The position numbers were made by a program, and so were the translations under genes. Below, one piece after another: positions 1 to 64,000 of a DNA stretch of 64,000 nucleotides. The first letter of the stretch is position 1, and each line of letters starts with the position of its first letter. The notes below the pieces were generated by a model, which was given only the letters and a program-made list of their open reading frames with translations, did no database searches and was not told the origin of the DNA. Source of the stretch: Alphaproteobacteria bacterium. Its GTDB lineage: Bacteria; Pseudomonadota; Alphaproteobacteria; GM7ARS4; G965262615. The stretch spans positions 1,088,001-1,152,000 of the forward strand of contig OZ253545.1 in the NCBI GenBank assembly GCA_965262615.1. Reading direction: 5' to 3'.

Positions 1-8
1 AAAGAGCG

Positions 9-1070
9 ATGAGCGACCGTCTCGGACATTTTCGCAAATTGCGAGACCTCCACGAAGTCTGGAGCAATGGCAAACCAGATTTTGTCAACTGGCTCTGTGA
101 GGGGGATCATATTGATGTCATTGGTCATGCCATTGGCATGAACCTGCAGTTGCAGTCACGCTCCGATGACACCAACACACATGACCAATTTATTGATTTA
201 ATCTGTCGTGGCAATGATGGTGATGTCACACGAGACAAGGCGGTGTTGATTGCTGTCACGCTGGATTTATCCCTTGATGCCCATGTGGGCAAGGTGCTTG
301 ATGCCGTTCACGACATAGAGGAGGGGGTTGCGGTGTGGCTGGCTGCCCCCTTTACCATGAGTCATCGCCATGCTTTGCGTCAGCTCAATCGCATTACCAA
401 AGATGGATTATCGTTCTTTGGTGTTGAGGTGACTTTGTGGTGCATCAATAATTCGGAGCCCGCTCTGTGGATGGATGTGGTGGCAAAACCCGATGAGTGG
501 CATGTGCCCGTCACGCCATTGCATGAGCAAAAAAAAGACAAAGTGGAGGCAAAAAACAAACCAAAGGAGAAGGGGAGGGAGGAGAAGACAATTGAAAAAA
601 GCACACCGTCTGAGGATGAAGAGTCTTCGCAAATGGTGTATTGGCGTGTCTTGAGGAATTATGCTCACCAGCAAAATGACTTTTTACTGTCGCCCATGGA
701 CGATGACAATCCATCACAAGTGTTGTTTGATATTGGCTCGCACCACTTTGTTTTTGTGGTCACCATGAATGAGCCTCAGTCGTTGTTGATTGTGTCATTG
801 GTGTGTCATGGGGCTCGCTCTCATGAATTGTTCAGGGGGCTGTGCCGGTCTCGTCAAAAGATTGAATGGGAGCTGGGCATGAGTTTGCACTGGGGCACGC
901 ATGATGCCGAGCGCAATGAGGGGCGCGTCTCATTGCACAAAGAGGGGGTCAATGTGATGAATCGTGATGGCTGGCAGGAGCAATACAGCTGGCTGATGGC
1001 GAGTCTTGCGTCATTGGAGCGGGTGTTTCGCCCGTATATTCGCCTTTTGGAATCAAAGAATAATTCATAG
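9..1070 (+). CDS. DUF4268-type protein (divergent nuclease-like N-terminus, charged linker, DUF4268-like C-terminus)
   Basis: 353-aa ORF; LRDLHEVW..DFVNWL, IDLIC, HVGKVL, VWLA..F, FFGVEV and C-terminal IEWELG..LHW / W..QYSWL..LERVF resemble this family, recalled from memory; the usual E-x-Q motif is not seen. Confidence 0.6.
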   Translation: MSDRLGHFRKLRDLHEVWSNGKPDFVNWLCEGDHIDVIGHAIGMNLQLQSRSDDTNTHDQFIDLICRGNDGDVTRDKAVLIAVTLDLSLDAHVGKVLDAVHDIEEGVAVWLAAPFTMSHRHALRQLNRITKDGLSFFGVEVTLWCINNSEPALWMDVVAKPDEWHVPVTPLHEQKKDKVEAKNKPKEKGREEKTIEKSTPSEDEESSQMVYWRVLRNYAHQQNDFLLSPMDDDNPSQVLFDIGSHHFVFVVTMNEPQSLLIVSLVCHGARSHELFRGLCRSRQKIEWELGMSLHWGTHDAERNEGRVSLHKEGVNVMNRDGWQEQYSWLMASLASLERVFRPYIRLLESKNNS

Positions 1071-1088
1071 ATGTCCCGTGTGATTGCC

Positions 1089-1116
1089 AAATGTGATAAT
1101 TGTTATTATGTTAAAT
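1089..1116 (+). other. dif-like XerCD recombination site
   Basis: AAATGTGATAA-TTGTTA-TTATGTTAAAT: 11-6-11 layout, right arm identical to the E. coli XerD arm TTATGTTAAAT, left arm ends ATAA; intergenic between convergent genes. Confidence 0.75.
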
Positions 1117-1206
1117 AACAATTATCAACTCACAACAATGACAATTATCAACTCACAACAATAACAATTATCAACTCACAACAATGACAATTATCAACTC
1201 ACATCA
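1115..1206. repeat. 23-bp tandem repeat x4 (ATRACAATTATCAACTCACAACA)
   Basis: Units start at 1115, 1138, 1161, 1184, alternating ATA/ATG; no spacers. Confidence 0.95.
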
Positions 1207-2352
1207 CAACAATGACACAATGGTGTTGGCGGCGGTGGTGCTGGGATGCTCATGGGGATTGACAACCATGCGGCGAATTTGTTGTGCCATGGCGTTTTTT
1301 TGGGCGCGCCGCTTGGCTTCACTGTGCAATAATGATGAGACGGCTGAGGCAATAGAATCTGGACGGCAATGGGAAAATAAGAATTCGGGAATAATTTCGT
1401 CATCCGCCATGATGTTCAACAAGCTGGCATAGCGCACCCGCACCATGAGACGCACAATCCATTCGGTCATCCGATCGCCACCATAAACAATCACATGCGG
1501 CACGCCGTGTGCCCCCAGCTCCACACTGACCGTTCCCGAGACCGCCAGAGCCATGTCGGCTGCTGCAAACAAATTGGCGCGTTTCTCATGAGATGCCACC
1601 GTCAATGAGTGAATTTCCGATGCGTCATAATTACCAAGGATATCACGACAATGTTTTTCCATGCCTGATGCCACCATCATCACGGCATGAAGTTTGCGTC
1701 CTTTGGGCAATTGTCGTGCGACCAATGACACCGCCTGCAGCATTGTTTTGCCGTTGGTGCGAATTTCCTGTCGCCGAGAACCCGGACACAACAAGAGCGT
1801 GAGAGCATCATTGTCGGTGGGGTGTGTGCGGTGAGCGTTGCCATCTTTCCACGCCGCAGGATGTCCCACATAGTGACAATTCAGTCCGTGCGGGGTGAAA
1901 TAGTCATTTTCAAAGGGCAGCAGTGTCAAAAGGTCGTCATAGAGGCGCGCCATTGTGGCGGCGCGTCCCTTCTTCCACGCCCAAACAGTCGGGGCAACAT
2001 AATGAACAAGATGAATATGCTCTCCCTTTTCGTGTCGCCGAATGGCCTTGGCAAGACGCATATTGAAACTGGGGGCATCAATGGTGAGCACCATGGCGGG
2101 ACGCTGAGTGACAATGGCGTGTGCCGTCTCATCAATGCGCGCCAGCAAGCGTTTGAGATGAGGCAATAGCTGAAAAAATCCCATCACCGCCAGCTCCTCG
2201 CCTTTGAAAAGACTGTGCTGCAATCCCGCTCGCCGCATCAAGGGTCCGCCCACACCCGTGATGAAGCAGTGGTCTTGTAATGATTCTATGAGGCGCGCGC
2301 CCAATAAATCGCCTGATGCCTCGCCCGCCACCATGAAGCATGTTTTTGTCAT
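1204..2352 (-). CDS. lpxB: lipid-A-disaccharide synthase
   Basis: AGEASGDLLG, TIDAPSFN, HYVAPTVWAW, VGHP, PGSR motifs; operon position. Confidence 0.95.
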   Translation of the reverse strand: MTKTCFMVAGEASGDLLGARLIESLQDHCFITGVGGPLMRRAGLQHSLFKGEELAVMGFFQLLPHLKRLLARIDETAHAIVTQRPAMVLTIDAPSFNMRLAKAIRRHEKGEHIHLVHYVAPTVWAWKKGRAATMARLYDDLLTLLPFENDYFTPHGLNCHYVGHPAAWKDGNAHRTHPTDNDALTLLLCPGSRRQEIRTNGKTMLQAVSLVARQLPKGRKLHAVMMVASGMEKHCRDILGNYDASEIHSLTVASHEKRANLFAAADMALAVSGTVSVELGAHGVPHVIVYGGDRMTEWIVRLMVRVRYASLLNIMADDEIIPEFLFSHCRPDSIASAVSSLLHSEAKRRAQKNAMAQQIRRMVVNPHEHPSTTAANTIVSLL

Positions 2353-3188
2353 GACGAAAAAGGTGCAAAGGTGGTGATGAACAGACCATGTCGCTCACAC
2401 AGTGCCATCACCGCCGTCTCATCCAAAACAATGACGCCCCCCTCCTCCAGAGCCAAGCCATCAATGCCCGCGCGCACGCAATGAGTGATGGTGGACACAC
2501 CAATGGTGGGTAAATCCACTCGTTCGTCCTGATCTTTCTTCTTGAACTTGAAAAAAACGCCCCCCCTGCCCTTACGCAACAACCGCTTGCAACGCTTGAT
2601 GAGCTCATCAGTGCCTTCCAACCCTTCCACCGCCACCACTTGACCTTGTTGCACGATGATGGATTGTCCGATGTCTGCCGCACTCACATGACGCACCGCC
2701 TCCAATCCCGCCGCAATATCGGATTTATAGTTGGATGGATAGAAGCCGTTATTGTAGAAGTTGTGCTGCACCATTAGTTCCTCACCAACAATATTTTTTA
2801 CCCCTAATACTTTGAATCCTTCTTGTTCCATCTGGTGAATGATGAGACGCAGCAGGTGGTCATCGCCTCGTCCTTTTGTGAGAATTTTTTTTGCCAGCTG
2901 CCATGTGGCGCGATCCCACCTGGTCATGGAGAGCAATGACGGACGGCGCACCGCACCCGCCATCACCAATTGTGTCACCCCCGCCTCTTTAGTCTTTCGC
3001 AATGCCGAGACAATGGCAGTGAGTGACACCCAGCGAGCATTGTCATTCAATTGGGACACGCGTTTTTTGTCACAATATCCTCGCAATGCCAGAACATGAC
3101 ACACCCTGTCGCGCCGTGCGGCATCATAGAGTCGCCACGGCAAATCGCCTTTGCCGGCAATGATGCATAGAGGCGGATGACGGCTCAT
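2349..3188 (-). CDS. lpxI: UDP-2,3-diacylglucosamine diphosphatase LpxI
   Basis: IIAGKGDLP, DIGQS, AVEGLEGTD, QDERVDLPTIG; start moved to ATG 3188 overlapping the lpxA stop. Confidence 0.92.
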   Translation of the reverse strand: MSRHPPLCIIAGKGDLPWRLYDAARRDRVCHVLALRGYCDKKRVSQLNDNARWVSLTAIVSALRKTKEAGVTQLVMAGAVRRPSLLSMTRWDRATWQLAKKILTKGRGDDHLLRLIIHQMEQEGFKVLGVKNIVGEELMVQHNFYNNGFYPSNYKSDIAAGLEAVRHVSAADIGQSIIVQQGQVVAVEGLEGTDELIKRCKRLLRKGRGGVFFKFKKKDQDERVDLPTIGVSTITHCVRAGIDGLALEEGGVIVLDETAVMALCERHGLFITTFAPFSS

Positions 3189-4006
3189 GCAGACGCGGCT
3201 GGCATGCACATTCCTTGCCGTGCCACTTTGGGATGATTTTGTATTGCCGTGATAAATTGCAAAACCAACGACACCAATGTCTTCTTGCCAAATCTTTGTT
3301 GCACTTGAGCGACACGCTCCTCCCATGAGTCATCGCCTTTTGTGTCGTCAAACAGCATGCCATAGGCATGGCGCAGTGCGTGAATGTCATCGCGGGTAAA
3401 GTCTCTGCGGCGCAATCCCACAAGATTGAGTCCAATCAGTTCCGCGGGGCTGCCCAGTGCCATGCCGCACGGAATCACATGATTGCGCACCCCACAATTG
3501 CCCGAAATCATGGCATGGCTGCCAATATGAATGTATTGATGAATCGCCGCCAATCCGCCAATAAAAGCATGGTCTCCCACCTCCACATGTCCGCCCAGTG
3601 TGGCATTGTTTGCCATCATCACATGATTGCCAATGTGACAATCATGCGCCACATGACAGCCCACCATCAGCAAGCAATGATCGCCCACGCTGGTCTTCAT
3701 TCCGCCGCTTTGCGTGCCCGTATGGATGGTCACATGCTCGCGAATGGTGCAGTGAGCTCCGACGGTCAATTGGGATTTCTCACCTTGATACTTCACATCC
3801 TGCGGCGGCAAGCCAACGGCACTAAAGGGATACAGCTGCGTATCATGTTTGATGTGCGTCCGACCATCAACCACCACATGAGAATGAAGGGTCACCCGCT
3901 TTTCTAAATGGACATCATCTCCCACGACACAATAAGCACCAATGGTGACATCGTCCTCAATGTGTGCCTTTGAACTGACCTGAGCTTGAGGATGAATCTG
4001 AGTCAT
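3185..4006 (-). CDS. lpxA: UDP-N-acetylglucosamine O-acyltransferase
   Basis: Hexapeptide repeats, PQDVKY, HVAHDC, GLNLVGLRR. Confidence 0.96.
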   Translation of the reverse strand: MTQIHPQAQVSSKAHIEDDVTIGAYCVVGDDVHLEKRVTLHSHVVVDGRTHIKHDTQLYPFSAVGLPPQDVKYQGEKSQLTVGAHCTIREHVTIHTGTQSGGMKTSVGDHCLLMVGCHVAHDCHIGNHVMMANNATLGGHVEVGDHAFIGGLAAIHQYIHIGSHAMISGNCGVRNHVIPCGMALGSPAELIGLNLVGLRRRDFTRDDIHALRHAYGMLFDDTKGDDSWEERVAQVQQRFGKKTLVSLVLQFITAIQNHPKVARQGMCMPAASA

Positions 4007-4491
4007 AAATCGTCATCGGAAAGAACGGCTGTGAATTCAGCAGATGCCGCGGTGTTTCCTGATTGTTTGATAATCACCTCTCCCGTATAACGCCATATCT
4101 GTCTGCGATTGAAGACTTGCTTGACATGCAGCAATAATTGATTCCCTGGTTGAACAACATGGCGAAAGCGTGCCTTATCCACTGAAGCAAGAAAGGTATT
4201 TTTCCACATTTTTTGTTTGGTTTGTTCCAGACTGTAATGGACACTTGCCGCGGCAGTCTGAGCGAGAGCCTCCACCATCAGTACGCCCGGAAAGATGGGT
4301 TGTTGGGGAAAATGTCCTTGAAAAAAAGGCTCGTTGCTGGAGACATTTTTGACTCCTGTGGCTCGTTCAAACAAGACCAAATCCTCAATGTAATCCACCA
4401 TCAAGAACGGATAGCGATGAGGGATGTATCGCCGAATGTCTTCATTGGTCATTGAGTGTATTTTTTCTTTTGTCACTGTCGCCTCGTCCAT
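4003..4491 (-). CDS. fabZ: 3-hydroxyacyl-ACP dehydratase
   Basis: IPHRYPFLMVD, NEPFFQGHFP, PGVLMVEALAQ; start at 4491 or 4452. Confidence 0.95.
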   Translation of the reverse strand: MDEATVTKEKIHSMTNEDIRRYIPHRYPFLMVDYIEDLVLFERATGVKNVSSNEPFFQGHFPQQPIFPGVLMVEALAQTAAASVHYSLEQTKQKMWKNTFLASVDKARFRHVVQPGNQLLLHVKQVFNRRQIWRYTGEVIIKQSGNTAASAEFTAVLSDDDL

Positions 4492-5519
4492 TTTTTGAGG
4501 ATGGCAGATTGTCTGTGCCATTGTGTCACAGGGACGGCAGGAATACCACCCACTTTGCCCCCCGCAGGGACATCTCTCATGAGTCCCGACTTGGCGGCAA
4601 TGTATGCGCCCGTTCCAATGGACAAATGCCCGGCAACGCCCACCTGTCCGCCCAGCATGGCAAAATCTCCCACCGTGGTGCTGCCCGATATGCCCACCTG
4701 CGATGCCAAAATACAGCCGCGTCCCAAGCACACATTGTGGGCAATCTGCACAAGATTATCAATGCGACAGCCATCCCCAATGACGGTATCCTTCACACTG
4801 CCGCGCGCAATGGTGGTGTTTGCTCCAATGACGCAATCATCACCGATGGTCACACGCCCAATTTGCGGCATGTCCCGATAGCGTCCGGTTTTGTGATCAA
4901 TGGCAAAGCCAAATCCAGCCTCGCCAATGCGCGCTCCCGCCTGCACCCGCACATGATGTCCCATCACCGTGTGCTGAATATGAGCCTGCACACCAATGTG
5001 ACAGTGGTCACCCATGCACACCCCATCCCCAATGATTGCCTGTGGAGCAATGGCACAGTGCTTGCCCATGCACACATTTTTGCCAATCACCGCCCCCGTG
5101 CCAATGACGCACCCCTCTCCCATTGTCACCGATGGATGAATGGTGGCTTGACCGTCTGTCACCGTGATATGAGTGGCAGTGCGTTCATAATCTGGATAAA
5201 ATCGCCGCGCCAGCTGGGCACAGTGCCAGTAGGGATTATCACTCACCAGCACTGCCATATGAGATGGTGCGTGCTTCGCCATATCCTGCCTCACAATGCA
5301 CACCGAAGCCTTGCTGTGCTTCAATTGGTCGCTGTAGCGTTGGTTATCCAGAAATGACAGCTCCCCCTTGCCAGCAGTCTCTAAAGGAGCAATGCCGTCA
5401 ATGAGCTGTGTGCCATCAGCACCGTCTGTCAGAGGCAAGCCAGCCCACTGAGCCAGCTGCTCTAATGAAAAAGGACCTGCCGATTGAAAAAAATCATTGC
5501 GACCACCATCTTTCGTCAT
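4473..5519 (-). CDS. lpxD: UDP-3-O-acylglucosamine N-acyltransferase
   Basis: Hexapeptide repeats, GFGFA, IDNLVQIAHNV. Confidence 0.96.
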   Translation of the reverse strand: MTKDGGRNDFFQSAGPFSLEQLAQWAGLPLTDGADGTQLIDGIAPLETAGKGELSFLDNQRYSDQLKHSKASVCIVRQDMAKHAPSHMAVLVSDNPYWHCAQLARRFYPDYERTATHITVTDGQATIHPSVTMGEGCVIGTGAVIGKNVCMGKHCAIAPQAIIGDGVCMGDHCHIGVQAHIQHTVMGHHVRVQAGARIGEAGFGFAIDHKTGRYRDMPQIGRVTIGDDCVIGANTTIARGSVKDTVIGDGCRIDNLVQIAHNVCLGRGCILASQVGISGSTTVGDFAMLGGQVGVAGHLSIGTGAYIAAKSGLMRDVPAGGKVGGIPAVPVTQWHRQSAILKKWTRRQ

Positions 5520-5555
5520 CGCATGAACTCAATTCGCGCGTCCTTGATGCCTTCT

Positions 5556-6197
5556 TTATCCTTGTGGGGGATTTTGACTTTCTTCCAGCAAGCGTTGCGC
5601 TTCCTCCATGTCCAGTCCCATTTCAGGAAGTTGGTCATCCAGCCGCTCCAGCACCATGTCGGTGATGTCCATTTCCTTGCTGAAGAACTGCACCCGTTCG
5701 CGATCCAAGACCAAATTGATGTTGGATTGCAACGCAATCTTTTGCGTGATTTCTAAAATCTTGGCATTGATTTTGAACAGTGCCGCTCGCAGAGCCAAAT
5801 CCAGCTGCTGTCCTCGAAATTCGCCCTCCTTATTGAATGAGCGGACGCGCTCTTCCCAGTCACGAATTTTTGCCTGCAGGGCGGCATCAGAGGAGATTTT
5901 GCTTTTGCGTTCCAAATTTTTCTTCTCGTCTTCCAGCTTGTCTTGTTTTTTGGCGATTTCATCACGAATGGAGCGTCGCAAAGAATCGGCTTCTTCCAGA
6001 GTCCCTTGAGCCGCTTTGGATTTGGTGATGATGGTTTTGGTATCAATAATGGCGAGATTGACCAACGGCGCATTAAAAATCCATTCCGATTCGGGCGCCC
6101 GCTTGAGCTCATCGTCCTGCGCGATCACAGGTGACACCGTGCCCATAAGCAAAGACACCATCATAAAGACACTCATACGACTCAAACGCATTGTCAA
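5556..6197 (-). CDS. skp: OmpH/Skp periplasmic chaperone
   Basis: Signal peptide, coiled coil, DITDMVL C-terminus; between bamA and lpxD; start may be 6191. Confidence 0.8.
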   Translation of the reverse strand: MTMRLSRMSVFMMVSLLMGTVSPVIAQDDELKRAPESEWIFNAPLVNLAIIDTKTIITKSKAAQGTLEEADSLRRSIRDEIAKKQDKLEDEKKNLERKSKISSDAALQAKIRDWEERVRSFNKEGEFRGQQLDLALRAALFKINAKILEITQKIALQSNINLVLDRERVQFFSKEMDITDMVLERLDDQLPEMGLDMEEAQRLLEESQNPPQG

Positions 6198-6320
6198 AAC
6201 TCCTTATTTCAAAGATTATGTGAGTCAAACCGCCGAAACAAAACAACACAATCGCTTCAGCAGTCGGTGCAGAATTACCCATTCCCATGATGTTTGTCAA
6301 GACAAGGAAGGTGCTTTATT

Positions 6321-8585
6321 TTAGAAATTCGTCCCCACAGTGAAAATAAAGCGTCTTGTCTCGTCCAAATAATACTTTTTCAGTGGAAAGGCATAATAAA
6401 GACGCAAAGGACCCAATGGCGAATCCCACGCAATGCCGAGTCCCACACTGGTGCGCAAGAAATGATCATCAAAGACAAAAATGCTGGCATTATCCACCTG
6501 ATGCAATGAGCCTAAATCAAAAAAGATTCGTCCCTCCATGCCCACCGCCTCAGGCAAGCCCAATGGAAAAGATTGCTCAATCTGGACGGTGTAGAAAGTA
6601 TTGCCGCCCAGTGAGTCACGCTGAACGATGTTGCGGGGTCCCACGCCGTAGAAATCAAATCCTCTGAGATCATCGCCGCCCAAGTAAAAGCGATCCTGCA
6701 CCTCAACGATCTCGCCGCCATAGGCGACAATATGCCCAAAGCGAACATTAATCCCCGTGACCCATTCAGGGGTGAAATTTTGATACAATCCCAGTGTTCC
6801 TGTGAATCGGGTGAATCTGACATTACCGCCAATGCCCGCCAGTTCAACCGATGCACTGCTGTTGTATCCTTGTGTGGGCTTGCGAAAACTGTCTCTTTGG
6901 TCAATGGAAAGAGTCTGTTTGATGGAAGACTTATTGCGCCCGCCTGCACTGTCCAATATGGATTGTGACCTGGTGGTGATGTCAAAAATCTTGGAGTTTT
7001 CAAAAATATACGCCCAGCTCTGACGCACATCGCCAAGCAAACGATAGCCAGAGACAATGTTACCGCCAATCAGTCGCCGCTTATAGCCACTTTCGGCTTG
7101 ATAGTCGTAGGTGGTGTAGTACACATTTGATCCCAGACTGATATTTTTACCCATGAAATAGGGTTCGGTGAATCCAATATCGTAACTGATACGGCGATCG
7201 GAATAGGTGAAGCCAAAATTGAGCTTTTGATTGCGTCCCAGAAAGTTGCGCTCACTGATTTGGGCATTGGACAAAAATCCATCATTAGATGAATAGCCCG
7301 CACTGATAGAAAATTCTCCGGTGCGTGCTTCCTTGACCTCAATATCAATGACCTCCCTGTCGGGCACATCGGTGGGACGAGAGGCAATGGAGACATCGGA
7401 AAAAATTCCCAGCACCTGCAGTCGCTGACGAGAACGGCGCGCCAGTTCGGCATTGAGAGCATCCCCTTCACTGATGAGAATCTCGCGGCGAATGACCTCC
7501 TCCACCGTGCGATTGTTGCCCTTGATATTGATGCGACTGACAAAAAATCGTCCACTCTCATTGATGTTATAAACAATTTTAACCTTATTGTCCTCAGGCA
7601 GTCGTTCGGTGAGGGGATCAATTTCCACAAATCCGTAGCCCGCCTCTCGGGCGTGATCCACCATGCGGGCAATGGTGTCTTCAATATCCGATTCCCTGAA
7701 CCAGTTGCCCGCTCTGTGAGAGAAATCCTCACTAAAATCAACCCCCTTGAGCTCGGGTAGATTGTTTTCAAAGGTGATGGATTCAATCTCGTACCGCTCG
7801 CCCTCTTGCACCACAAAGGTGATGATGAATTCGTTTTGGTCGGGGGTCAGTTCGGCGGTGGCGGAAATGACGCGAAAATCAAGGTATCCTTCTTCTCGAT
7901 AGAATCGCCGCAACAGCTCTTGATCATAACGCACTCGTTCAGGGTCGTAGACATCGTTGGAGGCAAAAAACAGATACCACCGAGCCTCGCGATTAAAAAT
8001 CACTTCTTTGAGACGGTCATCGGAAAATCGCTCATTGCCGATAAAATTGATGCTTTCAATGGTGGCGGCTTTGCCCTCATCAATGACAAATTCCAAATCA
8101 ACGCGATTTTGCGCGAGATTAATGCGTTTGGGACTCACCGTTGCCGCATAGTATCCTTGAGAGCGGTATAAATCCAACAGGCGTTTGACCGCCCTTTGAA
8201 TACGCGTCTTGTTATACACATCACGGGGTTTGAGCGCGACCGCATCGCGCAAGTCTTCTTCATCCACATCATCTTGTCCCACAAAGGCAACGCGGCGAAT
8301 GACCGGATTCTCTCGCAATTGAATCACCAGCACCTCGGCATCAATGGTGACGCGTATGTCATCAAACAGTTCGGTCTCATAGAGTTTTTTCAGCACGTCG
8401 GCGGCGGTCTCACTGTTGAATTCATCGCCTCGTTGCAGCCCTGTGTAGGTGATGACGGCATCATCGGTGAGGCGCGAATTGCCGCTAATGACAATATCCA
8501 GCAGTGTGCCTTGACTTTGCCCCAAGACACCATGGGTGCCGACCATGAACAGCATCCCCACACACAAAAGCACACGCCGGATCAT
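6321..8585 (-). CDS. bamA: outer membrane assembly factor BamA
   Basis: POTRA repeats, LRGF, SPLGPL, terminal F; start at ATG 8585 preferred. Confidence 0.96.
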   Translation of the reverse strand: MIRRVLLCVGMLFMVGTHGVLGQSQGTLLDIVISGNSRLTDDAVITYTGLQRGDEFNSETAADVLKKLYETELFDDIRVTIDAEVLVIQLRENPVIRRVAFVGQDDVDEEDLRDAVALKPRDVYNKTRIQRAVKRLLDLYRSQGYYAATVSPKRINLAQNRVDLEFVIDEGKAATIESINFIGNERFSDDRLKEVIFNREARWYLFFASNDVYDPERVRYDQELLRRFYREEGYLDFRVISATAELTPDQNEFIITFVVQEGERYEIESITFENNLPELKGVDFSEDFSHRAGNWFRESDIEDTIARMVDHAREAGYGFVEIDPLTERLPEDNKVKIVYNINESGRFFVSRINIKGNNRTVEEVIRREILISEGDALNAELARRSRQRLQVLGIFSDVSIASRPTDVPDREVIDIEVKEARTGEFSISAGYSSNDGFLSNAQISERNFLGRNQKLNFGFTYSDRRISYDIGFTEPYFMGKNISLGSNVYYTTYDYQAESGYKRRLIGGNIVSGYRLLGDVRQSWAYIFENSKIFDITTRSQSILDSAGGRNKSSIKQTLSIDQRDSFRKPTQGYNSSASVELAGIGGNVRFTRFTGTLGLYQNFTPEWVTGINVRFGHIVAYGGEIVEVQDRFYLGGDDLRGFDFYGVGPRNIVQRDSLGGNTFYTVQIEQSFPLGLPEAVGMEGRIFFDLGSLHQVDNASIFVFDDHFLRTSVGLGIAWDSPLGPLRLYYAFPLKKYYLDETRRFIFTVGTNF

Positions 8586-8586
8586 A

Positions 8587-9669
8587 TCAACCGTTCCACC
8601 AGCGCATGGTATCATTCCATGTCACATATAAAAACAGCGTGAGGACAAAGAGGATACCCAGACCTTGAATTTTATAAAGAAATTCCTCGCTCAAAGGTCG
8701 CCGTCTGACGGCTTCAATGGAGGTGAAGAGAATGTGTCCGCCGTCTAATGGCGGCAGTGGCAGCAGATTGAAAATGGCAAGATTGATGGAGATGAATGCC
8801 ATCCAGTGAACGAGGGTGTCAAATCCTCTCTCCCAGCGGTCACCTGAGATTTGCGCGATTTGGACGGGTCCCCCCAATTGATCCAATGTGCGGCTGCCAC
8901 TGATCAATTCCCCCAAAGCGTTCAGCACGGCACTAAACATTGCCACACTTTGGGTGACCGACATGCCCAATGCCTCGCTGACATCAAGGGGGCGGCTTGT
9001 CCATTCACTGCCAATGACACCCAGCATGGGTCGAGGTTGCGACTCCCCTTCGGGTTGCATCATGCGTGGGGCGAGGCGAAATTTCATCTCGGTGTTGTCT
9101 CGCAAGACACGCACATCCATGGGCAGTCCTTCTTGCCACTCATCCACCTCAGATAAATCGGCAAAGCTGTTGATGGGCATGCTATTGATGCTGACGAAGC
9201 GGTCGCCTTTTTGCAATCCCGCCTCTTGTGCCGCACTGTCCTCCATGACATCGCTAATCACGGGACTCAGAAAATGCTCGCCGCTCACCAAGAGCAGCAT
9301 GAGAAGCAATCCCCACGCCGCCACCAGATTGGCAAGGGGCCCTGCCAATAAAATCATGATGCGCTGATGGGCTTTTTTGCCGTGAAAACTTTTTTGTTTT
9401 TCTTCCAAGGAGAGATTTTTTTTCAGTCTGCCACTGGTCTCGTCCATATCGCCAAAGAAGCGCACATAGCCACCCAAAGGCACGAGAGCAAACCGCCACC
9501 GAGTACCATGACGGTCATGAAAGCCATAGATTTCCCGTCCAAAGCCGATGGAAAAGACCTCCACCGCCACGCCGTAAAAACGAGCAACGATGTAGTGTCC
9601 CCATTCGTGCACAAACACCAAAAAGGACAGCACCACAATAAAGGGCAGAAGGGCACTCAGAAAATCCAT
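8587..9669 (-). CDS. rseP: RIP metalloprotease RseP
   Basis: HEWGH, PDZ region, NLLPLPPLDGG. Confidence 0.95.
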   Translation of the reverse strand: MDFLSALLPFIVVLSFLVFVHEWGHYIVARFYGVAVEVFSIGFGREIYGFHDRHGTRWRFALVPLGGYVRFFGDMDETSGRLKKNLSLEEKQKSFHGKKAHQRIMILLAGPLANLVAAWGLLLMLLLVSGEHFLSPVISDVMEDSAAQEAGLQKGDRFVSINSMPINSFADLSEVDEWQEGLPMDVRVLRDNTEMKFRLAPRMMQPEGESQPRPMLGVIGSEWTSRPLDVSEALGMSVTQSVAMFSAVLNALGELISGSRTLDQLGGPVQIAQISGDRWERGFDTLVHWMAFISINLAIFNLLPLPPLDGGHILFTSIEAVRRRPLSEEFLYKIQGLGILFVLTLFLYVTWNDTMRWWNG

Positions 9670-9678
9670 GATAGACTC

Positions 9679-10854
9679 TTATGATGGATTGATTGCATTG
9701 TTGTCAATAAGTCCCATCAGTTTTTGCGTGATGGCGCGGCTGTGCTGGTCTTGTTTTTCCACATCATCCCATGAAGAGACATTGTGATAATCCCCTTCCT
9801 CCAGCACCTCTCCCACCAATTGGGTGATGCGAGGAAAGGCAATGCGCTTGTCTAAAAATGCGGCAACGGCGACCTCATTGGCGGCATTAAAGGCGATGCT
9901 TGCGCCGTTGCCCGCACGATAGGCTTGGCGCGCCATTGATAAGGAGGGAAAGCGTTTGTCATCGGGCGGCATGAATTCAAGAGACAGAGGCTGAGTGAAA
10001 TCAAGAGGAGCAACGGCGGTTTTCATGCGCTGTGGATACGAAAGGGCATAGGCAATGGGGGTGCGCATGTCAGCCGTTCCCATGTGCGCCAGAACCGAGC
10101 CATCCACATAGCGCACCGCCGAATGAACAATGGATTGCGGATGAATGACAACCTCAACGCACGATTCATCCAGTGCAAACAGGTGACATGCCTCAATGAG
10201 TTCCAGTGCTTTGTTCATCATGGTGGCGGAATCCACCGATATTTTTGCTCCCATGTCCCAGTTGGGGTGACGCACCGCCTGTTCAGGAGTGATGTCATTG
10301 AGTTGGTCAAGAGGATGATGCAAAAACGCGCCTCCCGATGCGGTGAGAATCACCGAAGCGATGGCGGTGCGTTGGTGTTCATCAAAGAGCTGAAAAATTG
10401 CGCTGTGTTCGGAATCCACAGGGACGATGCGGCATTGGTGCTGGCGTGCCATGTCCATGACCAGTGCTCCCGCCGCCACAAGGGTTTCCTTGTTTGCCAA
10501 GCCCACAATGGGACACTGTTTGAGAGCCGCCTCCACTGGACGCAATGCCGCAATGCCGAGAATGGCGACAATGACGCAATCAGATGGCATCGCGGCGGCA
10601 TCAATGATGGCTTGTTGCCCCGCCGCCGCCTGCACATCAGAGTCTTGCAGCTGGTTTTTGAGCTCATCATACAAGGATTCATCACCAATAACAGCCACTT
10701 GCGCCTTATGGTGGCGAGCGGCGCGTGCCAAATCGGTGACATTATGCTGTGCCGTCAGTGCCACGATGCTGTAGTCATCGGGATGCCCCGCCACCACATC
10801 AAGGGTGCTTGTGCCGATAGAGCCCGTTGCCCCAAGAATTGTCACACGCCGCAT
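9679..10854 (-). CDS. dxr: 1-deoxy-D-xylulose-5-phosphate reductoisomerase
   Basis: ILGATGSIG, LANKE, PVDSEH, HPNWDMGAKIS; start MRRVTIL at 10854. Confidence 0.96.
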   Translation of the reverse strand: MRRVTILGATGSIGTSTLDVVAGHPDDYSIVALTAQHNVTDLARAARHHKAQVAVIGDESLYDELKNQLQDSDVQAAAGQQAIIDAAAMPSDCVIVAILGIAALRPVEAALKQCPIVGLANKETLVAAGALVMDMARQHQCRIVPVDSEHSAIFQLFDEHQRTAIASVILTASGGAFLHHPLDQLNDITPEQAVRHPNWDMGAKISVDSATMMNKALELIEACHLFALDESCVEVVIHPQSIVHSAVRYVDGSVLAHMGTADMRTPIAYALSYPQRMKTAVAPLDFTQPLSLEFMPPDDKRFPSLSMARQAYRAGNGASIAFNAANEVAVAAFLDKRIAFPRITQLVGEVLEEGDYHNVSSWDDVEKQDQHSRAITQKLMGLIDNNAINPS

Positions 10855-11468
10855 GCAAGCCTCCCCTGCCCTGCCATCATGACCGATGCCGTGACGGCAA
10901 CCATCAGCATGGCATCCATGCGATCCAGCAAGCCGCCATGCCCCCTTATCCATGTGCCACTGTCTTTGACATGGGCGACGCGTTTTGCCCACGATTCCAA
11001 CGCATCGCCGCCAACGCATGCCATCAAAAGAACAGGCAGCTGTGCCATCATCACATCATCCATGCCCCATAATGAACTCATCAGCAACACCGCCGCTATT
11101 CCGCAGCTCAAGCCCTCCCAAGTCTTGTGAGGACTCACCCGTGCCATCAGTGGTGTCATGCCGAGCCACCTGCCGCCCAGCCAGCAGAAACTGTCAAAAA
11201 TCACCACCAATGACAAGAGCCACACCACATAAAGAAACGGTGCACAAAAAACCAGCAGTGCCACACAGGCAAAACTCAATGACAGAATCAGCATTCCCAT
11301 CAATATGCCTCGTTCAGAAAAAGACGCATTCGCCATGCGCCACCATTCATAAAGAGCAGTGACCCACAGCACCACCACCATGCCGCTCATCCACAGCGCG
11401 CCCAGCCACACCACCCATGCAACCAGTGCCAGAAAAATCCCCGCCGAGACGATTCGCTCAAAGACCAT
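10842..11468 (-). CDS. cdsA: phosphatidate cytidylyltransferase
   Basis: SPHKTWEG, KDSG..IRGHGGLLDRMD; hydrophobic. Confidence 0.92.
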   Translation of the reverse strand: MVFERIVSAGIFLALVAWVVWLGALWMSGMVVVLWVTALYEWWRMANASFSERGILMGMLILSLSFACVALLVFCAPFLYVVWLLSLVVIFDSFCWLGGRWLGMTPLMARVSPHKTWEGLSCGIAAVLLMSSLWGMDDVMMAQLPVLLMACVGGDALESWAKRVAHVKDSGTWIRGHGGLLDRMDAMLMVAVTASVMMAGQGRLACGV

Positions 11469-12186
11469 AGCGACGCTCCCTATGGACAAAATGATTCACC
11501 GCCGCGCGCAAATCATCACCCGTAAAATCGGGCCATAAACGCTCGCAAAAATAAAACTCACTGTAGGCACTCTCCCACAGCAGAAAATTAGACAGACGCA
11601 ATTCACCAGAGGTGCGAATGAGCAAATCCAGCGGCGGCAAAAAATGAGTTTGCAAATTCTCTGCAATGCGTTCAGGGGTGATGTCCTCAATCGTGCATTG
11701 TCCGTCTTTGAGGGCGCGCGCTATTTTTTGCACAGCCATCGTGATGTCTTGGCGCGCGCCATAACTCAAAGCAATGGTGAGGGTGAGATTTGTCCCCCCA
11801 GCACTTTTTTTCTCGCAATCGCTAATGTTATGGCGAATGTGGTCAGGCAATAGAGCGCGCTCGCCAATCACTTTGAGGGCGATGGATTTCTCGCACAGCT
11901 CATCCACCTTGTCTTTCAGGTAGCCATCCAGCAGATTCATCAAAGCGGAGACTTCTTGCTGCGGGCGATTCCAATTTTCACTGCTAAAGCCAAACACGGT
12001 GAGATAGGGAATGGCAAGCGTGACGGCTTCATTGATGACCTTTTGCAACGCCTCGCCTCCGCGCCGATGCCCTTCAATGACTGGCAGATGCTGCTGCTCC
12101 GCCCATCGCTTGTTGCCATCCATGATGATTGCCACATGGCGTGGCATTGATGTGGGTTTGCTTGCCACCGCTGCCGCAGAATTCAT
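11458..12186 (-). CDS. uppS: undecaprenyl diphosphate synthase
   Basis: HVAIIMDGN, FSSENW, RTSGELRLSNFLLW. Confidence 0.96.
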   Translation of the reverse strand: MNSAAAVASKPTSMPRHVAIIMDGNKRWAEQQHLPVIEGHRRGGEALQKVINEAVTLAIPYLTVFGFSSENWNRPQQEVSALMNLLDGYLKDKVDELCEKSIALKVIGERALLPDHIRHNISDCEKKSAGGTNLTLTIALSYGARQDITMAVQKIARALKDGQCTIEDITPERIAENLQTHFLPPLDLLIRTSGELRLSNFLLWESAYSEFYFCERLWPDFTGDDLRAAVNHFVHRERRYGL

Positions 12187-12743
12187 CCCATAGAGAGGAT
12201 ATCGGCTTGTTTCTTTTTGAAAGAATCATCCACGGCGGCAATATGAGCATCGGTGATTTTTTGTGCATCGTTGGATGCTTTTTTGAGGTCATCTTCGGAA
12301 ATGTCGCCATTTTTTTGCATTTTTTTCAGATGATCCAACACATCCCGTCTCACATTGCGAATGGCAATGCGTGCATCTTCGGCATAGCGCGCCGCCACTT
12401 TTGCCAGTTCTTCGCGTCTTTCTTTGGAAAGCTCAGGCAAAGGCACGCGAATGAGCGCGCCGTCACGCATGGGATTGAGTCCCAGATTGGACTCACGAAT
12501 GGCTTTTTCCGTGGCATCCGCCTGTGAGGCATCCCACACCTGCACCGTCAAAGTGCGAGCATCAGACACCGACACGGTTGCCAATTGGTGCAAAGGCATC
12601 AGCGTGCCATAGGCATTGACCTTGATGGGCTCCAGCAAGGTGGGTGATGCTCTGCCCGTGCGCAAGCCGCTGTATTCATGGTGCAGCCACTCCACCGACT
12701 TATCCATGCGTTTTTGTTCATCTTTGAGGTAGTTCTCAATCAT
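12183..12743 (-). CDS. frr: ribosome recycling factor
   Basis: LRTGRA, RIAIRNVRRD; start MIENY at 12743. Confidence 0.96.
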   Translation of the reverse strand: MIENYLKDEQKRMDKSVEWLHHEYSGLRTGRASPTLLEPIKVNAYGTLMPLHQLATVSVSDARTLTVQVWDASQADATEKAIRESNLGLNPMRDGALIRVPLPELSKERREELAKVAARYAEDARIAIRNVRRDVLDHLKKMQKNGDISEDDLKKASNDAQKITDAHIAAVDDSFKKKQADILSMG

Positions 12744-13452
12744 GCTCCCCTTCCTTTCCAATGGTGGTACAAATGCTGTCGTCTTGCAAGAGGTTTTTGA
12801 GTCCTCCCTCCATTTTGCCAATCATGATGGGCAGTTTGTGTTCTCGTGCCAGAGCAATCGCCACGCCATCCATCACCCGCAAGTCTTTCTTCAGCACTTC
12901 TTCATAGGACAGGTGCTCATATCGTGTTGCATCATGATGAGTCAGAGGGTCTTTGTCATAGACACCATCCACCTTGGTGGCTTTATAGAGGAGGTCGCAT
13001 TTCATCTCAATGGCGCGTAAAGCAGCGGCGGAATCGGTGGTGAAGAACGGATTGCTGGTGCCGCCTGCCACAATCACGATATCGCCGCGCTCTAAATAAT
13101 TCAGGGCACGCGCCAGCACATAAGATTCACACACCGGCGGCATGGCAATCGCCGACATCACCCGCACCCCAAGCCCATGAGCGCGCAACACCGATGCCAC
13201 ATACAGACTGTTGATGACGGTCGCCAGCATTCCCATCATATCGGCATCGCTGTGTTCCAATCCTGATGCTTTGGCATCCTTGCCTCGCAGAATGTTACCG
13301 CCGCCCACCACCATCGCCAATTGTTTGCCGTGCTTCATCACCGCGGCAATATCAACGGCAATATTTTCTAAAATTGGATGACTCACAAGGTGGTCGTGGT
13401 CTGCCAAAGCCTCGCCCGATAGTTTGAGCAAGATGCGATGTGTTTTCTTCAC
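12736..13452 (-). CDS. pyrH: UMP kinase
   Basis: LLKLSGEAL, VGGGN, PFFTTD, DGVYDKDP. Confidence 0.96.
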   Translation of the reverse strand: MKKTHRILLKLSGEALADHDHLVSHPILENIAVDIAAVMKHGKQLAMVVGGGNILRGKDAKASGLEHSDADMMGMLATVINSLYVASVLRAHGLGVRVMSAIAMPPVCESYVLARALNYLERGDIVIVAGGTSNPFFTTDSAAALRAIEMKCDLLYKATKVDGVYDKDPLTHHDATRYEHLSYEEVLKKDLRVMDGVAIALAREHKLPIMIGKMEGGLKNLLQDDSICTTIGKEGEHD

Positions 13453-14318
13453 GAATCACCCACAGCCAGACGGCAATAGTCGGTCACCATGACCGTGCCG
13501 CCGTTTTGGTCTGATAACTGCTGCAACAACTGTTCAATGGTGAGGGAATCATCCATGATGAAGGATTGCTCCATCAGCACCACTTCTTTTTGCCATTTTT
13601 CGATTCCGCCCGTGATCATTTTCTCCACAATGGCGGCATCTTTTCCCGACTGGTTGGCGCGCTCACTGATGATGTCTTTTTCGCGCGCCACAATGTCGGC
13701 AGGCAGTTCATCACTGGTGCGCGCCAGTGGATTCATGGCGGCGATGTGCATGGCAATCTGTTTTGCCGCAAGATTCAATTCGTCAGAGGGTTTGGGACAT
13801 TGCAACGCCACCATCACGCCGATGCGTCCCAAGCCATCACCGGCAACAGTGTGCAAGTAACGACCCAAAACAGACGGCGCAGTCAGACACCGCACCTCGC
13901 CTAACGATATATTCTCGCCAATCGCCGCCGACAGCTCCAGAATATGGTCACTGACGGGTTTATCGTCCATCTGTGCCTCAAGCAGCGCGGCATCATCCAC
14001 CCCCTCCCCCATACCGAGAGCATGGCGAGCCAGTGCGCGCGCTTTTTCTTGAAATAAATCATTGCGCGCCACAAAGTCGGTCTCAGAGCGCACATGCAAC
14101 AATAATCCTGTTTGCTGGTTTGTTTCCAGAGCAATCAATCCCTCATGCGCGCTTCTGTCCGACTTCGCCGCCGCTTTGGCAATGCCCTTTTTGCGTAGCC
14201 AATCCACCGCCGCTTCGGGATTGCCGTCATTTTCCGCAAGAGCCTTCTTGCAGTCCATCATGCCAGCACCGGTCATCTTGCGCAGTGCCTGCACCTGTGA
14301 TGCCGTAATCGCCGTCAT
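13449..14318 (-). CDS. tsf: elongation factor Ts
   Basis: [23 protein letters not shown]. Confidence 0.97.
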
Positions 14319-15124
14319 GGTGACTTTTTGGCAGCTTCGGTTTTGGCGGTCTCTGTCGTCTTTTTTTCCTCACCTCTTCGCGGCTTTGCTTTGAGAATCT
14401 CCGCAACAGAATCAGTGTCACCTTTTGCTTGTTCGGCTTGTCTCATGCCATCTAAAATGGCATTCGCCGCCAAAGAACAATACAGACGAATGGACTTGAT
14501 GGAATCATCATTGCCCGGAATGGGATAGTCAATCAAGGCTGGGTCGGCATTGCTGTCCACCACGGCAATCACGGGAATTTTCAACTTGCGAGCTTCCTGC
14601 ACCGCAATGGCTTCCTTGACCGAATCCATAATAAACAACGCATCAGGCAAACCTCCCATGTTCTTGATGCCCCCCAGTGCCAGTTCCAGCTTGTTGTGTT
14701 CACGAGTCATGTGCAGAAGTTCTTTTTTGGTCTGCCATTGTTCCTTGTTGTTGATGGTTTCTTCCAATTGGTGCAAGCGTTTGATGGAACGAGAGACAGT
14801 CTTCCAGTTGGTTAAAATTCCTCCCAGCCAGCGATGATTGATATAAGGCTGACCACAACTTTGAGCCGCCTCAGTGAGAGGCTGTGAGGCATGGCGTTTT
14901 GTGCCCACAAATAAAATACGCCCCCCTCGCCGAGCCACCTCCCGCAGCTGGGTCAATGCTTCGTGCAGCATGGGAACGGTGGACTCCAAATTGATGATGT
15001 GAATCTGATCCCGCATGCCATAGAGAAACGGACGCATACGCGGATTCCATCGCCGCACATGATGCCCGAAATGCACCCCAGCCTCCAGCAGCTGACGCAT
15101 GGTAAAGAGCCGTTTATCGCTCAT
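14315..15124 (-). CDS. rpsB: 30S ribosomal protein S2
   Basis: [24 protein letters not shown]. Confidence 0.97.
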
Positions 15125-15139
15125 GAAAATAGCCTCTCG

Positions 15140-15304
15140 TCATTCCTCTAAAAGCTCAAAATCTTCTTTGCGCACACCGCACTGAGGACATTCCCAATCA
15201 TCGGGAATGTCTTCAAAGGCTGTCCCAGGGGGAATGCCGCCATCAGGGTCGCCCTCGGCGGGGTCATAGATAAAACCGCAGACTTTACAGATATATTTTT
15301 GCAT
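15140..15304 (-). CDS. rubredoxin
   Basis: [14 protein letters not shown]...[10 protein letters not shown], two CxxCG motifs, 54 aa. Confidence 0.93.
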
Positions 15305-15409
15305 CGCATTCTCCATCGTATCACTGGCTTGGCTTTGCCATATTTTCATGCGTCTTGCAAGGGGCTTAATACTTGCAGAAGACAGGTATTTTTAGTAATA
15401 GTGTCAACC

Positions 15410-16222
15410 ATGAGTTCTGGCTCACATCTTATGAGTGGGAAAAAAGGTCTCGTGCTCGGAGTCGCCAACGACATGTCCATCGCATGGGCAATCGCACAAG
15501 CGGCTGCCGACGCGGGAGCTGGGCTGGCTTTTAACTATCAGGGGGGCGCTCTCAAAAAACGCGTGATGCCTCTGGCTCAAAAAGTGGGCGCGTCCATTGT
15601 GTTGCCCTGTGATGTGGAAGACGAGGCAGAGCTCAATCAGCTCTTTGATGCCATTGATTCTGAATGGGGAGAATTGGATTTTATCATTCACTCCTTGGCG
15701 TGGGCGAATAAGGATAACCTCAAGGGACGCTTCATGGATGTGGGACGAGATGACTTTCTGCGCTCCATGTCCATTTCGTGCTATTCCCTCATTGATATTG
15801 CGCGACGCGCTCTTCCTTTGATGAGCAAAGGCGGTAGCATCGTCACCATGAGCTATTATGGAGCGGAGAAGGTGATGCCTCATTACAATGTGATGGGCGT
15901 TGCCAAAGCGTCATTGGAGACCACGGTGCGCTATCTTGCCGCCGATTTAGGCAGCGAGCAAATCAGAGTCAATGCCCTGTCGGCGGGACCACTCAAAACC
16001 CTTGCCGCCTCTGCCATCGGCGATTTTCGCTACATCTTCAAATGGAATCAACACAATTCGCCTCTCAGACGCAACATCACTCAGCAAGATGTCGCTGGGG
16101 CGGGATTGTATCTCATCAGCGATCTTTCATCGGGCGTGACGGGAGAGGTGCATCATGTGGATTGCGGCTATCATGTGGTGGGAATGAAAAATGTTGATGC
16201 CCCCGACATCGCCATCGTTTGA
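15410..16222 (+). CDS. fabI: enoyl-ACP reductase
   Basis: GVANDMSIAW, YNVMGVAKA, AGPLKTLAA; start 15410 or 15431. Confidence 0.95.
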   Translation: MSSGSHLMSGKKGLVLGVANDMSIAWAIAQAAADAGAGLAFNYQGGALKKRVMPLAQKVGASIVLPCDVEDEAELNQLFDAIDSEWGELDFIIHSLAWANKDNLKGRFMDVGRDDFLRSMSISCYSLIDIARRALPLMSKGGSIVTMSYYGAEKVMPHYNVMGVAKASLETTVRYLAADLGSEQIRVNALSAGPLKTLAASAIGDFRYIFKWNQHNSPLRRNITQQDVAGAGLYLISDLSSGVTGEVHHVDCGYHVVGMKNVDAPDIAIV

Positions 16223-16238
16223 TGAAAGCGAGCATTCA

Positions 16239-17312
16239 ATGAACTTCACAGGACGCATTCTCACCATGATGACATGGGGGGAGAGTCATGGCGAAGCAAT
16301 CGGGTGCGTGTTGGATGGCGTGCCGGCAGGCATTCCATTACAAGAAGACCATATTCAACCATTTTTGGATGAACGAAAGCCCGCCAGCTCTCGCCATGTG
16401 ACGCAACGCAAGGAAGCCGATCGCGTCACCATTTTATCGGGCGTGTACCGAGATCACACCACCGCCGCCCCCATCATGATGATGATTGCCAACACAGATG
16501 CCCGCTCCAAAGATTATGATGCCATCAAAAACAGCTATCGCCCCGGTCATGCCGATATGACCTATGACATCAAATACGGCGGCTATCATGACCCTCGTGG
16601 CAGTGGGCGAGCCTCGGCTCGAGAGACCGCCGCCCGGGTTGCCGCAGGAGCCGTGGCGCGCCGCATCATGAACCAAGTCACCATTGAAGGCGCGCTCATT
16701 CAGCTGGGTAGCCTCGCCATTGACCGCCAGCGCGTTGATTGGCGCGCCGCCCGTAGCAATCCTCTTTTTTGTCCTCAATCCGATATGCTTCCCTCATGGG
16801 AACAATTGCTTGATGACACCCGCAAAGACGGCAATTCCATCGGTGGGGTGGCGGAAATTCACGCCTCAGGCGTTCCCGCAGGATGGGGTGAGCCTGTGTA
16901 TGGCAAGCTGGATGCTCTGCTCGCCGCCGCCATCATGTCAATTCCCGCCGTCAAAAGCGTGGAAATCGGCGCAGGGATTCAATCCGCCGCCATGACCGGT
17001 GACCAGTATGCCGATGTCATGAAGCCTTCCAAAAACGCCATTCAATTTGCGAGCAACAACAACGGCGGCATTTTGGGCGGCATCAGCACGGGGCAGAATA
17101 TTGTGGTGCGCTATGCCGTCAAACCCACCAGTTCCATTCGCAAAACCCTTGACACCGTGACCCGTGAGGGTAAAGCCACCACCATTCAAACCAAAGGCAG
17201 ACATGACCCGTGTGTCGCCATTCGCTCCGTGCCCATTGCCGAGGCCATGATGGCACTCACCCTCGCCGATGCCATGCTGCTGCACAGAGCCAGAAAAGGA
17301 GACGCGCCATGA
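16239..17312 (+). CDS. aroC: chorismate synthase
   Basis: GESHG, RPGHAD, RASARETA, GRHDPC. Confidence 0.96.
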   Translation: MNFTGRILTMMTWGESHGEAIGCVLDGVPAGIPLQEDHIQPFLDERKPASSRHVTQRKEADRVTILSGVYRDHTTAAPIMMMIANTDARSKDYDAIKNSYRPGHADMTYDIKYGGYHDPRGSGRASARETAARVAAGAVARRIMNQVTIEGALIQLGSLAIDRQRVDWRAARSNPLFCPQSDMLPSWEQLLDDTRKDGNSIGGVAEIHASGVPAGWGEPVYGKLDALLAAAIMSIPAVKSVEIGAGIQSAAMTGDQYADVMKPSKNAIQFASNNNGGILGGISTGQNIVVRYAVKPTSSIRKTLDTVTREGKATTIQTKGRHDPCVAIRSVPIAEAMMALTLADAMLLHRARKGDAP

Positions 17313-17923
17313 TGAATACTTCCGTTTTTGATCTCGCCGTTTGCATGCTACTGGGATTTTCCTGTCCCGAGCCGCCAATTCTGGAAGTCGCCACCGATGA
17401 ACTCGTCATGCGAGATTGCCGTCATCAAAACAGTCAAAATCGCTCCTCCTTGGCGTATGATGCGGCGGGCAAACGCAATGTGGTGGCGTGGGGAGCGATG
17501 CTTTTTAGTGACAATCCCGTCATCATCAAAGACCATCACGCCACCGCCGCCATGTTCTGGCGGACGGGCAAAGATGTTTCGTGGGCTGTGCCAACCATCA
17601 AATCGGCTGCGGCGCGAGAATGGGATTTTTTTCACCTCACCACCACCAACCATACCATCACTCACGACACGCTTTATGCCATGTCACAGCAGAACTATCA
17701 AATGATGCAAGAGGACATTGCTCAAGTCCCTGAAGAATATCGCAAAAAATCCCAACAAGAGTCCATATCCCCTGCGACTCTCCCCATTTCTCTGACAAAG
17801 GAAATTTCGCAATCATGGCTGTGGTTTACTGAATCTTATCAGCGCGCATCATGTGGCGAACAATTGCAACAAAATGACTACAAAAAGACTTATGAACGGG
17901 ATATTTCTCTCATTGCTCAATAG
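17309..17923 (+). CDS. hypothetical exported protein
   Basis: ATG overlaps the aroC stop; hydrophobic N-terminus with Cys; no family recognised. Confidence 0.55.
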   Translation: MMNTSVFDLAVCMLLGFSCPEPPILEVATDELVMRDCRHQNSQNRSSLAYDAAGKRNVVAWGAMLFSDNPVIIKDHHATAAMFWRTGKDVSWAVPTIKSAAAREWDFFHLTTTNHTITHDTLYAMSQQNYQMMQEDIAQVPEEYRKKSQQESISPATLPISLTKEISQSWLWFTESYQRASCGEQLQQNDYKKTYERDISLIAQ

Positions 17924-19790
17924 AAGCTACCATTTTTTTTATTGGACGGCGGCGGTGCTGGTGTTGGCATCGTGTGGCGGCAGGGGCGCGCCCCTTGATG
18001 GCAGTGGTGGCGGAAGTGTCACAGTGGCTGCGGGACGCGTGGGAGGCACTGCCGCCACAGACCCGAGTCAGGCAACCATCGCCTTTTGCCTTCTTGATGC
18101 CAACGGACAAAACTACTCCCGCACTAAGTATGTTCTTCAGAACGGCACATGCACCGAAATTAATCCTTCTTCTAATGCCAGCTTGGCGAATTTTCAAGGA
18201 CGCATCCCCTATGCCGGACAAATGGCATACAACCTCTCATCAGGTAATACCATCACCTACAACGGCAGAACCCTCTCTCATCCCGAGCGCATCGCAATTA
18301 TTGATTCTACTTTTAACAGTGATATGGCAGCCTCTCTGAGAAGCAATGCCTCCCACGGCGATCGTGTGCGGCGGTATGTCTTGCAGGATAGTTTTTTTTC
18401 TAATGAAACTGCCTTCAATCAAATTGATGTCTGCGCCGCTCAAGATGAAGACGACCCAGAACTGCTAGACGGTAGCAAGATTGTTGCGTGCCGTGACGGA
18501 TTTGGGAACAACAAAATTATCAATACATCCTTTAGCAACATGGGTGATTTCTTTTGCCCTGACGATGCCCGTGACAAAAATTGGATTATTGTCACCGCCG
18601 CGGGCAATACCAGAACGGACACATCCCCTTCTGTCGTGCCCATTGATAATGGCATCAGTCAGTGTGCCAGTGGCTCTAATGAACAACAATGGCGCGCAAG
18701 CGATTGGAATGAGTGGAGAGATAACTACCGTTTGATTATTGTCTCCCAAGCCACAGTGAATGACGATGGCAGTATTAATTTGGAGCAAACCCAGTGCGGT
18801 TATACTCAAGATCGCTGTGTGGTGGCAATCAATTACAATAGAGAAGATGGCGGCAGCAGTTTTTCTGCGCCGCAAGTGAGTGCCATGCTCAGCAATATCT
18901 ACGCCATCTGGAAGCATCTGTGGAAGGATGATGACCCCAACACCAGCAGCGTCAATGAGTCTGACTCGTCCCTTTTGGTGAGGCTGTTATTGGAATGCAC
19001 CACGGGGGGGTATCAGACATCGTTGATACGGCGTCCCATCAACGCAGATGAGATTGGGCAAGGATTGGTCACCTATTTTTGTTTGCTGACAGCTCGGGGT
19101 GAAATCAGCTTGCCCGGTGGCTTTGCCGCTCCTTCCAGTGATGCGGTTGGCGGTTTGATGGTGCGTGATGCTCAGGTGCGAGGTGACTCCATCACCATCT
19201 TTGATTCCTATCGCCGCGATTTTCCCTATGAATTTTCGTCATCGTTTCATGGGGCGACTGCCCTGTGGCGCATTGCCTTGTTGCATGACCATTCCTCATC
19301 CGACCCTGCCTATTTTGCCTCGCATCGCGTCATGAGTGATGGGCGGCGCGTCACATTGATTCATGACCGTGAAGAGGGCAGTGTGTTTGTCAATTATGAT
19401 ACAGGTATTTTGTTGGGAGCAACCTACGGCACACGCGGCGGCAATGATTTTGACGGCTCGGGCATTTTTCAATTACGCCAAAGCATGAAGGGCCATGTGG
19501 GCTATCATCGCTGTCATGGCATCGGTGACAATCACTGTGTTCTGACTCATGCCTCATGGCAGTATCAGAGGGTGCGTGCGCCGTCTCACTCTTTCATTGA
19601 ACACATTGACACCCGCCAAAGCGATTTGGCTGTGGGCTGGCGTTATGAGACGCAGGGAGTCTCGGTGTCGGTTGTGGGCGGCTGGCACTCCCCTCTGCGC
19701 GGCACAATTGACTTGAGAGATGGTTCTCGTTACGCCATAAAAGGACAATGGGAGAGACGCATTGACATCCACACCACCCTCACTTGGTAG
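17874..19790 (+). CDS. S8 subtilisin-like lipoprotein with probable C-terminal beta-barrel
   Basis: Lipobox LASC; IAIIDS (Asp), SHGDRV (His), AAGN (oxyanion Asn), GSSFSAPQVS (Ser); C-terminus ends TLTW; start uncertain. Confidence 0.7.
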   Translation: MTTKRLMNGIFLSLLNRSYHFFYWTAAVLVLASCGGRGAPLDGSGGGSVTVAAGRVGGTAATDPSQATIAFCLLDANGQNYSRTKYVLQNGTCTEINPSSNASLANFQGRIPYAGQMAYNLSSGNTITYNGRTLSHPERIAIIDSTFNSDMAASLRSNASHGDRVRRYVLQDSFFSNETAFNQIDVCAAQDEDDPELLDGSKIVACRDGFGNNKIINTSFSNMGDFFCPDDARDKNWIIVTAAGNTRTDTSPSVVPIDNGISQCASGSNEQQWRASDWNEWRDNYRLIIVSQATVNDDGSINLEQTQCGYTQDRCVVAINYNREDGGSSFSAPQVSAMLSNIYAIWKHLWKDDDPNTSSVNESDSSLLVRLLLECTTGGYQTSLIRRPINADEIGQGLVTYFCLLTARGEISLPGGFAAPSSDAVGGLMVRDAQVRGDSITIFDSYRRDFPYEFSSSFHGATALWRIALLHDHSSSDPAYFASHRVMSDGRRVTLIHDREEGSVFVNYDTGILLGATYGTRGGNDFDGSGIFQLRQSMKGHVGYHRCHGIGDNHCVLTHASWQYQRVRAPSHSFIEHIDTRQSDLAVGWRYETQGVSVSVVGGWHSPLRGTIDLRDGSRYAIKGQWERRIDIHTTLTW

Positions 19791-19800
19791 AATATGAGCC

Positions 19801-20556
19801 ATGACAATCACAACCAGCGAAAAAAAGGAACTGCTAGATATAGGGAAACCCTACTATATGGAACCTCCCTTGCGATTGCTTGAGGATTTTTTGAGTAATT
19901 CAGATAAAAATTATCAAAGTGCGATCAAAGATTCCTTTGATTACATTCACGAATTCATGATTAATGCTGAAGATGAAGTCTACAGCATAATTAATGATAG
20001 AATTGCTCAAGGAATAATAACAGATGCATCCCAAGCAAAAAAAACAATCGCGGGGCATATGTTTTCAAACATGACGCGCTATATCTTCATCAAGAATAAA
20101 GAAGCTGGCAATATTTTTGAAAACACTTTTATCACAACTAAGGCAATAGCAGTCAAAAAATTGGGCGAAGATTTAGTCGTTTATATTGGAGAAGAAACGC
20201 AAAACCCAGACTGCGATATCATCATCTATAATGAAGGGACAAAGAAAATAATGATCCTTTCCCTTAAAACCTCTTTAAGAGAAAGAGCTGGGCAAACCAT
20301 TAAGTGGAAACTTCTTCTTGAAATAGCAACAAGCAAAAATGAAATTAAAAAGAAATATGATATAAGCTATCGCGGTCGGCAGATGCCAATCGTTTGCTTT
20401 GGCACGGTCAATTTTTACAATGAAATTAATCAGCCACAACAAAGAGGGTTGCTTAAATTATTTGATCAATCTTTTATTGCCAAACCGAATATAAAAAGCG
20501 ATATTGTTATAAGCATGTCTGAACTGCCTAATTTTGTCAATGAGAATTTGGGATGA
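19801..20556 (+). CDS. type II restriction endonuclease (BsaWI/Cfr10I-like CCGG-core family)
   Basis: PDCD...SLKTSLRERAGQ motif; AT-rich; coupled to a methyltransferase. Confidence 0.8.
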   Translation: MTITTSEKKELLDIGKPYYMEPPLRLLEDFLSNSDKNYQSAIKDSFDYIHEFMINAEDEVYSIINDRIAQGIITDASQAKKTIAGHMFSNMTRYIFIKNKEAGNIFENTFITTKAIAVKKLGEDLVVYIGEETQNPDCDIIIYNEGTKKIMILSLKTSLRERAGQTIKWKLLLEIATSKNEIKKKYDISYRGRQMPIVCFGTVNFYNEINQPQQRGLLKLFDQSFIAKPNIKSDIVISMSELPNFVNENLG

Positions 20557-21824
20557 GATATCAAGCCATACACAATTCACGCTATGATTTTGAGGGACAA
20601 AATTATGGTGAGGAATGTTTTCCTCACCTGCATAAGTATCCAGCGGCTATGATTCCTCAGCTGGGAATTGAAATTCTAAAGGAGTTGGACATTACGGATG
20701 GCTCAATGCTAGACCCCTATTGTGGCTCTGGCTCTTCTTTTGCCAGTGGTATATCTCTTGGATTAAGAGATTTCACTGGTTTTGACTTAAACCCTTTAGC
20801 TGTGTTGATTAGCAGAGTGAGATTTACAAAATTGAGTGTCCGTCAATTGCAAGAGGCAGAAAGTGAAATAAAAAAACGGGCTTATTCAATCCTTGCTCAT
20901 CATGGTGAGGAAAAAAATACGGCTGTTTTGTTGTCTGATTTTGATTACTGGTTCAGTGAAGAAGTGGCACACAAATTAACTTTACTCAAAAATCTGATAG
21001 AAGACTTGGAAAATGACCAAGTCAAAAAATTTTTAATGCTGGCATTGTCCTTGACTGTGCGTGACTGCTCTTATGTCAGAAACAATGAATTCAAATTGTA
21101 TAGAATTAAAGAAGATGATTTATTGATTTTTAATCCAGATGTTGTCGGCGTGTTTTTCTCGCACCTGAAAAAATCAATTCACATCTATCAAAATTACTAC
21201 GAACCATTTCTTGATGATGTTGTTTTGTCGGTCAGCAGAGGCTCTTTTGTCGATCGTCATAAGCAATATGATGTTGTGCTCACCAGCCCCCCTTATGGTG
21301 ATAGCCGAACAACGGTTGCCTACGGTCAATTTTCAATATTCACCAATCAGTGGCTGCTAGGCTTTCAAAATGCAAGAGCAGTGGATAAAAAATTGATGGG
21401 CGGTGAGAATATTTCGCTGAAAACTCCTTTGGTTCAATTAAATTCTCTCATAGATGATTATATCGCTCATATTGCAACAGTGGACAATAAGAGAGCAAGA
21501 GAAATAAACAGCTTTTATTACGATTTAGCAGCTTCTATTGGCAAAGTGTCACATTCTGTTAAAACACATGGTAGGAGTATTTATGTTGTTGGTAATAGAA
21601 CAGTCAAAGGCATTAATCTTCCAACAGATCAATTTGTTGCCGAACAATTTGAAAAAAACGGATTTAACCACCTGATGACATACAAAAGAAGTATAAGCAA
21701 TAAGAGGATGCCTCATCTAAACTCACCGTCAAACAAAAGTGGTGTGAAAATGGCAACGATGAAAGATGAATTCATCATTGTTTGTGAAAAAACAATGGTG
21801 GGGCTAAAAAGGTATTTACATTGA
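20553..21824 (+). CDS. N4-cytosine DNA methyltransferase
   Basis: HKYPA, LDPYCGSGS (motif I) followed by TSPPY (motif IV); AT-rich. Confidence 0.85.
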   Translation: MRYQAIHNSRYDFEGQNYGEECFPHLHKYPAAMIPQLGIEILKELDITDGSMLDPYCGSGSSFASGISLGLRDFTGFDLNPLAVLISRVRFTKLSVRQLQEAESEIKKRAYSILAHHGEEKNTAVLLSDFDYWFSEEVAHKLTLLKNLIEDLENDQVKKFLMLALSLTVRDCSYVRNNEFKLYRIKEDDLLIFNPDVVGVFFSHLKKSIHIYQNYYEPFLDDVVLSVSRGSFVDRHKQYDVVLTSPPYGDSRTTVAYGQFSIFTNQWLLGFQNARAVDKKLMGGENISLKTPLVQLNSLIDDYIAHIATVDNKRAREINSFYYDLAASIGKVSHSVKTHGRSIYVVGNRTVKGINLPTDQFVAEQFEKNGFNHLMTYKRSISNKRMPHLNSPSNKSGVKMATMKDEFIIVCEKTMVGLKRYLH

Positions 21825-22186
21825 CGACTTCTTCAAACTCACTTGGTAGTGCATTCTGGGATGCTGTTCGCTTTAATGAGGCGGGCTTGATTCCTGTCAT
21901 TGCTCAAGAGGCTTCCTCAGGGCGCGTTCTCATGCAGGCGTGGATGAACAAAGAGGCATTGCAGCAAACCCTTGCCACTGGACTTGTCACCTACTGGTCA
22001 CGCAGTCGCCAGCAGTTGTGGCAAAAGGGCGAGACATCAGGACACACACAGCACCTCGTGTCGTGGCGGCTGGATTGTGACGGCGACTCAATTCTGCTCC
22101 AAGTCAAACAAGACGGCGTTGCCTGTCACACCGGGCGCATGAGCTGTTTTTACCGCACATGGAATGGCAAAGCGTGGCAAGAGTGA
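21821..22186 (+). CDS. hisI: phosphoribosyl-AMP cyclohydrolase
   Basis: YWSRSR, KGETSGH, DCDGD, ACHTG..SCF. Confidence 0.95.
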   Translation: MTTSSNSLGSAFWDAVRFNEAGLIPVIAQEASSGRVLMQAWMNKEALQQTLATGLVTYWSRSRQQLWQKGETSGHTQHLVSWRLDCDGDSILLQVKQDGVACHTGRMSCFYRTWNGKAWQE

Positions 22187-22192
22187 AGAGTC

Positions 22193-22744
22193 TTACTTAA
22201 TCAATTGAGAAACATCCTTAAAAGCTTCATCTTTGGCATCTTTAAGCCAGTCAAAAAGAATCATTTCCACCGTGAGAGGCATCGCCCCCAGCCGCGTCAT
22301 GTGAGCCATGGCAATGCGGTGACTCTCTTGTGTTCGCGACCCCATGCCGTCAGCAACAAAACCCACCTGCTTCCATGATGACAATTCCAGTGCATCGCGC
22401 ACCGTTTGCAACACGCAAATATGACTCTCAATGCCGCACACAACCAATTGGTCATAATTGTGAGCGCGAGTGTCTTCCATGAGTGCCTCCATAGCGGAAA
22501 AGCGAGTTTTTGTCAGACAGATGTGTTCATTAGTGAATTGATTTCTCAGCTGTTCCACGGTTTCTCCCAGTCCTTTGGGATATTGCTCCGACACCGCCAC
22601 CGCCACGCCCAATCGGCACGCCCCCTGATGCAATTGAATGATGCGCGTCAGCATGGCATGATGGTCATCAATCACGGGGAGCAACTTTTGTTGAATATCC
22701 ACCATCAGCAGGAGGCTTTTTTTTCTGTCAAAGTGGTGCGTCAT
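22193..22744 (-). CDS. isochorismatase-family hydrolase
   Basis: VDIQQKL, EQYPKGLG, K..FS, GIESHICVLQT; start 22744. Confidence 0.9.
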   Translation of the reverse strand: MTHHFDRKKSLLLMVDIQQKLLPVIDDHHAMLTRIIQLHQGACRLGVAVAVSEQYPKGLGETVEQLRNQFTNEHICLTKTRFSAMEALMEDTRAHNYDQLVVCGIESHICVLQTVRDALELSSWKQVGFVADGMGSRTQESHRIAMAHMTRLGAMPLTVEMILFDWLKDAKDEAFKDVSQLIK

Positions 22745-22754
22745 GGAATTCTTT

Positions 22755-23963
22755 ATGAAAGAAACGAAAAGCATTGGCAAGAGATTTGTCGTCAGCATTG
22801 CGTTGCTCGGTCTTTTGGTGACTTCTGCACATGGGGATGACACCATTGCCATTCGTCATTTGCAGCTCAATTTGCACAGTGAAGATACCCTGTCTTTGCG
22901 TCTTGTGAGCGATCGCCCCATTGATTACCGAACCTTTGTCTTGAGCGACCCTTACCGTTTGGTGTTTGATGGCATCAATGTTGAATGGGCGTTGCCGCAG
23001 TCATCTCCCACCACGGGCATTGGTTTTATATCTCGCTATCGCTTTGGCAAGTTCAACGATCGTCTTGGACGCTTGGTGCTTGATTCTGAGCAGCCCGTGA
23101 TTATCCGCTCCATTGCTCAGTATTTTGGCACTGATGACAAGGTGGTGGTGAGTCTCAACCTTGCATTGAGCGATGAGGCTGGTTTTGCTGAGCATCGCCT
23201 GAAGGGGGCGTTTGTGTCACGGGAGGGACTTTCCTTTGACCCAGCACCGCCTGTTGCGAAAAAAGAGCCACAAAAAACTGTTCAGCGCAATAAACCTCTC
23301 ATCGTCATTGATGCCGGACATGGCGGCGTGGATAGCGGCGCGATTGGTGTCAGTGGCTTGCAAGAAAAAGAAATTAACCTAGCCATGTCACTGCGCCTGG
23401 CACAGCTCATCAATGACAGCGGACGCGCCACCGCCATTTTGACTCGTGACGATGACCGCTTCATCTCTCTGACACACCGTCATCGTTTTGCCAGTCATAA
23501 AAAAGCCGACCTTTTTGTCTCCATTCACGCCGACAGCATTCACAAGCCTGCCATCAAAGGATTGTCCATTTATGGACTGTCCGACCAAGCCTCCGATGAG
23601 GTCGCTCTGCAGCTGGCTCAACGAGAAAACAAGTCTGACATTGTCGGCGGCATGGATATCAGTCGCAATTCGGAGGATGTCCAATATATTTTGATTGACC
23701 TTGTGCAAAAGCAATCCATGAAGAGATCCGATGTGATCGCGCAAAATATCATTAAAAATCTCAAGGGCAAGGTGGATTTATTAGAGCCTCCCCATCGTTT
23801 TGCCGGATTCGTGGTGCTTAAAGCTCCCGATGTCCCTTCTCTTTTGATTGAAATAGGATACTTGTCTAACCCGCAAGAAGAGCTTAAATTACGGGATGCC
23901 GACTACAGAGAATTTCTCGCTCAACAACTGGTATCCGCAATTTTGCAAAGCGTAACACAGTAA
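22755..23963 (+). CDS. amiC: N-acetylmuramoyl-L-alanine amidase
   Basis: AMIN-like N-terminus, IDAGHGG, SIHADS, PSLLIEIGYLSN. Confidence 0.9.
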   Translation: MKETKSIGKRFVVSIALLGLLVTSAHGDDTIAIRHLQLNLHSEDTLSLRLVSDRPIDYRTFVLSDPYRLVFDGINVEWALPQSSPTTGIGFISRYRFGKFNDRLGRLVLDSEQPVIIRSIAQYFGTDDKVVVSLNLALSDEAGFAEHRLKGAFVSREGLSFDPAPPVAKKEPQKTVQRNKPLIVIDAGHGGVDSGAIGVSGLQEKEINLAMSLRLAQLINDSGRATAILTRDDDRFISLTHRHRFASHKKADLFVSIHADSIHKPAIKGLSIYGLSDQASDEVALQLAQRENKSDIVGGMDISRNSEDVQYILIDLVQKQSMKRSDVIAQNIIKNLKGKVDLLEPPHRFAGFVVLKAPDVPSLLIEIGYLSNPQEELKLRDADYREFLAQQLVSAILQSVTQ

Positions 23964-24014
23964 CCTTGCGAGTTGGTTTAACTGAATTCTCAGCACAGAG
24001 AAAGGAGAAGAAAG

Positions 24015-24287
24015 ATGAGTAAAATAACATTCAAAGGTGGTATTGAAGTATTCAAATGCGGTATATTGTTATTCATAGCGTATAGTGTTTTTTTGATACG
24101 CGAAGAATTTGTGTGGATTGACGCTGACGACTTGACTGTAAAAGTGGTCAATGAATATCAAAAACCACTTCCTGTTGAGATTAGGGGTGTGACCACAGGC
24201 GTTACTCTTGCGGTTGATATTTGGGATAGTAATACTATTCCAGTAGAGGTTAGGAATACATTTCCTATCTGGGTGAGAGGTCGGTAA
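24015..24287 (+). CDS. small hypothetical membrane-anchored protein
   Basis: AAAGGAG Shine-Dalgarno upstream, one hydrophobic segment, AT-rich. Confidence 0.6.
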   Translation: MSKITFKGGIEVFKCGILLFIAYSVFLIREEFVWIDADDLTVKVVNEYQKPLPVEIRGVTTGVTLAVDIWDSNTIPVEVRNTFPIWVRGR

Positions 24288-24295
24288 GGAGCATC

Positions 24296-26854
24296 ATGAG
24301 TAATCACTTAAATCAATTGTTATTATCTCTGTCTCGCTGGATGCAACGGCGTGACAAACAACGCATGCTCATGGTCGGCGTATACATTGTGTTGGGATTG
24401 CCCGTGCTTGCCATGCTATCACTGGTGGTGATTTTATCGGTGTATCACTTTCAATTGCCCGCCATTGATGACATTCAAACCTATCAGCCCAAGACGGCAT
24501 CGCGCATCTATAGCACCGATGGCATTTTGATTGGCGAATATGCCGAGCATAAACGCGTCCATACGCCGTATGATCAAATTCCTCCTCATGTGATTAATGC
24601 CTTCATCGCCGCCGAAGATAAGAATTTTTGGCATCACGGCGGCATTGATCTCATGCGCCTTGGCATTGCCACCATCACCAATGTGAGACGGTGGCTCATG
24701 GGACAGCGTCTGCAGGGTGCGTCTACCATCACGCAACAGGTGGCTCGTAATTTGTATCTATCACGCGAGGTGAGCATGGATCGCAAGCTCAAAGAAATGG
24801 TGCTGGCAATGCGACTGGAGGGATTAATCAGCAAAGAGCGCATCATGGAGATTTATCTCAGTGAGATTTATCTGGGCGGACGCTCTTACGGAGTCGCCCA
24901 TGCGGCGCACAATTATTTCGGCAAACGCATGGATGACCTGCACATTCATGAATCCGCTCTGCTGGCGGGTCTGCCCAAAGCCCCCAGTTATTATAATCCA
25001 CGACGCTATCCGACACGCGCCCTGCAACGGCGCAACACCATTTTGGCACGGATGGCACACGATGGTCTCATCAGTGATGCCACCATGCGGGCGTATCAAT
25101 CATTGCCACTGGGGGTGCGAGATCGCAATGAACGAGCCGAAGGCGAGCCGGACTCCAATTATTTTGTGGAAGAAGCCCGATTGCAATTGATTGATATTGT
25201 GGGTGAAGAGCCTCTCTACACAGAGGGTTTGACCATTTACGCCACGCTGGACAGCCGTCTGCAAGACATTGCCGAGCGCGCCCTGCGAGATGGTTTGACT
25301 TCCTTTGATCAACGACAAGGCTGGCGCGGCGCACTGACCCGGTTGCCTTCTCTTGACCAATGGCAGACACAGCTTCAGCAAATCAAAAAACCACGAAGCA
25401 TTTACAATTGGCAACTGGCTGTGGTTCTGCAAACCAATGACCAAGAGGCAGGCATCGGCTTGAGCGATGGCTGTCATGGCAGCATCTCGTTGGATGATAT
25501 GCAGTGGGCGCGCCGTCCTCTCACCCAAGAAGAAGAACAAGTGGTTGCCGATAACAAATACGACCTCCCTCTTCTTAAAAAAGTCTCTACCGCTTTGAGT
25601 GTGGGTGATGTCATTCTTGTGGAAAAAGTCAAGGATGAGGAGTCGGATGCTCCACTTCAGCGAGAGGCGGATTGTCGTGAGTATCCTGAACGGTATGCGT
25701 TGCGTCAAATTCCGGAGATTGAAGGGGCGATTGTGGCGATGAATGTTCATAATGGGCGCATTGTGGCAATGAGCGGTGGCTATTCGTGGGATCGCAGTTT
25801 GTTCAATCGTGCCACCCAAGCATTGCGTCAGCCGGGGTCTTCTTTTAAGCCGTTTGTCTATCTTGCGGCACTGGACAATGGATTCACGCCCACCACTGAA
25901 GTGATTGATGCCCCCTTGGTGCTGGAACAAGGAGAAGATGAGGATTTTTGGCGTCCTGAAAATTATTCGGAGAAGTTTTACGGTCCCACCTTGCTGCGGC
26001 GAGGATTGGAACGCTCACGCAATTTAATCACCATTCGCTTGGCTCATTCCATCGGCATGACTCCCATCATGAACTATGCCAATTTACTGGGGGTCTTGCC
26101 TGAAGATGCCAAAGCAGAGTTGTCGGTGGCGATTGGCTCACGGGAGACCACCTTGCTGCAGCTGACCACCGCTTATGCCATGTTTGCCAATGGAGGGTTA
26201 CGCGTGAAGCCTGCCTTCATTGAGCGGATTCAAAAGAAGAGTGGCGACACCATCTATCGCCGTGATGAGCGTGATTGCGGGTCTTGTGTGGGGGGCGATT
26301 ATGACGGCATGTCACTGCCGCCGTTTCCTCAAGATGAGCGCGCTCGTGTGATTGAAGCTCCCCTTGCCTATCAGATGGTCTCCATGCTGGAGGGCGTTGT
26401 GGAGCGCGGCACCGGCAGGCGCGCCCGCATAGAAAATGTGTCTCTGGCGGGCAAGACGGGCACCACCAATGACCACAAAGATGTGTGGTTTATCGGCTTT
26501 ACGCCCGATGTGGCATTGGGGGTGTTTGTGGGATACGACCAGCCGCGCTCCATGGGGGTTCTTGCCAATGGCGCGACGGTGTCATCGCCGATTTTTAAGC
26601 AATTCATGTGGGAGGCGTTTGCGGAAGAAGGCACATCGTTGTTTCGCGTGCCTGAGGGGATTCATTTGGTGCGTATTAATCGCATCACGGGGATGCCTGT
26701 TCGCAGTGAGACCGATGAGAAATACGCCATATTTGAGGCTCTGCGCACCACCGACACCGAAGACCTCGCCGCCACCGTGGGCAGAGATGCCGCCTACGGC
26801 AGAGACCGTCTGCTGGGGCGAGATAAAACCAAGAAACTATTGGGACTCTACTGA
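24296..26854 (+). CDS. mrcA: penicillin-binding protein 1A
   Basis: EDKNF..HGG, GASTITQQ, SSFK, SRN, KTGT; amiC-mrcA-prfB order. Confidence 0.95.
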   Translation: MSNHLNQLLLSLSRWMQRRDKQRMLMVGVYIVLGLPVLAMLSLVVILSVYHFQLPAIDDIQTYQPKTASRIYSTDGILIGEYAEHKRVHTPYDQIPPHVINAFIAAEDKNFWHHGGIDLMRLGIATITNVRRWLMGQRLQGASTITQQVARNLYLSREVSMDRKLKEMVLAMRLEGLISKERIMEIYLSEIYLGGRSYGVAHAAHNYFGKRMDDLHIHESALLAGLPKAPSYYNPRRYPTRALQRRNTILARMAHDGLISDATMRAYQSLPLGVRDRNERAEGEPDSNYFVEEARLQLIDIVGEEPLYTEGLTIYATLDSRLQDIAERALRDGLTSFDQRQGWRGALTRLPSLDQWQTQLQQIKKPRSIYNWQLAVVLQTNDQEAGIGLSDGCHGSISLDDMQWARRPLTQEEEQVVADNKYDLPLLKKVSTALSVGDVILVEKVKDEESDAPLQREADCREYPERYALRQIPEIEGAIVAMNVHNGRIVAMSGGYSWDRSLFNRATQALRQPGSSFKPFVYLAALDNGFTPTTEVIDAPLVLEQGEDEDFWRPENYSEKFYGPTLLRRGLERSRNLITIRLAHSIGMTPIMNYANLLGVLPEDAKAELSVAIGSRETTLLQLTTAYAMFANGGLRVKPAFIERIQKKSGDTIYRRDERDCGSCVGGDYDGMSLPPFPQDERARVIEAPLAYQMVSMLEGVVERGTGRRARIENVSLAGKTGTTNDHKDVWFIGFTPDVALGVFVGYDQPRSMGVLANGATVSSPIFKQFMWEAFAEEGTSLFRVPEGIHLVRINRITGMPVRSETDEKYAIFEALRTTDTEDLAATVGRDAAYGRDRLLGRDKTKKLLGLY

Positions 26855-26863
26855 GAACACACC

Positions 26864-27989
26864 ATGTCCTCCCCCTCCCCTTCCCATGATGACCAAAACC
26901 TTGAGAGCGTCAAACGCGACATTCGTGATGCATTGGCGATGCTCGGGAGGCGTCTTTGACGAACGAGGCTTGGGCAAGCGTCTCGCCGAATTGGAAGAGC
27001 TCACCGCGCGAGATGATTTGTGGAATGACCAAGAAAACGCCTCTCGGTTGTTGCGAGAAAAAACCCGCCTTGAGGCGCAGCTGCAGCGTTTTGCCTCATG
27101 GGAGCAACGGTGGGAAGATGCTCTGACGCTGGAGCAGTTGGCGCAGCAGGAATCCGATGATGAGGTGTTGCGGGAGGTGGCGGAATCCTTGTTGCCGCTG
27201 CATGGCGAATTAATGCAGGCGCGGTTTTTGACCATGATGGAGGGCGAGGCTGACCATCGGGATTGTTTCGTTGAGATTCATGCGGGCTCCGGCGGCACAG
27301 AGGCACAAGACTGGGCGGAGATGTTGCTGCGCATGTATATGCGCTGGGCGAATCGCCGTGATTTTGCCTGTGATTTCATTGAGAACAATGCCGGACAAGA
27401 AGCCGGCATCAAATCGGCAACCATTCGCATTGATGGTGAGTATGCCTATGGCTGGCTGAAGCGGGAGTCGGGGGTTCATCGCTTGGTGCGGCTCTCGCCG
27501 TTTGATTCCGCCATGCGCCGTCATACCAGTTTTGCCTCAATCAAATGCTATCCGGTGATTGATGACTCCATTGATATTGTCATTGAGGATAAAGATTTAC
27601 GCATTGACACCTATCGCGCTTCGGGCGCGGGCGGACAGCATGTCAACAAAACCGACAGTGCGGTGCGGATTACCCATTTGCCCACATCGCTGGTGGTGCA
27701 GTGTCAAAATGATCGCTCGCAGCATCGCAACAAGGCGGCGGCGATGACCATGCTCAAAGCCAAACTGTTTGAGCTGGAACTGCAAAAGCGCGAATCAGAA
27801 AAACAAGCCGGCAGACAGGCGGAAAAGGACATCTCGTGGGGCAATCAAATTCGCTCCTATGTGCTCCATCCCTATCGCATGATCAAAGACCTGAGAACTC
27901 ACCACGAGAGCGGCAACACCGATGCGGTATTAGGTGGCGAAATTGATGCCTTCCTGCAGGCATCTCTTACCGCCCAGCTGGAGTCATGA
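26864..27989 (+). CDS. prfB: peptide chain release factor 2 (programmed +1 frameshift)
   Basis: ATG 26864 reads to CTT-TGA-C at 26954-26960; the +1 frame carries SPF and GGQ motifs. Confidence 0.96.
26945..26960 (+). promoter_or_regulatory. RF2 autoregulatory frameshift site
   Basis: GGGAGG-CGT-CTTTGAC: internal SD 3 nt before the slippery CTT TGA. Confidence 0.93.
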
Positions 27990-29315
27990 GGATAAATTGA
28001 TTTCATTCAAAACTTTTTGAGCTTCGGCATAACCTTGTTTGGCAGATTCCTTTAGCCATTTCAACGCTTCTTTAACATCCTGCGTTACACCCTCGCCTTT
28101 GAAATACACTCCACCCAGAAGATATTGAGCTTTGGCAAGACCTTGTTCAGCAGCTTTTTTGTACCAATTGAACGCCTCTTTTTGATCCTGTGCTACACCC
28201 TCGCCATCGAAATAAATCACACCTAGATTATACTGGGCTTCATCCAATCCTTGTTCAGCAGCTTTTTTAATCCACTTGACTGCTTCTTTTTGATTATGCG
28301 TCACAGCCTCGCCTTTGTGATACATCACACCTAGATTATATTGTGCTTCGGCATGACCTTGCCCAGCAGCTTTTTCAAACCACTTAACTGCTTCTTTTAT
28401 ATCCTGTGTCACACCCTCGCCATTGAAATAAGCCAAGCCTAGATTACATTGGGCTGGAACATGACCTTGCTGGACAGCTTTTTTATACCAATTGACTGCT
28501 TGGGTTGTATCTTTCGTAATACCATCGCCTTCATGATAAACCACACCAAGATTGTATTGGGCTTCGACAATACCTTGTTCAGCAGCTTTTTTGTACCAAT
28601 TGAACGCTTGGGCTTTATCCTGTGCCACACCCTTGCCATTGGTATAAAACACCCCTAGATTATATTGTGCTTCGGCAAGACCTTGTTCAGCAGCTTTTTC
28701 AAACCACTTGATTGCTTTTGTTTGATCTTGCGTCACACCATCGCCATTGGCATAAAACACCCCTAGATTACATTGGGACTCGGCATGACCTTGTTCAGCA
28801 GCTTTTTTGTACCATTTCGCCGCTTTTTTATAATCTTGCGTCACTCCTTCACCCTTGGCATACATGATACCAAGATTGCATTGGGCTTTGGCATAACCTC
28901 GTTGGGCAGCTTTTTCAAACCATTTGGCAGCTTCGTTGTAATTCTTAATAGAAACACATTCTAAACCGTAGTTGAAATACCCCTGTGGAGAGCCAAAAAA
29001 CAAACCCTCTATAAATAAAACCAAATTTTTAATGCCAGTAGGAATGTCAGCATCTATGTTATTTGTCATTAGTTGCAACAGTTTAATAATTTTGTGGGGA
29101 AATCTAGCAATGCCAAAGAGGACAATCGCAAAGATTCCCAATTCTACTAACAATTCTTCCAGCTTATTCACTATTAAGCCAAAAGCGAAAAGCAATACAC
29201 AGATGCCAACTGCCCCTACACAGAGACAAAGTAACATCGCAAGGGCTTTCTTCCAATTGCGAGGCGCGTACTCTTTGATGAATTCTAATATGATTTTCAA
29301 ATTAGAATCAGCCAT
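27984..29315 (-). CDS. Sel1-repeat protein with N-terminal transmembrane segments
   Basis: About 9 repeats of AQYNLG..Y..G.GV.QD...A..W..KAAEQG; two hydrophobic helices. Confidence 0.93.
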   Translation of the reverse strand: MADSNLKIILEFIKEYAPRNWKKALAMLLCLCVGAVGICVLLFAFGLIVNKLEELLVELGIFAIVLFGIARFPHKIIKLLQLMTNNIDADIPTGIKNLVLFIEGLFFGSPQGYFNYGLECVSIKNYNEAAKWFEKAAQRGYAKAQCNLGIMYAKGEGVTQDYKKAAKWYKKAAEQGHAESQCNLGVFYANGDGVTQDQTKAIKWFEKAAEQGLAEAQYNLGVFYTNGKGVAQDKAQAFNWYKKAAEQGIVEAQYNLGVVYHEGDGITKDTTQAVNWYKKAVQQGHVPAQCNLGLAYFNGEGVTQDIKEAVKWFEKAAGQGHAEAQYNLGVMYHKGEAVTHNQKEAVKWIKKAAEQGLDEAQYNLGVIYFDGEGVAQDQKEAFNWYKKAAEQGLAKAQYLLGGVYFKGEGVTQDVKEALKWLKESAKQGYAEAQKVLNEINLSS

Positions 29316-29360
29316 GCACTGGACATACCATACTTGCCCCCCCTCCGTCCATGTTTTTCA

Positions 29361-29431
29361 CAACACTGAGGCGATTAGGCGGCGACATTGACGAATTCCT
29401 GCAAGCATCACTCACTGAGCAGCTGAAGTAA
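29361..29431 (+). repeat. relic copy of prfB 3' end
   Basis: Reads NTEA-(2-nt deletion)-LGGDIDEFLQASLTEQLK* versus prfB NTDAVLGGEIDAFLQASLTAQLES*. Confidence 0.88.
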
Positions 29432-30583
29432 AGCTTCTTGGGCTGGAGCAAGTCCTTGCTCGGCAGCTTTTTGATACAATTCCATGGCTTTTTTCTTATT
29501 CTTTTCTAATCCCCCATAACCATCTTCATACATGAGACCAAGATTGAATTGTGCTTGGGCATACCCTTGATTGGCAGCTTGTTGCCACCAAAACACCGCT
29601 TTTTTTATATTCTCCTTCAATCCCCCCTCACCTTTGCCATACATCAGACCAAGAGAGGTTTGGGCTGAGGCAAATCCTTGCTCGGCAGCTTGTTGCCACC
29701 ATTCCACCGCTTTTTTCTTATTCACCTTCACCCCCAGCCCGTTGTAATACATTATACCAAGATTGTTTTGGGCTTGGGTATACTCTTGTTGGGCAGATTT
29801 TTGATACAATTTCAACGCTTCTTCCATATCCCGCTTCAATCCCCCTTCGCCGTTTTGATACATCACACCAAGGTTGTTTTGGGCTGGAGCAAATCCTTGG
29901 TCGGCAGATTTTTGATACAATTCCAACGCTTTTTCATCATCTTGCGTCACCCCATAACCGTTGGAATACATCACACCAAGATTGTATTGAGCTTCGGCAT
30001 GTTTTTGTTGGGCAGCTTTTTGATACCATTGCACCGCCTTTTCATAATCCTGCGTCACTCCATAACCGTTGGCATACATCACACCAAGATTGGATTGGGC
30101 TTCGGTATTCTCTTGCTCGGCAGCTTTTTGATACCAATACACCGCTTTTTCATAATCCTGCGTGACACCTATGCCATTTTCATACATCACACCAAGATTG
30201 TATTGAGCTTCGGCATGTTTTTGTTGGGCAGCTTTTTGATACCATTGCACCGCCTTTTCATCATCCTGTGTCACTCCCCAACCATTGTCATACATCACAC
30301 CAAGATTGTTTTGGGAATCGGCATGACCTTGTTCAGCAGATTTTTGCCACCATTGCACCGCCTCTTCATCATCCTGCGTCACCCCATCACCGTTGAGATA
30401 CATCCAACCAAGCTCTGCTTGAGATTCGGCATCCCCTTGTTTGGCAGATTGCAATATCTCATAGTGGGAGTCTGATAAGGCATCATTCGCCGCGCTCAAG
30501 GAAAAACATGTCATGACAATGGCGAACAAAAACGCCGTGCGACTCACACGCCCCGCCGAGATATTTGCTTTATGCCAATTCAT
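29408..30583 (-). CDS. Sel1-repeat protein with signal peptide
   Basis: About 9 Sel1 repeats; start MNWH at 30583 preferred because the upstream ATG lies inside the promoter motif. Confidence 0.93.
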   Translation of the reverse strand: MNWHKANISAGRVSRTAFLFAIVMTCFSLSAANDALSDSHYEILQSAKQGDAESQAELGWMYLNGDGVTQDDEEAVQWWQKSAEQGHADSQNNLGVMYDNGWGVTQDDEKAVQWYQKAAQQKHAEAQYNLGVMYENGIGVTQDYEKAVYWYQKAAEQENTEAQSNLGVMYANGYGVTQDYEKAVQWYQKAAQQKHAEAQYNLGVMYSNGYGVTQDDEKALELYQKSADQGFAPAQNNLGVMYQNGEGGLKRDMEEALKLYQKSAQQEYTQAQNNLGIMYYNGLGVKVNKKKAVEWWQQAAEQGFASAQTSLGLMYGKGEGGLKENIKKAVFWWQQAANQGYAQAQFNLGLMYEDGYGGLEKNKKKAMELYQKAAEQGLAPAQEALLQLLSE

Positions 30584-30622
30584 CCAATCACTATATCCCT
30601 CGTCCATGTTTTTGCAACACTG

Positions 30623-31708
30623 TCATAATCTTTCTTTGATTTTATTCAAGGCTTCTTGAGCATCGCCATGACCTTGCTCGGCGGCTTGTTGCCACCATTC
30701 CATCGCTTTTTCCGTGTCTTGCGGGACACCCTCGCCAGTGAAATAAATGATGCCCAGATAGAACTGAGATTGGGTAAAACCTTGCTGGGCGGCTTTGGTA
30801 ATCCATTGTGCCGCCTGCCGATCATTTGCTTCCACACCGTAGCCATCGTAATAAGCCACGCCCAGATTATGCTGAGCGAAAACAAAACCCTGTCCAGCCG
30901 CTTTTTTGAACCATTTCACGGCTTGTGTTTGATCCCTCGTAATGCCATCACCATTGGCATACGCCATACCGAGATTATGCTGGGCGAGAACAAAACCCTG
31001 TCCAGCCGCTTTTTTATACCACCTGACGGCTTCTTTTTGATTCTGCGCGATGCCATCACCATTGGCATACGCCACAGCGAGATTGTGTCGGGCGAGAACA
31101 AAGCCTTTGTGGGCGGCTTTTGTGTACCATTTGACGGCTTCTTCTTGATCCTTCGTAATCCCATCACCGTTGGCATACGCCACGCCGAGATTGTATTGAG
31201 CAGCGCCAAGATTTTGCTCCGCCGCTTTTGTGTACCACTTGACGGCTTGTGTTTGATCCTTCATAATCCCATAGCCATTGTGATAAGCCACACCCAGATT
31301 GAATTGGGCTTGGGCAAGACCTTGTTCAGCAGCTTTTTGAAACCATTTGCCAGCTTCGGTGTCATTCTGGCTCAAAAGACATTCCACACCGTATTGAAAA
31401 TACCCGCGCGGCGAGCCGAAAAACAAACCCTCCACGAAGAAAAGCGATTTTTTAATGGAAGTTGCCATGTCATCATGTGACATCGGCGGCAATGATTGAA
31501 TCATGGCGGGGGAAAACGCGGCAACGAGAAAGAGACAATTCAACAACAATCCCAAGACTTCTGGCAGTCTTCCCAGCCCATCCGTTGCCGCCATAAGGAG
31601 CAGAACAGGAAAATTGCAACAAATAAGTCTTGCAAGAGCCTCCGACAAATCGCGAGGCAGTTGTTCTTTGATGAATTCTAATGTGATTTTGGTATCAGAA
31701 GCAATCAT
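30623..31708 (-). CDS. Sel1-repeat protein with N-terminal transmembrane segments
   Basis: Paralog of the 27984 gene (LEFIKE..PR, EGLFFGSP.GYF.YG.EC); start MIASD at 31708. Confidence 0.92.
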   Translation of the reverse strand: MIASDTKITLEFIKEQLPRDLSEALARLICCNFPVLLLMAATDGLGRLPEVLGLLLNCLFLVAAFSPAMIQSLPPMSHDDMATSIKKSLFFVEGLFFGSPRGYFQYGVECLLSQNDTEAGKWFQKAAEQGLAQAQFNLGVAYHNGYGIMKDQTQAVKWYTKAAEQNLGAAQYNLGVAYANGDGITKDQEEAVKWYTKAAHKGFVLARHNLAVAYANGDGIAQNQKEAVRWYKKAAGQGFVLAQHNLGMAYANGDGITRDQTQAVKWFKKAAGQGFVFAQHNLGVAYYDGYGVEANDRQAAQWITKAAQQGFTQSQFYLGIIYFTGEGVPQDTEKAMEWWQQAAEQGHGDAQEALNKIKERL

Positions 31709-31751
31709 GCGCCGGACATACCACGACTGCACTTTTCAATCAATATTTTGA

Positions 31752-31829
31752 CAACACCAAGAGGCGGTATTAGGTGGCGACATTGACAAATTTTTGCAGG
31801 CATCTTTGACTGCCCAATTGGAGTCATGA
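31752..31829 (+). repeat. relic copy of prfB 3' end
   Basis: Reads NT-(2-nt insertion)-EAVLGGDIDKFLQASLTAQLES*. Confidence 0.92.
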
Positions 31830-32787
31830 TGATTTTTTAACTACACTCAAGGCTCTTCGAGCTGGGACATAACCTTGTTCATCAGCTTTTTCAAGCCACT
31901 TGACACCTTCTTTTTGATCCTGCGTCACACCCTCGCCTTTACCATAAGCCACACCTAGATTATATTGAGCTGGGGCATCACCTTGTTCGGCGGCTTTTCG
32001 CCACCACCGCACCGCCTCCTCTTTATCCTTATCCACACCGTTGCCATTAAGATAAGCCAAGCCAAGATTGTATTGAGCTTTGGCATAATTTTGTTTGACA
32101 GCTTCTTTGTACCATCGCACTGCTTTCTCTTCATCCTTACCCACACCATTGCCATTTTCATACATCACGCCAAGATTATATTGAGCTTGAACAATTCCTT
32201 GTTGGGCAGCTTCTTGCCACCACCGCACGGCTTCTGTTTGATTCTGCGTCACACCCTCGCCATTGAAATACATCACACCGAGATTATATTGTGCTTCGGC
32301 ATGACCCTTCTGGGCTGCGCTTTTGAAGTGCTGCAACGCTTTTACCTTATTTGGCTTCATCACTATCACCACTGTAATACCTCATACCAAGCCTGAATGC
32401 TTCTTCGGCTTCGTATTTATTTTTCTTGTCTCGCATGAATAAAAGCTCGCCAAGAATTGGAATTCCGATGACTAAAACAATACTAATTGCAAAACCTGAC
32501 AAAAGAACGAGCAGAACAACAAACCCCCAAAAAATGAAGGATGCATCCATATGTGCCACCAGCCAGTTTTCTTGCAAACTTGACAGAGCATCCGCCAATG
32601 CACTAATAGCTAGGGATGAAAAATAAACAATGGGAAGAAAGAATACCGCAAGCCAAAAAAAGTTATGCCAATACCTTGGCAGGTTCTTCATGAAGGCTGA
32701 AACTTCAGATTCTCTAAGGTCACCTATTACTTGATGCTCTGGACGCACAGAGGCTACAAAACCGCTAGTATTTTCATTCTCACCCAT
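31824..32787 (-). pseudogene. frameshifted transmembrane Sel1-repeat gene
   Basis: ORF 32347-32787 ends inside a Sel1 repeat (AFRLGMRYYSGD); ORF 31824-32372 continues it (NKVKALQHFKSAAQKG) in another frame. Confidence 0.8.
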
Positions 32788-32861
32788 CCTCCTATTATAT
32801 CCCCGTCCATATTTTTTGCAACACTTTGCGGGGATTCATCACAAGGGGTGGAGCTGGCGAG

Positions 32862-32906
32862 GGCGCAATTGATGCCTTGGCATCACTCACTGTACAGTTG
32901 AAGTAA
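32862..32906 (+). repeat. degenerate relic of prfB 3' end
   Basis: GGCGCAATTGATGCCTTG-GCATCACTCACTGTACAGTTGAAGTAA, GAIDAL-ASLTVQLK*. Confidence 0.7.
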
Positions 32907-34166
32907 AGCCTCTCGGGCATCGGCATGACCTTGCTCAGCAGCTTTTTGCCACCATTTCACCACTTTTTCATAATTTCGCGCCACCCCCTCACCGTTGGCA
33001 TACATCTCACCAAGATTGAATTGGGCTTCAGCATTCCCTTGTTTGGCAGCTTTTTGATACCACTGCACCGCTTTTTTCTGATCCTGCGTTACCCCCTCAC
33101 CTTCGTCATACATCATACCAAGATATAATTGTGCTAGGGCATAACCTTGTTTGGCAGCTTTTTGCCACCATTCTATCGCTTTTTCCATATTCTGCCTCAA
33201 TCCCCCCTCACCATCGGCATACATGACAGCAAGCATGAATTGGGCTTTGGCGACACCTTGTTGGGCAGCTTGTTGTAACCAGAACACCGCTTTTCCCTTA
33301 TCCTGTGCCACCTCCTCACCGTTCACATACATGACACCAAGAGCTGTTTGAGCTAGGGCATCACCTTGTTGGGCAGCTTTTTGCCACCATTCTATCGCTT
33401 TTTCCTTATCCTGCCTCAATCCCCCCTGCCCTTTGCCGTACATGAGACCAAAATTATATTGGGCTTCAGCATTCCCTTGTTCAGCAGCTTTTTGCCACAA
33501 TTCCACCGCTTTTTCATAATCTTGCGTCACTCCCTTACCGCCATGATACATCAAGCCAAGATTAAATTGAGCATCAGCATAATCTTGTTGGGCAGCTTTT
33601 GTGTACCACTTGACCGCTTCTTTTTTATCCTGCGTCACACCATAGCCATTGGCATAAGCCACACCAAGATTATATTGAGCTGGAGCATCACCTTGCTCAG
33701 CTGCTTTTTGATACCATTGCACCGCTTTTTCATAATTTTGCGTCACCCCCTTACCGGACTCATACATGACACCAAGACCGAATTGGGCTTCGGCAATACC
33801 TTGCTCGGCAGCTTTTAGCCACCATTCCGCCGCTTTTTCATAATTCTGAGTCACCCCATAACCATTGGCATACATGACACCAAGAGAAAATTGGGCTTGA
33901 ACAATATCTTGTTGGGCAGCTTTTTGATACCAGAACATCGCTTTTTCATAATCCTGCGTCACCCCCTCACCGTTGAAATACATAAAGCCAAGATTGTGTT
34001 GGGCTTCGGCATCCCCTTGTTTGGCAGATTGCAATATCTCATATTGCTCATCTGATAACGCTACCGCCACTGAGCTCAAGGCAGGGAATGTAATAAAGAC
34101 AGTGACAAGCAAGAACGCCGCGCGACTCACACGCCGCGCCGATATCTTTGTTTCGTTCCAATTCAT
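32883..34166 (-). CDS. Sel1-repeat protein with signal peptide
   Basis: About 10 repeats; paralog of the 29408 gene; start MNWN at 34166. Confidence 0.93.
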   Translation of the reverse strand: MNWNETKISARRVSRAAFLLVTVFITFPALSSVAVALSDEQYEILQSAKQGDAEAQHNLGFMYFNGEGVTQDYEKAMFWYQKAAQQDIVQAQFSLGVMYANGYGVTQNYEKAAEWWLKAAEQGIAEAQFGLGVMYESGKGVTQNYEKAVQWYQKAAEQGDAPAQYNLGVAYANGYGVTQDKKEAVKWYTKAAQQDYADAQFNLGLMYHGGKGVTQDYEKAVELWQKAAEQGNAEAQYNFGLMYGKGQGGLRQDKEKAIEWWQKAAQQGDALAQTALGVMYVNGEEVAQDKGKAVFWLQQAAQQGVAKAQFMLAVMYADGEGGLRQNMEKAIEWWQKAAKQGYALAQLYLGMMYDEGEGVTQDQKKAVQWYQKAAKQGNAEAQFNLGEMYANGEGVARNYEKVVKWWQKAAEQGHADAREALLQLYSE

Positions 34167-34230
34167 CCAATCACTATACCCCTCGCCCATCTTTTTGCAA
34201 CACTTAGCGACACTGTGTCACCAATGGTGC

Positions 34231-34848
34231 ATGAAACATTTGACCCTTTGTCTTTTATCTTCGTTTTTTCTATCGTCTGTGGCATTGGCGGAGTCCTCGT
34301 CGCCGTTTGATGCCATGGGGGTGCGTGATGTGATGGCATCGGCGCGGGCTGGCGACAAAGAGGCGCAACATGCCCTCGCCATGCGCTATTATCACGGACG
34401 CGGCATCAAGCAGAATCTGGAAAAGGCCTATGAGTGGCACACCAAAGCCGCCATGCAAGATCACAGCGAGTCGCTGAACGAATTGGGATGGATGCACCTC
34501 AACGGTGAGTTCGTGCCGCAAGACGAAGACATCGCCATCGCCTTTTATGAGCGTTCGGCGGCGTTGGGCAATCCTCATGGGTGTGCGCATCTGGCGGAGA
34601 TTTTTGCCATGCGCGGCGACTTCATGAACGCCACCATGCACCTGATGATGGCCAGCGACCCCACCGCAAGCCGCTATGTCATGAGCATGGGACACGCCGA
34701 CCCAGAACTCCTCAAAATGCAAATCATGGATGAACTCACCCCCGAGCAGCTCATCACCGCTCGCCACAACGCCATGACATGGCAGCATCAACGGCGCGAC
34801 ACCATGAACAATCAATCGCCCCTGCCCTTTGCGGTGAGCTTTCAATAA
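34231..34848 (+). CDS. divergent Sel1-repeat exported protein
   Basis: Signal peptide MKHLTL..ALA, 2-3 Sel1 repeats, C-terminal LTPEQL..A...A..W; host-like GC and distinct from the array genes. Confidence 0.85.
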   Translation: MKHLTLCLLSSFFLSSVALAESSSPFDAMGVRDVMASARAGDKEAQHALAMRYYHGRGIKQNLEKAYEWHTKAAMQDHSESLNELGWMHLNGEFVPQDEDIAIAFYERSAALGNPHGCAHLAEIFAMRGDFMNATMHLMMASDPTASRYVMSMGHADPELLKMQIMDELTPEQLITARHNAMTWQHQRRDTMNNQSPLPFAVSFQ

Positions 34849-34988
34849 ATTATCGCTCATTCGCCCCGCTCCCCTTCACCGGGGGGCGAGGCGCGCGGCT
34901 TGTTTTGATGATCGCTCACATGAATTGCCACACAGAGCGTGGCGCGCGAGGCATTGTTTTAATGATCACTTTTTGCTACAGTCCTTCT

Positions 34989-36134
34989 ATGGATGGTCAG
35001 ACACATGTCTCACTGCGTCAAAAAATTGACCACATCCGCACGATCCTGTCGCAAGAATATCAAAGAAAACACAAAGTCCCCTGGATTATCGCCTATTCGG
35101 GCGGTAAAGACAGCACATTTCTTTTGCATCTTGTCATGGAGTGCCTGCACAATGTGCCTGAAGAAAAGCGGGTGCGTCCTGTTTATGTTGTGTCCAATGA
35201 TACCCTTGTGGAAAGTCCGCTTGTGAGTGAGCATTTACACAAAAGCATGAAGAAAATCAAATCATCGGCAAAAAAGCTTAATCTGCCCATCACCGCCACA
35301 ATCACAGAGCCAGCACATTCCGATTCCTTTTGGGTGCAAGTCATTGGCAAAGGATACCCAACGCCCAATCGTATGTTTCGCTGGTGCACCGACCGTCTTA
35401 AAATCAAGCCCTCAACGGAATTCATCAAAAAGCAAGTGAGCCAAAGCGGCAATGTGATTTTACTCATGGGGACACGCAAATCAGAAAGTGCCTCAAGAGC
35501 CGCATCCATCAATCGCCACAAACGCAAAGGCAACAGCATTTACAGTGACCACAATTCGCTGGAGCATTGCAAGGTCTTGTCCCCCATCGTGGATTTTGAG
35601 GATGATGAACTATGGACATTTCTTTTGCAATCCAAGCCCCCCTGGGGAGGCAGCTATCGCAATTTGATTACATTGTATCGCAATGCGCGCGGCGGCGAAT
35701 GCCCCACCGTCTTGAGCAAAACCGAAGCCCCAGGGTGCGGTTCGGCATCGCCGCGTTTTGGCTGTTGGGTCTGCACCGTGGTGGAAAAGGATAGCAGTCT
35801 TGAAGGATTGGTGGATTCGGGCTTTGAGCAGTTTGAGGCATTGGTGGATTTTCGCTTATGGCTACTGGAAATAAGAAGTGACCCCACATATCGCCTCGCC
35901 ATTGACCGCAGAGGCAAAATCCGCACGAGAAAAGACGGCACAATCATGCCAAGAGCCTTTACAATTAAGGCGCGTGAGAAAATTTTGCAAAAACTATTGG
36001 AACTGCAAGAAGAAATGGCGATGAAATTAATTACGCCCCAAGAGATTGAAACAATTCGCGAAATATGGCAAAAAGACAAAGTGATGTTGAACAAGTCACC
36101 ACACAAAAACACACGCCCCGTGTGTGTCATCTAA
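34989..36134 (+). CDS. dndC: DNA phosphorothioation sulfurtransferase DndC (PAPS reductase family)
   Basis: WIIAYSGGKDS, NDTLVESP, FWV.VIGKGYP.P, FRWCTDRLKI.P, RFGCWVCTVV.KD.S. Confidence 0.85.
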   Translation: MDGQTHVSLRQKIDHIRTILSQEYQRKHKVPWIIAYSGGKDSTFLLHLVMECLHNVPEEKRVRPVYVVSNDTLVESPLVSEHLHKSMKKIKSSAKKLNLPITATITEPAHSDSFWVQVIGKGYPTPNRMFRWCTDRLKIKPSTEFIKKQVSQSGNVILLMGTRKSESASRAASINRHKRKGNSIYSDHNSLEHCKVLSPIVDFEDDELWTFLLQSKPPWGGSYRNLITLYRNARGGECPTVLSKTEAPGCGSASPRFGCWVCTVVEKDSSLEGLVDSGFEQFEALVDFRLWLLEIRSDPTYRLAIDRRGKIRTRKDGTIMPRAFTIKAREKILQKLLELQEEMAMKLITPQEIETIREIWQKDKVMLNKSPHKNTRPVCVI

Positions 36135-36152
36135 TCAGTCGGAGTATTCCAA

Positions 36153-37937
36153 ATGACGACAGAAAATGACGACTTGACAATCAGAGAAATGCCTGTTGGG
36201 GAAATTCTCGGAGGAAAATTTCTCGTTCCAGAATATCAGCGCGGCTATCGTTGGAGTAGAGACGAGGTTATAGAACTTCTTGAAGACATTCAAGATGCCC
36301 TCAATGATGGCGATGACTACTATTTCATTGGCTCTTTCAATTTGATTAACGATAATCCAAACAAACCTTTTGAGGTTGTTGATGGGCAACAAAGATTGAC
36401 AACAATTTCATTAATCGCAAGAGAAGCGCGCTTTTTGTTGCAAAAAGAGACTTCTAATTTGGGAGAAGAAGGGGTGGTTCATCTTATGTCAGCCCTTCTT
36501 AAAATTTCAGACGAGGTTGTTCACTTTGATCGAAAAAGTGAACGAGAAGGATTTGAAAAACTTATGAAAGGCGACGCTACGAGCCACGACCAAATGTCAG
36601 TTGCTTCGAAAGAAGTAAAAGAATTTATAAAAAGAAAAAAAGAAGAGACCTCTCATGTAGGAAATACCGATGAGCTTGTTAGGTATATGAATTACCTTCT
36701 CAACAATGTGAAGGTAGTTTTTATCGTTGTTAAAGATGAAAAGATTGCATACAAAATTTTTGAAGCTCTTAATCTTCGGGGCAAACCTCTTGGCACGATA
36801 GATTCAATAAGAATTTTTGTGTTCCGAAATATCAACAGGGAAAAATTTGAGTACTGCTTCAAATTGTGGGAAGACTTGGAGAATACCATGAGAATGACCC
36901 ACAAAAGAGTTGATGACCTTATGACTCAAATGTTTAATACATTCTTTGAGTGTCATAGAGGCATTAGAATTGAGGAAAATCACTTGTTCTCTAAAGTGGA
37001 GAATTCCTTTAAGCAGGAAGCACAAGATGAAAAAGAAAAAGAAAAAGAAAGCCAGAAAATATATCTGGATTTTTTTGAGAAAATCGTATCTATAGATGGT
37101 GGTAGCAAGAAAAATTTTCCTAACTATTACTTGGCTTCTGTTAAGCATGACCATGACCTGTGGAAAAAATTGGATGTGCCGATTTTTTTCAGAGAAGCTT
37201 TGTGCGGAACTAAAATATGGGATGGAAATAAAATATGCAGAGCTCCCATTGCTGCTATGTTTCATGCGTTAAATATGCCAAAACCTCGCATTACAACAGA
37301 ACAAGCTAACAATATTATGCATGACATGTACAGCTTAATTTCTCGCCTTGAAGCGTTGGGAATTCTTCGCGGGCAAAATGTATCAAAATGCAATTCTCGG
37401 CTAGCTGCTTTTGCTAAAAAACTCATCTATACAGAAGAAAATTTTGAGACAATCGCTCAAGAACTTTTTCAAGGCATCCATGACCAAGTTGATGGGGTCA
37501 TGTCTGATAAAGATTTTAGAGTTGAAATGACGGCTAATAAAAAAGTCAGAAGAGACAAAGCAAAAAGATTATTGCGGGATATTGAATTTGCCCGTAACAA
37601 GCAACTTGCCAATGTGGGTAAAGAAATTCACATTGAACACATTTTGCCTCAAAATCCAAATGAAAAAGATTGGAAAGATTTTTCAGTGGAAGATAGGGAT
37701 TACCACACAAATCGCATTGGTAATTTTGCTTTGTTATTGGATGTTGATAATCAAAGAATCGGCAATAAGCCTTTTGCTGATAAAGTGCTTGTATACGCCG
37801 AAAACACGATAACAACAACGAATGAATTAGCCAAAAACACAGATTGGACAAAAGATGATATTGATGAACGCAGTAAGCGGCTGGCAAAAGAGATTGCTGG
37901 TGTATGGAATTTCCATTACTACAACCCCTCACCCTGA
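36153..37937 (+). CDS. DUF262 + DUF1524 protein (GmrSD/SspE-like nuclease)
   Basis: VPEYQRGYRW, VDGQQRLTT, IFEALNLRGKPL, IEHILPQ..IGNFALL...N; AT-rich. Confidence 0.88.
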   Translation: MTTENDDLTIREMPVGEILGGKFLVPEYQRGYRWSRDEVIELLEDIQDALNDGDDYYFIGSFNLINDNPNKPFEVVDGQQRLTTISLIAREARFLLQKETSNLGEEGVVHLMSALLKISDEVVHFDRKSEREGFEKLMKGDATSHDQMSVASKEVKEFIKRKKEETSHVGNTDELVRYMNYLLNNVKVVFIVVKDEKIAYKIFEALNLRGKPLGTIDSIRIFVFRNINREKFEYCFKLWEDLENTMRMTHKRVDDLMTQMFNTFFECHRGIRIEENHLFSKVENSFKQEAQDEKEKEKESQKIYLDFFEKIVSIDGGSKKNFPNYYLASVKHDHDLWKKLDVPIFFREALCGTKIWDGNKICRAPIAAMFHALNMPKPRITTEQANNIMHDMYSLISRLEALGILRGQNVSKCNSRLAAFAKKLIYTEENFETIAQELFQGIHDQVDGVMSDKDFRVEMTANKKVRRDKAKRLLRDIEFARNKQLANVGKEIHIEHILPQNPNEKDWKDFSVEDRDYHTNRIGNFALLLDVDNQRIGNKPFADKVLVYAENTITTTNELAKNTDWTKDDIDERSKRLAKEIAGVWNFHYYNPSP

Positions 37938-38294
37938 GGGTGATTCTAGCAAATCTAATAACGCTTGAATTTTTATTGGTTTTTTCATGAGATGGAGCGT
38001 CATGCCGCGAGGTGATTCCACCGAATTTCGTGATTCCATCGCCTCGCCGCTGAGCATAATCAGATGGGTGATGCCCAGCGCGCGCCACTCATCTGCTGGT
38101 GGGGTGCGTGCGGCGTGGGAGGCTGTCTGGCGGTCGTAAATGAGAGTCACTCGTTTGTGCGGCGGCGGTGCGGTGAGCTCCTTCTTTTGCTTGACCTCTA
38201 TTTTTGCTATGACTTGCTCTATGATGCGTTTGAGTTCCCGCAAGAACAATGCGTCACTGACATCCAGAATCACAAGGTGATGGCGACTTTTCAT
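37929..38294 (-). CDS. degenerate receiver-domain-like small protein
   Basis: Ends ..LMKKPIKIQALL; divergent from the L,D-transpeptidase, where a response regulator often lies in alphaproteobacteria. Confidence 0.4.
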   Translation of the reverse strand: MKSRHHLVILDVSDALFLRELKRIIEQVIAKIEVKQKKELTAPPPHKRVTLIYDRQTASHAARTPPADEWRALGITHLIMLSGEAMESRNSVESPRGMTLHLMKKPIKIQALLDLLESPSG

Positions 38295-38816
38295 ATTTTT
38301 CACACCCCTCACACTCCTTTTCGCGCCCATGCGGGCATTGTCAGATGGCGGCACCATACCATCTCTTGCCTGCTGGGCAAAGCGGGCGTGACGCGCCACA
38401 AGAAAGAAGGCGATGGCGCAACGCCCGTGGGCATCATGCGGGGACACGCATTGTTCTACCGCAGCGACCGCATCCCGCCGCCGCCGTGCCCCATCACCCC
38501 CCGACCCATCCGCCGCTCCATGCGCTACTGTGATGACCCCGCCTCCCCTCTTTACAACCGCCTGTTTTTCACCTCATCCCCGCCGTCATGTTCTCATGAG
38601 CGATTGTGGCGCAATGACGGCATCTACGACATCATCCTCATCCTCACCCACAATCGCCACCCCAAAGTCGCGGGACACGGCAGCGCAATCTTCATTCATC
38701 TAGCAGACAATGAAACCTCCCACACCCAAGGCTGCATAGCTTGTCACTATGACGATTTGTGCAATTTGTTGTCTCATGTCTCTCGCTCAAGTCGCTTTAT
38801 CATCCATCCCTCATGA
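38280..38816 (+). CDS. L,D-transpeptidase (YkuD)-family protein
   Basis: KKEGDGATP.G, CDDP.SP.YN, GSAIFIH...TQGCIA. Confidence 0.88.
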   Translation: MATFHIFHTPHTPFRAHAGIVRWRHHTISCLLGKAGVTRHKKEGDGATPVGIMRGHALFYRSDRIPPPPCPITPRPIRRSMRYCDDPASPLYNRLFFTSSPPSCSHERLWRNDGIYDIILILTHNRHPKVAGHGSAIFIHLADNETSHTQGCIACHYDDLCNLLSHVSRSSRFIIHPS

Positions 38817-38878
38817 TGCGTCTTTCCCCGCACCCCGTCCAATTGCAACAAAGCGATGGAATATGGTAGGATAAGGGT

Positions 38879-40165
38879 ATGTCTGACAAAGCACCCAAAG
38901 CCATTGACAAAACTAGTGAACCTGTGCCTGAGCCCACAAAAGACACTACCAGCAGTGGGTTGGATTATGTGCATCCTGATGCCGTTAACAAATTTATGAA
39001 CCTGACGTTGGACAAAATACCTGAGCAATTGCTCGAGCTTTTAGGTGGAACTGCTTTTTTATTAGCTCTTTTTTATTTTTCTGCCATCATTATTAAAAAA
39101 TGGTTGGAAGCTTTAACACTTTATTCCAAAGATGTTACTGCACATTCGGCTATGAAGCGTTCCCTCTATGCCTCCCTCTATGCCTTTATCGTTATATTTG
39201 CTACAACAGCTATTTATTCAGCGATTGTAACTATCGAAGATTTATTGCCCGAAGAAGGGCAAGATGAATACGAGCGTGGTATAAGGTATTATTACGGGAT
39301 TGGCGTACCAAAAGATTACAAGAAAGCAGCTGAATGGTATCAAGAAGCTGCCGACCAAGGACTCGCCCAAGCCCAAAATAATCTTGGTGTGAGGTATGAG
39401 CGCGGCGAGGGTGTACCACAGGATTATGAAAAAGCGGTGGAATGGTATCAAGAGGCTGCCGACCAAGGACTCGCCCAAGCCCAAAACAATCTTGGTGTGA
39501 TGTATGCCAACGGTTATGGGGTGACACAGGATTATAAAAAAGCGGTGGAATGGTATCAAAAAGCTGCCAAGCAAGGAAATGCCCAAGCCCAAAACAATCT
39601 TGGTGATATGTATTACAGTGGTGATGGTGTGCCACAGGATTATAAAAAAGCGGTGAAATTCTATCAAGAAGCTGCCGACCAAGGACTCGCCCAAGCCCAA
39701 AGCAATCTTGGTTGGATGTATTACAACGGTTATGGTGTGACGCAGGATAGAAAAGAAGCTGTGGAATGGTGGCAAAAAGCTGCCGAGCAAGGATTCGCCA
39801 AAGCCCAGTTTAATCTTGGTGCGGCGTATATCAAAGGTGATGATGTTAAGCAGGATTATGAAAAAGCGTTTGAATGGTATCAAAAAGCTGCCGAGCAAGG
39901 TTATGTCCAAGCCCAAACCAGTTTTGGTTTCATGTATGCCATGGGGCAGGGGGTGACGCAGGATTATAGAAAAGCGAAGGAGTGGTGGGAAAAAGCTGCC
40001 GACCAAGGGGATGCCCAAGCCCAATTCAATCTTGGTTGGATGTATGAACACGGTGACGGGGTGACGAAAGATATAAAAAAAGCGATTGAATGGTATGAAA
40101 AAGCTGCCAAGCGAGGTCTTGAGGTAGCTATAGATGCTCTCAAAAGATTAAATAAAAACAAGTGA
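38879..40165 (+). CDS. Sel1-repeat protein with N-terminal transmembrane segments
   Basis: Two hydrophobic helices then about 8 Sel1 repeats. Confidence 0.93.
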   Translation: MSDKAPKAIDKTSEPVPEPTKDTTSSGLDYVHPDAVNKFMNLTLDKIPEQLLELLGGTAFLLALFYFSAIIIKKWLEALTLYSKDVTAHSAMKRSLYASLYAFIVIFATTAIYSAIVTIEDLLPEEGQDEYERGIRYYYGIGVPKDYKKAAEWYQEAADQGLAQAQNNLGVRYERGEGVPQDYEKAVEWYQEAADQGLAQAQNNLGVMYANGYGVTQDYKKAVEWYQKAAKQGNAQAQNNLGDMYYSGDGVPQDYKKAVKFYQEAADQGLAQAQSNLGWMYYNGYGVTQDRKEAVEWWQKAAEQGFAKAQFNLGAAYIKGDDVKQDYEKAFEWYQKAAEQGYVQAQTSFGFMYAMGQGVTQDYRKAKEWWEKAADQGDAQAQFNLGWMYEHGDGVTKDIKKAIEWYEKAAKRGLEVAIDALKRLNKNK

Positions 40166-40222
40166 TACCATCGCCATCTCTTCCGTGTTGTGAAGAATGT
40201 GGCGATGGGATATGGTGAGGGG

Positions 40223-40762
40223 ATGGGTTGGAATAAAGCAAATGTATTGGCGAGGCGTGGTGGTGGCACGGCGTTTTTGTTTGCCATTGTCGTCATTGCT
40301 CATACGGGCTGGATGGCGAGCGTGGCTCATGCTGATGCAACGGAAGAAGTGCAACAATGGATAGAATTCGCGAAGGGAGGCAGTGCCTTTTACCAAAACG
40401 AGGTTGGTTCTGCGTATGCCGATGGTCGGGGTGTCACGAAGGATTATGAAGAAGCGGTGTTCTGGTATCGCAGAGCCGCCGAACAAGGAAATGCCCTCGC
40501 CCAAGCCAATCTTGGGGTGATGTATAGGGATGGGATGGGTGTCACGCAGGATGATGAGGAAGCGGTGGAATGGTGGAAAAAAGCCGCCGAGCAAGAGAAT
40601 GCCATAGCTCAATTCAATCTTGGGGTGATGTATGGCAAGGGGATAGGCGTGGCACAGAGTGATGAAAAAGCCGTCTATTGGCTCACAAAAGCCGCCGAAC
40701 AAGGCGATGAAGATGCAACAGAAGTTCTCAAAACATTAGAAGAGTTAGAAAACAACAAGTGA
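40223..40762 (+). CDS. Sel1-repeat protein with signal peptide
   Basis: 3 repeats, AHA cleavage site; start MGWN at 40223. Confidence 0.9.
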   Translation: MGWNKANVLARRGGGTAFLFAIVVIAHTGWMASVAHADATEEVQQWIEFAKGGSAFYQNEVGSAYADGRGVTKDYEEAVFWYRRAAEQGNALAQANLGVMYRDGMGVTQDDEEAVEWWKKAAEQENAIAQFNLGVMYGKGIGVAQSDEKAVYWLTKAAEQGDEDATEVLKTLEELENNK

Positions 40763-40819
40763 TACTATCCCCATCTCTTCCGTGTTGTGAAGAATGTGGC
40801 GATGGGATATGGTGGGGGC

Positions 40820-41677
40820 ATGAATTGGAATAAAGCAAATGTATTGGCGAGGCGTGGTGGTGGCATGGCTTTTTTGTTTGTCATTGTCGTCACATCTTTT
40901 TCCTTGAGTGCGGTGGCGGAGGATGACTTATCACAATTGGAAATTCTGGCAGAACAGGGGAATCCCTACGCCCAAAACGATCTTGGTGTCATGTATGAGG
41001 GCGGTGAGAGGGTGACGCAGGATTATGAAAAAGCGGTGTTTTGGTATCAACGCGCCGCTGAGCAGGGGTATGATGTCGCCCAATCCAATCTTGGCAATAT
41101 GTATGACAGAGGCGATGGGGTGGCGCAGGATTATGAAGAGGCGGCTGAGTGGTATCAAAAAGCTGCTGAACAAGGCTATGCCCAAGCCCAATACAATCTT
41201 GGTGTGATGTATGCTGAAGGTGAAGGGGTGATGCGAGATTATGAAAAGGTGGTGGAATGGTGGCAAAAAGCTGCCGACCAAGGTTTTGCCGATGCCCAAT
41301 ACAATCTTGGCTGGCTCTATTACTACGGCGAGGGAGTGACGCAGGATTATCAAAAAGCGGCTGAGTGGTATAGGCAAGCTGCTGGGCAAAATCATCACAT
41401 TGCTCAGGCTCGGCTGGGTGTCATGGTTGCCAAGGGTTATGGGGTGAGGCAGGATGATGAAAAAGCGATGGAATGGTATCAAAAAGCGGAGGGACAAATC
41501 AAAAAGGATGCTGAGCGGGGCGATGACTATGCTCAATACACTCTTGGCTGGCTTTATGCTCAAGGTGGCGGAGCCAATCCCAGCATGCAACAGGCGATAA
41601 AATGGCTACGCAAAGCCGCAGAGCAAGGGAGTTCATTTGCTCACGATGAGCTCAAAAGATTAGAAAAAAACAACTAA
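40820..41677 (+). CDS. Sel1-repeat protein with signal peptide
   Basis: About 6 repeats; upstream region and 5' end nearly identical to those of the 40223 gene. Confidence 0.92.
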   Translation: MNWNKANVLARRGGGMAFLFVIVVTSFSLSAVAEDDLSQLEILAEQGNPYAQNDLGVMYEGGERVTQDYEKAVFWYQRAAEQGYDVAQSNLGNMYDRGDGVAQDYEEAAEWYQKAAEQGYAQAQYNLGVMYAEGEGVMRDYEKVVEWWQKAADQGFADAQYNLGWLYYYGEGVTQDYQKAAEWYRQAAGQNHHIAQARLGVMVAKGYGVRQDDEKAMEWYQKAEGQIKKDAERGDDYAQYTLGWLYAQGGGANPSMQQAIKWLRKAAEQGSSFAHDELKRLEKNN

Positions 41678-41694
41678 TTCGCGCGCCTCTCTCA

Positions 41695-42369
41695 TCATTC
41701 GCGTTTTCCGAATATTGCCGTGCCGATTCGGATGTGGGTTGCGCCGGCGTTGATGGCGTCTTCAAAGTCGTTGCTCATGCCCATGCTGAGCTGCGAGAGA
41801 TGGCACCGTTTTGCCAGCTGTGCCAGCTCATTAAAATAGCGTTTGCCCTGACCGATGGGCGGCAGACACATCAGCCCCACGATTGGCAGGTGTGCGGAGC
41901 GCATGGCATCAATGAGGCGGGGTGCGTCTTGGGGTGCGATTCCCGCTTTTTGCGTCTCTGCTGCCGCATTGACCTGCACAAACAAGGATGGATTTCTGCC
42001 CGTGCCGTCCCGCTCCCGCACGAATGGCTCAATGAGGCTGTGGCGATCAAACGCGTGAATGACATCACACACCCCCATGATTTTTTTCACCTGCCGCCGT
42101 TGCAACGCGCCGATATGATGCAGCACCACATGAGGATGCTCTTGTTTCAGCTCATGCCATTTCCCATGAATCTCATCCATGCGATTCTCCCCAAAATCCC
42201 CATGCCCCACATTGATGGCTTCACGAATAGAATCGCTGGATTGCTGTTTAGACACCGCAATCAAGGTGATTGATTGTCGCCGCTCCCCCGCCACAGCCGC
42301 AACCCGCCGTGTGATGGATTCAATCCGTTCCCTAATGGTTGTGTCATTGCCCATAATGTGTCTTTTCAC
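41695..42369 (-). CDS. yggS: PLP homeostasis protein YggS
   Basis: LIAVSK, FGEN, HIGALQ, GLMCLPP, LSMGMSND, RIGTAIFG. Confidence 0.94.
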   Translation of the reverse strand: MKRHIMGNDTTIRERIESITRRVAAVAGERRQSITLIAVSKQQSSDSIREAINVGHGDFGENRMDEIHGKWHELKQEHPHVVLHHIGALQRRQVKKIMGVCDVIHAFDRHSLIEPFVRERDGTGRNPSLFVQVNAAAETQKAGIAPQDAPRLIDAMRSAHLPIVGLMCLPPIGQGKRYFNELAQLAKRCHLSQLSMGMSNDFEDAINAGATHIRIGTAIFGKRE

Positions 42370-42418
42370 GCCCGCAAATCAATTGCAACAAAATGATGAA
42401 ATGTGGTAGGGTGGAGGC

Positions 42419-43648
42419 ATGAGCGACCAAGAAACAAAAACAGAGCTTCAACAGAATATCTTTTCCGTCACGCAAACAATTCCTAAAGAGTGGCAAAAGC
42501 CTACGGTGATAGGTATTTTGTTGCTCACTTTTTATTATTTTTCAACCACTATTATTAAGGATTGGCTTCGCCTTGTCATTATTTATGATTACGACTACCT
42601 ACAGGATGCTTTAGATGCACTTTTTCATTTTTTTATTGTAGCATCTGTTTTATTTGCACTATGGCTAGTGGTGCAAATTGCCAAGCTATTACTGGAAGAA
42701 ACTCAAGATGAAGCAAAAAAAGCTGCTGAGAAAGGAATACCTGAAGGTCAATACAGTCTTGGTTTGAAGTACTACTTTGGCAATGATGTGCCACAAGATT
42801 ACGAGAAAGCGGTGGAATGGTGGCAAAAAGCTGCCCAACAAGGGATTGTCGAAGCCCAATACAATCTTGGTGTGATGTATGAGCGCGGTATGGGGGTGAC
42901 GCAAAATTATGAAAAAGCGGTGGAATGGTATGAAAAAGCTGCCCAACAAGGGCTTGCCAAAGCCCAATACAATCTTGGTGTGATGTATGAGTTCAGTAAG
43001 GGAGTGGTGCAGAATTATGAAAAAGCGGTGCAATGGTATCAACAAGCTGCCCAACAAGGCGATGCCGATGCCCAATTCAATCTTGGTGGAATGTATGACA
43101 GAGGTTATGGGGTGGTGCAGGATTATGAAAAAGCGGTGGAATGGTATGAAAAAGCTGCCCAACAAGGGCTTGCCAAAGCCCAATACAATCTTGGTGGAAT
43201 GTATAACAGAGGTGATGGGGTGACGCAGGATTACGAAAAAGCGGTGCAATGGTTTCAAAAAGCTGCCGAACAAGGTCTTGCAGAAGCTCAATACAATCTT
43301 GGTGGAATGTATAACAGAGGTAATGGGGTGATGCAGAATTATGAAAAAGCGGTGGAATGGTGGCAAAAAGCTGCCCAACAAGGGATTGTCGAAGCCCAAT
43401 CCAATCTTGGTACGATGTATGATTTGGGTAGAGGAGTAAAGAAGAGTAAAGAAAAAGCTTTGGAATGGTATCAAAAAGCTGCCCAACAAGGTAATGCCCC
43501 AGCCCAATTCAATCTTGGTTTAATGTATGCCAACGCTGATGGGGTGACGCAGGATTTGGAAAAAGCGAAGGAATGGATTAAAAAAGCTGCCGACCAAGGG
43601 CTTGAGGTAGCTATAGATGCTCTCAAGGAATTAGAAAAAAAGAAGTGA
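42419..43648 (+). CDS. Sel1-repeat protein with N-terminal transmembrane segments
   Basis: Two hydrophobic helices, about 8 repeats. Confidence 0.93.
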   Translation: MSDQETKTELQQNIFSVTQTIPKEWQKPTVIGILLLTFYYFSTTIIKDWLRLVIIYDYDYLQDALDALFHFFIVASVLFALWLVVQIAKLLLEETQDEAKKAAEKGIPEGQYSLGLKYYFGNDVPQDYEKAVEWWQKAAQQGIVEAQYNLGVMYERGMGVTQNYEKAVEWYEKAAQQGLAKAQYNLGVMYEFSKGVVQNYEKAVQWYQQAAQQGDADAQFNLGGMYDRGYGVVQDYEKAVEWYEKAAQQGLAKAQYNLGGMYNRGDGVTQDYEKAVQWFQKAAEQGLAEAQYNLGGMYNRGNGVMQNYEKAVEWWQKAAQQGIVEAQSNLGTMYDLGRGVKKSKEKALEWYQKAAQQGNAPAQFNLGLMYANADGVTQDLEKAKEWIKKAADQGLEVAIDALKELEKKK

Positions 43649-43716
43649 CACAGCCCTTGTCTTTTCACGAACGCCGTTCAGTTGCAACGCCTCATGAGCT
43701 GTGGTAGGGTGGCAAT

Positions 43717-44460
43717 GTGACAGATATTATCTCATCCCTCAAAGATATATTCCAAGAGTGGCACACGCTTATAGTGTTCCTTGCTGTTGCTTATTTTTTA
43801 CCCAATATTATTAATAAATGGTCAGCTTTTGGGAAAAAAGATACAGACGCAACTAGAAAAATTGCCGAGAACGGAGAGCCCGACGGTCAAGACAATCTTA
43901 TTTTTGTGCCACAGGATGACGAGCAAACGGTGGAGTGGTGTCAAGAAGCTGCCGACCAAGGGATTGCCGAAGCCCAATACAATCTTGGTGAGATGTATCG
44001 CAGAGGTTATGGAGTAACGCAGAATTATGAAAAAATGGTGGAATGGTGGCAAAAAGCTGCCGACCAAGGATTTGCCGAAGCTCAATACAATCTTGGTGTG
44101 GCTTACGAAAATGGGGTTGGTGTAAAAAAGGACTATAAAAAGGCGGTGCAATGGTATCAAAAAGCCGCGATGCAAGGTCATGCCAATACCCAAAACAATC
44201 TTGGTGGGATGTATTCCAACGGTTATGGGGTAACGCAGAATATGGAAAAAGCGGTGGAATGGTGGCAAAAAGCTGCCAAACAAGAAAATGCCTCAGCCCA
44301 ATACAATCTTGGCTTGATGTATGCCAACGGTGATGGTGTGACGCAGGATTATGAAAAAGCGAAGGAATGGTTGCAAAAAGCTGCACTGCAGGGGCATGAT
44401 GATGCAGGGAAAACTATTTTTAAATTAGAGGTATTGGAAGAATTAGCAAAAAAGAAGTGA
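43717..44460 (+). CDS. Sel1-repeat protein with N-terminal transmembrane segment
   Basis: GTG start, one hydrophobic helix, truncated first repeat then 4 repeats. Confidence 0.9.
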   Translation: MTDIISSLKDIFQEWHTLIVFLAVAYFLPNIINKWSAFGKKDTDATRKIAENGEPDGQDNLIFVPQDDEQTVEWCQEAADQGIAEAQYNLGEMYRRGYGVTQNYEKMVEWWQKAADQGFAEAQYNLGVAYENGVGVKKDYKKAVQWYQKAAMQGHANTQNNLGGMYSNGYGVTQNMEKAVEWWQKAAKQENASAQYNLGLMYANGDGVTQDYEKAKEWLQKAALQGHDDAGKTIFKLEVLEELAKKK

Positions 44461-45044
44461 CACGATTCTTGTCTCTCTGGTTCATGACATCGGCTCACCA
44501 CGCCGAGAGTGACAGCGATGCCACAATTATAAGCCTTCTGCCAAGAGGACGCATCGCTTGTGTGGTGCGTTATTATGATGCCGCCGTTCCGCACCGCGCC
44601 GCCATCATCGCCCGCTTGCACACCATCGCGCGCGCCCGCCGAATTCAATTGTTCGTCTCTGTCATGAAGGGTCACCCTCTGCCGCACACCATCAAAACCA
44701 TTCACATCTCATCATGGTATTGTGCGCGCAATCTTGTCTCTTCATGGCGGCACAAACACTATACCGTCAGCACCTCTATTCATTCAGTGGCAGAATGGAC
44801 ACGCGCGCTACAATACAATCCCACCTATTGCCTGATTTCGCCGATTTATGCAACAGGCGACAAAAAGGCTTTGCCGCGTTCCATCCGTTCCGCCATTCTT
44901 GCATCATCACAACCCCACAACTTTCCTCGCCTGTTGGCATTGGGAGGCATCACGAATCGCACACCCATAGACAAGCGGTTCTATGGCAGAGCGATGCGGC
45001 GCGGTTTTACATCCGCCATCAATCCATCTACAATAAAAACATGA
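44457..45044 (+). CDS. thiamine phosphate synthase/TenI-like protein (divergent)
   Basis: STSIHS..E, LISPIYAT, LALGGI; overlaps the leuS start. Confidence 0.65.
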   Translation: MTRFLSLWFMTSAHHAESDSDATIISLLPRGRIACVVRYYDAAVPHRAAIIARLHTIARARRIQLFVSVMKGHPLPHTIKTIHISSWYCARNLVSSWRHKHYTVSTSIHSVAEWTRALQYNPTYCLISPIYATGDKKALPRSIRSAILASSQPHNFPRLLALGGITNRTPIDKRFYGRAMRRGFTSAINPSTIKT

Positions 45045-47563
45045 AAAACGATTCCTATCAGCACCAAACTCAGGAACTCTATTGGCAGCAGCAGTGGAAG
45101 CAAAACGGAGTCTTTCGCACCGACCTCACTCGCGCGGGCAGCGTTTATTATGTCTTAGAGATGTTTCCGTATCCGTCTGGGCGGATTCACATGGGGCATG
45201 TGCGCAACTACACGCTGGGTGACATCGTGGCGCGGCTGAAAAAAATGCAAGGACACACGGTGCTGCATCCGATGGGATGGGATGCGTTCGGTCTGCCCGC
45301 CGAAAACGCCGCCCGATTGAAAAACTCCCATCCAAGAGACTGGACTTATGACAACATCAAAACAATGCGCGCTCAACTGCAACGCATGGGGTTTGGCTAC
45401 GATTGGACGCGTGAAATCGCCAGCTGTCACCCCGACTACTACAAGCACGAGCAAAAAATGTTTCTGGACTTTCTCGCAAAAGATTTGCTTTATCGCAAGG
45501 AATCCATCGTCAATTGGGACCCGGTGGAGCAAAGCGTCCTCGCCAATGAACAGGTCATAGACGGCAGAGGATGGCGGTCGGGAGCGGAGGTGCAGCAGAA
45601 AAAACTCACCCAATGGTTCATGCGCATCTCGCGCTATAGTCAAGAACTGCTGGATGACCTGGCACACCTCACCCAATGGTCGCCCAAAGTCATTCACATG
45701 CAGGAAAACTGGATTGGCAAAGGCACAGGGGCTCGGGTGCATTTTCGCCATGATAGCCAGCCCGCCATTGATGTCTTCACCACCCGCCCTGATACATTGT
45801 TTGGCGCGTCCTTTCTCGCCATCGCCGCCGCCCATCCCCTTGCCGAACGCCTCGCACGCGACGATGCCAAACTCGCCCGATTCATCAAGGAGTGCCTGCA
45901 ATCATCCACCAAAGAACAAGACCAAGCCACCACCGACAAAAAAGGCTACGACACAGGGCTGCGCTATCCTCATCCGCTGGTGGAGGGGCAAGACCTGCCT
46001 TTGTATGTCGCCAATTTCATCATCATGGAGTATGGCACGGGGGCGATTTTTGGGTGTCCCGCTCATGATGAGCGCGATCACGAATTTGCCCGCCGCCACC
46101 ACCTGCCCATTCGCCAAGTCATTGAACCGCCTTCAGGCGAACCCCATCACGACTGCTGGACGGGAGACGGAACGCTCATCAATTCGCAATTTCTCAATGG
46201 ACTCACCGTGGAACAAGCAAAGCAAAAAATGATTGACCATCTCACAAGGCACAAACACGGCGCAAGCGAGGTGACCTATCGTTTGCGGGATTGGTGCGTG
46301 TCGCGCCAGCGTTACTGGGGATGCCCCATTCCTGTCGTCTATTGTGATGCCTGCGGCATGATGCCCCTCTCCCCCGCCGACCTCCCCGTGCTGCTGCCCG
46401 AAGATGTGGATTTCAGCCAGCAAGGCAATCCGCTCAGCCGTCACGAAGGGTGGCTGGCGGCGCAATGCCCTCAATGCGGCGGCACGGCGCGGCGAGAATC
46501 CGACACATTGGATACTTTTTTTGAGTCCTCATGGTATTTTGCTCGCTTCGTCTCACCCCGAGCCAGCACCGCCTATGACGCCGATGCCTTCGCCAAAGCC
46601 ATGCCGGTGGATCTCTATGTGGGAGGCATTGAACACGCCGTGCTGCACCTGCTCTATGCTCGTTTTTTCATGCGGGCATTGCGGGATTGCGGCTACCGTG
46701 CCGTCAATGAACCCTTTGCCGCTTTGCTCACCCAAGGGATGGTGTGTCATCAAAGTTATCAGCGAGCGGACGGCTCATGGGTTGAACCCAAAGATGTGCG
46801 CGCGCAAGATGGTGGATGGGTGGATGCTCACGGCATGACGGTCACCCCGCAACGCATTGAGAAAATGAGCAAGTCCAAATCCAATGTGATAGACCCCGAT
46901 GATATTCTGCACACCTACGGCGCGGATGTGGCGCGCCTGTTTATTGTGTCGGATTCGCCGCCGATGCGCGATTTTGAATGGCGCGAGGATGGAGTCAAGG
47001 GCACGGCGCGCTATCTCAAGCGGCTGTGGAAAGTTGTCACGCAATCATCCACTGAGCCGCCAGCCGCCAGCGACACCACACAAGACGAGCTCTTGCAAAA
47101 AAAACAACACCAAACCATTGATGCCGTCACCCAAGCCTACGACCAGCACCATTTCAATCGCGTGGTGGCACTGCTCCACAGCTTCACCAATGACATTGAA
47201 AACACCCCCCATGTCTCGCCATCAATACGCCACAATGCCGCATTAACACTGGTGCAATTGTTTCATCCCATCATTCCCCACATCACCGAAGAAATGCACA
47301 AAAAGCTGGGCGGCAAATCGCTGTTGGCAACATCGGCTTTTCCTATTGCCGATGGAGCATTTTTGACAGATGACACCGTGACCATCGCCGTGCAAATCAA
47401 TGGCAAACTGCGCGGACAAATAAAAATGGTAACGGGCAGTGATGAGGAATCCGTTATTGCCGCCGCCAAACAACTGGACAACGCGGCAAAATACCTGCAA
47501 AAAGGTAAGATTGGTAAGGTTATTTTCGTTCCCAACCGCCTAATCAATTTGATCGTGTCGTGA
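45041..47563 (+). CDS. leuS: leucine--tRNA ligase
   Basis: MFPYPSG.IHMGH, GWDAFGLPAENAA, KMSKS; start MKND at 45041. Confidence 0.97.
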   Translation: MKNDSYQHQTQELYWQQQWKQNGVFRTDLTRAGSVYYVLEMFPYPSGRIHMGHVRNYTLGDIVARLKKMQGHTVLHPMGWDAFGLPAENAARLKNSHPRDWTYDNIKTMRAQLQRMGFGYDWTREIASCHPDYYKHEQKMFLDFLAKDLLYRKESIVNWDPVEQSVLANEQVIDGRGWRSGAEVQQKKLTQWFMRISRYSQELLDDLAHLTQWSPKVIHMQENWIGKGTGARVHFRHDSQPAIDVFTTRPDTLFGASFLAIAAAHPLAERLARDDAKLARFIKECLQSSTKEQDQATTDKKGYDTGLRYPHPLVEGQDLPLYVANFIIMEYGTGAIFGCPAHDERDHEFARRHHLPIRQVIEPPSGEPHHDCWTGDGTLINSQFLNGLTVEQAKQKMIDHLTRHKHGASEVTYRLRDWCVSRQRYWGCPIPVVYCDACGMMPLSPADLPVLLPEDVDFSQQGNPLSRHEGWLAAQCPQCGGTARRESDTLDTFFESSWYFARFVSPRASTAYDADAFAKAMPVDLYVGGIEHAVLHLLYARFFMRALRDCGYRAVNEPFAALLTQGMVCHQSYQRADGSWVEPKDVRAQDGGWVDAHGMTVTPQRIEKMSKSKSNVIDPDDILHTYGADVARLFIVSDSPPMRDFEWREDGVKGTARYLKRLWKVVTQSSTEPPAASDTTQDELLQKKQHQTIDAVTQAYDQHHFNRVVALLHSFTNDIENTPHVSPSIRHNAALTLVQLFHPIIPHITEEMHKKLGGKSLLATSAFPIADGAFLTDDTVTIAVQINGKLRGQIKMVTGSDEESVIAAAKQLDNAAKYLQKGKIGKVIFVPNRLINLIVS

Positions 47564-47575
47564 GTGAGGGCTATG

Positions 47576-49132
47576 TCAATTGTGTTGTGTTAGTTTTTTG
47601 AGAATATCTTGAGCTTTGGCATCGCCTTGTTCGGCAGCTTTTTGCAACCAAAGCACCGCTTTTACAAGATTCTTCTTTACCCCCTCACCTCTGCCATACA
47701 TCACACCAAGATTGTATTGGGCTTCAGTATGACCCTGATCGGCAGCTTGTTGCCACCATTCCACCGCTTTTTGCTTATTCTTCGTCCCCCCCTCACCTTT
47801 GCCATACATCACACCAAGAATGTATTGGGCATCGGCATCCCCTTGGTCGGCAGCTTTTTGCAACCATTTTGACGCTTCTTTCTTATTCTCCTTCAATCCC
47901 CCCTCACCGTTGTAATACATCCCACCAAGATTGTGCTGAGCTAGAGCATGACCTTGGTCGGCAGATTTTTGAAGCCATTTTAAGGCTTCTTTCTTATTCT
48001 CCTTCAATCCCCCTTCACCGTTGTAATACATCACGCCAAGATTGGCTTGGGCGTTGGCAAGTCCTTGGTCGGCAGCTTTTTGATACCATTCCACCGCTTT
48101 TTCATAATCCTGCTTCACCCCCTTACCGTTGTAATACTTGATACCAAGATTGTATTGGGCTTCTGCAAGCCCTTGTTGGGCAGCTTTTTCATAACATTTC
48201 ACCGCCTCCTTTGTATCAGTGTCAACGCCTCGCCCAGATTCATACATCCCACCAAGATTGATTTGAGCTAGAGCATAGCCCTGTTTGGCAGCTTTTTGAT
48301 ACCATTCCACCGCTTTTTCATAATCCTGCTTCAGTCCCCCATCACCGTTGGCATACATCACACCAAGATTAGATTGCGCTTCGGCATGACCTTGGTCGGC
48401 AGCTTTTTGATACCATTCCACCGCTTTTTTCTTATCCTGCGTCACACCCCTACCATGCTCATACATCACACCAAGATTGTATTGGGCTGGGATAAGTCCT
48501 TGTTTAGCAGATTTTTTCATCCATTTCAAAGATTCTTCCTTATTTTCCTTCACTCCCTCGCCGTTGTAATACATCACGCCAAGATTGAGTTGGGCTGGAG
48601 CATCCCCTTGGTCGGCAGCTTTATGATACCAAAACACCGCTTTTTCATCATCCTGTGCAACGCCATCCCCCAATTTATAAGCCACACCAAGATTGTATTG
48701 GGCTAGGGCAATACCTTGCTCCGCAGCTTGTTGCCACCATTCCAACGCTTTTTTCTTATCCTGCGTTACCCCTTTAGGACTGTGATACATCACACCAAGA
48801 TTGAATTGGGCTAGGGCATCCCCTTGTTGGGCAGCTTTTTGATACCATTCCGCCATTTGCTCGTCATCCTGTGGCACACCATTGCCAAAGTAATTATAAT
48901 TATAATTATAATTATTGATAATTTGATTATTGATAAAAGTATTGTTTTGACCTTCGGGCTTGCCTTTCTCGGCAGCTTTATCTTTTTTAAACAAAGATTT
49001 AACAATGAGGATGCACCCCAAAACACCCAAAACAAAAATGAGTGACAGAAAAACTACCACTATATCCTTGTAATCCTCTGGAAAAATCTCTTTGAGGAAT
49101 GGGGTCATATCTGCAAGACCTGATAAAGTCAT
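47576..49132 (-). CDS. Sel1-repeat protein with N-terminal transmembrane segment
   Basis: About 11 repeats, several with a GEGGLK insertion; NYNYNY tract in the first repeat. Confidence 0.93.
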   Translation of the reverse strand: MTLSGLADMTPFLKEIFPEDYKDIVVVFLSLIFVLGVLGCILIVKSLFKKDKAAEKGKPEGQNNTFINNQIINNYNYNYNYFGNGVPQDDEQMAEWYQKAAQQGDALAQFNLGVMYHSPKGVTQDKKKALEWWQQAAEQGIALAQYNLGVAYKLGDGVAQDDEKAVFWYHKAADQGDAPAQLNLGVMYYNGEGVKENKEESLKWMKKSAKQGLIPAQYNLGVMYEHGRGVTQDKKKAVEWYQKAADQGHAEAQSNLGVMYANGDGGLKQDYEKAVEWYQKAAKQGYALAQINLGGMYESGRGVDTDTKEAVKCYEKAAQQGLAEAQYNLGIKYYNGKGVKQDYEKAVEWYQKAADQGLANAQANLGVMYYNGEGGLKENKKEALKWLQKSADQGHALAQHNLGGMYYNGEGGLKENKKEASKWLQKAADQGDADAQYILGVMYGKGEGGTKNKQKAVEWWQQAADQGHTEAQYNLGVMYGRGEGVKKNLVKAVLWLQKAAEQGDAKAQDILKKLTQHN

Positions 49133-49166
49133 CTCCCCATCCTATCACATTCCATCATTTTTTGTG

Positions 49167-50402
49167 CTATGAAATTGAGCGAATCATTTTTTTTCTTTTG
49201 TTGAGAAGATATTCCATTGGTCTGTCACCCTTGATGCGATTGCAATTGCCACACAATAATTGCAGATTTTCCAACTCATTAGACCCGCCAAGGGATTTGG
49301 GGATGATGTGGTCTATTTCAAGATGCTGTGGTTCAAACGAAGTTCCACAGCCATTGCATTTTCCGCCTTGCTTGCCAAACAAGGTTTCTTTATCGGTATT
49401 GGTGATTTTTCTTTTGTGGTCTATATCCGTGCGTTTGGGGATGTCTTCTCGGTAGATGGGTTCTGTGCCTAACAGGTCTTGAACTTCTTTATGAAGACGC
49501 ATTTTGACCAGTTCAAAAGCTTTTTCCGACACATCAATGCCAATCCATTGTCGCCCTAGTTTTTCAGCCGCCACACAAGTTGTCGCGCAGCCGCAAAATG
49601 GATCAAGCACCACATCCCCTTCATTGCTGGAAGCCTCAATGACGCGGGTGAGAAGCTTCAGTGGCTTTTGCGTGGGATAGCCCACATATTCTGTTTTGCT
49701 TCTGGCGGCGATGCGTATAATCCACCAGTTTTCCAGCAATTTGCCGCGCTTTCTTTGTTCCAACACATCTTCTTGGGAAACAGAGCCATCGGCAGACATC
49801 GCACCGACTAATCCCTGCTCTTTTTTTTTGTAAGGAACACGCATGGCGGTGTTGTTAAAAGTCCATTGGTCGGTTTTGGCATACCAGAAAATCGTATCAC
49901 TTTTTCTGTTGAACTGCTTCATGTTGGGTGAGCCGGGGCCATGATAGCACCACACAATCTCATTGATGAGACGATTATTGCCAAAAATGGTATCCATGAG
50001 TAGTTTCAAATAGTGGCTTGCTGTGGGGTCACAATGCAGATAGACACTGCCCGTATCTTTAAGAATACGCTTTATTTCCATCAGCCTCACCGCCATATAG
50101 ATGAGATAATACTTTGCCGAACGGCTGCCGATGCGTCCGACGGCATCAAGATACTCATACAGGTTGGGGTGGCGATCATTGATTTGATTGTGCCACGCAT
50201 CGTCCATTGTGTCGGGCGACCATATGTCGGTAAAAGATGCTCCCTCTGCCGTTGTGCCAATGGGTGCGTGAAATTGTCTGCCTTTATTGAAGGGCGGGTC
50301 AAGATAAATCAAGTCTATGGAATTGCTGTTGATTCCTCGCAAAATGGGAAGATTGTCGTGACAAAAAATCGTGCTTGGTTTGAGAGTGGCTTGATGCAAC
50401 AT
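49167..50402 (-). CDS. beta-class N4/N6 DNA methyltransferase fused to C-terminal HNH nuclease domain
   Basis: DPPF, YPTQKP, DPFCGCAT, then C..C...DHIIP.S.GG...LENLQLLC..CN. Confidence 0.88.
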   Translation of the reverse strand: MLHQATLKPSTIFCHDNLPILRGINSNSIDLIYLDPPFNKGRQFHAPIGTTAEGASFTDIWSPDTMDDAWHNQINDRHPNLYEYLDAVGRIGSRSAKYYLIYMAVRLMEIKRILKDTGSVYLHCDPTASHYLKLLMDTIFGNNRLINEIVWCYHGPGSPNMKQFNRKSDTIFWYAKTDQWTFNNTAMRVPYKKKEQGLVGAMSADGSVSQEDVLEQRKRGKLLENWWIIRIAARSKTEYVGYPTQKPLKLLTRVIEASSNEGDVVLDPFCGCATTCVAAEKLGRQWIGIDVSEKAFELVKMRLHKEVQDLLGTEPIYREDIPKRTDIDHKRKITNTDKETLFGKQGGKCNGCGTSFEPQHLEIDHIIPKSLGGSNELENLQLLCGNCNRIKGDRPMEYLLNKRKKMIRSIS

Positions 50403-50449
50403 CCCTTTTACTATCCATATTTTTTGCATCAAATGCAAGAGTGATGATG

Positions 50450-51838
50450 TTAATCAAGCAAATACAATGTGGCGAGGCTTAGGAAGGTGAAAAATCCGAT
50501 GACATCGGTGAGGGCGGTGACGCATGGACCCGATGCCACGGCGGGGTCAATGGTGAGGCGATGAAAAAGCCACGGCATGAGTGCGCCCAGCAATCCCGCC
50601 AATGCCAGATTGGCGATCATGGCGACCAGCAGCAATAATCCCAAAGACAGATCCCCGAGCCACAACCAGATGACACCAATGGCAACGCATCCCAACAAAA
50701 CGCCGCCGATGGTATTGACGAAAACCTCGCGGGTGATGGTGCGGATGAGATTGTCGCCTCCCAACTCCTTCATGGCAAGGGCGCGCACGGTGACTGTCAG
50801 GCTTTGGACGGCGGCAATGCCGCTCATGGATGCCACCATGGGCATGAACATGGCAAGGGCGACAATTTGTTCAATGGCATGGGTGAATTGGGCAACCACC
50901 AATGCGGTGGCAAAAGTGGCACACAAATTGAACATGAGCCATCCCACCCGAGAGCGCAGAATTCCCCATTGGCTGGGTGTGCCGCCATCGGTGGCAACGC
51001 CTCCCAAATGCAGAAAGTCTTCTTTTGCCTGATCATCAATGACGCCCACCACATCATCAATGGTGATGATGCCCAGCAGGCGTCCTTCAGAATCCACCAC
51101 CGGATGGGAGGCGATGTTTTGATCGCGAAAGAAAAAGGCAACCTCTTCTTGCGATGTGGTCACTTCAATGGGACGCAAATGATCTCGCATCAGTGATGTC
51201 ACACTTTGATTGCGCTTGCCTCGCACCAGTGTGTCCAGCGTCACCACCCCCAACGGATGTTGACGCACATCCACCACCTGTACATCAAAAAAATTGGCGG
51301 GCAGGGAGTCGTCTTGTTGCAGATGGGAAAGAGTTTGTCCCACCGTCCAATGAGAGGGAATGGCAACGATTTCGCTTTGCATCAAGCGTCCTGCGGTTTT
51401 CTCGGGATAGGATAAGCCCACCTCAAGAAAACGCCGCTTTTGTTTGGAAAGACGATGACCAATATCAGCGCGCATATCCACAGGCAATGATTCCACAACC
51501 GCCGTGACATCATCGGTGGGCAGATGCTCCAATGCTTTGGCAATGCGCGCCACGCCCAGTGAGGAAACCACCCCATGCCATGACGAATCATCCAGTTCGG
51601 TGAGAATATGAGGCAAAACATCATCGCTCATGCGAGAGAGCAGCGTGCGGGCTCGTTCCTGCTCCATTTGTTTGACAATGCGCGCCACCACCGCCCCGCC
51701 CCACGCCGAGCCATGACGATGCAGGGCGGCATCATCATCGTGATTCAAAGCATCCGACATCAATTGATACTGCTGTTCAAATTCCAGCGCGTCAGATTGC
51801 CGTCCATCTCCCTTGACCGAGTGGCGATCATGAGCCAT
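50450..51838 (-). CDS. mgtE: magnesium transporter MgtE
   Basis: YPEKTAGRLM, CBS pair, GIITIDD, DPAVASGP..T.LTD; start 51838. Confidence 0.93.
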   Translation of the reverse strand: MAHDRHSVKGDGRQSDALEFEQQYQLMSDALNHDDDAALHRHGSAWGGAVVARIVKQMEQERARTLLSRMSDDVLPHILTELDDSSWHGVVSSLGVARIAKALEHLPTDDVTAVVESLPVDMRADIGHRLSKQKRRFLEVGLSYPEKTAGRLMQSEIVAIPSHWTVGQTLSHLQQDDSLPANFFDVQVVDVRQHPLGVVTLDTLVRGKRNQSVTSLMRDHLRPIEVTTSQEEVAFFFRDQNIASHPVVDSEGRLLGIITIDDVVGVIDDQAKEDFLHLGGVATDGGTPSQWGILRSRVGWLMFNLCATFATALVVAQFTHAIEQIVALAMFMPMVASMSGIAAVQSLTVTVRALAMKELGGDNLIRTITREVFVNTIGGVLLGCVAIGVIWLWLGDLSLGLLLLVAMIANLALAGLLGALMPWLFHRLTIDPAVASGPCVTALTDVIGFFTFLSLATLYLLD

Positions 51839-51891
51839 CTTAATTACTCCTATGACATTTGTGCCCGACAATGCTCTGCCCGACAATGCGA

Positions 51892-51978
51892 TGGTGCGGT
51901 CGAGAAGACTCGAACTTCCACGGGATCGCTCCCACAACGCCCTCAACGTTGCGCGTCTACCAGTTCCGCCACGACCGC
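51892..51978 (-). tRNA. tRNA-Leu(GAG)
   Basis: GCGGTCG acceptor stem, CAACG-TTGAGGG-CGTTG anticodon arm, long variable arm, GTTCGAGT T loop, encoded CCA. Confidence 0.96.
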
Positions 51979-52013
51979 ACAACCATCACAATACCCCTAG
52001 CACATCTGATGAT

Positions 52014-52165
52014 GCCATTCAATGGACGGTCAGTGATTGTGTTCCCTATCCTGATGCCGTGCAATTCATGGAAGACACCATTGCCGCCATTCAATGGACG
52101 GTCAGTGATTGCGTTCCCTACCCTGATGCCGTGCAATTCATGGAAAACACCATTGCCGCCATTCA
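52014..52165 (+). repeat. 72-bp in-frame tandem duplication at the lipB 5' end
   Basis: AIQWTVSDCVPYPDAVQFME(D/N)TIA twice, units at 52014 and 52086, 3 mismatches. Confidence 0.95.
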
Positions 52166-52697
52166 TCATGGCAAAGCGGCGGAAACCGTGTGGCTCTTGT
52201 CTCATCCTCACTGTTATGTGAGTGGCAAACGCACCGAATATGCTCACATTCTCAATCAATCGGCAGCTCTGCCTTTGTATTGCTCCGTCAGAGGCGGCTC
52301 GGTCAGCTGGCATGGAACGGGGCAGCGCATCGCTTACATCATGGTGAATCTGAAAAAACGCGGCTGGCACGACATCAGACAATTTGTCGTGGCACTGGAG
52401 AACTGTCTCATTGACACAATGGGCGAATGGAACATCAAAGCACAACGCAATGACAGACATCATGGCGTGTGGGTGAATGGTTCTATGGTGGCATCTGTTG
52501 GTTTGGCGGTGCGTCATGGCATCAGTTGGCATGGCGTGGCGGTCAATCTCACCAATGATTTGACTCCCTACGATGCCATCCTGCCCTGTGGCATGAAGCC
52601 GCAATTGGTGAGCTCTCTCGCCGCACAAGGATATAGCATCACACATGATGCATGGGATGCCGCCTTTGCTCATCACTGTGCCAGATGGCTTCAATGA
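52068..52697 (+). CDS. lipB: lipoyl(octanoyl) transferase
   Basis: WLLSHP..Y..G, RGGSVSWHG.GQ, SWHGVAVN, ILPCG; first in-frame ATG clear of the tRNA is 52068. Confidence 0.88.
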   Translation: MEDTIAAIQWTVSDCVPYPDAVQFMENTIAAIHHGKAAETVWLLSHPHCYVSGKRTEYAHILNQSAALPLYCSVRGGSVSWHGTGQRIAYIMVNLKKRGWHDIRQFVVALENCLIDTMGEWNIKAQRNDRHHGVWVNGSMVASVGLAVRHGISWHGVAVNLTNDLTPYDAILPCGMKPQLVSSLAAQGYSITHDAWDAAFAHHCARWLQ

Positions 52698-52705
52698 GGG
52701 CTTCA

Positions 52706-54019
52706 ATGAGCGATTCTCCTCTCATTCTTCCTTTTACCAATCATCAGTTGTTTCATGATGCGCCGCGTCAAGTGGTGGCGGCAAAGGGTGTGTATTACAC
52801 CAAAGACAATGGCGAGCCACTGCTGGACGGCACATCCGGCTTGTGGTGCGTCAATGCGGGACACAGCCGCACCGCCATCACCAAAGCCATTGCCGCTCAA
52901 ACCGAGACGCTGGATTATGCTCCCGCCTTTCAGATGGGACATCCCACCGCTTTTGCCTTGGCGGAGCGTTTGAGCTCCCTCATGCCGCCGCCCATTCATC
53001 ATGTGATGTTTGTCTCATCGGGGTCTGAGGCGGTGGAGAGCGCGCTTAAATTGGCTATACGCTATCACCGTTTGCGTCATCCTTCTTTTGAAGGCACACC
53101 TTTCGTTATTGCGCGACAGCGTAGTTATCATGGTGTCTGTTGGGGAGGCGTGACGGTGGGCGGCATTGTCAATAACCGAGTGCCCTTTGAGCGATGGACT
53201 CACACGGCGGTGGAATTTGTCAGAGCCTTTGATGATATACCCCAAAACCTCATGCAGCCGCACTTTCCGCCTCATGGCGGCATTGAGCGCGCCGATGATG
53301 TTCTTGCCATCATTGAAAAACACGGCGCAGATGCCATTGCCGCCGTCATCATGGAGCCCGTCTCTGGCTCGGCGGGCGTTCTCGTGCCGCCTGATGGTTA
53401 TTTGCAGCGAGTCAATGACATCTGTCAAACCTACGAGATTCCGCTCATTTTGGATGAGGTCATCACCGCCTTTGGGCGACTGGGTGACATCACCGCCGCC
53501 AGTCGTTTTCATCTCAAGCCAGACATGATTTGTTGTGCCAAAGGTCTCACCAATGGCACTGTTCCCATGGGCATGGTGGGGGTTTCTCGTGCCATTATGG
53601 ACACCATTAGAAACGCTGTGTCTCATCCCTATCAGATTGAATTTCCGCACGGCTTTACCTATAGCGGCCATCCCCTTGCCTGTGCGGCGGCTGATGCCGC
53701 GCTCACCATTTATCAAACGGAAGACCTATTTGCGCGGTCAAGAGAGATGGAGTCGTTTTTTGCCGATGGGATTCATTCTTTGGGTGATCTTGCCGCCGTT
53801 TGCGACATCCGCTCCATCGGCATGATGGCAGCCATTGAGCTGAAGCCGCAAGGTCATTCAAGTCAGCGGGCGTTTGATGTTTACAATCGCCTGTTTCACA
53901 AGGGATTTCTCGTGCGCACCACCGGTGACACCATTGCCCTGTCGCCCCCTCTCATCATTGGACACGAACACATTGAGCAATTGATTGAAAATCTGCGAAC
54001 GGAAATTGCCGCCAGCTGA
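52706..54019 (+). CDS. class III aminotransferase (omega-amino acid:pyruvate type)
   Basis: DGTSGLWCVNAGH, SGSEAVE, YHG, DEVITAFGRLG, AKGLTNG, HGFTYSGHP. Confidence 0.92.
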   Translation: MSDSPLILPFTNHQLFHDAPRQVVAAKGVYYTKDNGEPLLDGTSGLWCVNAGHSRTAITKAIAAQTETLDYAPAFQMGHPTAFALAERLSSLMPPPIHHVMFVSSGSEAVESALKLAIRYHRLRHPSFEGTPFVIARQRSYHGVCWGGVTVGGIVNNRVPFERWTHTAVEFVRAFDDIPQNLMQPHFPPHGGIERADDVLAIIEKHGADAIAAVIMEPVSGSAGVLVPPDGYLQRVNDICQTYEIPLILDEVITAFGRLGDITAASRFHLKPDMICCAKGLTNGTVPMGMVGVSRAIMDTIRNAVSHPYQIEFPHGFTYSGHPLACAAADAALTIYQTEDLFARSREMESFFADGIHSLGDLAAVCDIRSIGMMAAIELKPQGHSSQRAFDVYNRLFHKGFLVRTTGDTIALSPPLIIGHEHIEQLIENLRTEIAAS

Positions 54020-54032
54020 ACTATTTTTGCGG

Positions 54033-54302
54033 CTATGTCTGCGCCATGTTTTTGATTGCCTTGTTGAGGCGTGACACCATGCGGGACACTGTCTTTTGGT
54101 GAAAAATCCCCTTGCGGGCGGCTCGTTGCAGTTCGGGTTCTACCTGTTTGAAGCCGAGCCGCGCGGCTTGTTCATCGTTATTGGCGATGGCGAGGCGTGT
54201 TTTTTTCACCATCGTGCGCACTCGCGAGCGTCGCTCACGATTGATCTGCGTATGGCGCGCCGTCACACGCATACGCTTGATGGCTGAACGAATATTTGGC
54301 AT
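54033..54302 (-). CDS. rpsT: 30S ribosomal protein S20
   Basis: MPNIRSAIKR...KGIFH..T.SR..SRL. Confidence 0.95.
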   Translation of the reverse strand: MPNIRSAIKRMRVTARHTQINRERRSRVRTMVKKTRLAIANNDEQAARLGFKQVEPELQRAARKGIFHQKTVSRMVSRLNKAIKNMAQT

Positions 54303-54347
54303 GAATACCTCTCAATCCATTTGTGCCAATCATTGCGTGTCCTGTCA

Positions 54348-55160
54348 ATGCCCGAGCTGCCAGAAATTGAGACTCTCAAACGCTCCCTTGAGCCACTGGT
54401 GCTGAGACGGCGCATTGAGCGGGTCACCGTCTTTCAGCCTCATTTACGTTTTGCGGTGGCGGCGGATTTTGCTCGCCGTTGCCGTCATCAAACCATTCAT
54501 GAATTGCAACGGCGCGGCAAGTATTTGTTGTGGAGAATGGACACAGACCAATTGCTCATTCATTGCGGCATGGCGGGCAGTCTGCACTACCATGCACGCA
54601 GAAGCGACCGCCGCAAGCATGACCATGTCATCATTGAACTGTCGGACGGCTTTGTTCATTATCATGATTCCCGCCGCTTCGGCTTAATGAGACTGATTTC
54701 CCACGAACACAACGACACGGCTCTTGATACTTTAGGCAAAGAGCCTCTCAGTGATGACTTTACCGCAGACTGGCTATTAGATGTCTGTGGCGCGCAAAAA
54801 AGCGTCACCATAAAAACATTGCTGATGAATCAACATCTAATCGCGGGCTTGGGCAATATTTATGTGTGTGAGGCTTTGTATGAGGCACGAATTCATCCCG
54901 CTCGCACCGCAAAAACTATTTCGGGTGACGAAAGCATCATTCTTGTTGATGCCATCCGCCACACACTGCTCGCCGCCATTCAAAGCGGCGGCTCCACCAT
55001 TCGTGATTACCGCAACAGTATGGGGGATACCGGATATTTTCAACATCATTTTAAGGTGTATGGAAGAGATAATGAACCATGCGCGAATTGTGATAATTAC
55101 ATTGTCAAAGAAAAAATGAACGGAAGAAGTAGTTTTTTTTGTCCTTCTTGTCAAAAATAA
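54348..55160 (+). CDS. mutM: formamidopyrimidine-DNA glycosylase
   Basis: MPELPE, RRGKYL, GLGNIY, C-terminal zinc finger. Confidence 0.96.
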   Translation: MPELPEIETLKRSLEPLVLRRRIERVTVFQPHLRFAVAADFARRCRHQTIHELQRRGKYLLWRMDTDQLLIHCGMAGSLHYHARRSDRRKHDHVIIELSDGFVHYHDSRRFGLMRLISHEHNDTALDTLGKEPLSDDFTADWLLDVCGAQKSVTIKTLLMNQHLIAGLGNIYVCEALYEARIHPARTAKTISGDESIILVDAIRHTLLAAIQSGGSTIRDYRNSMGDTGYFQHHFKVYGRDNEPCANCDNYIVKEKMNGRSSFFCPSCQK

Positions 55161-55175
55161 TGTGGTAGGTTAGAC

Positions 55176-55716
55176 ATGTCAGTTATGAAAATCCCACACC
55201 TAACAGAAGAAATACTGAAAGCAAATGCAGATTATGACGCATGGCAAAATACACAGCGTCCATATAAGCAAGACAAAAAGATTGCCGAAGTCATGAGAGA
55301 AGCAAAAGGGCGCGGCTACATGACAAAAGATGACCTTGTGGCAGCTGCAGAAGTGGAAAGCACTCTAGAAATAAAACAGGTGCAAAGAAAATTCTGACAC
55401 AATCATCAAACAGGTTACCGAAATTGCCTTTGCTCCTGATTGTGATGAGAAAAATCCGCGTTACAATTTTACAAAGAATTCACGGTGTCAACTGGGCGAT
55501 GGCAAGTGTTATTTTGCATTTTATTTTCCTGAAAGAATATCCGATTGTGGATATAAGAGCGATGGCAAGCGTAGGTGGTGTAACAAATTACAATTACAGC
55601 TTTGATAAATGGTGGGAATATACTTTGATTTGTCGCGAAGCTGCTAAAAAACACAATATAACCATGCGTGAGCTGGACAGAGTATTGGATGATAGACAGG
55701 CAAAGGAATTGATGAT
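55176..55716 (+). pseudogene. fragmented helix-hairpin-helix-like hypothetical protein
   Basis: Pieces GYMTKDDL..(KWK out of frame), IHGV..AMASVILHF...YPIVD.RA, MRELDR are spread over several frames; AT-rich. Confidence 0.55.
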
Positions 55717-55910
55717 TATTTCTTCTTTGGCTTTGCATCCAACTTTTCGGCTTCCGCCTCCAACAAAATCGCGATGCCTTCTTTTATTGGATATGCCAGT
55801 TTCGCCTTGTCACTAATTAGGCGTTGGGTTTTTTCGTCATACCGTAGTTTTCCGCCGCTCACCGGGCAGATTAAAAACTCAAGCAGCGAGGTATCAAAAG
55901 AATTAGACAT
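55716..55910 (-). CDS. Trm112/YcaR-family protein
   Basis: LLEFLICPV...L.Y......L.....LAYPIKEGI. Confidence 0.9.
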   Translation of the reverse strand: MSNSFDTSLLEFLICPVSGGKLRYDEKTQRLISDKAKLAYPIKEGIAILLEAEAEKLDAKPKKK

Positions 55911-55936
55911 CAAAGGAATTCCCGTCATCAGTCATC

Positions 55937-56485
55937 TTATCTCATCCATTCATCATTTTGCAAGACTATTGGTTCATGGTGATGATGACGGGCAAACCGC
56001 CAGACATCCTCGCCGCGTAACGCCAGTGTCATGTCATTGACGAGAGGATGCACATAGACGCGTCCACCATTTCGCACTTGGTCATCCAGCAATAATCGCA
56101 CCCGATGGTGGGTGTCGTTCATCACAGCCAGTGGCGTGACCGAACCAACGGGAACATGAAGACATTTCAGCACGCGCGCCTCATCGGCAAACGAGAGCCG
56201 CCGTGTGCCTAGATTTTTTGCCACCGTCTGCCATGAGACGCGACAATTCGCACGGCATGTCAAAAGATACAAAGTCTTTGCATCACTTTCCGTTACACAG
56301 AGATTTTTGGTGTGAATGCCGTTGGGCAGTGCGTCATGAACGGCGGACGCATCCTCCACGCGCGGCGTGGGCGGATGCCGCCACAACTGCCATTCAATGG
56401 CAAGGGAATCCAATTGGTGCAACAGATGAGTGACAACGGGCGGTAATGTGCCGTCAGCCTCACCGTTCCACAATGTAATGGTCAT
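55937..56485 (-). CDS. YbaK/ProX-family aminoacyl-tRNA editing protein
   Basis: HTKNL, RLSFA, GSVTPLA..ND, HPLVN. Confidence 0.88.
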   Translation of the reverse strand: MTITLWNGEADGTLPPVVTHLLHQLDSLAIEWQLWRHPPTPRVEDASAVHDALPNGIHTKNLCVTESDAKTLYLLTCRANCRVSWQTVAKNLGTRRLSFADEARVLKCLHVPVGSVTPLAVMNDTHHRVRLLLDDQVRNGGRVYVHPLVNDMTLALRGEDVWRFARHHHHEPIVLQNDEWMR

Positions 56486-57027
56486 CTATCGTCGGCAAAG
56501 CGGTCATGATTAAAGACATAGTCGCGTCCTTCCGCCGCCGCATGGCACAAAATACACCCGGTGCGTTCGCCCTTTGCCACTCGTCCAGCCAACGCAATGG
56601 CTCTGTTGTTTTTCATCACCGTGCCATCGGGGGCATACTTGACCCAAAACCAATTGCGGTTTTCCTCATCATATCCCTTCTCACGCTGCACCATCACGGT
56701 GATTGCCTTGAGATAGCGCGCGGGATTGGCTGACACCCGTTCCACCGTCACCCCCGCAGGACCGTAATTGCGTTTGACAAGCACCCACATTTTTTTGCCG
56801 CCAATGCTCATTTGACGCTCCAAAAACTCCAGCACAAAACCGTGTGGCTCAACGCCCTCATAGAATTTCACATGAACGGGATTATCCCCCACCAGACGCA
56901 TTTTCTTCAAGCCAAACCACAAGCCTTGAGCAAAACGAATGTCATCGGACTTGCCAAACTGCTGAGCGGAAGCATCAACCGTCCATAAGAGTGCAACGGA
57001 CAATGTCCATGCCCATAGCCATCTCAT
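56482..57027 (-). CDS. cytochrome P460-family (beta-sheet c-type) protein
   Basis: Signal peptide, LVKRNY, ITVM..RE.GYD.E..NWFWVKY.PDG, C-terminal CILCH..A...DYVF. Confidence 0.75.
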   Translation of the reverse strand: MRWLWAWTLSVALLWTVDASAQQFGKSDDIRFAQGLWFGLKKMRLVGDNPVHVKFYEGVEPHGFVLEFLERQMSIGGKKMWVLVKRNYGPAGVTVERVSANPARYLKAITVMVQREKGYDEENRNWFWVKYAPDGTVMKNNRAIALAGRVAKGERTGCILCHAAAEGRDYVFNHDRFADDR

Positions 57028-59789
57028 TTTATTTTCTCCAGGCGCGCGGCGCAGTATTTGACCTCCGCAATCTTGCCAAAGGGATCCAAGGCATCATTGG
57101 TGAGTTTATTGACGGCGGCATCCTCATAGCAAAACGGCATAAAAACCATGCCTTCGGGAATCTGCCTGTCCTCTCGCACATGGGTTTCAATGCGTCCCCG
57201 CCGCGTCTCCAACGCGACACTGTCACCGATGCCCAGACGCAAGCGTTTCATTTCCTTAGGGGATAAATGCACAAAGGCGCGCGGCTCAATGGCATCCAGC
57301 ACGCCCGCCCGCCGCGTCATAGAGCCGGTGTGCCAGTGCTCCAGCAAGCGTCCCGTGGTGAGAATGAGCGGATACTCCTCATCGGGCTGTTCATCGGGCG
57401 GCACAATGTCGGCACTGACCAAGCGTCCGCGTCCCGATTCGGTGGGAAAGCCATCGCCGAAAATGACAAACTCGCCCTCGGATTCCTCGCTGTCACAGGG
57501 ATACACCACCCATCCCTCTTTTTGCAAACGCTTCCACGAAATGCCCTTCATAGACGGCACACAGCTGCGCAATTCCTCATAAATCTCGCCCTCATCGGTG
57601 TAGCTCCAATTGAGTCCCATGCGATTGGCGAGGTCTTGAATAATCCGCCAATCATGACGCGCCTCACCGGGGGGCGACACCGCTTGGCGTCCCAACTGCA
57701 CATAGCGGTCGGTGTTGGTGAAACTGCCGGTCTTTTCGGGAAACGCAGAGGCGGGCAGAATCACATCGGCAAGATAGGCGGTCTCGGTGAGGAAAATATC
57801 CTGCACCACCAAATGCTCAAGGCGAGCCAATGCCTCGCGCGCATGGTGCGCGTCTGGGTCTGACATGGCGGGGTTCTCGCCCATGATGTACAAGCCCTTG
57901 ATGGAACGCTCATAGATGGCTTTCATAATCTCCACCACCGTCAAGCCCTTGTTGGCATTGAGGCTTGTGCCCCATTTTTTCTCAAAAAAGGCGCGCGTGT
58001 CATCATCATCCACAGGCTGATAGTCGGGAAAGACCATGGGAATGAGCCCCATGTCGGACGCGCCCTGCACATTGTTTTGTCCCCGCAAAGGATGAAGCCC
58101 CGTGCCTTGTCTGCCCACCTGCCCGGTGAGCAGTGCCAGTGAGATCAAACAGCGAGCATTGTCAGTGCCATGCACATGCTGCGAGACGCCCATGCCCCAA
58201 AAAATCATGGCTCGGTCGGCTTTGCCATACAAAAGAGCCATCTCACGAATGACTTCGGCATCCACGCCACAAATGGGCGACATGGCTTCGGGGGAGAAAT
58301 CCGCCACATGATTTTTAATCTCTTCAAAGCCTTGCGTGTGAGTCTCCACATATTGTTTGTCCACCAAGCCCTCACTGATGATGACATTAATCATGGCGTT
58401 CAGCAGAGCCACATCAGTGCCCGCTCTGAACTGCACCGCGTGGGTGGCGTAGCGCGCCAGTTCATTGGCGCGCGGGTCTAGCACAATCAGCTGCGTTCCC
58501 TTCTTGGCGGCATTTTTGATAAAAGTCGCCGCCACAGGATGATTTTGTGCCGGGCGCGCCCCAATCACAATGGCGACATCGGCGTGTGCCACATCAGAGA
58601 CGGGAGCGGTCACCGCACCGGAGCCAATGGTCTCCATCAATGCCGCCACCGATGACGCATGGCACAAGCGCGTGCAGTGATCCACATGATTATTACGAAA
58701 GCCCGTCCGCACCAATTTTTGAAACAAATAAGCTTCCTCATTAGAGCCCTTAGCACAGCCAAATCCCGCCAGAGCATCAATGCCCGCCTCATCGCGCAGA
58801 CGCACCAAGCCAGAGGCGGCGTAATCCAGAGCCTCATCCCAACTGGCTTCGCGAAAATGAGTCAACGGATTGCTGGGATCAAGGCGTTCTTCGGCGTTTT
58901 TGGGCGCGCCCTCACGGCGAATCAGCGGCTTGGTCAGACGATGAGGATGAGTCACATAGTCAAAGCCAAAGCGTCCCTTGACACACAAGCGTTGTTCATT
59001 GGCAGGGCCATCTCGTCCATCCACCGCAATGATGTCATTGCCCTTGGTGTGAAAGGTCAATTGACACCCCACCCCGCAATAAGGACACAAACTCTCCACA
59101 TGGTCATCCGCCTTCAATGCACCCATGCCTTTGTCATCCAGCAGTGAGCTCTCCATCAATGCCCCCGTCGGACACGCCTGCACACACTCTCCGCATGACA
59201 CACAACTGCTCGCGCCCATAGGGTCATCAAAGTCAAAGACAATCTTCGCCCCCGCCCCCCGATACGCCATGCCAATCACATCATTGACCTGCACATCGCG
59301 ACACGCCCGCACACACAAATTACAATGAATACACGCATCCAAATGCACCGCCATGGCGTGATGACTGAGGTCAGGTGACGGCACATGAGATGATTCGCGC
59401 GCCGCAAAACGACTGGAGGTGACTTCAACCGCATCCGCCATTTTCCAAAAATGCGAGTCATCATCATGGGCGCGCGTGCGTGGCGGCTGGTCAGCGACAA
59501 GCAATTCCATCACCATGCGGCGAGAATCACGAGAGCGGTCATCTTTGCTCTGCACCACCATGCCTTCGGTGGGCTGGCGAATACAGGATGCCGATAGCAC
59601 GCGCTCGCCCTCAATGTGCACCATGCAGGCGCGACAATTGCCGTCAGGCTCATAACCCACCTCATCGGCGTGACACAAATGGGGCAGCAGTGTGCCTTCT
59701 CGTTTGGCAACCTGCCAGATGGTCTCCCCTTCCCGAGCCTCCACATCACGCCCGTCCAAGCGAAACCGTATCGTTCTGTCCATTTTCAT
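57024..59789 (-). CDS. fdhF: formate dehydrogenase alpha subunit (Cys-type, Mo/W)
   Basis: N-terminal 2Fe-2S and 4Fe-4S motifs, CPYCGVGC, DHCTRLCH, LRGQNNVQG; start MKMD at 59789. Confidence 0.92.
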   Translation of the reverse strand: MKMDRTIRFRLDGRDVEAREGETIWQVAKREGTLLPHLCHADEVGYEPDGNCRACMVHIEGERVLSASCIRQPTEGMVVQSKDDRSRDSRRMVMELLVADQPPRTRAHDDDSHFWKMADAVEVTSSRFAARESSHVPSPDLSHHAMAVHLDACIHCNLCVRACRDVQVNDVIGMAYRGAGAKIVFDFDDPMGASSCVSCGECVQACPTGALMESSLLDDKGMGALKADDHVESLCPYCGVGCQLTFHTKGNDIIAVDGRDGPANEQRLCVKGRFGFDYVTHPHRLTKPLIRREGAPKNAEERLDPSNPLTHFREASWDEALDYAASGLVRLRDEAGIDALAGFGCAKGSNEEAYLFQKLVRTGFRNNHVDHCTRLCHASSVAALMETIGSGAVTAPVSDVAHADVAIVIGARPAQNHPVAATFIKNAAKKGTQLIVLDPRANELARYATHAVQFRAGTDVALLNAMINVIISEGLVDKQYVETHTQGFEEIKNHVADFSPEAMSPICGVDAEVIREMALLYGKADRAMIFWGMGVSQHVHGTDNARCLISLALLTGQVGRQGTGLHPLRGQNNVQGASDMGLIPMVFPDYQPVDDDDTRAFFEKKWGTSLNANKGLTVVEIMKAIYERSIKGLYIMGENPAMSDPDAHHAREALARLEHLVVQDIFLTETAYLADVILPASAFPEKTGSFTNTDRYVQLGRQAVSPPGEARHDWRIIQDLANRMGLNWSYTDEGEIYEELRSCVPSMKGISWKRLQKEGWVVYPCDSEESEGEFVIFGDGFPTESGRGRLVSADIVPPDEQPDEEYPLILTTGRLLEHWHTGSMTRRAGVLDAIEPRAFVHLSPKEMKRLRLGIGDSVALETRRGRIETHVREDRQIPEGMVFMPFCYEDAAVNKLTNDALDPFGKIAEVKYCAARLEKIK

Positions 59790-64000: not shown

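Follow-up and report, generated by a model that had tools for sequence, protein, structure and literature searches.

SXT/R391 elements are large conjugative elements that encode an integrase and are inserted in prfC, whose 5' end they replace. In the icd gene of E. coli, e14 carries a substitute 3' end and the old end persists as the icdC pseudo-end; icd and this pseudo-end flank e14, and recombination between them gives a working chimeric protein with few conservative changes, as described in PMC13626634, which cites Hill, Gray and Brody 1989 (PMC210168). Horizontal-transfer hotspots that are flanked by core genes and contain no mobile elements are described by Oliveira et al. 2017 (PMC5635113), and Slack et al. 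2006 (PMC1428787) deal with genes amplified in tandem through microhomology and unequal crossover. In a literature search requiring all terms together, no genomic islands integrating at prfB were found. In this study, we describe a row of Sel1 repeat genes of the host-interaction type that lies directly behind the essential prfB gene in a small sponge-associated bacterium. The window is the whole stretch of 64,000 nucleotides that was analysed, and it belongs to a genome of one contig (1.54 Mb, 98.3% complete).

Anatomy of the array between prfB and ykuD

The features, in window coordinates, are as follows.
26863..27989 (start approximate), forward: prfB (release factor 2); PCRF and RF-1 domains; 98% identity to P0001
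27914..27919, forward: CAACAC in prfB codons GGC AAC ACC (G-N-T), left edge of the repeat unit
27914-27989, forward: working tail t0 of prfB, final 76 nt (...NTDAVLGGEIDAFLQASLTAQLES-stop)
27984..29315, reverse: Sel1 gene A1, 443 aa, class A, N-terminal membrane-type segment; 8 Sel1 repeats, E 2e-108
29361..29431, forward: relic r1, CAACAC and prfB tail, type EA(I)LGGDIDEFLQASLTEQLK-stop; matches the tail of whole RF2 P0128
29408..30583, reverse: Sel1 gene B1, class B, signal-peptide-like start MNWHKAN; 9 Sel1 repeats
30590..30620, reverse: B1 promoter module (promoter 30617-30590), GTG/TTGCAA, 16 nt, TATAGT, 6 nt, ATG
30623..31732, reverse: Sel1 gene A2, class A, 49% identical to A1
31752..31829, forward: relic r2, CAACAC and prfB tail, type EAVLGGDIDKFLQASLTAQLES-stop; final 21 residues equal the tail of whole RF2 P0001
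31824..32787, reverse: Sel1 gene C, overlapping frames 32347-32787 and 31824-32372
32794..32824, reverse: C promoter module (TTGCAA, 16 nt, TATAAT) with CAACAC at 32819-32824
32862..32906, forward: relic r3, degraded (..AIDAL--ASLTVQLK-stop); nhmmer E 4e-5 genome-wide
32883..34166, reverse: Sel1 gene B2, class B, 61% identical to B1; 10 Sel1 repeats
34173..34203, reverse: B2 promoter module with the rightmost CAACAC (34198-34203)
34231..38063, forward: remainder of the slot between prfB and ykuD
34231-34848, forward: Sel1 gene, right part of the slot
34779-36134: DndC-type gene, right part of the slot
36153-37937: GmrSD-type gene, right part of the slot
38064-38816: ykuD, right-hand core gene of the slot

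The prfB gene encodes RF2, as indicated by the programmed +1 frameshift site CTTTGAC at 26954 besides the PCRF and RF-1 domains. The array behind it is composed of five head-to-tail units with one reverse-strand Sel1 gene each (A1, B1, A2, C and B2). A sequence-only reading of this DNA had claimed that the prfB end recurs at three sites, at the stop ends of Sel1 genes. A tail profile built from t0, r1 and r2, with r3 excluded, was run with nhmmer over the whole 1.54-Mb genome and confirmed this claim: only four tail copies were found, r3 among them, and the next-best match had an E-value of 0.24. The terminal 76 nt of prfB are found again in r1 and r2 and, degraded, in r3, each at the stop end of one reverse-strand Sel1 gene. 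The homology between t0 and the relics begins at the CAACAC of prfB, upstream of which the sequences are dissimilar. The tails are mutually 77-79% identical, and the relics carry frameshifts and have no prfB body.

The stops of A1 and prfB overlap in the palindrome TCATGA, and r2 retains this stop overlap with gene C. In r1, TAA replaces the TCA of relatives, and r3 has the same TAA plus a 6-nt deletion. The final seven codons of B1 (LQLLSE-stop) run antisense through r1, as the C-terminus of B2 (LQLYSE-stop) does through r3. The 3' half of the tail matches the gene class in all four tailed units of the window and at two more junctions in run X1: tails ending in ES-stop pair with genes of class A or C ending at TCATGA, and tails ending in K-stop pair with class B. 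Gene C is frameshifted near 32350-32372, reflecting a pseudogene or a sequencing error, and the annotated start of B1 at 30607 (MDEGYSDW) falls within its promoter.

On the forward strand of 27900-34300, CAACAC occurs six times (27914, 29361, 30615, 31752, 32819 and 34198) against 1.56 expected, and all six stand at unit edges, in line with the claim that it marks every unit boundary. The proposed unit of CAACAC, tail, Sel1 gene and own promoter holds as a general build but not in every part: TTGCAA-N16-TATAGT/TATAAT was seen at 30617, 32821 and 34200, that is, in three of five units; the A2 unit (30615-31751) has no prfB tail; and in r3, 37 nt of unexplained sequence lie between CAACAC and the tail-like part. 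The CAACAC at 30615-30620 forms the upstream edge of the B1 promoter module, with the A2 stop 2 nt further on, and the module GTG/TTGCAA-N16-TATAGT is also present at the non-array Sel1 genes C1:934203 and C1:1069902, without a prfB tail. Judged from these sequences, CAACAC is the upstream edge of the Sel1 promoter module. Beyond the rightmost CAACAC (34204-34230), no likeness to the prfB tail was found by comparison or with the tail profile. The 2-nt indel that had been noticed after the junction is a deletion in r1 (7 nt past CAACAC) and an insertion in r2 (right behind CAACACC), within 9 nt of CAACAC.

The A1-r1-B1 junction was covered with 0 differences by short-read contigs of three runs (X6, X8 and X9), which span 29287-29711 or 29237-29711; therefore, the r1 junction is no assembly artefact. 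The three runs are three samples of one study, and X6 may be the source sample.

Selection on the tails and the tails of relatives

The relics had been proposed to be functional RF2 tails of different alleles. On recounting, 10 codons distinguish r2 from prfB, 7 of these through synonymous changes (read from the alignment), and r1 has 7.0 synonymous changes (Nei-Gojobori), in agreement with the sequence-only reading. The values of pS and pN were 0.53 and 0.12 for t0-r1, 0.54 and 0.10 for t0-r2, and 0.70 and 0.11 for r1-r2; the relic-to-relic ratio is not near 1. When the same number of changes was placed at random in 20,000 trials, the observed synonymous count was reached in 1.0% (t0-r1), 0.2% (t0-r2) and 0.1% (r1-r2) of trials. 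The relics show a signature of purifying selection. Both types were also found on intact prfB of relatives: the whole RF2 P0001 bears the r2-type tail (LGGDIDKFLQASLTAQLES) and the whole RF2 P0128 the r1-type tail (EAILGGDIDEFLQASLTEQLK). These two belong to a 90%-identity cluster of 13 close relatives, which is 98% identical to the RF2 of the window, and their RF2 bodies are the most unlike that of the window (13 and 16 of 329 columns; 3-12 in the other nine). Because of the synonymous bias and the presence of both intact types on whole RF2 of relatives, r1 and r2 are former working RF2 tails that stem from different alleles.

The r2-type synonymous pair CAA TTG (27977, 27978) was found on the working tail in contigs of all four runs, as the sole form in X1 and as part of the depth in X6, X8 and X9. 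Alternative letters at 27929-27935 had depths of 12.6/39.3 in X6, 14.5/21 in X8 and 5.1/13.9 in X9, and these samples contain several strains that differ in the prfB tail. The relative in run X1 has promoter-CAACAC-relic junctions of its own; the unit order of relatives is known from fragmentary contigs of this one run and from RF2 protein tails only. Of 28 pairs formed by polymorphic tail columns in 12 full RF2 sequences, 8 showed all four combinations. Relatives have mosaic working tails, which shows that crossovers take place within the tail, and so exchange is not confined to CAACAC. No four-gamete excess in the tail over the RF2 body was found (8/28 versus 63/300). Since such pairs are about equally frequent in the body, the tail is no demonstrated special recombination hotspot. 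At 8 of 24 columns, the polymorphism density of the tail is as high as the peak value in the variable N-terminal part.

Possible origins of the units

The stretch between prfB and ykuD may be a variable slot flanked by core genes, in which tail-anchored homologous recombination between strains gains and shuffles units, with no new mobile element. We favour this reading tentatively; it corresponds to the homology-anchored recombination between strains that the sequence-only reading had offered as an alternative, and it fits better than cassette insertion. The gene order mrcA-prfB-(about 1 kb)-ykuD was found in two of the three same-order genomes examined. A unit would be built of CAACAC with the prfB 3' end, one reverse-strand Sel1 gene and a promoter module ending in GTGTTG. 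Since each such unit opens with a copy of the prfB end, a RecA-type crossover between the working prfB tail and the tail copy of another unit would add, remove or swap units, and the partner could lie in the same array, on the sister chromosome or in DNA taken up from a related strain. Whichever crossover happens, prfB would be left whole: the incoming Sel1 gene would bring the 3' part of a new RF2 tail, and the previous working tail would stay as a relic.

The first junction of promoter, CAACAC and tail may have been formed by illegitimate recombination at the 7-nt microhomology GCAACAC, which present-day prfB (GGC AAC ACC) and the Sel1 promoter edge (TTTTTGCAACAC) have in common. Unequal or Campbell-type homologous recombination, for the most part with diverged strains as the DNA source, would have added the later units. 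The bases just after CAACAC would travel with the promoter end of the unit and could never be crossed into the working gene, and this may be why the 2-nt indels adjoin the junction; their position in both well-kept relics could also reflect a staggered site-specific cut. RecA, ComEC and DprA are present in the genome. Because ComEC and DprA also match in non-competent control genomes, their matches are no proof of DNA uptake. A tail identity of 77-79% is a poor RecA substrate unless donor and recipient tails are closer than those stacked here.

Xer recombinases act in trans for known integrase-less elements. The genome has two Xer-like tyrosine recombinases, which could act in this way; no resolvase, rve transposase or phage-type integrase was found in the 1.54-Mb genome and a scan of 24 window ORFs revealed no recombinase, which bears out the earlier remark that no integrase is visible. 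It is conceivable, though unlikely, that XerC/XerD or an unrecognised recombinase, encoded elsewhere, captures single-gene circles (tail, Sel1 gene and promoter) at (G)CAACAC in prfB, each insertion restoring prfB and shifting the old tail to the right; cassette accumulation was the main proposal of the sequence-only reading. The placement of all six CAACAC at unit edges, the past of the relics as working tails, their rightward-growing decay, which is worst in r3, and the junction-adjacent indels of r1 and r2 would suit such capture. However, CAACAC is accounted for by the promoter module and is found with it, but without tails, beyond the array, the oldest junction (34198) is not followed by a tail, the mosaic tails of relatives speak for exchange beyond CAACAC, and the tail-like part of r3 begins 37 nt past CAACAC. 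The tails also have no conserved inverted-repeat core in common, GATGCC-N8-GGCATC being present in t0 alone. The contigs compared contained no circle junction, though they were hardly suited to reveal one. The proposal that cassettes are inserted at CAACAC by a new mechanism was not upheld.

Another reading, to which we likewise give a low probability, is an old lineage-wide array that grew by tandem duplication of units in a single ancestor, without any transfer from strain to strain. Unequal crossover and gene conversion between tails within each genome would keep switching the tail of prfB and, because this switching would be frequent, each tail would be under selection at times. Both end modules are common to all units, tandem duplications are many in this genome, and RecA is present. 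In addition, B1 with r1 and B2 with r3 have the derived TAA and the antisense C-terminus in common, so they look like copies of one post-relic unit. However, a pN/pS of about 0.15-0.2 between two present-day relics needs near-constant selection, for which occasional switching is hardly enough. The tails that the relic types match belong to those relatives whose RF2 bodies diverge most, which import fits better, and the paralogs are just 49-61% identical in protein, yet r1 and r2 are intact save for one indel each.

Serial integration of integrase-bearing islands at the prfB 3' end, followed by deletion down to one selected gene, is decidedly improbable. Such elements are recognised by a substitute gene end together with a displaced pseudo-end, and foreign-type defence genes (DndC, GmrSD) also lie in the slot. 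However, Sel1 ORFs, tails and promoter modules fill the 6.3 kb of the array completely, and the array ORFs of at least 40 aa include no integrase fragment; five units would need trimming to the identical two edges; and the genome is without a phage-type integrase.

This genome tends to carry duplications that run across gene ends: among its 79 tandem arrays of period at least 60, 30 reach the 3' end of an ORF and 8 extend over two convergent ends. These, the head-to-tail units with one junction type and the microhomology GCAACAC at both outer edges would be expected if the units had been duplicated in place and the spare tails had then decayed neutrally. This is contradicted by the strong synonymous bias (P 0.001-0.01) and by the relic-type tails on the whole prfB genes of P0001 and P0128, and is therefore rejected as very improbable; the tail is, moreover, variable among relatives. 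Strain haplotypes placed in series by the assembler, which the several strains with different prfB tails per sample might favour, can be virtually dismissed, given the frameshifted relics without a prfB body, the A1-r1-B1 junction matched in three runs and the junctions that the X1 relative has of its own.

Comparison with described systems

The array resembles integron cassette arrays in its one-gene units beside a fixed site, the newest presumably nearest to the site. It differs from them in that the genome has no IntI (integron-integrase models scored 106-123 bits on the two Xer-like proteins, with a cut-off of 265), no attC-like element was seen, and three of five units have their own promoter. 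As with SXT/R391, a release-factor gene is entered and then restored by sequence of the element, whereas here it is the 3' end of prfB that is restored, without an integrase.

As described for icd with e14 and phage 21, a housekeeping gene receives a substitute 3' end and its displaced old end lies on the far side. However, e14 is a prophage of 15 kb that has a site-specific recombination system of its own, while an array unit is one Sel1 gene of 1.1-1.4 kb, and the array has three displaced ends in series in a genome without a phage-type integrase. The tandem amplifications described in PMC1428787 likewise consist of units in head-to-tail order with just one new type of junction, and have a short repeat at both outer edges (here GCAACAC), but the array units are old and dissimilar (49-61% protein identity) and their ends show no neutral decay.

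In its fixed prfB-ykuD slot, its lack of mobility genes, its content that differs between close strains and the signs of homologous recombination in a flanking core gene, the array is like the hotspots as described in PMC5635113. It differs from that description in that the crossover zone would extend into the essential flanking gene, at its coding end. Because the slot retains copies of the prfB end, units would pile up and not merely replace each other.

The prfB end, the Sel1 array and its junctions

The prfB gene encodes RF2 with PCRF and RF-1 domains and the autoregulatory frameshift site CTTTGAC (CTT TGA C) at 26954, and it ends at 27989. Five Sel1 genes of three classes (A, B and C) adjoin this end.

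Sel1-repeat genes of the array (window coordinates)
27984-29315, reverse strand, gene A1, Sel1 repeats
29408-30583, reverse strand, gene B1, Sel1 repeats
30623-31732, reverse strand, gene A2, Sel1 repeats
31824-32787, reverse strand, gene C, Sel1 repeats, split by a frameshift
32883-34166, reverse strand, gene B2, Sel1 repeats

Each gene has 4 to 10 Sel1 repeats above the family cut-off (Pfam PF08238, E 1e-57 to 5e-123). An N-terminal membrane-type part is common to A1, A2 and C, and a signal-peptide-like start to B1 and B2. At 32347-32372 gene C runs in two overlapping frames, either because it is a frameshifted pseudogene or because a base was miscalled in an A-rich run.

The sequence-only reading had reported that the end of prfB recurs between these genes, and this was confirmed. 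The last 76 nt of the gene (the working tail t0, 27914-27989) are found again at 29361-29431 (relic r1) and 31752-31829 (relic r2). A three-copy profile run over the whole genome adds only the degraded third copy at 32862-32906 (r3, E 4e-5), the next-best match having an E-value of 0.24. The 2-nt indels are also present, a deletion in r1 and an insertion in r2, both within 9 nt of CAACAC. This hexamer marks the unit boundaries as had been proposed: all six plus-strand copies in 27900-34300 lie at edges, where 1.56 copies are expected by chance. The working tail contains an inverted repeat, GATGCC-N8-GGCATC (27945-27964), which in r3 is GATGCC-TT-GGCATC (32875-32888) after a 6-nt deletion. As a recombinase core it was rejected, being absent from r1 and r2; because it is lost there, the repeat is probably due to chance, judging from the tail sequences.

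The array is composed of head-to-tail units with one junction type and the short repeat GCAACAC at both outer edges, and the ends of a unit are the prfB tail and a promoter module. The junction is identical at 29361, 30615, 31752 and 32819. The prfB codons GGC AAC ACC include CAACAC, and so the 7 nt GCAACAC stand both in prfB and at the promoter edge. Read on the reverse strand, the junction is GTG/TTGCAA (the slash marks the boundary), followed by 16 nt, TATAGT or TATAAT, another 6 nt and ATG (at 30617, 32821 and 34200). This element is a predicted leaderless-type promoter, and the annotated start MDEGYSDW would thus be false. The module (GTGTTGCAAAAA..TATAGT..ATG) lies at 30584-30620, 32794-32824, 34173-34203 and, in whole-genome (C1) coordinates, at C1:934203 and C1:1069902, and it leads gene callers to a false conserved N-terminus (MDEGYSDW or MGEGYSDW) on Sel1 genes. 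The last two copies are upstream of Sel1 genes outside the array. Genome-wide nhmmer search found no tail-like sequence beside them or after 34203. The module flanks and the sequence after 34203 were also considered as faded prfB tails and rejected, since shuffled sequences aligned as well as they did (P 0.10-0.99).

After the last CAACAC on the right (34198) come ordinary sequence and a Sel1 start at 34231 on the plus strand, with no tail. Insertion of every unit into a prfB tail would not predict this, although an old tail could have faded there.

Relics as former working tails

The substitutions between the tails were compared over 18-19 comparable codons, with 20,000 random-placement trials per pair.

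Substitutions between prfB tails (last column, share of the 20,000 random placements that reach the observed synonymous count)
t0 and r1: pS 0.53, pN 0.12, 1.0%
t0 and r2: pS 0.54, pN 0.10, 0.2%
r1 and r2: pS 0.70, pN 0.11, 0.1%

Among the tails pN/pS is thus about 0.15-0.23 (P 0.001-0.01). The antisense Sel1 frame overlaps just 24 nt of r1 and 6 nt of r2, so that this overlap does not explain the synonymous bias.

The genome is one contig of 1,542,258 bases (51% G+C, 98.3% complete), and by its best named RF2 matches it is alphaproteobacterial. In GTDB the nearest genomes share its order at most (RF2 52-68% identical) and offer no comparison of the array. Nearer relatives were found among RF2 proteins and in public sequencing runs. 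The RF2 search gave a single cluster (13 sequences, clustered at 90% identity), itself 98% identical to the window protein, the next match being 71% identical. Tail types vary among these 13 members. The tail of P0001 ends in ...DAVLGGDIDKFLQASLTAQLES and is of the r2 type, that of P0128 ends in ...EAILGGDIDEFLQASLTEQLKS and is of the r1 type, and that of P0131 is of the window's type; the other members have recombinant combinations. Two of the three displaced prfB ends thus match working tails of relatives.

The public runs with this stretch are labelled as sponge or marine metagenome or by host-organism codes, and short-read contigs of four of them (X1, X6, X8 and X9) were compared with the window. 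The contigs are broken by Sel1 repeats and none spans a whole unit; most contig joints listed are repeat-level rearrangements, and parts that no contig covers are uninformative, as is the lack of circle or deletion joints from tail to tail. In X1, a relative's contig of 25,438 nt differs from window positions 26000-28032 at 108 sites, and the synonymous pair in its working tail is that of the r2 type, CAA TTG. In X6, X8 and X9 these letters account for part of the read depth. Together, the synonymous bias and the presence of r1 and r2 types on relatives' RF2 bear out the proposal that the relics once functioned.

Beyond these relatives, a scan of the JGI metagenome collection for CAACAC-N(2-12)-TTAGGNGGNGANATTGA gave 3 matches, all in unrelated genes, so there is no relative of the prfB-Sel1 locus in that collection. 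A search with the whole B1 protein for close relatives gave nothing but long Sel1 proteins at 35-60% identity, and residues 1-60 as the query gave zero matches. P0141 was considered as a relative of B1 and rejected as an unrelated Sel1 protein.

Gain and exchange of units

We tentatively propose that units are gained and shuffled by homologous recombination in prfB tails, which is quite possible on the present data. Illegitimate recombination at the GCAACAC microhomology would have made the first promoter-tail junction, and the tail-less junction at 34198 is the pattern expected from such an event. A crossover of the working tail with another tail copy, on the same array, the sister chromosome or DNA of another strain, would then add, delete or swap units. 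Since every unit starts with a prfB end, such a crossover would change the units and leave prfB always whole. The incoming unit would supply the 3' half of the working tail, while the 3' half of the former one would stay in the relic. The few bases beside CAACAC would always travel with the promoter and never come under selection, which would explain why both indels are located there.

Several observations bear on this mechanism, drawn for relatives from RF2 proteins and fragmentary contigs of the prfB-to-ykuD interval. The tails of relatives are mosaic: of 28 pairs of polymorphic columns in the tail, 8 show all four combinations. In the RF2 body such four-gamete pairs number 63 of 300, a similar rate in these protein-level data, so the tail is no demonstrated special hotspot. 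The 3' half of the tail tracks the gene class in all four tail-bearing units of the window and at two X1 junctions: ES-stop tails pair with genes ending in the palindromic stop overlap TCATGA, and K-stop tails with class B genes, whose reading frame continues through a relic with a TAA mutation. Among the RF2 bodies, those under r1- and r2-type tails differ most from the window's (at 16 and 13 of 329 columns, respectively), as would be expected for import from diverged strains. As a counterpoint to homologous recombination, the stacked tails are only 77-79% alike.

Tandem duplication is common elsewhere in this genome. There are 79 tandem arrays with a period of at least 60, of which 30 touch the 3' end of an ORF (period below 600 in 24 of the 30) and 8 span the ends of two convergent genes, often with 95-100% identity. 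Because duplication across gene ends is so common here, the proposed first step is plausible. Many genes have fresh copies of their own last 50-90 nt just downstream, as in the tandem arrays at C1:18200-18657, 229460-230276, 347517-348027, 852546-852896 and 1509506-1510577. At C1:1358889-1385808 about 18 paralogs of about 500 aa each stand head to tail with a period of about 1.5 kb and 73-82% matches.

Site-specific capture of units at CAACAC is unlikely. It could explain the indels next to the junction too, and CAACAC is at six of six edges, yet this hexamer belongs to a promoter module that is also present away from prfB. A fuller version is an integrase-free cassette system, which we likewise consider improbable. 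In this version single Sel1 units would pass between symbiont strains, in the form of small circles or of fragments, each with a spare prfB end as capture handle and survival guarantee; a XerCD-like host enzyme would insert them at (G)CAACAC, and the RF2 C-terminus would be rewritten at each capture. The genome has two tyrosine recombinases (PF00589), both scoring best as XerD/XerC-type and both encoded far from the window; the integron integrase model TIGR02249 gives them 123 and 106 bits, below its cut-off of 265. RecA, ComEC and DprA are present, but the ComEC and DprA models also match in non-competent control genomes.

An old array shared among strains, with internal switching, is also rather doubtful. 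Still less probable is that the units are trimmed integrase islands. Neither resolvase (PF00239) nor rve transposase was found in the whole genome, and the 24 window ORFs scanned contain no recombinase domain, in agreement with the earlier statement that no integrase is visible. Plain tandem duplication is very unlikely: with pN/pS well below 1, the extra copies of the truncated prfB do not look neutral, and of the signs that the sequence-only reading had named for plain duplication, the two that were tested both spoke against duplication. An assembly artefact is hardly credible, since contigs of three runs (three samples of one study, one perhaps the source sample) match the A1-r1-B1 junction with 0 differences.

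The prfB-ykuD slot and comparison with known systems

In two of three same-order genomes (G001 and G002) ykuD follows prfB at about 1 kb; in G003 it was not found within the 1.5 kb examined. In the window ykuD starts at 38064, and 27990-38063 is therefore a slot between core genes. Besides the array it contains a further Sel1 gene and one gene each of the DndC and GmrSD types. As to slot content in close strains, the X1 contigs depart from shared junctions into other Sel1 sequence, and a short relic stands in X1 at a place without one in the window; these contigs are fragmentary and contain no whole slot. At 34779-37937 the DndC-type sulfurtransferase (TIGR03183, 357 bits, cut-off 290) is directly followed by the GmrSD-type nuclease (DUF262 and DUF1524), with no further dnd genes seen nearby; G+C is 0.37-0.38 at 36001-38000, in this part of the slot. 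Of the Sel1 repeats listed for the genome (at least 150 matches), nearly all cluster in some 90 kb on and around the window, in a zone (window 27984-49132, C1:1069000-1160800) where core genes, among them prfB and leuS, stand between them. A 423-aa ORF at 49167-50438, with fused N6/N4 DNA methylase and HNH nuclease domains, adjoins a Sel1 gene of 12 repeats. Another islet of low G+C (0.37-0.39, compared with about 0.51) is at 20001-22000, with ORFs at 19801-20556 and 20553-21824.

Eukaryote-like repeat proteins, Sel1 proteins among them, are believed to mediate interactions between sponge or amoeba symbionts and their hosts. How the repertoire of such genes diversifies where a small genome lacks mobile elements is, to our knowledge, little understood. 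The present locus may be a readable record, in which a former end of an essential gene is the dated stamp of each gain. If the proposed mechanism is true, the coding end of an essential gene is a portable homology handle by which single genes accumulate without an integrase, and the C-terminus of a translation factor is reshuffled as a side effect. The locus makes it testable how far cassette-like gene gain proceeds through plain homologous recombination.

A narrow search of the literature yielded no paper on islands in prfB. The array is not an integron: it has no IntI, and three of its five units have their own promoter. Microhomology-based amplification is alike in junction logic but not in the neutral fate of the copies. 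The closest anatomy, as described in PMC13626634 (citing Hill et al. 1989), is that of e14 and phage 21 in icd, where the incoming DNA brings a substitute 3' end, icdC stays behind as a pseudo-end and recombination between the two gives a working chimera. There too the old end is kept; in contrast, each array unit holds one gene only, three ends lie stacked and an integrase is absent, differences that are decisive for membership. Oliveira et al. 2017 (PMC5635113) describe slots that lack mobile elements and whose flanking core genes recombine. Like those hotspots, the slot is flanked by the same two core genes (in G001 and G002) and shows recombination in a flanking core gene, seen at the protein level as RF2 four-gamete pairs. 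We file the locus as a core-gene-flanked hotspot, one that would use the coding end of its essential flank gene as the handle for recombination.
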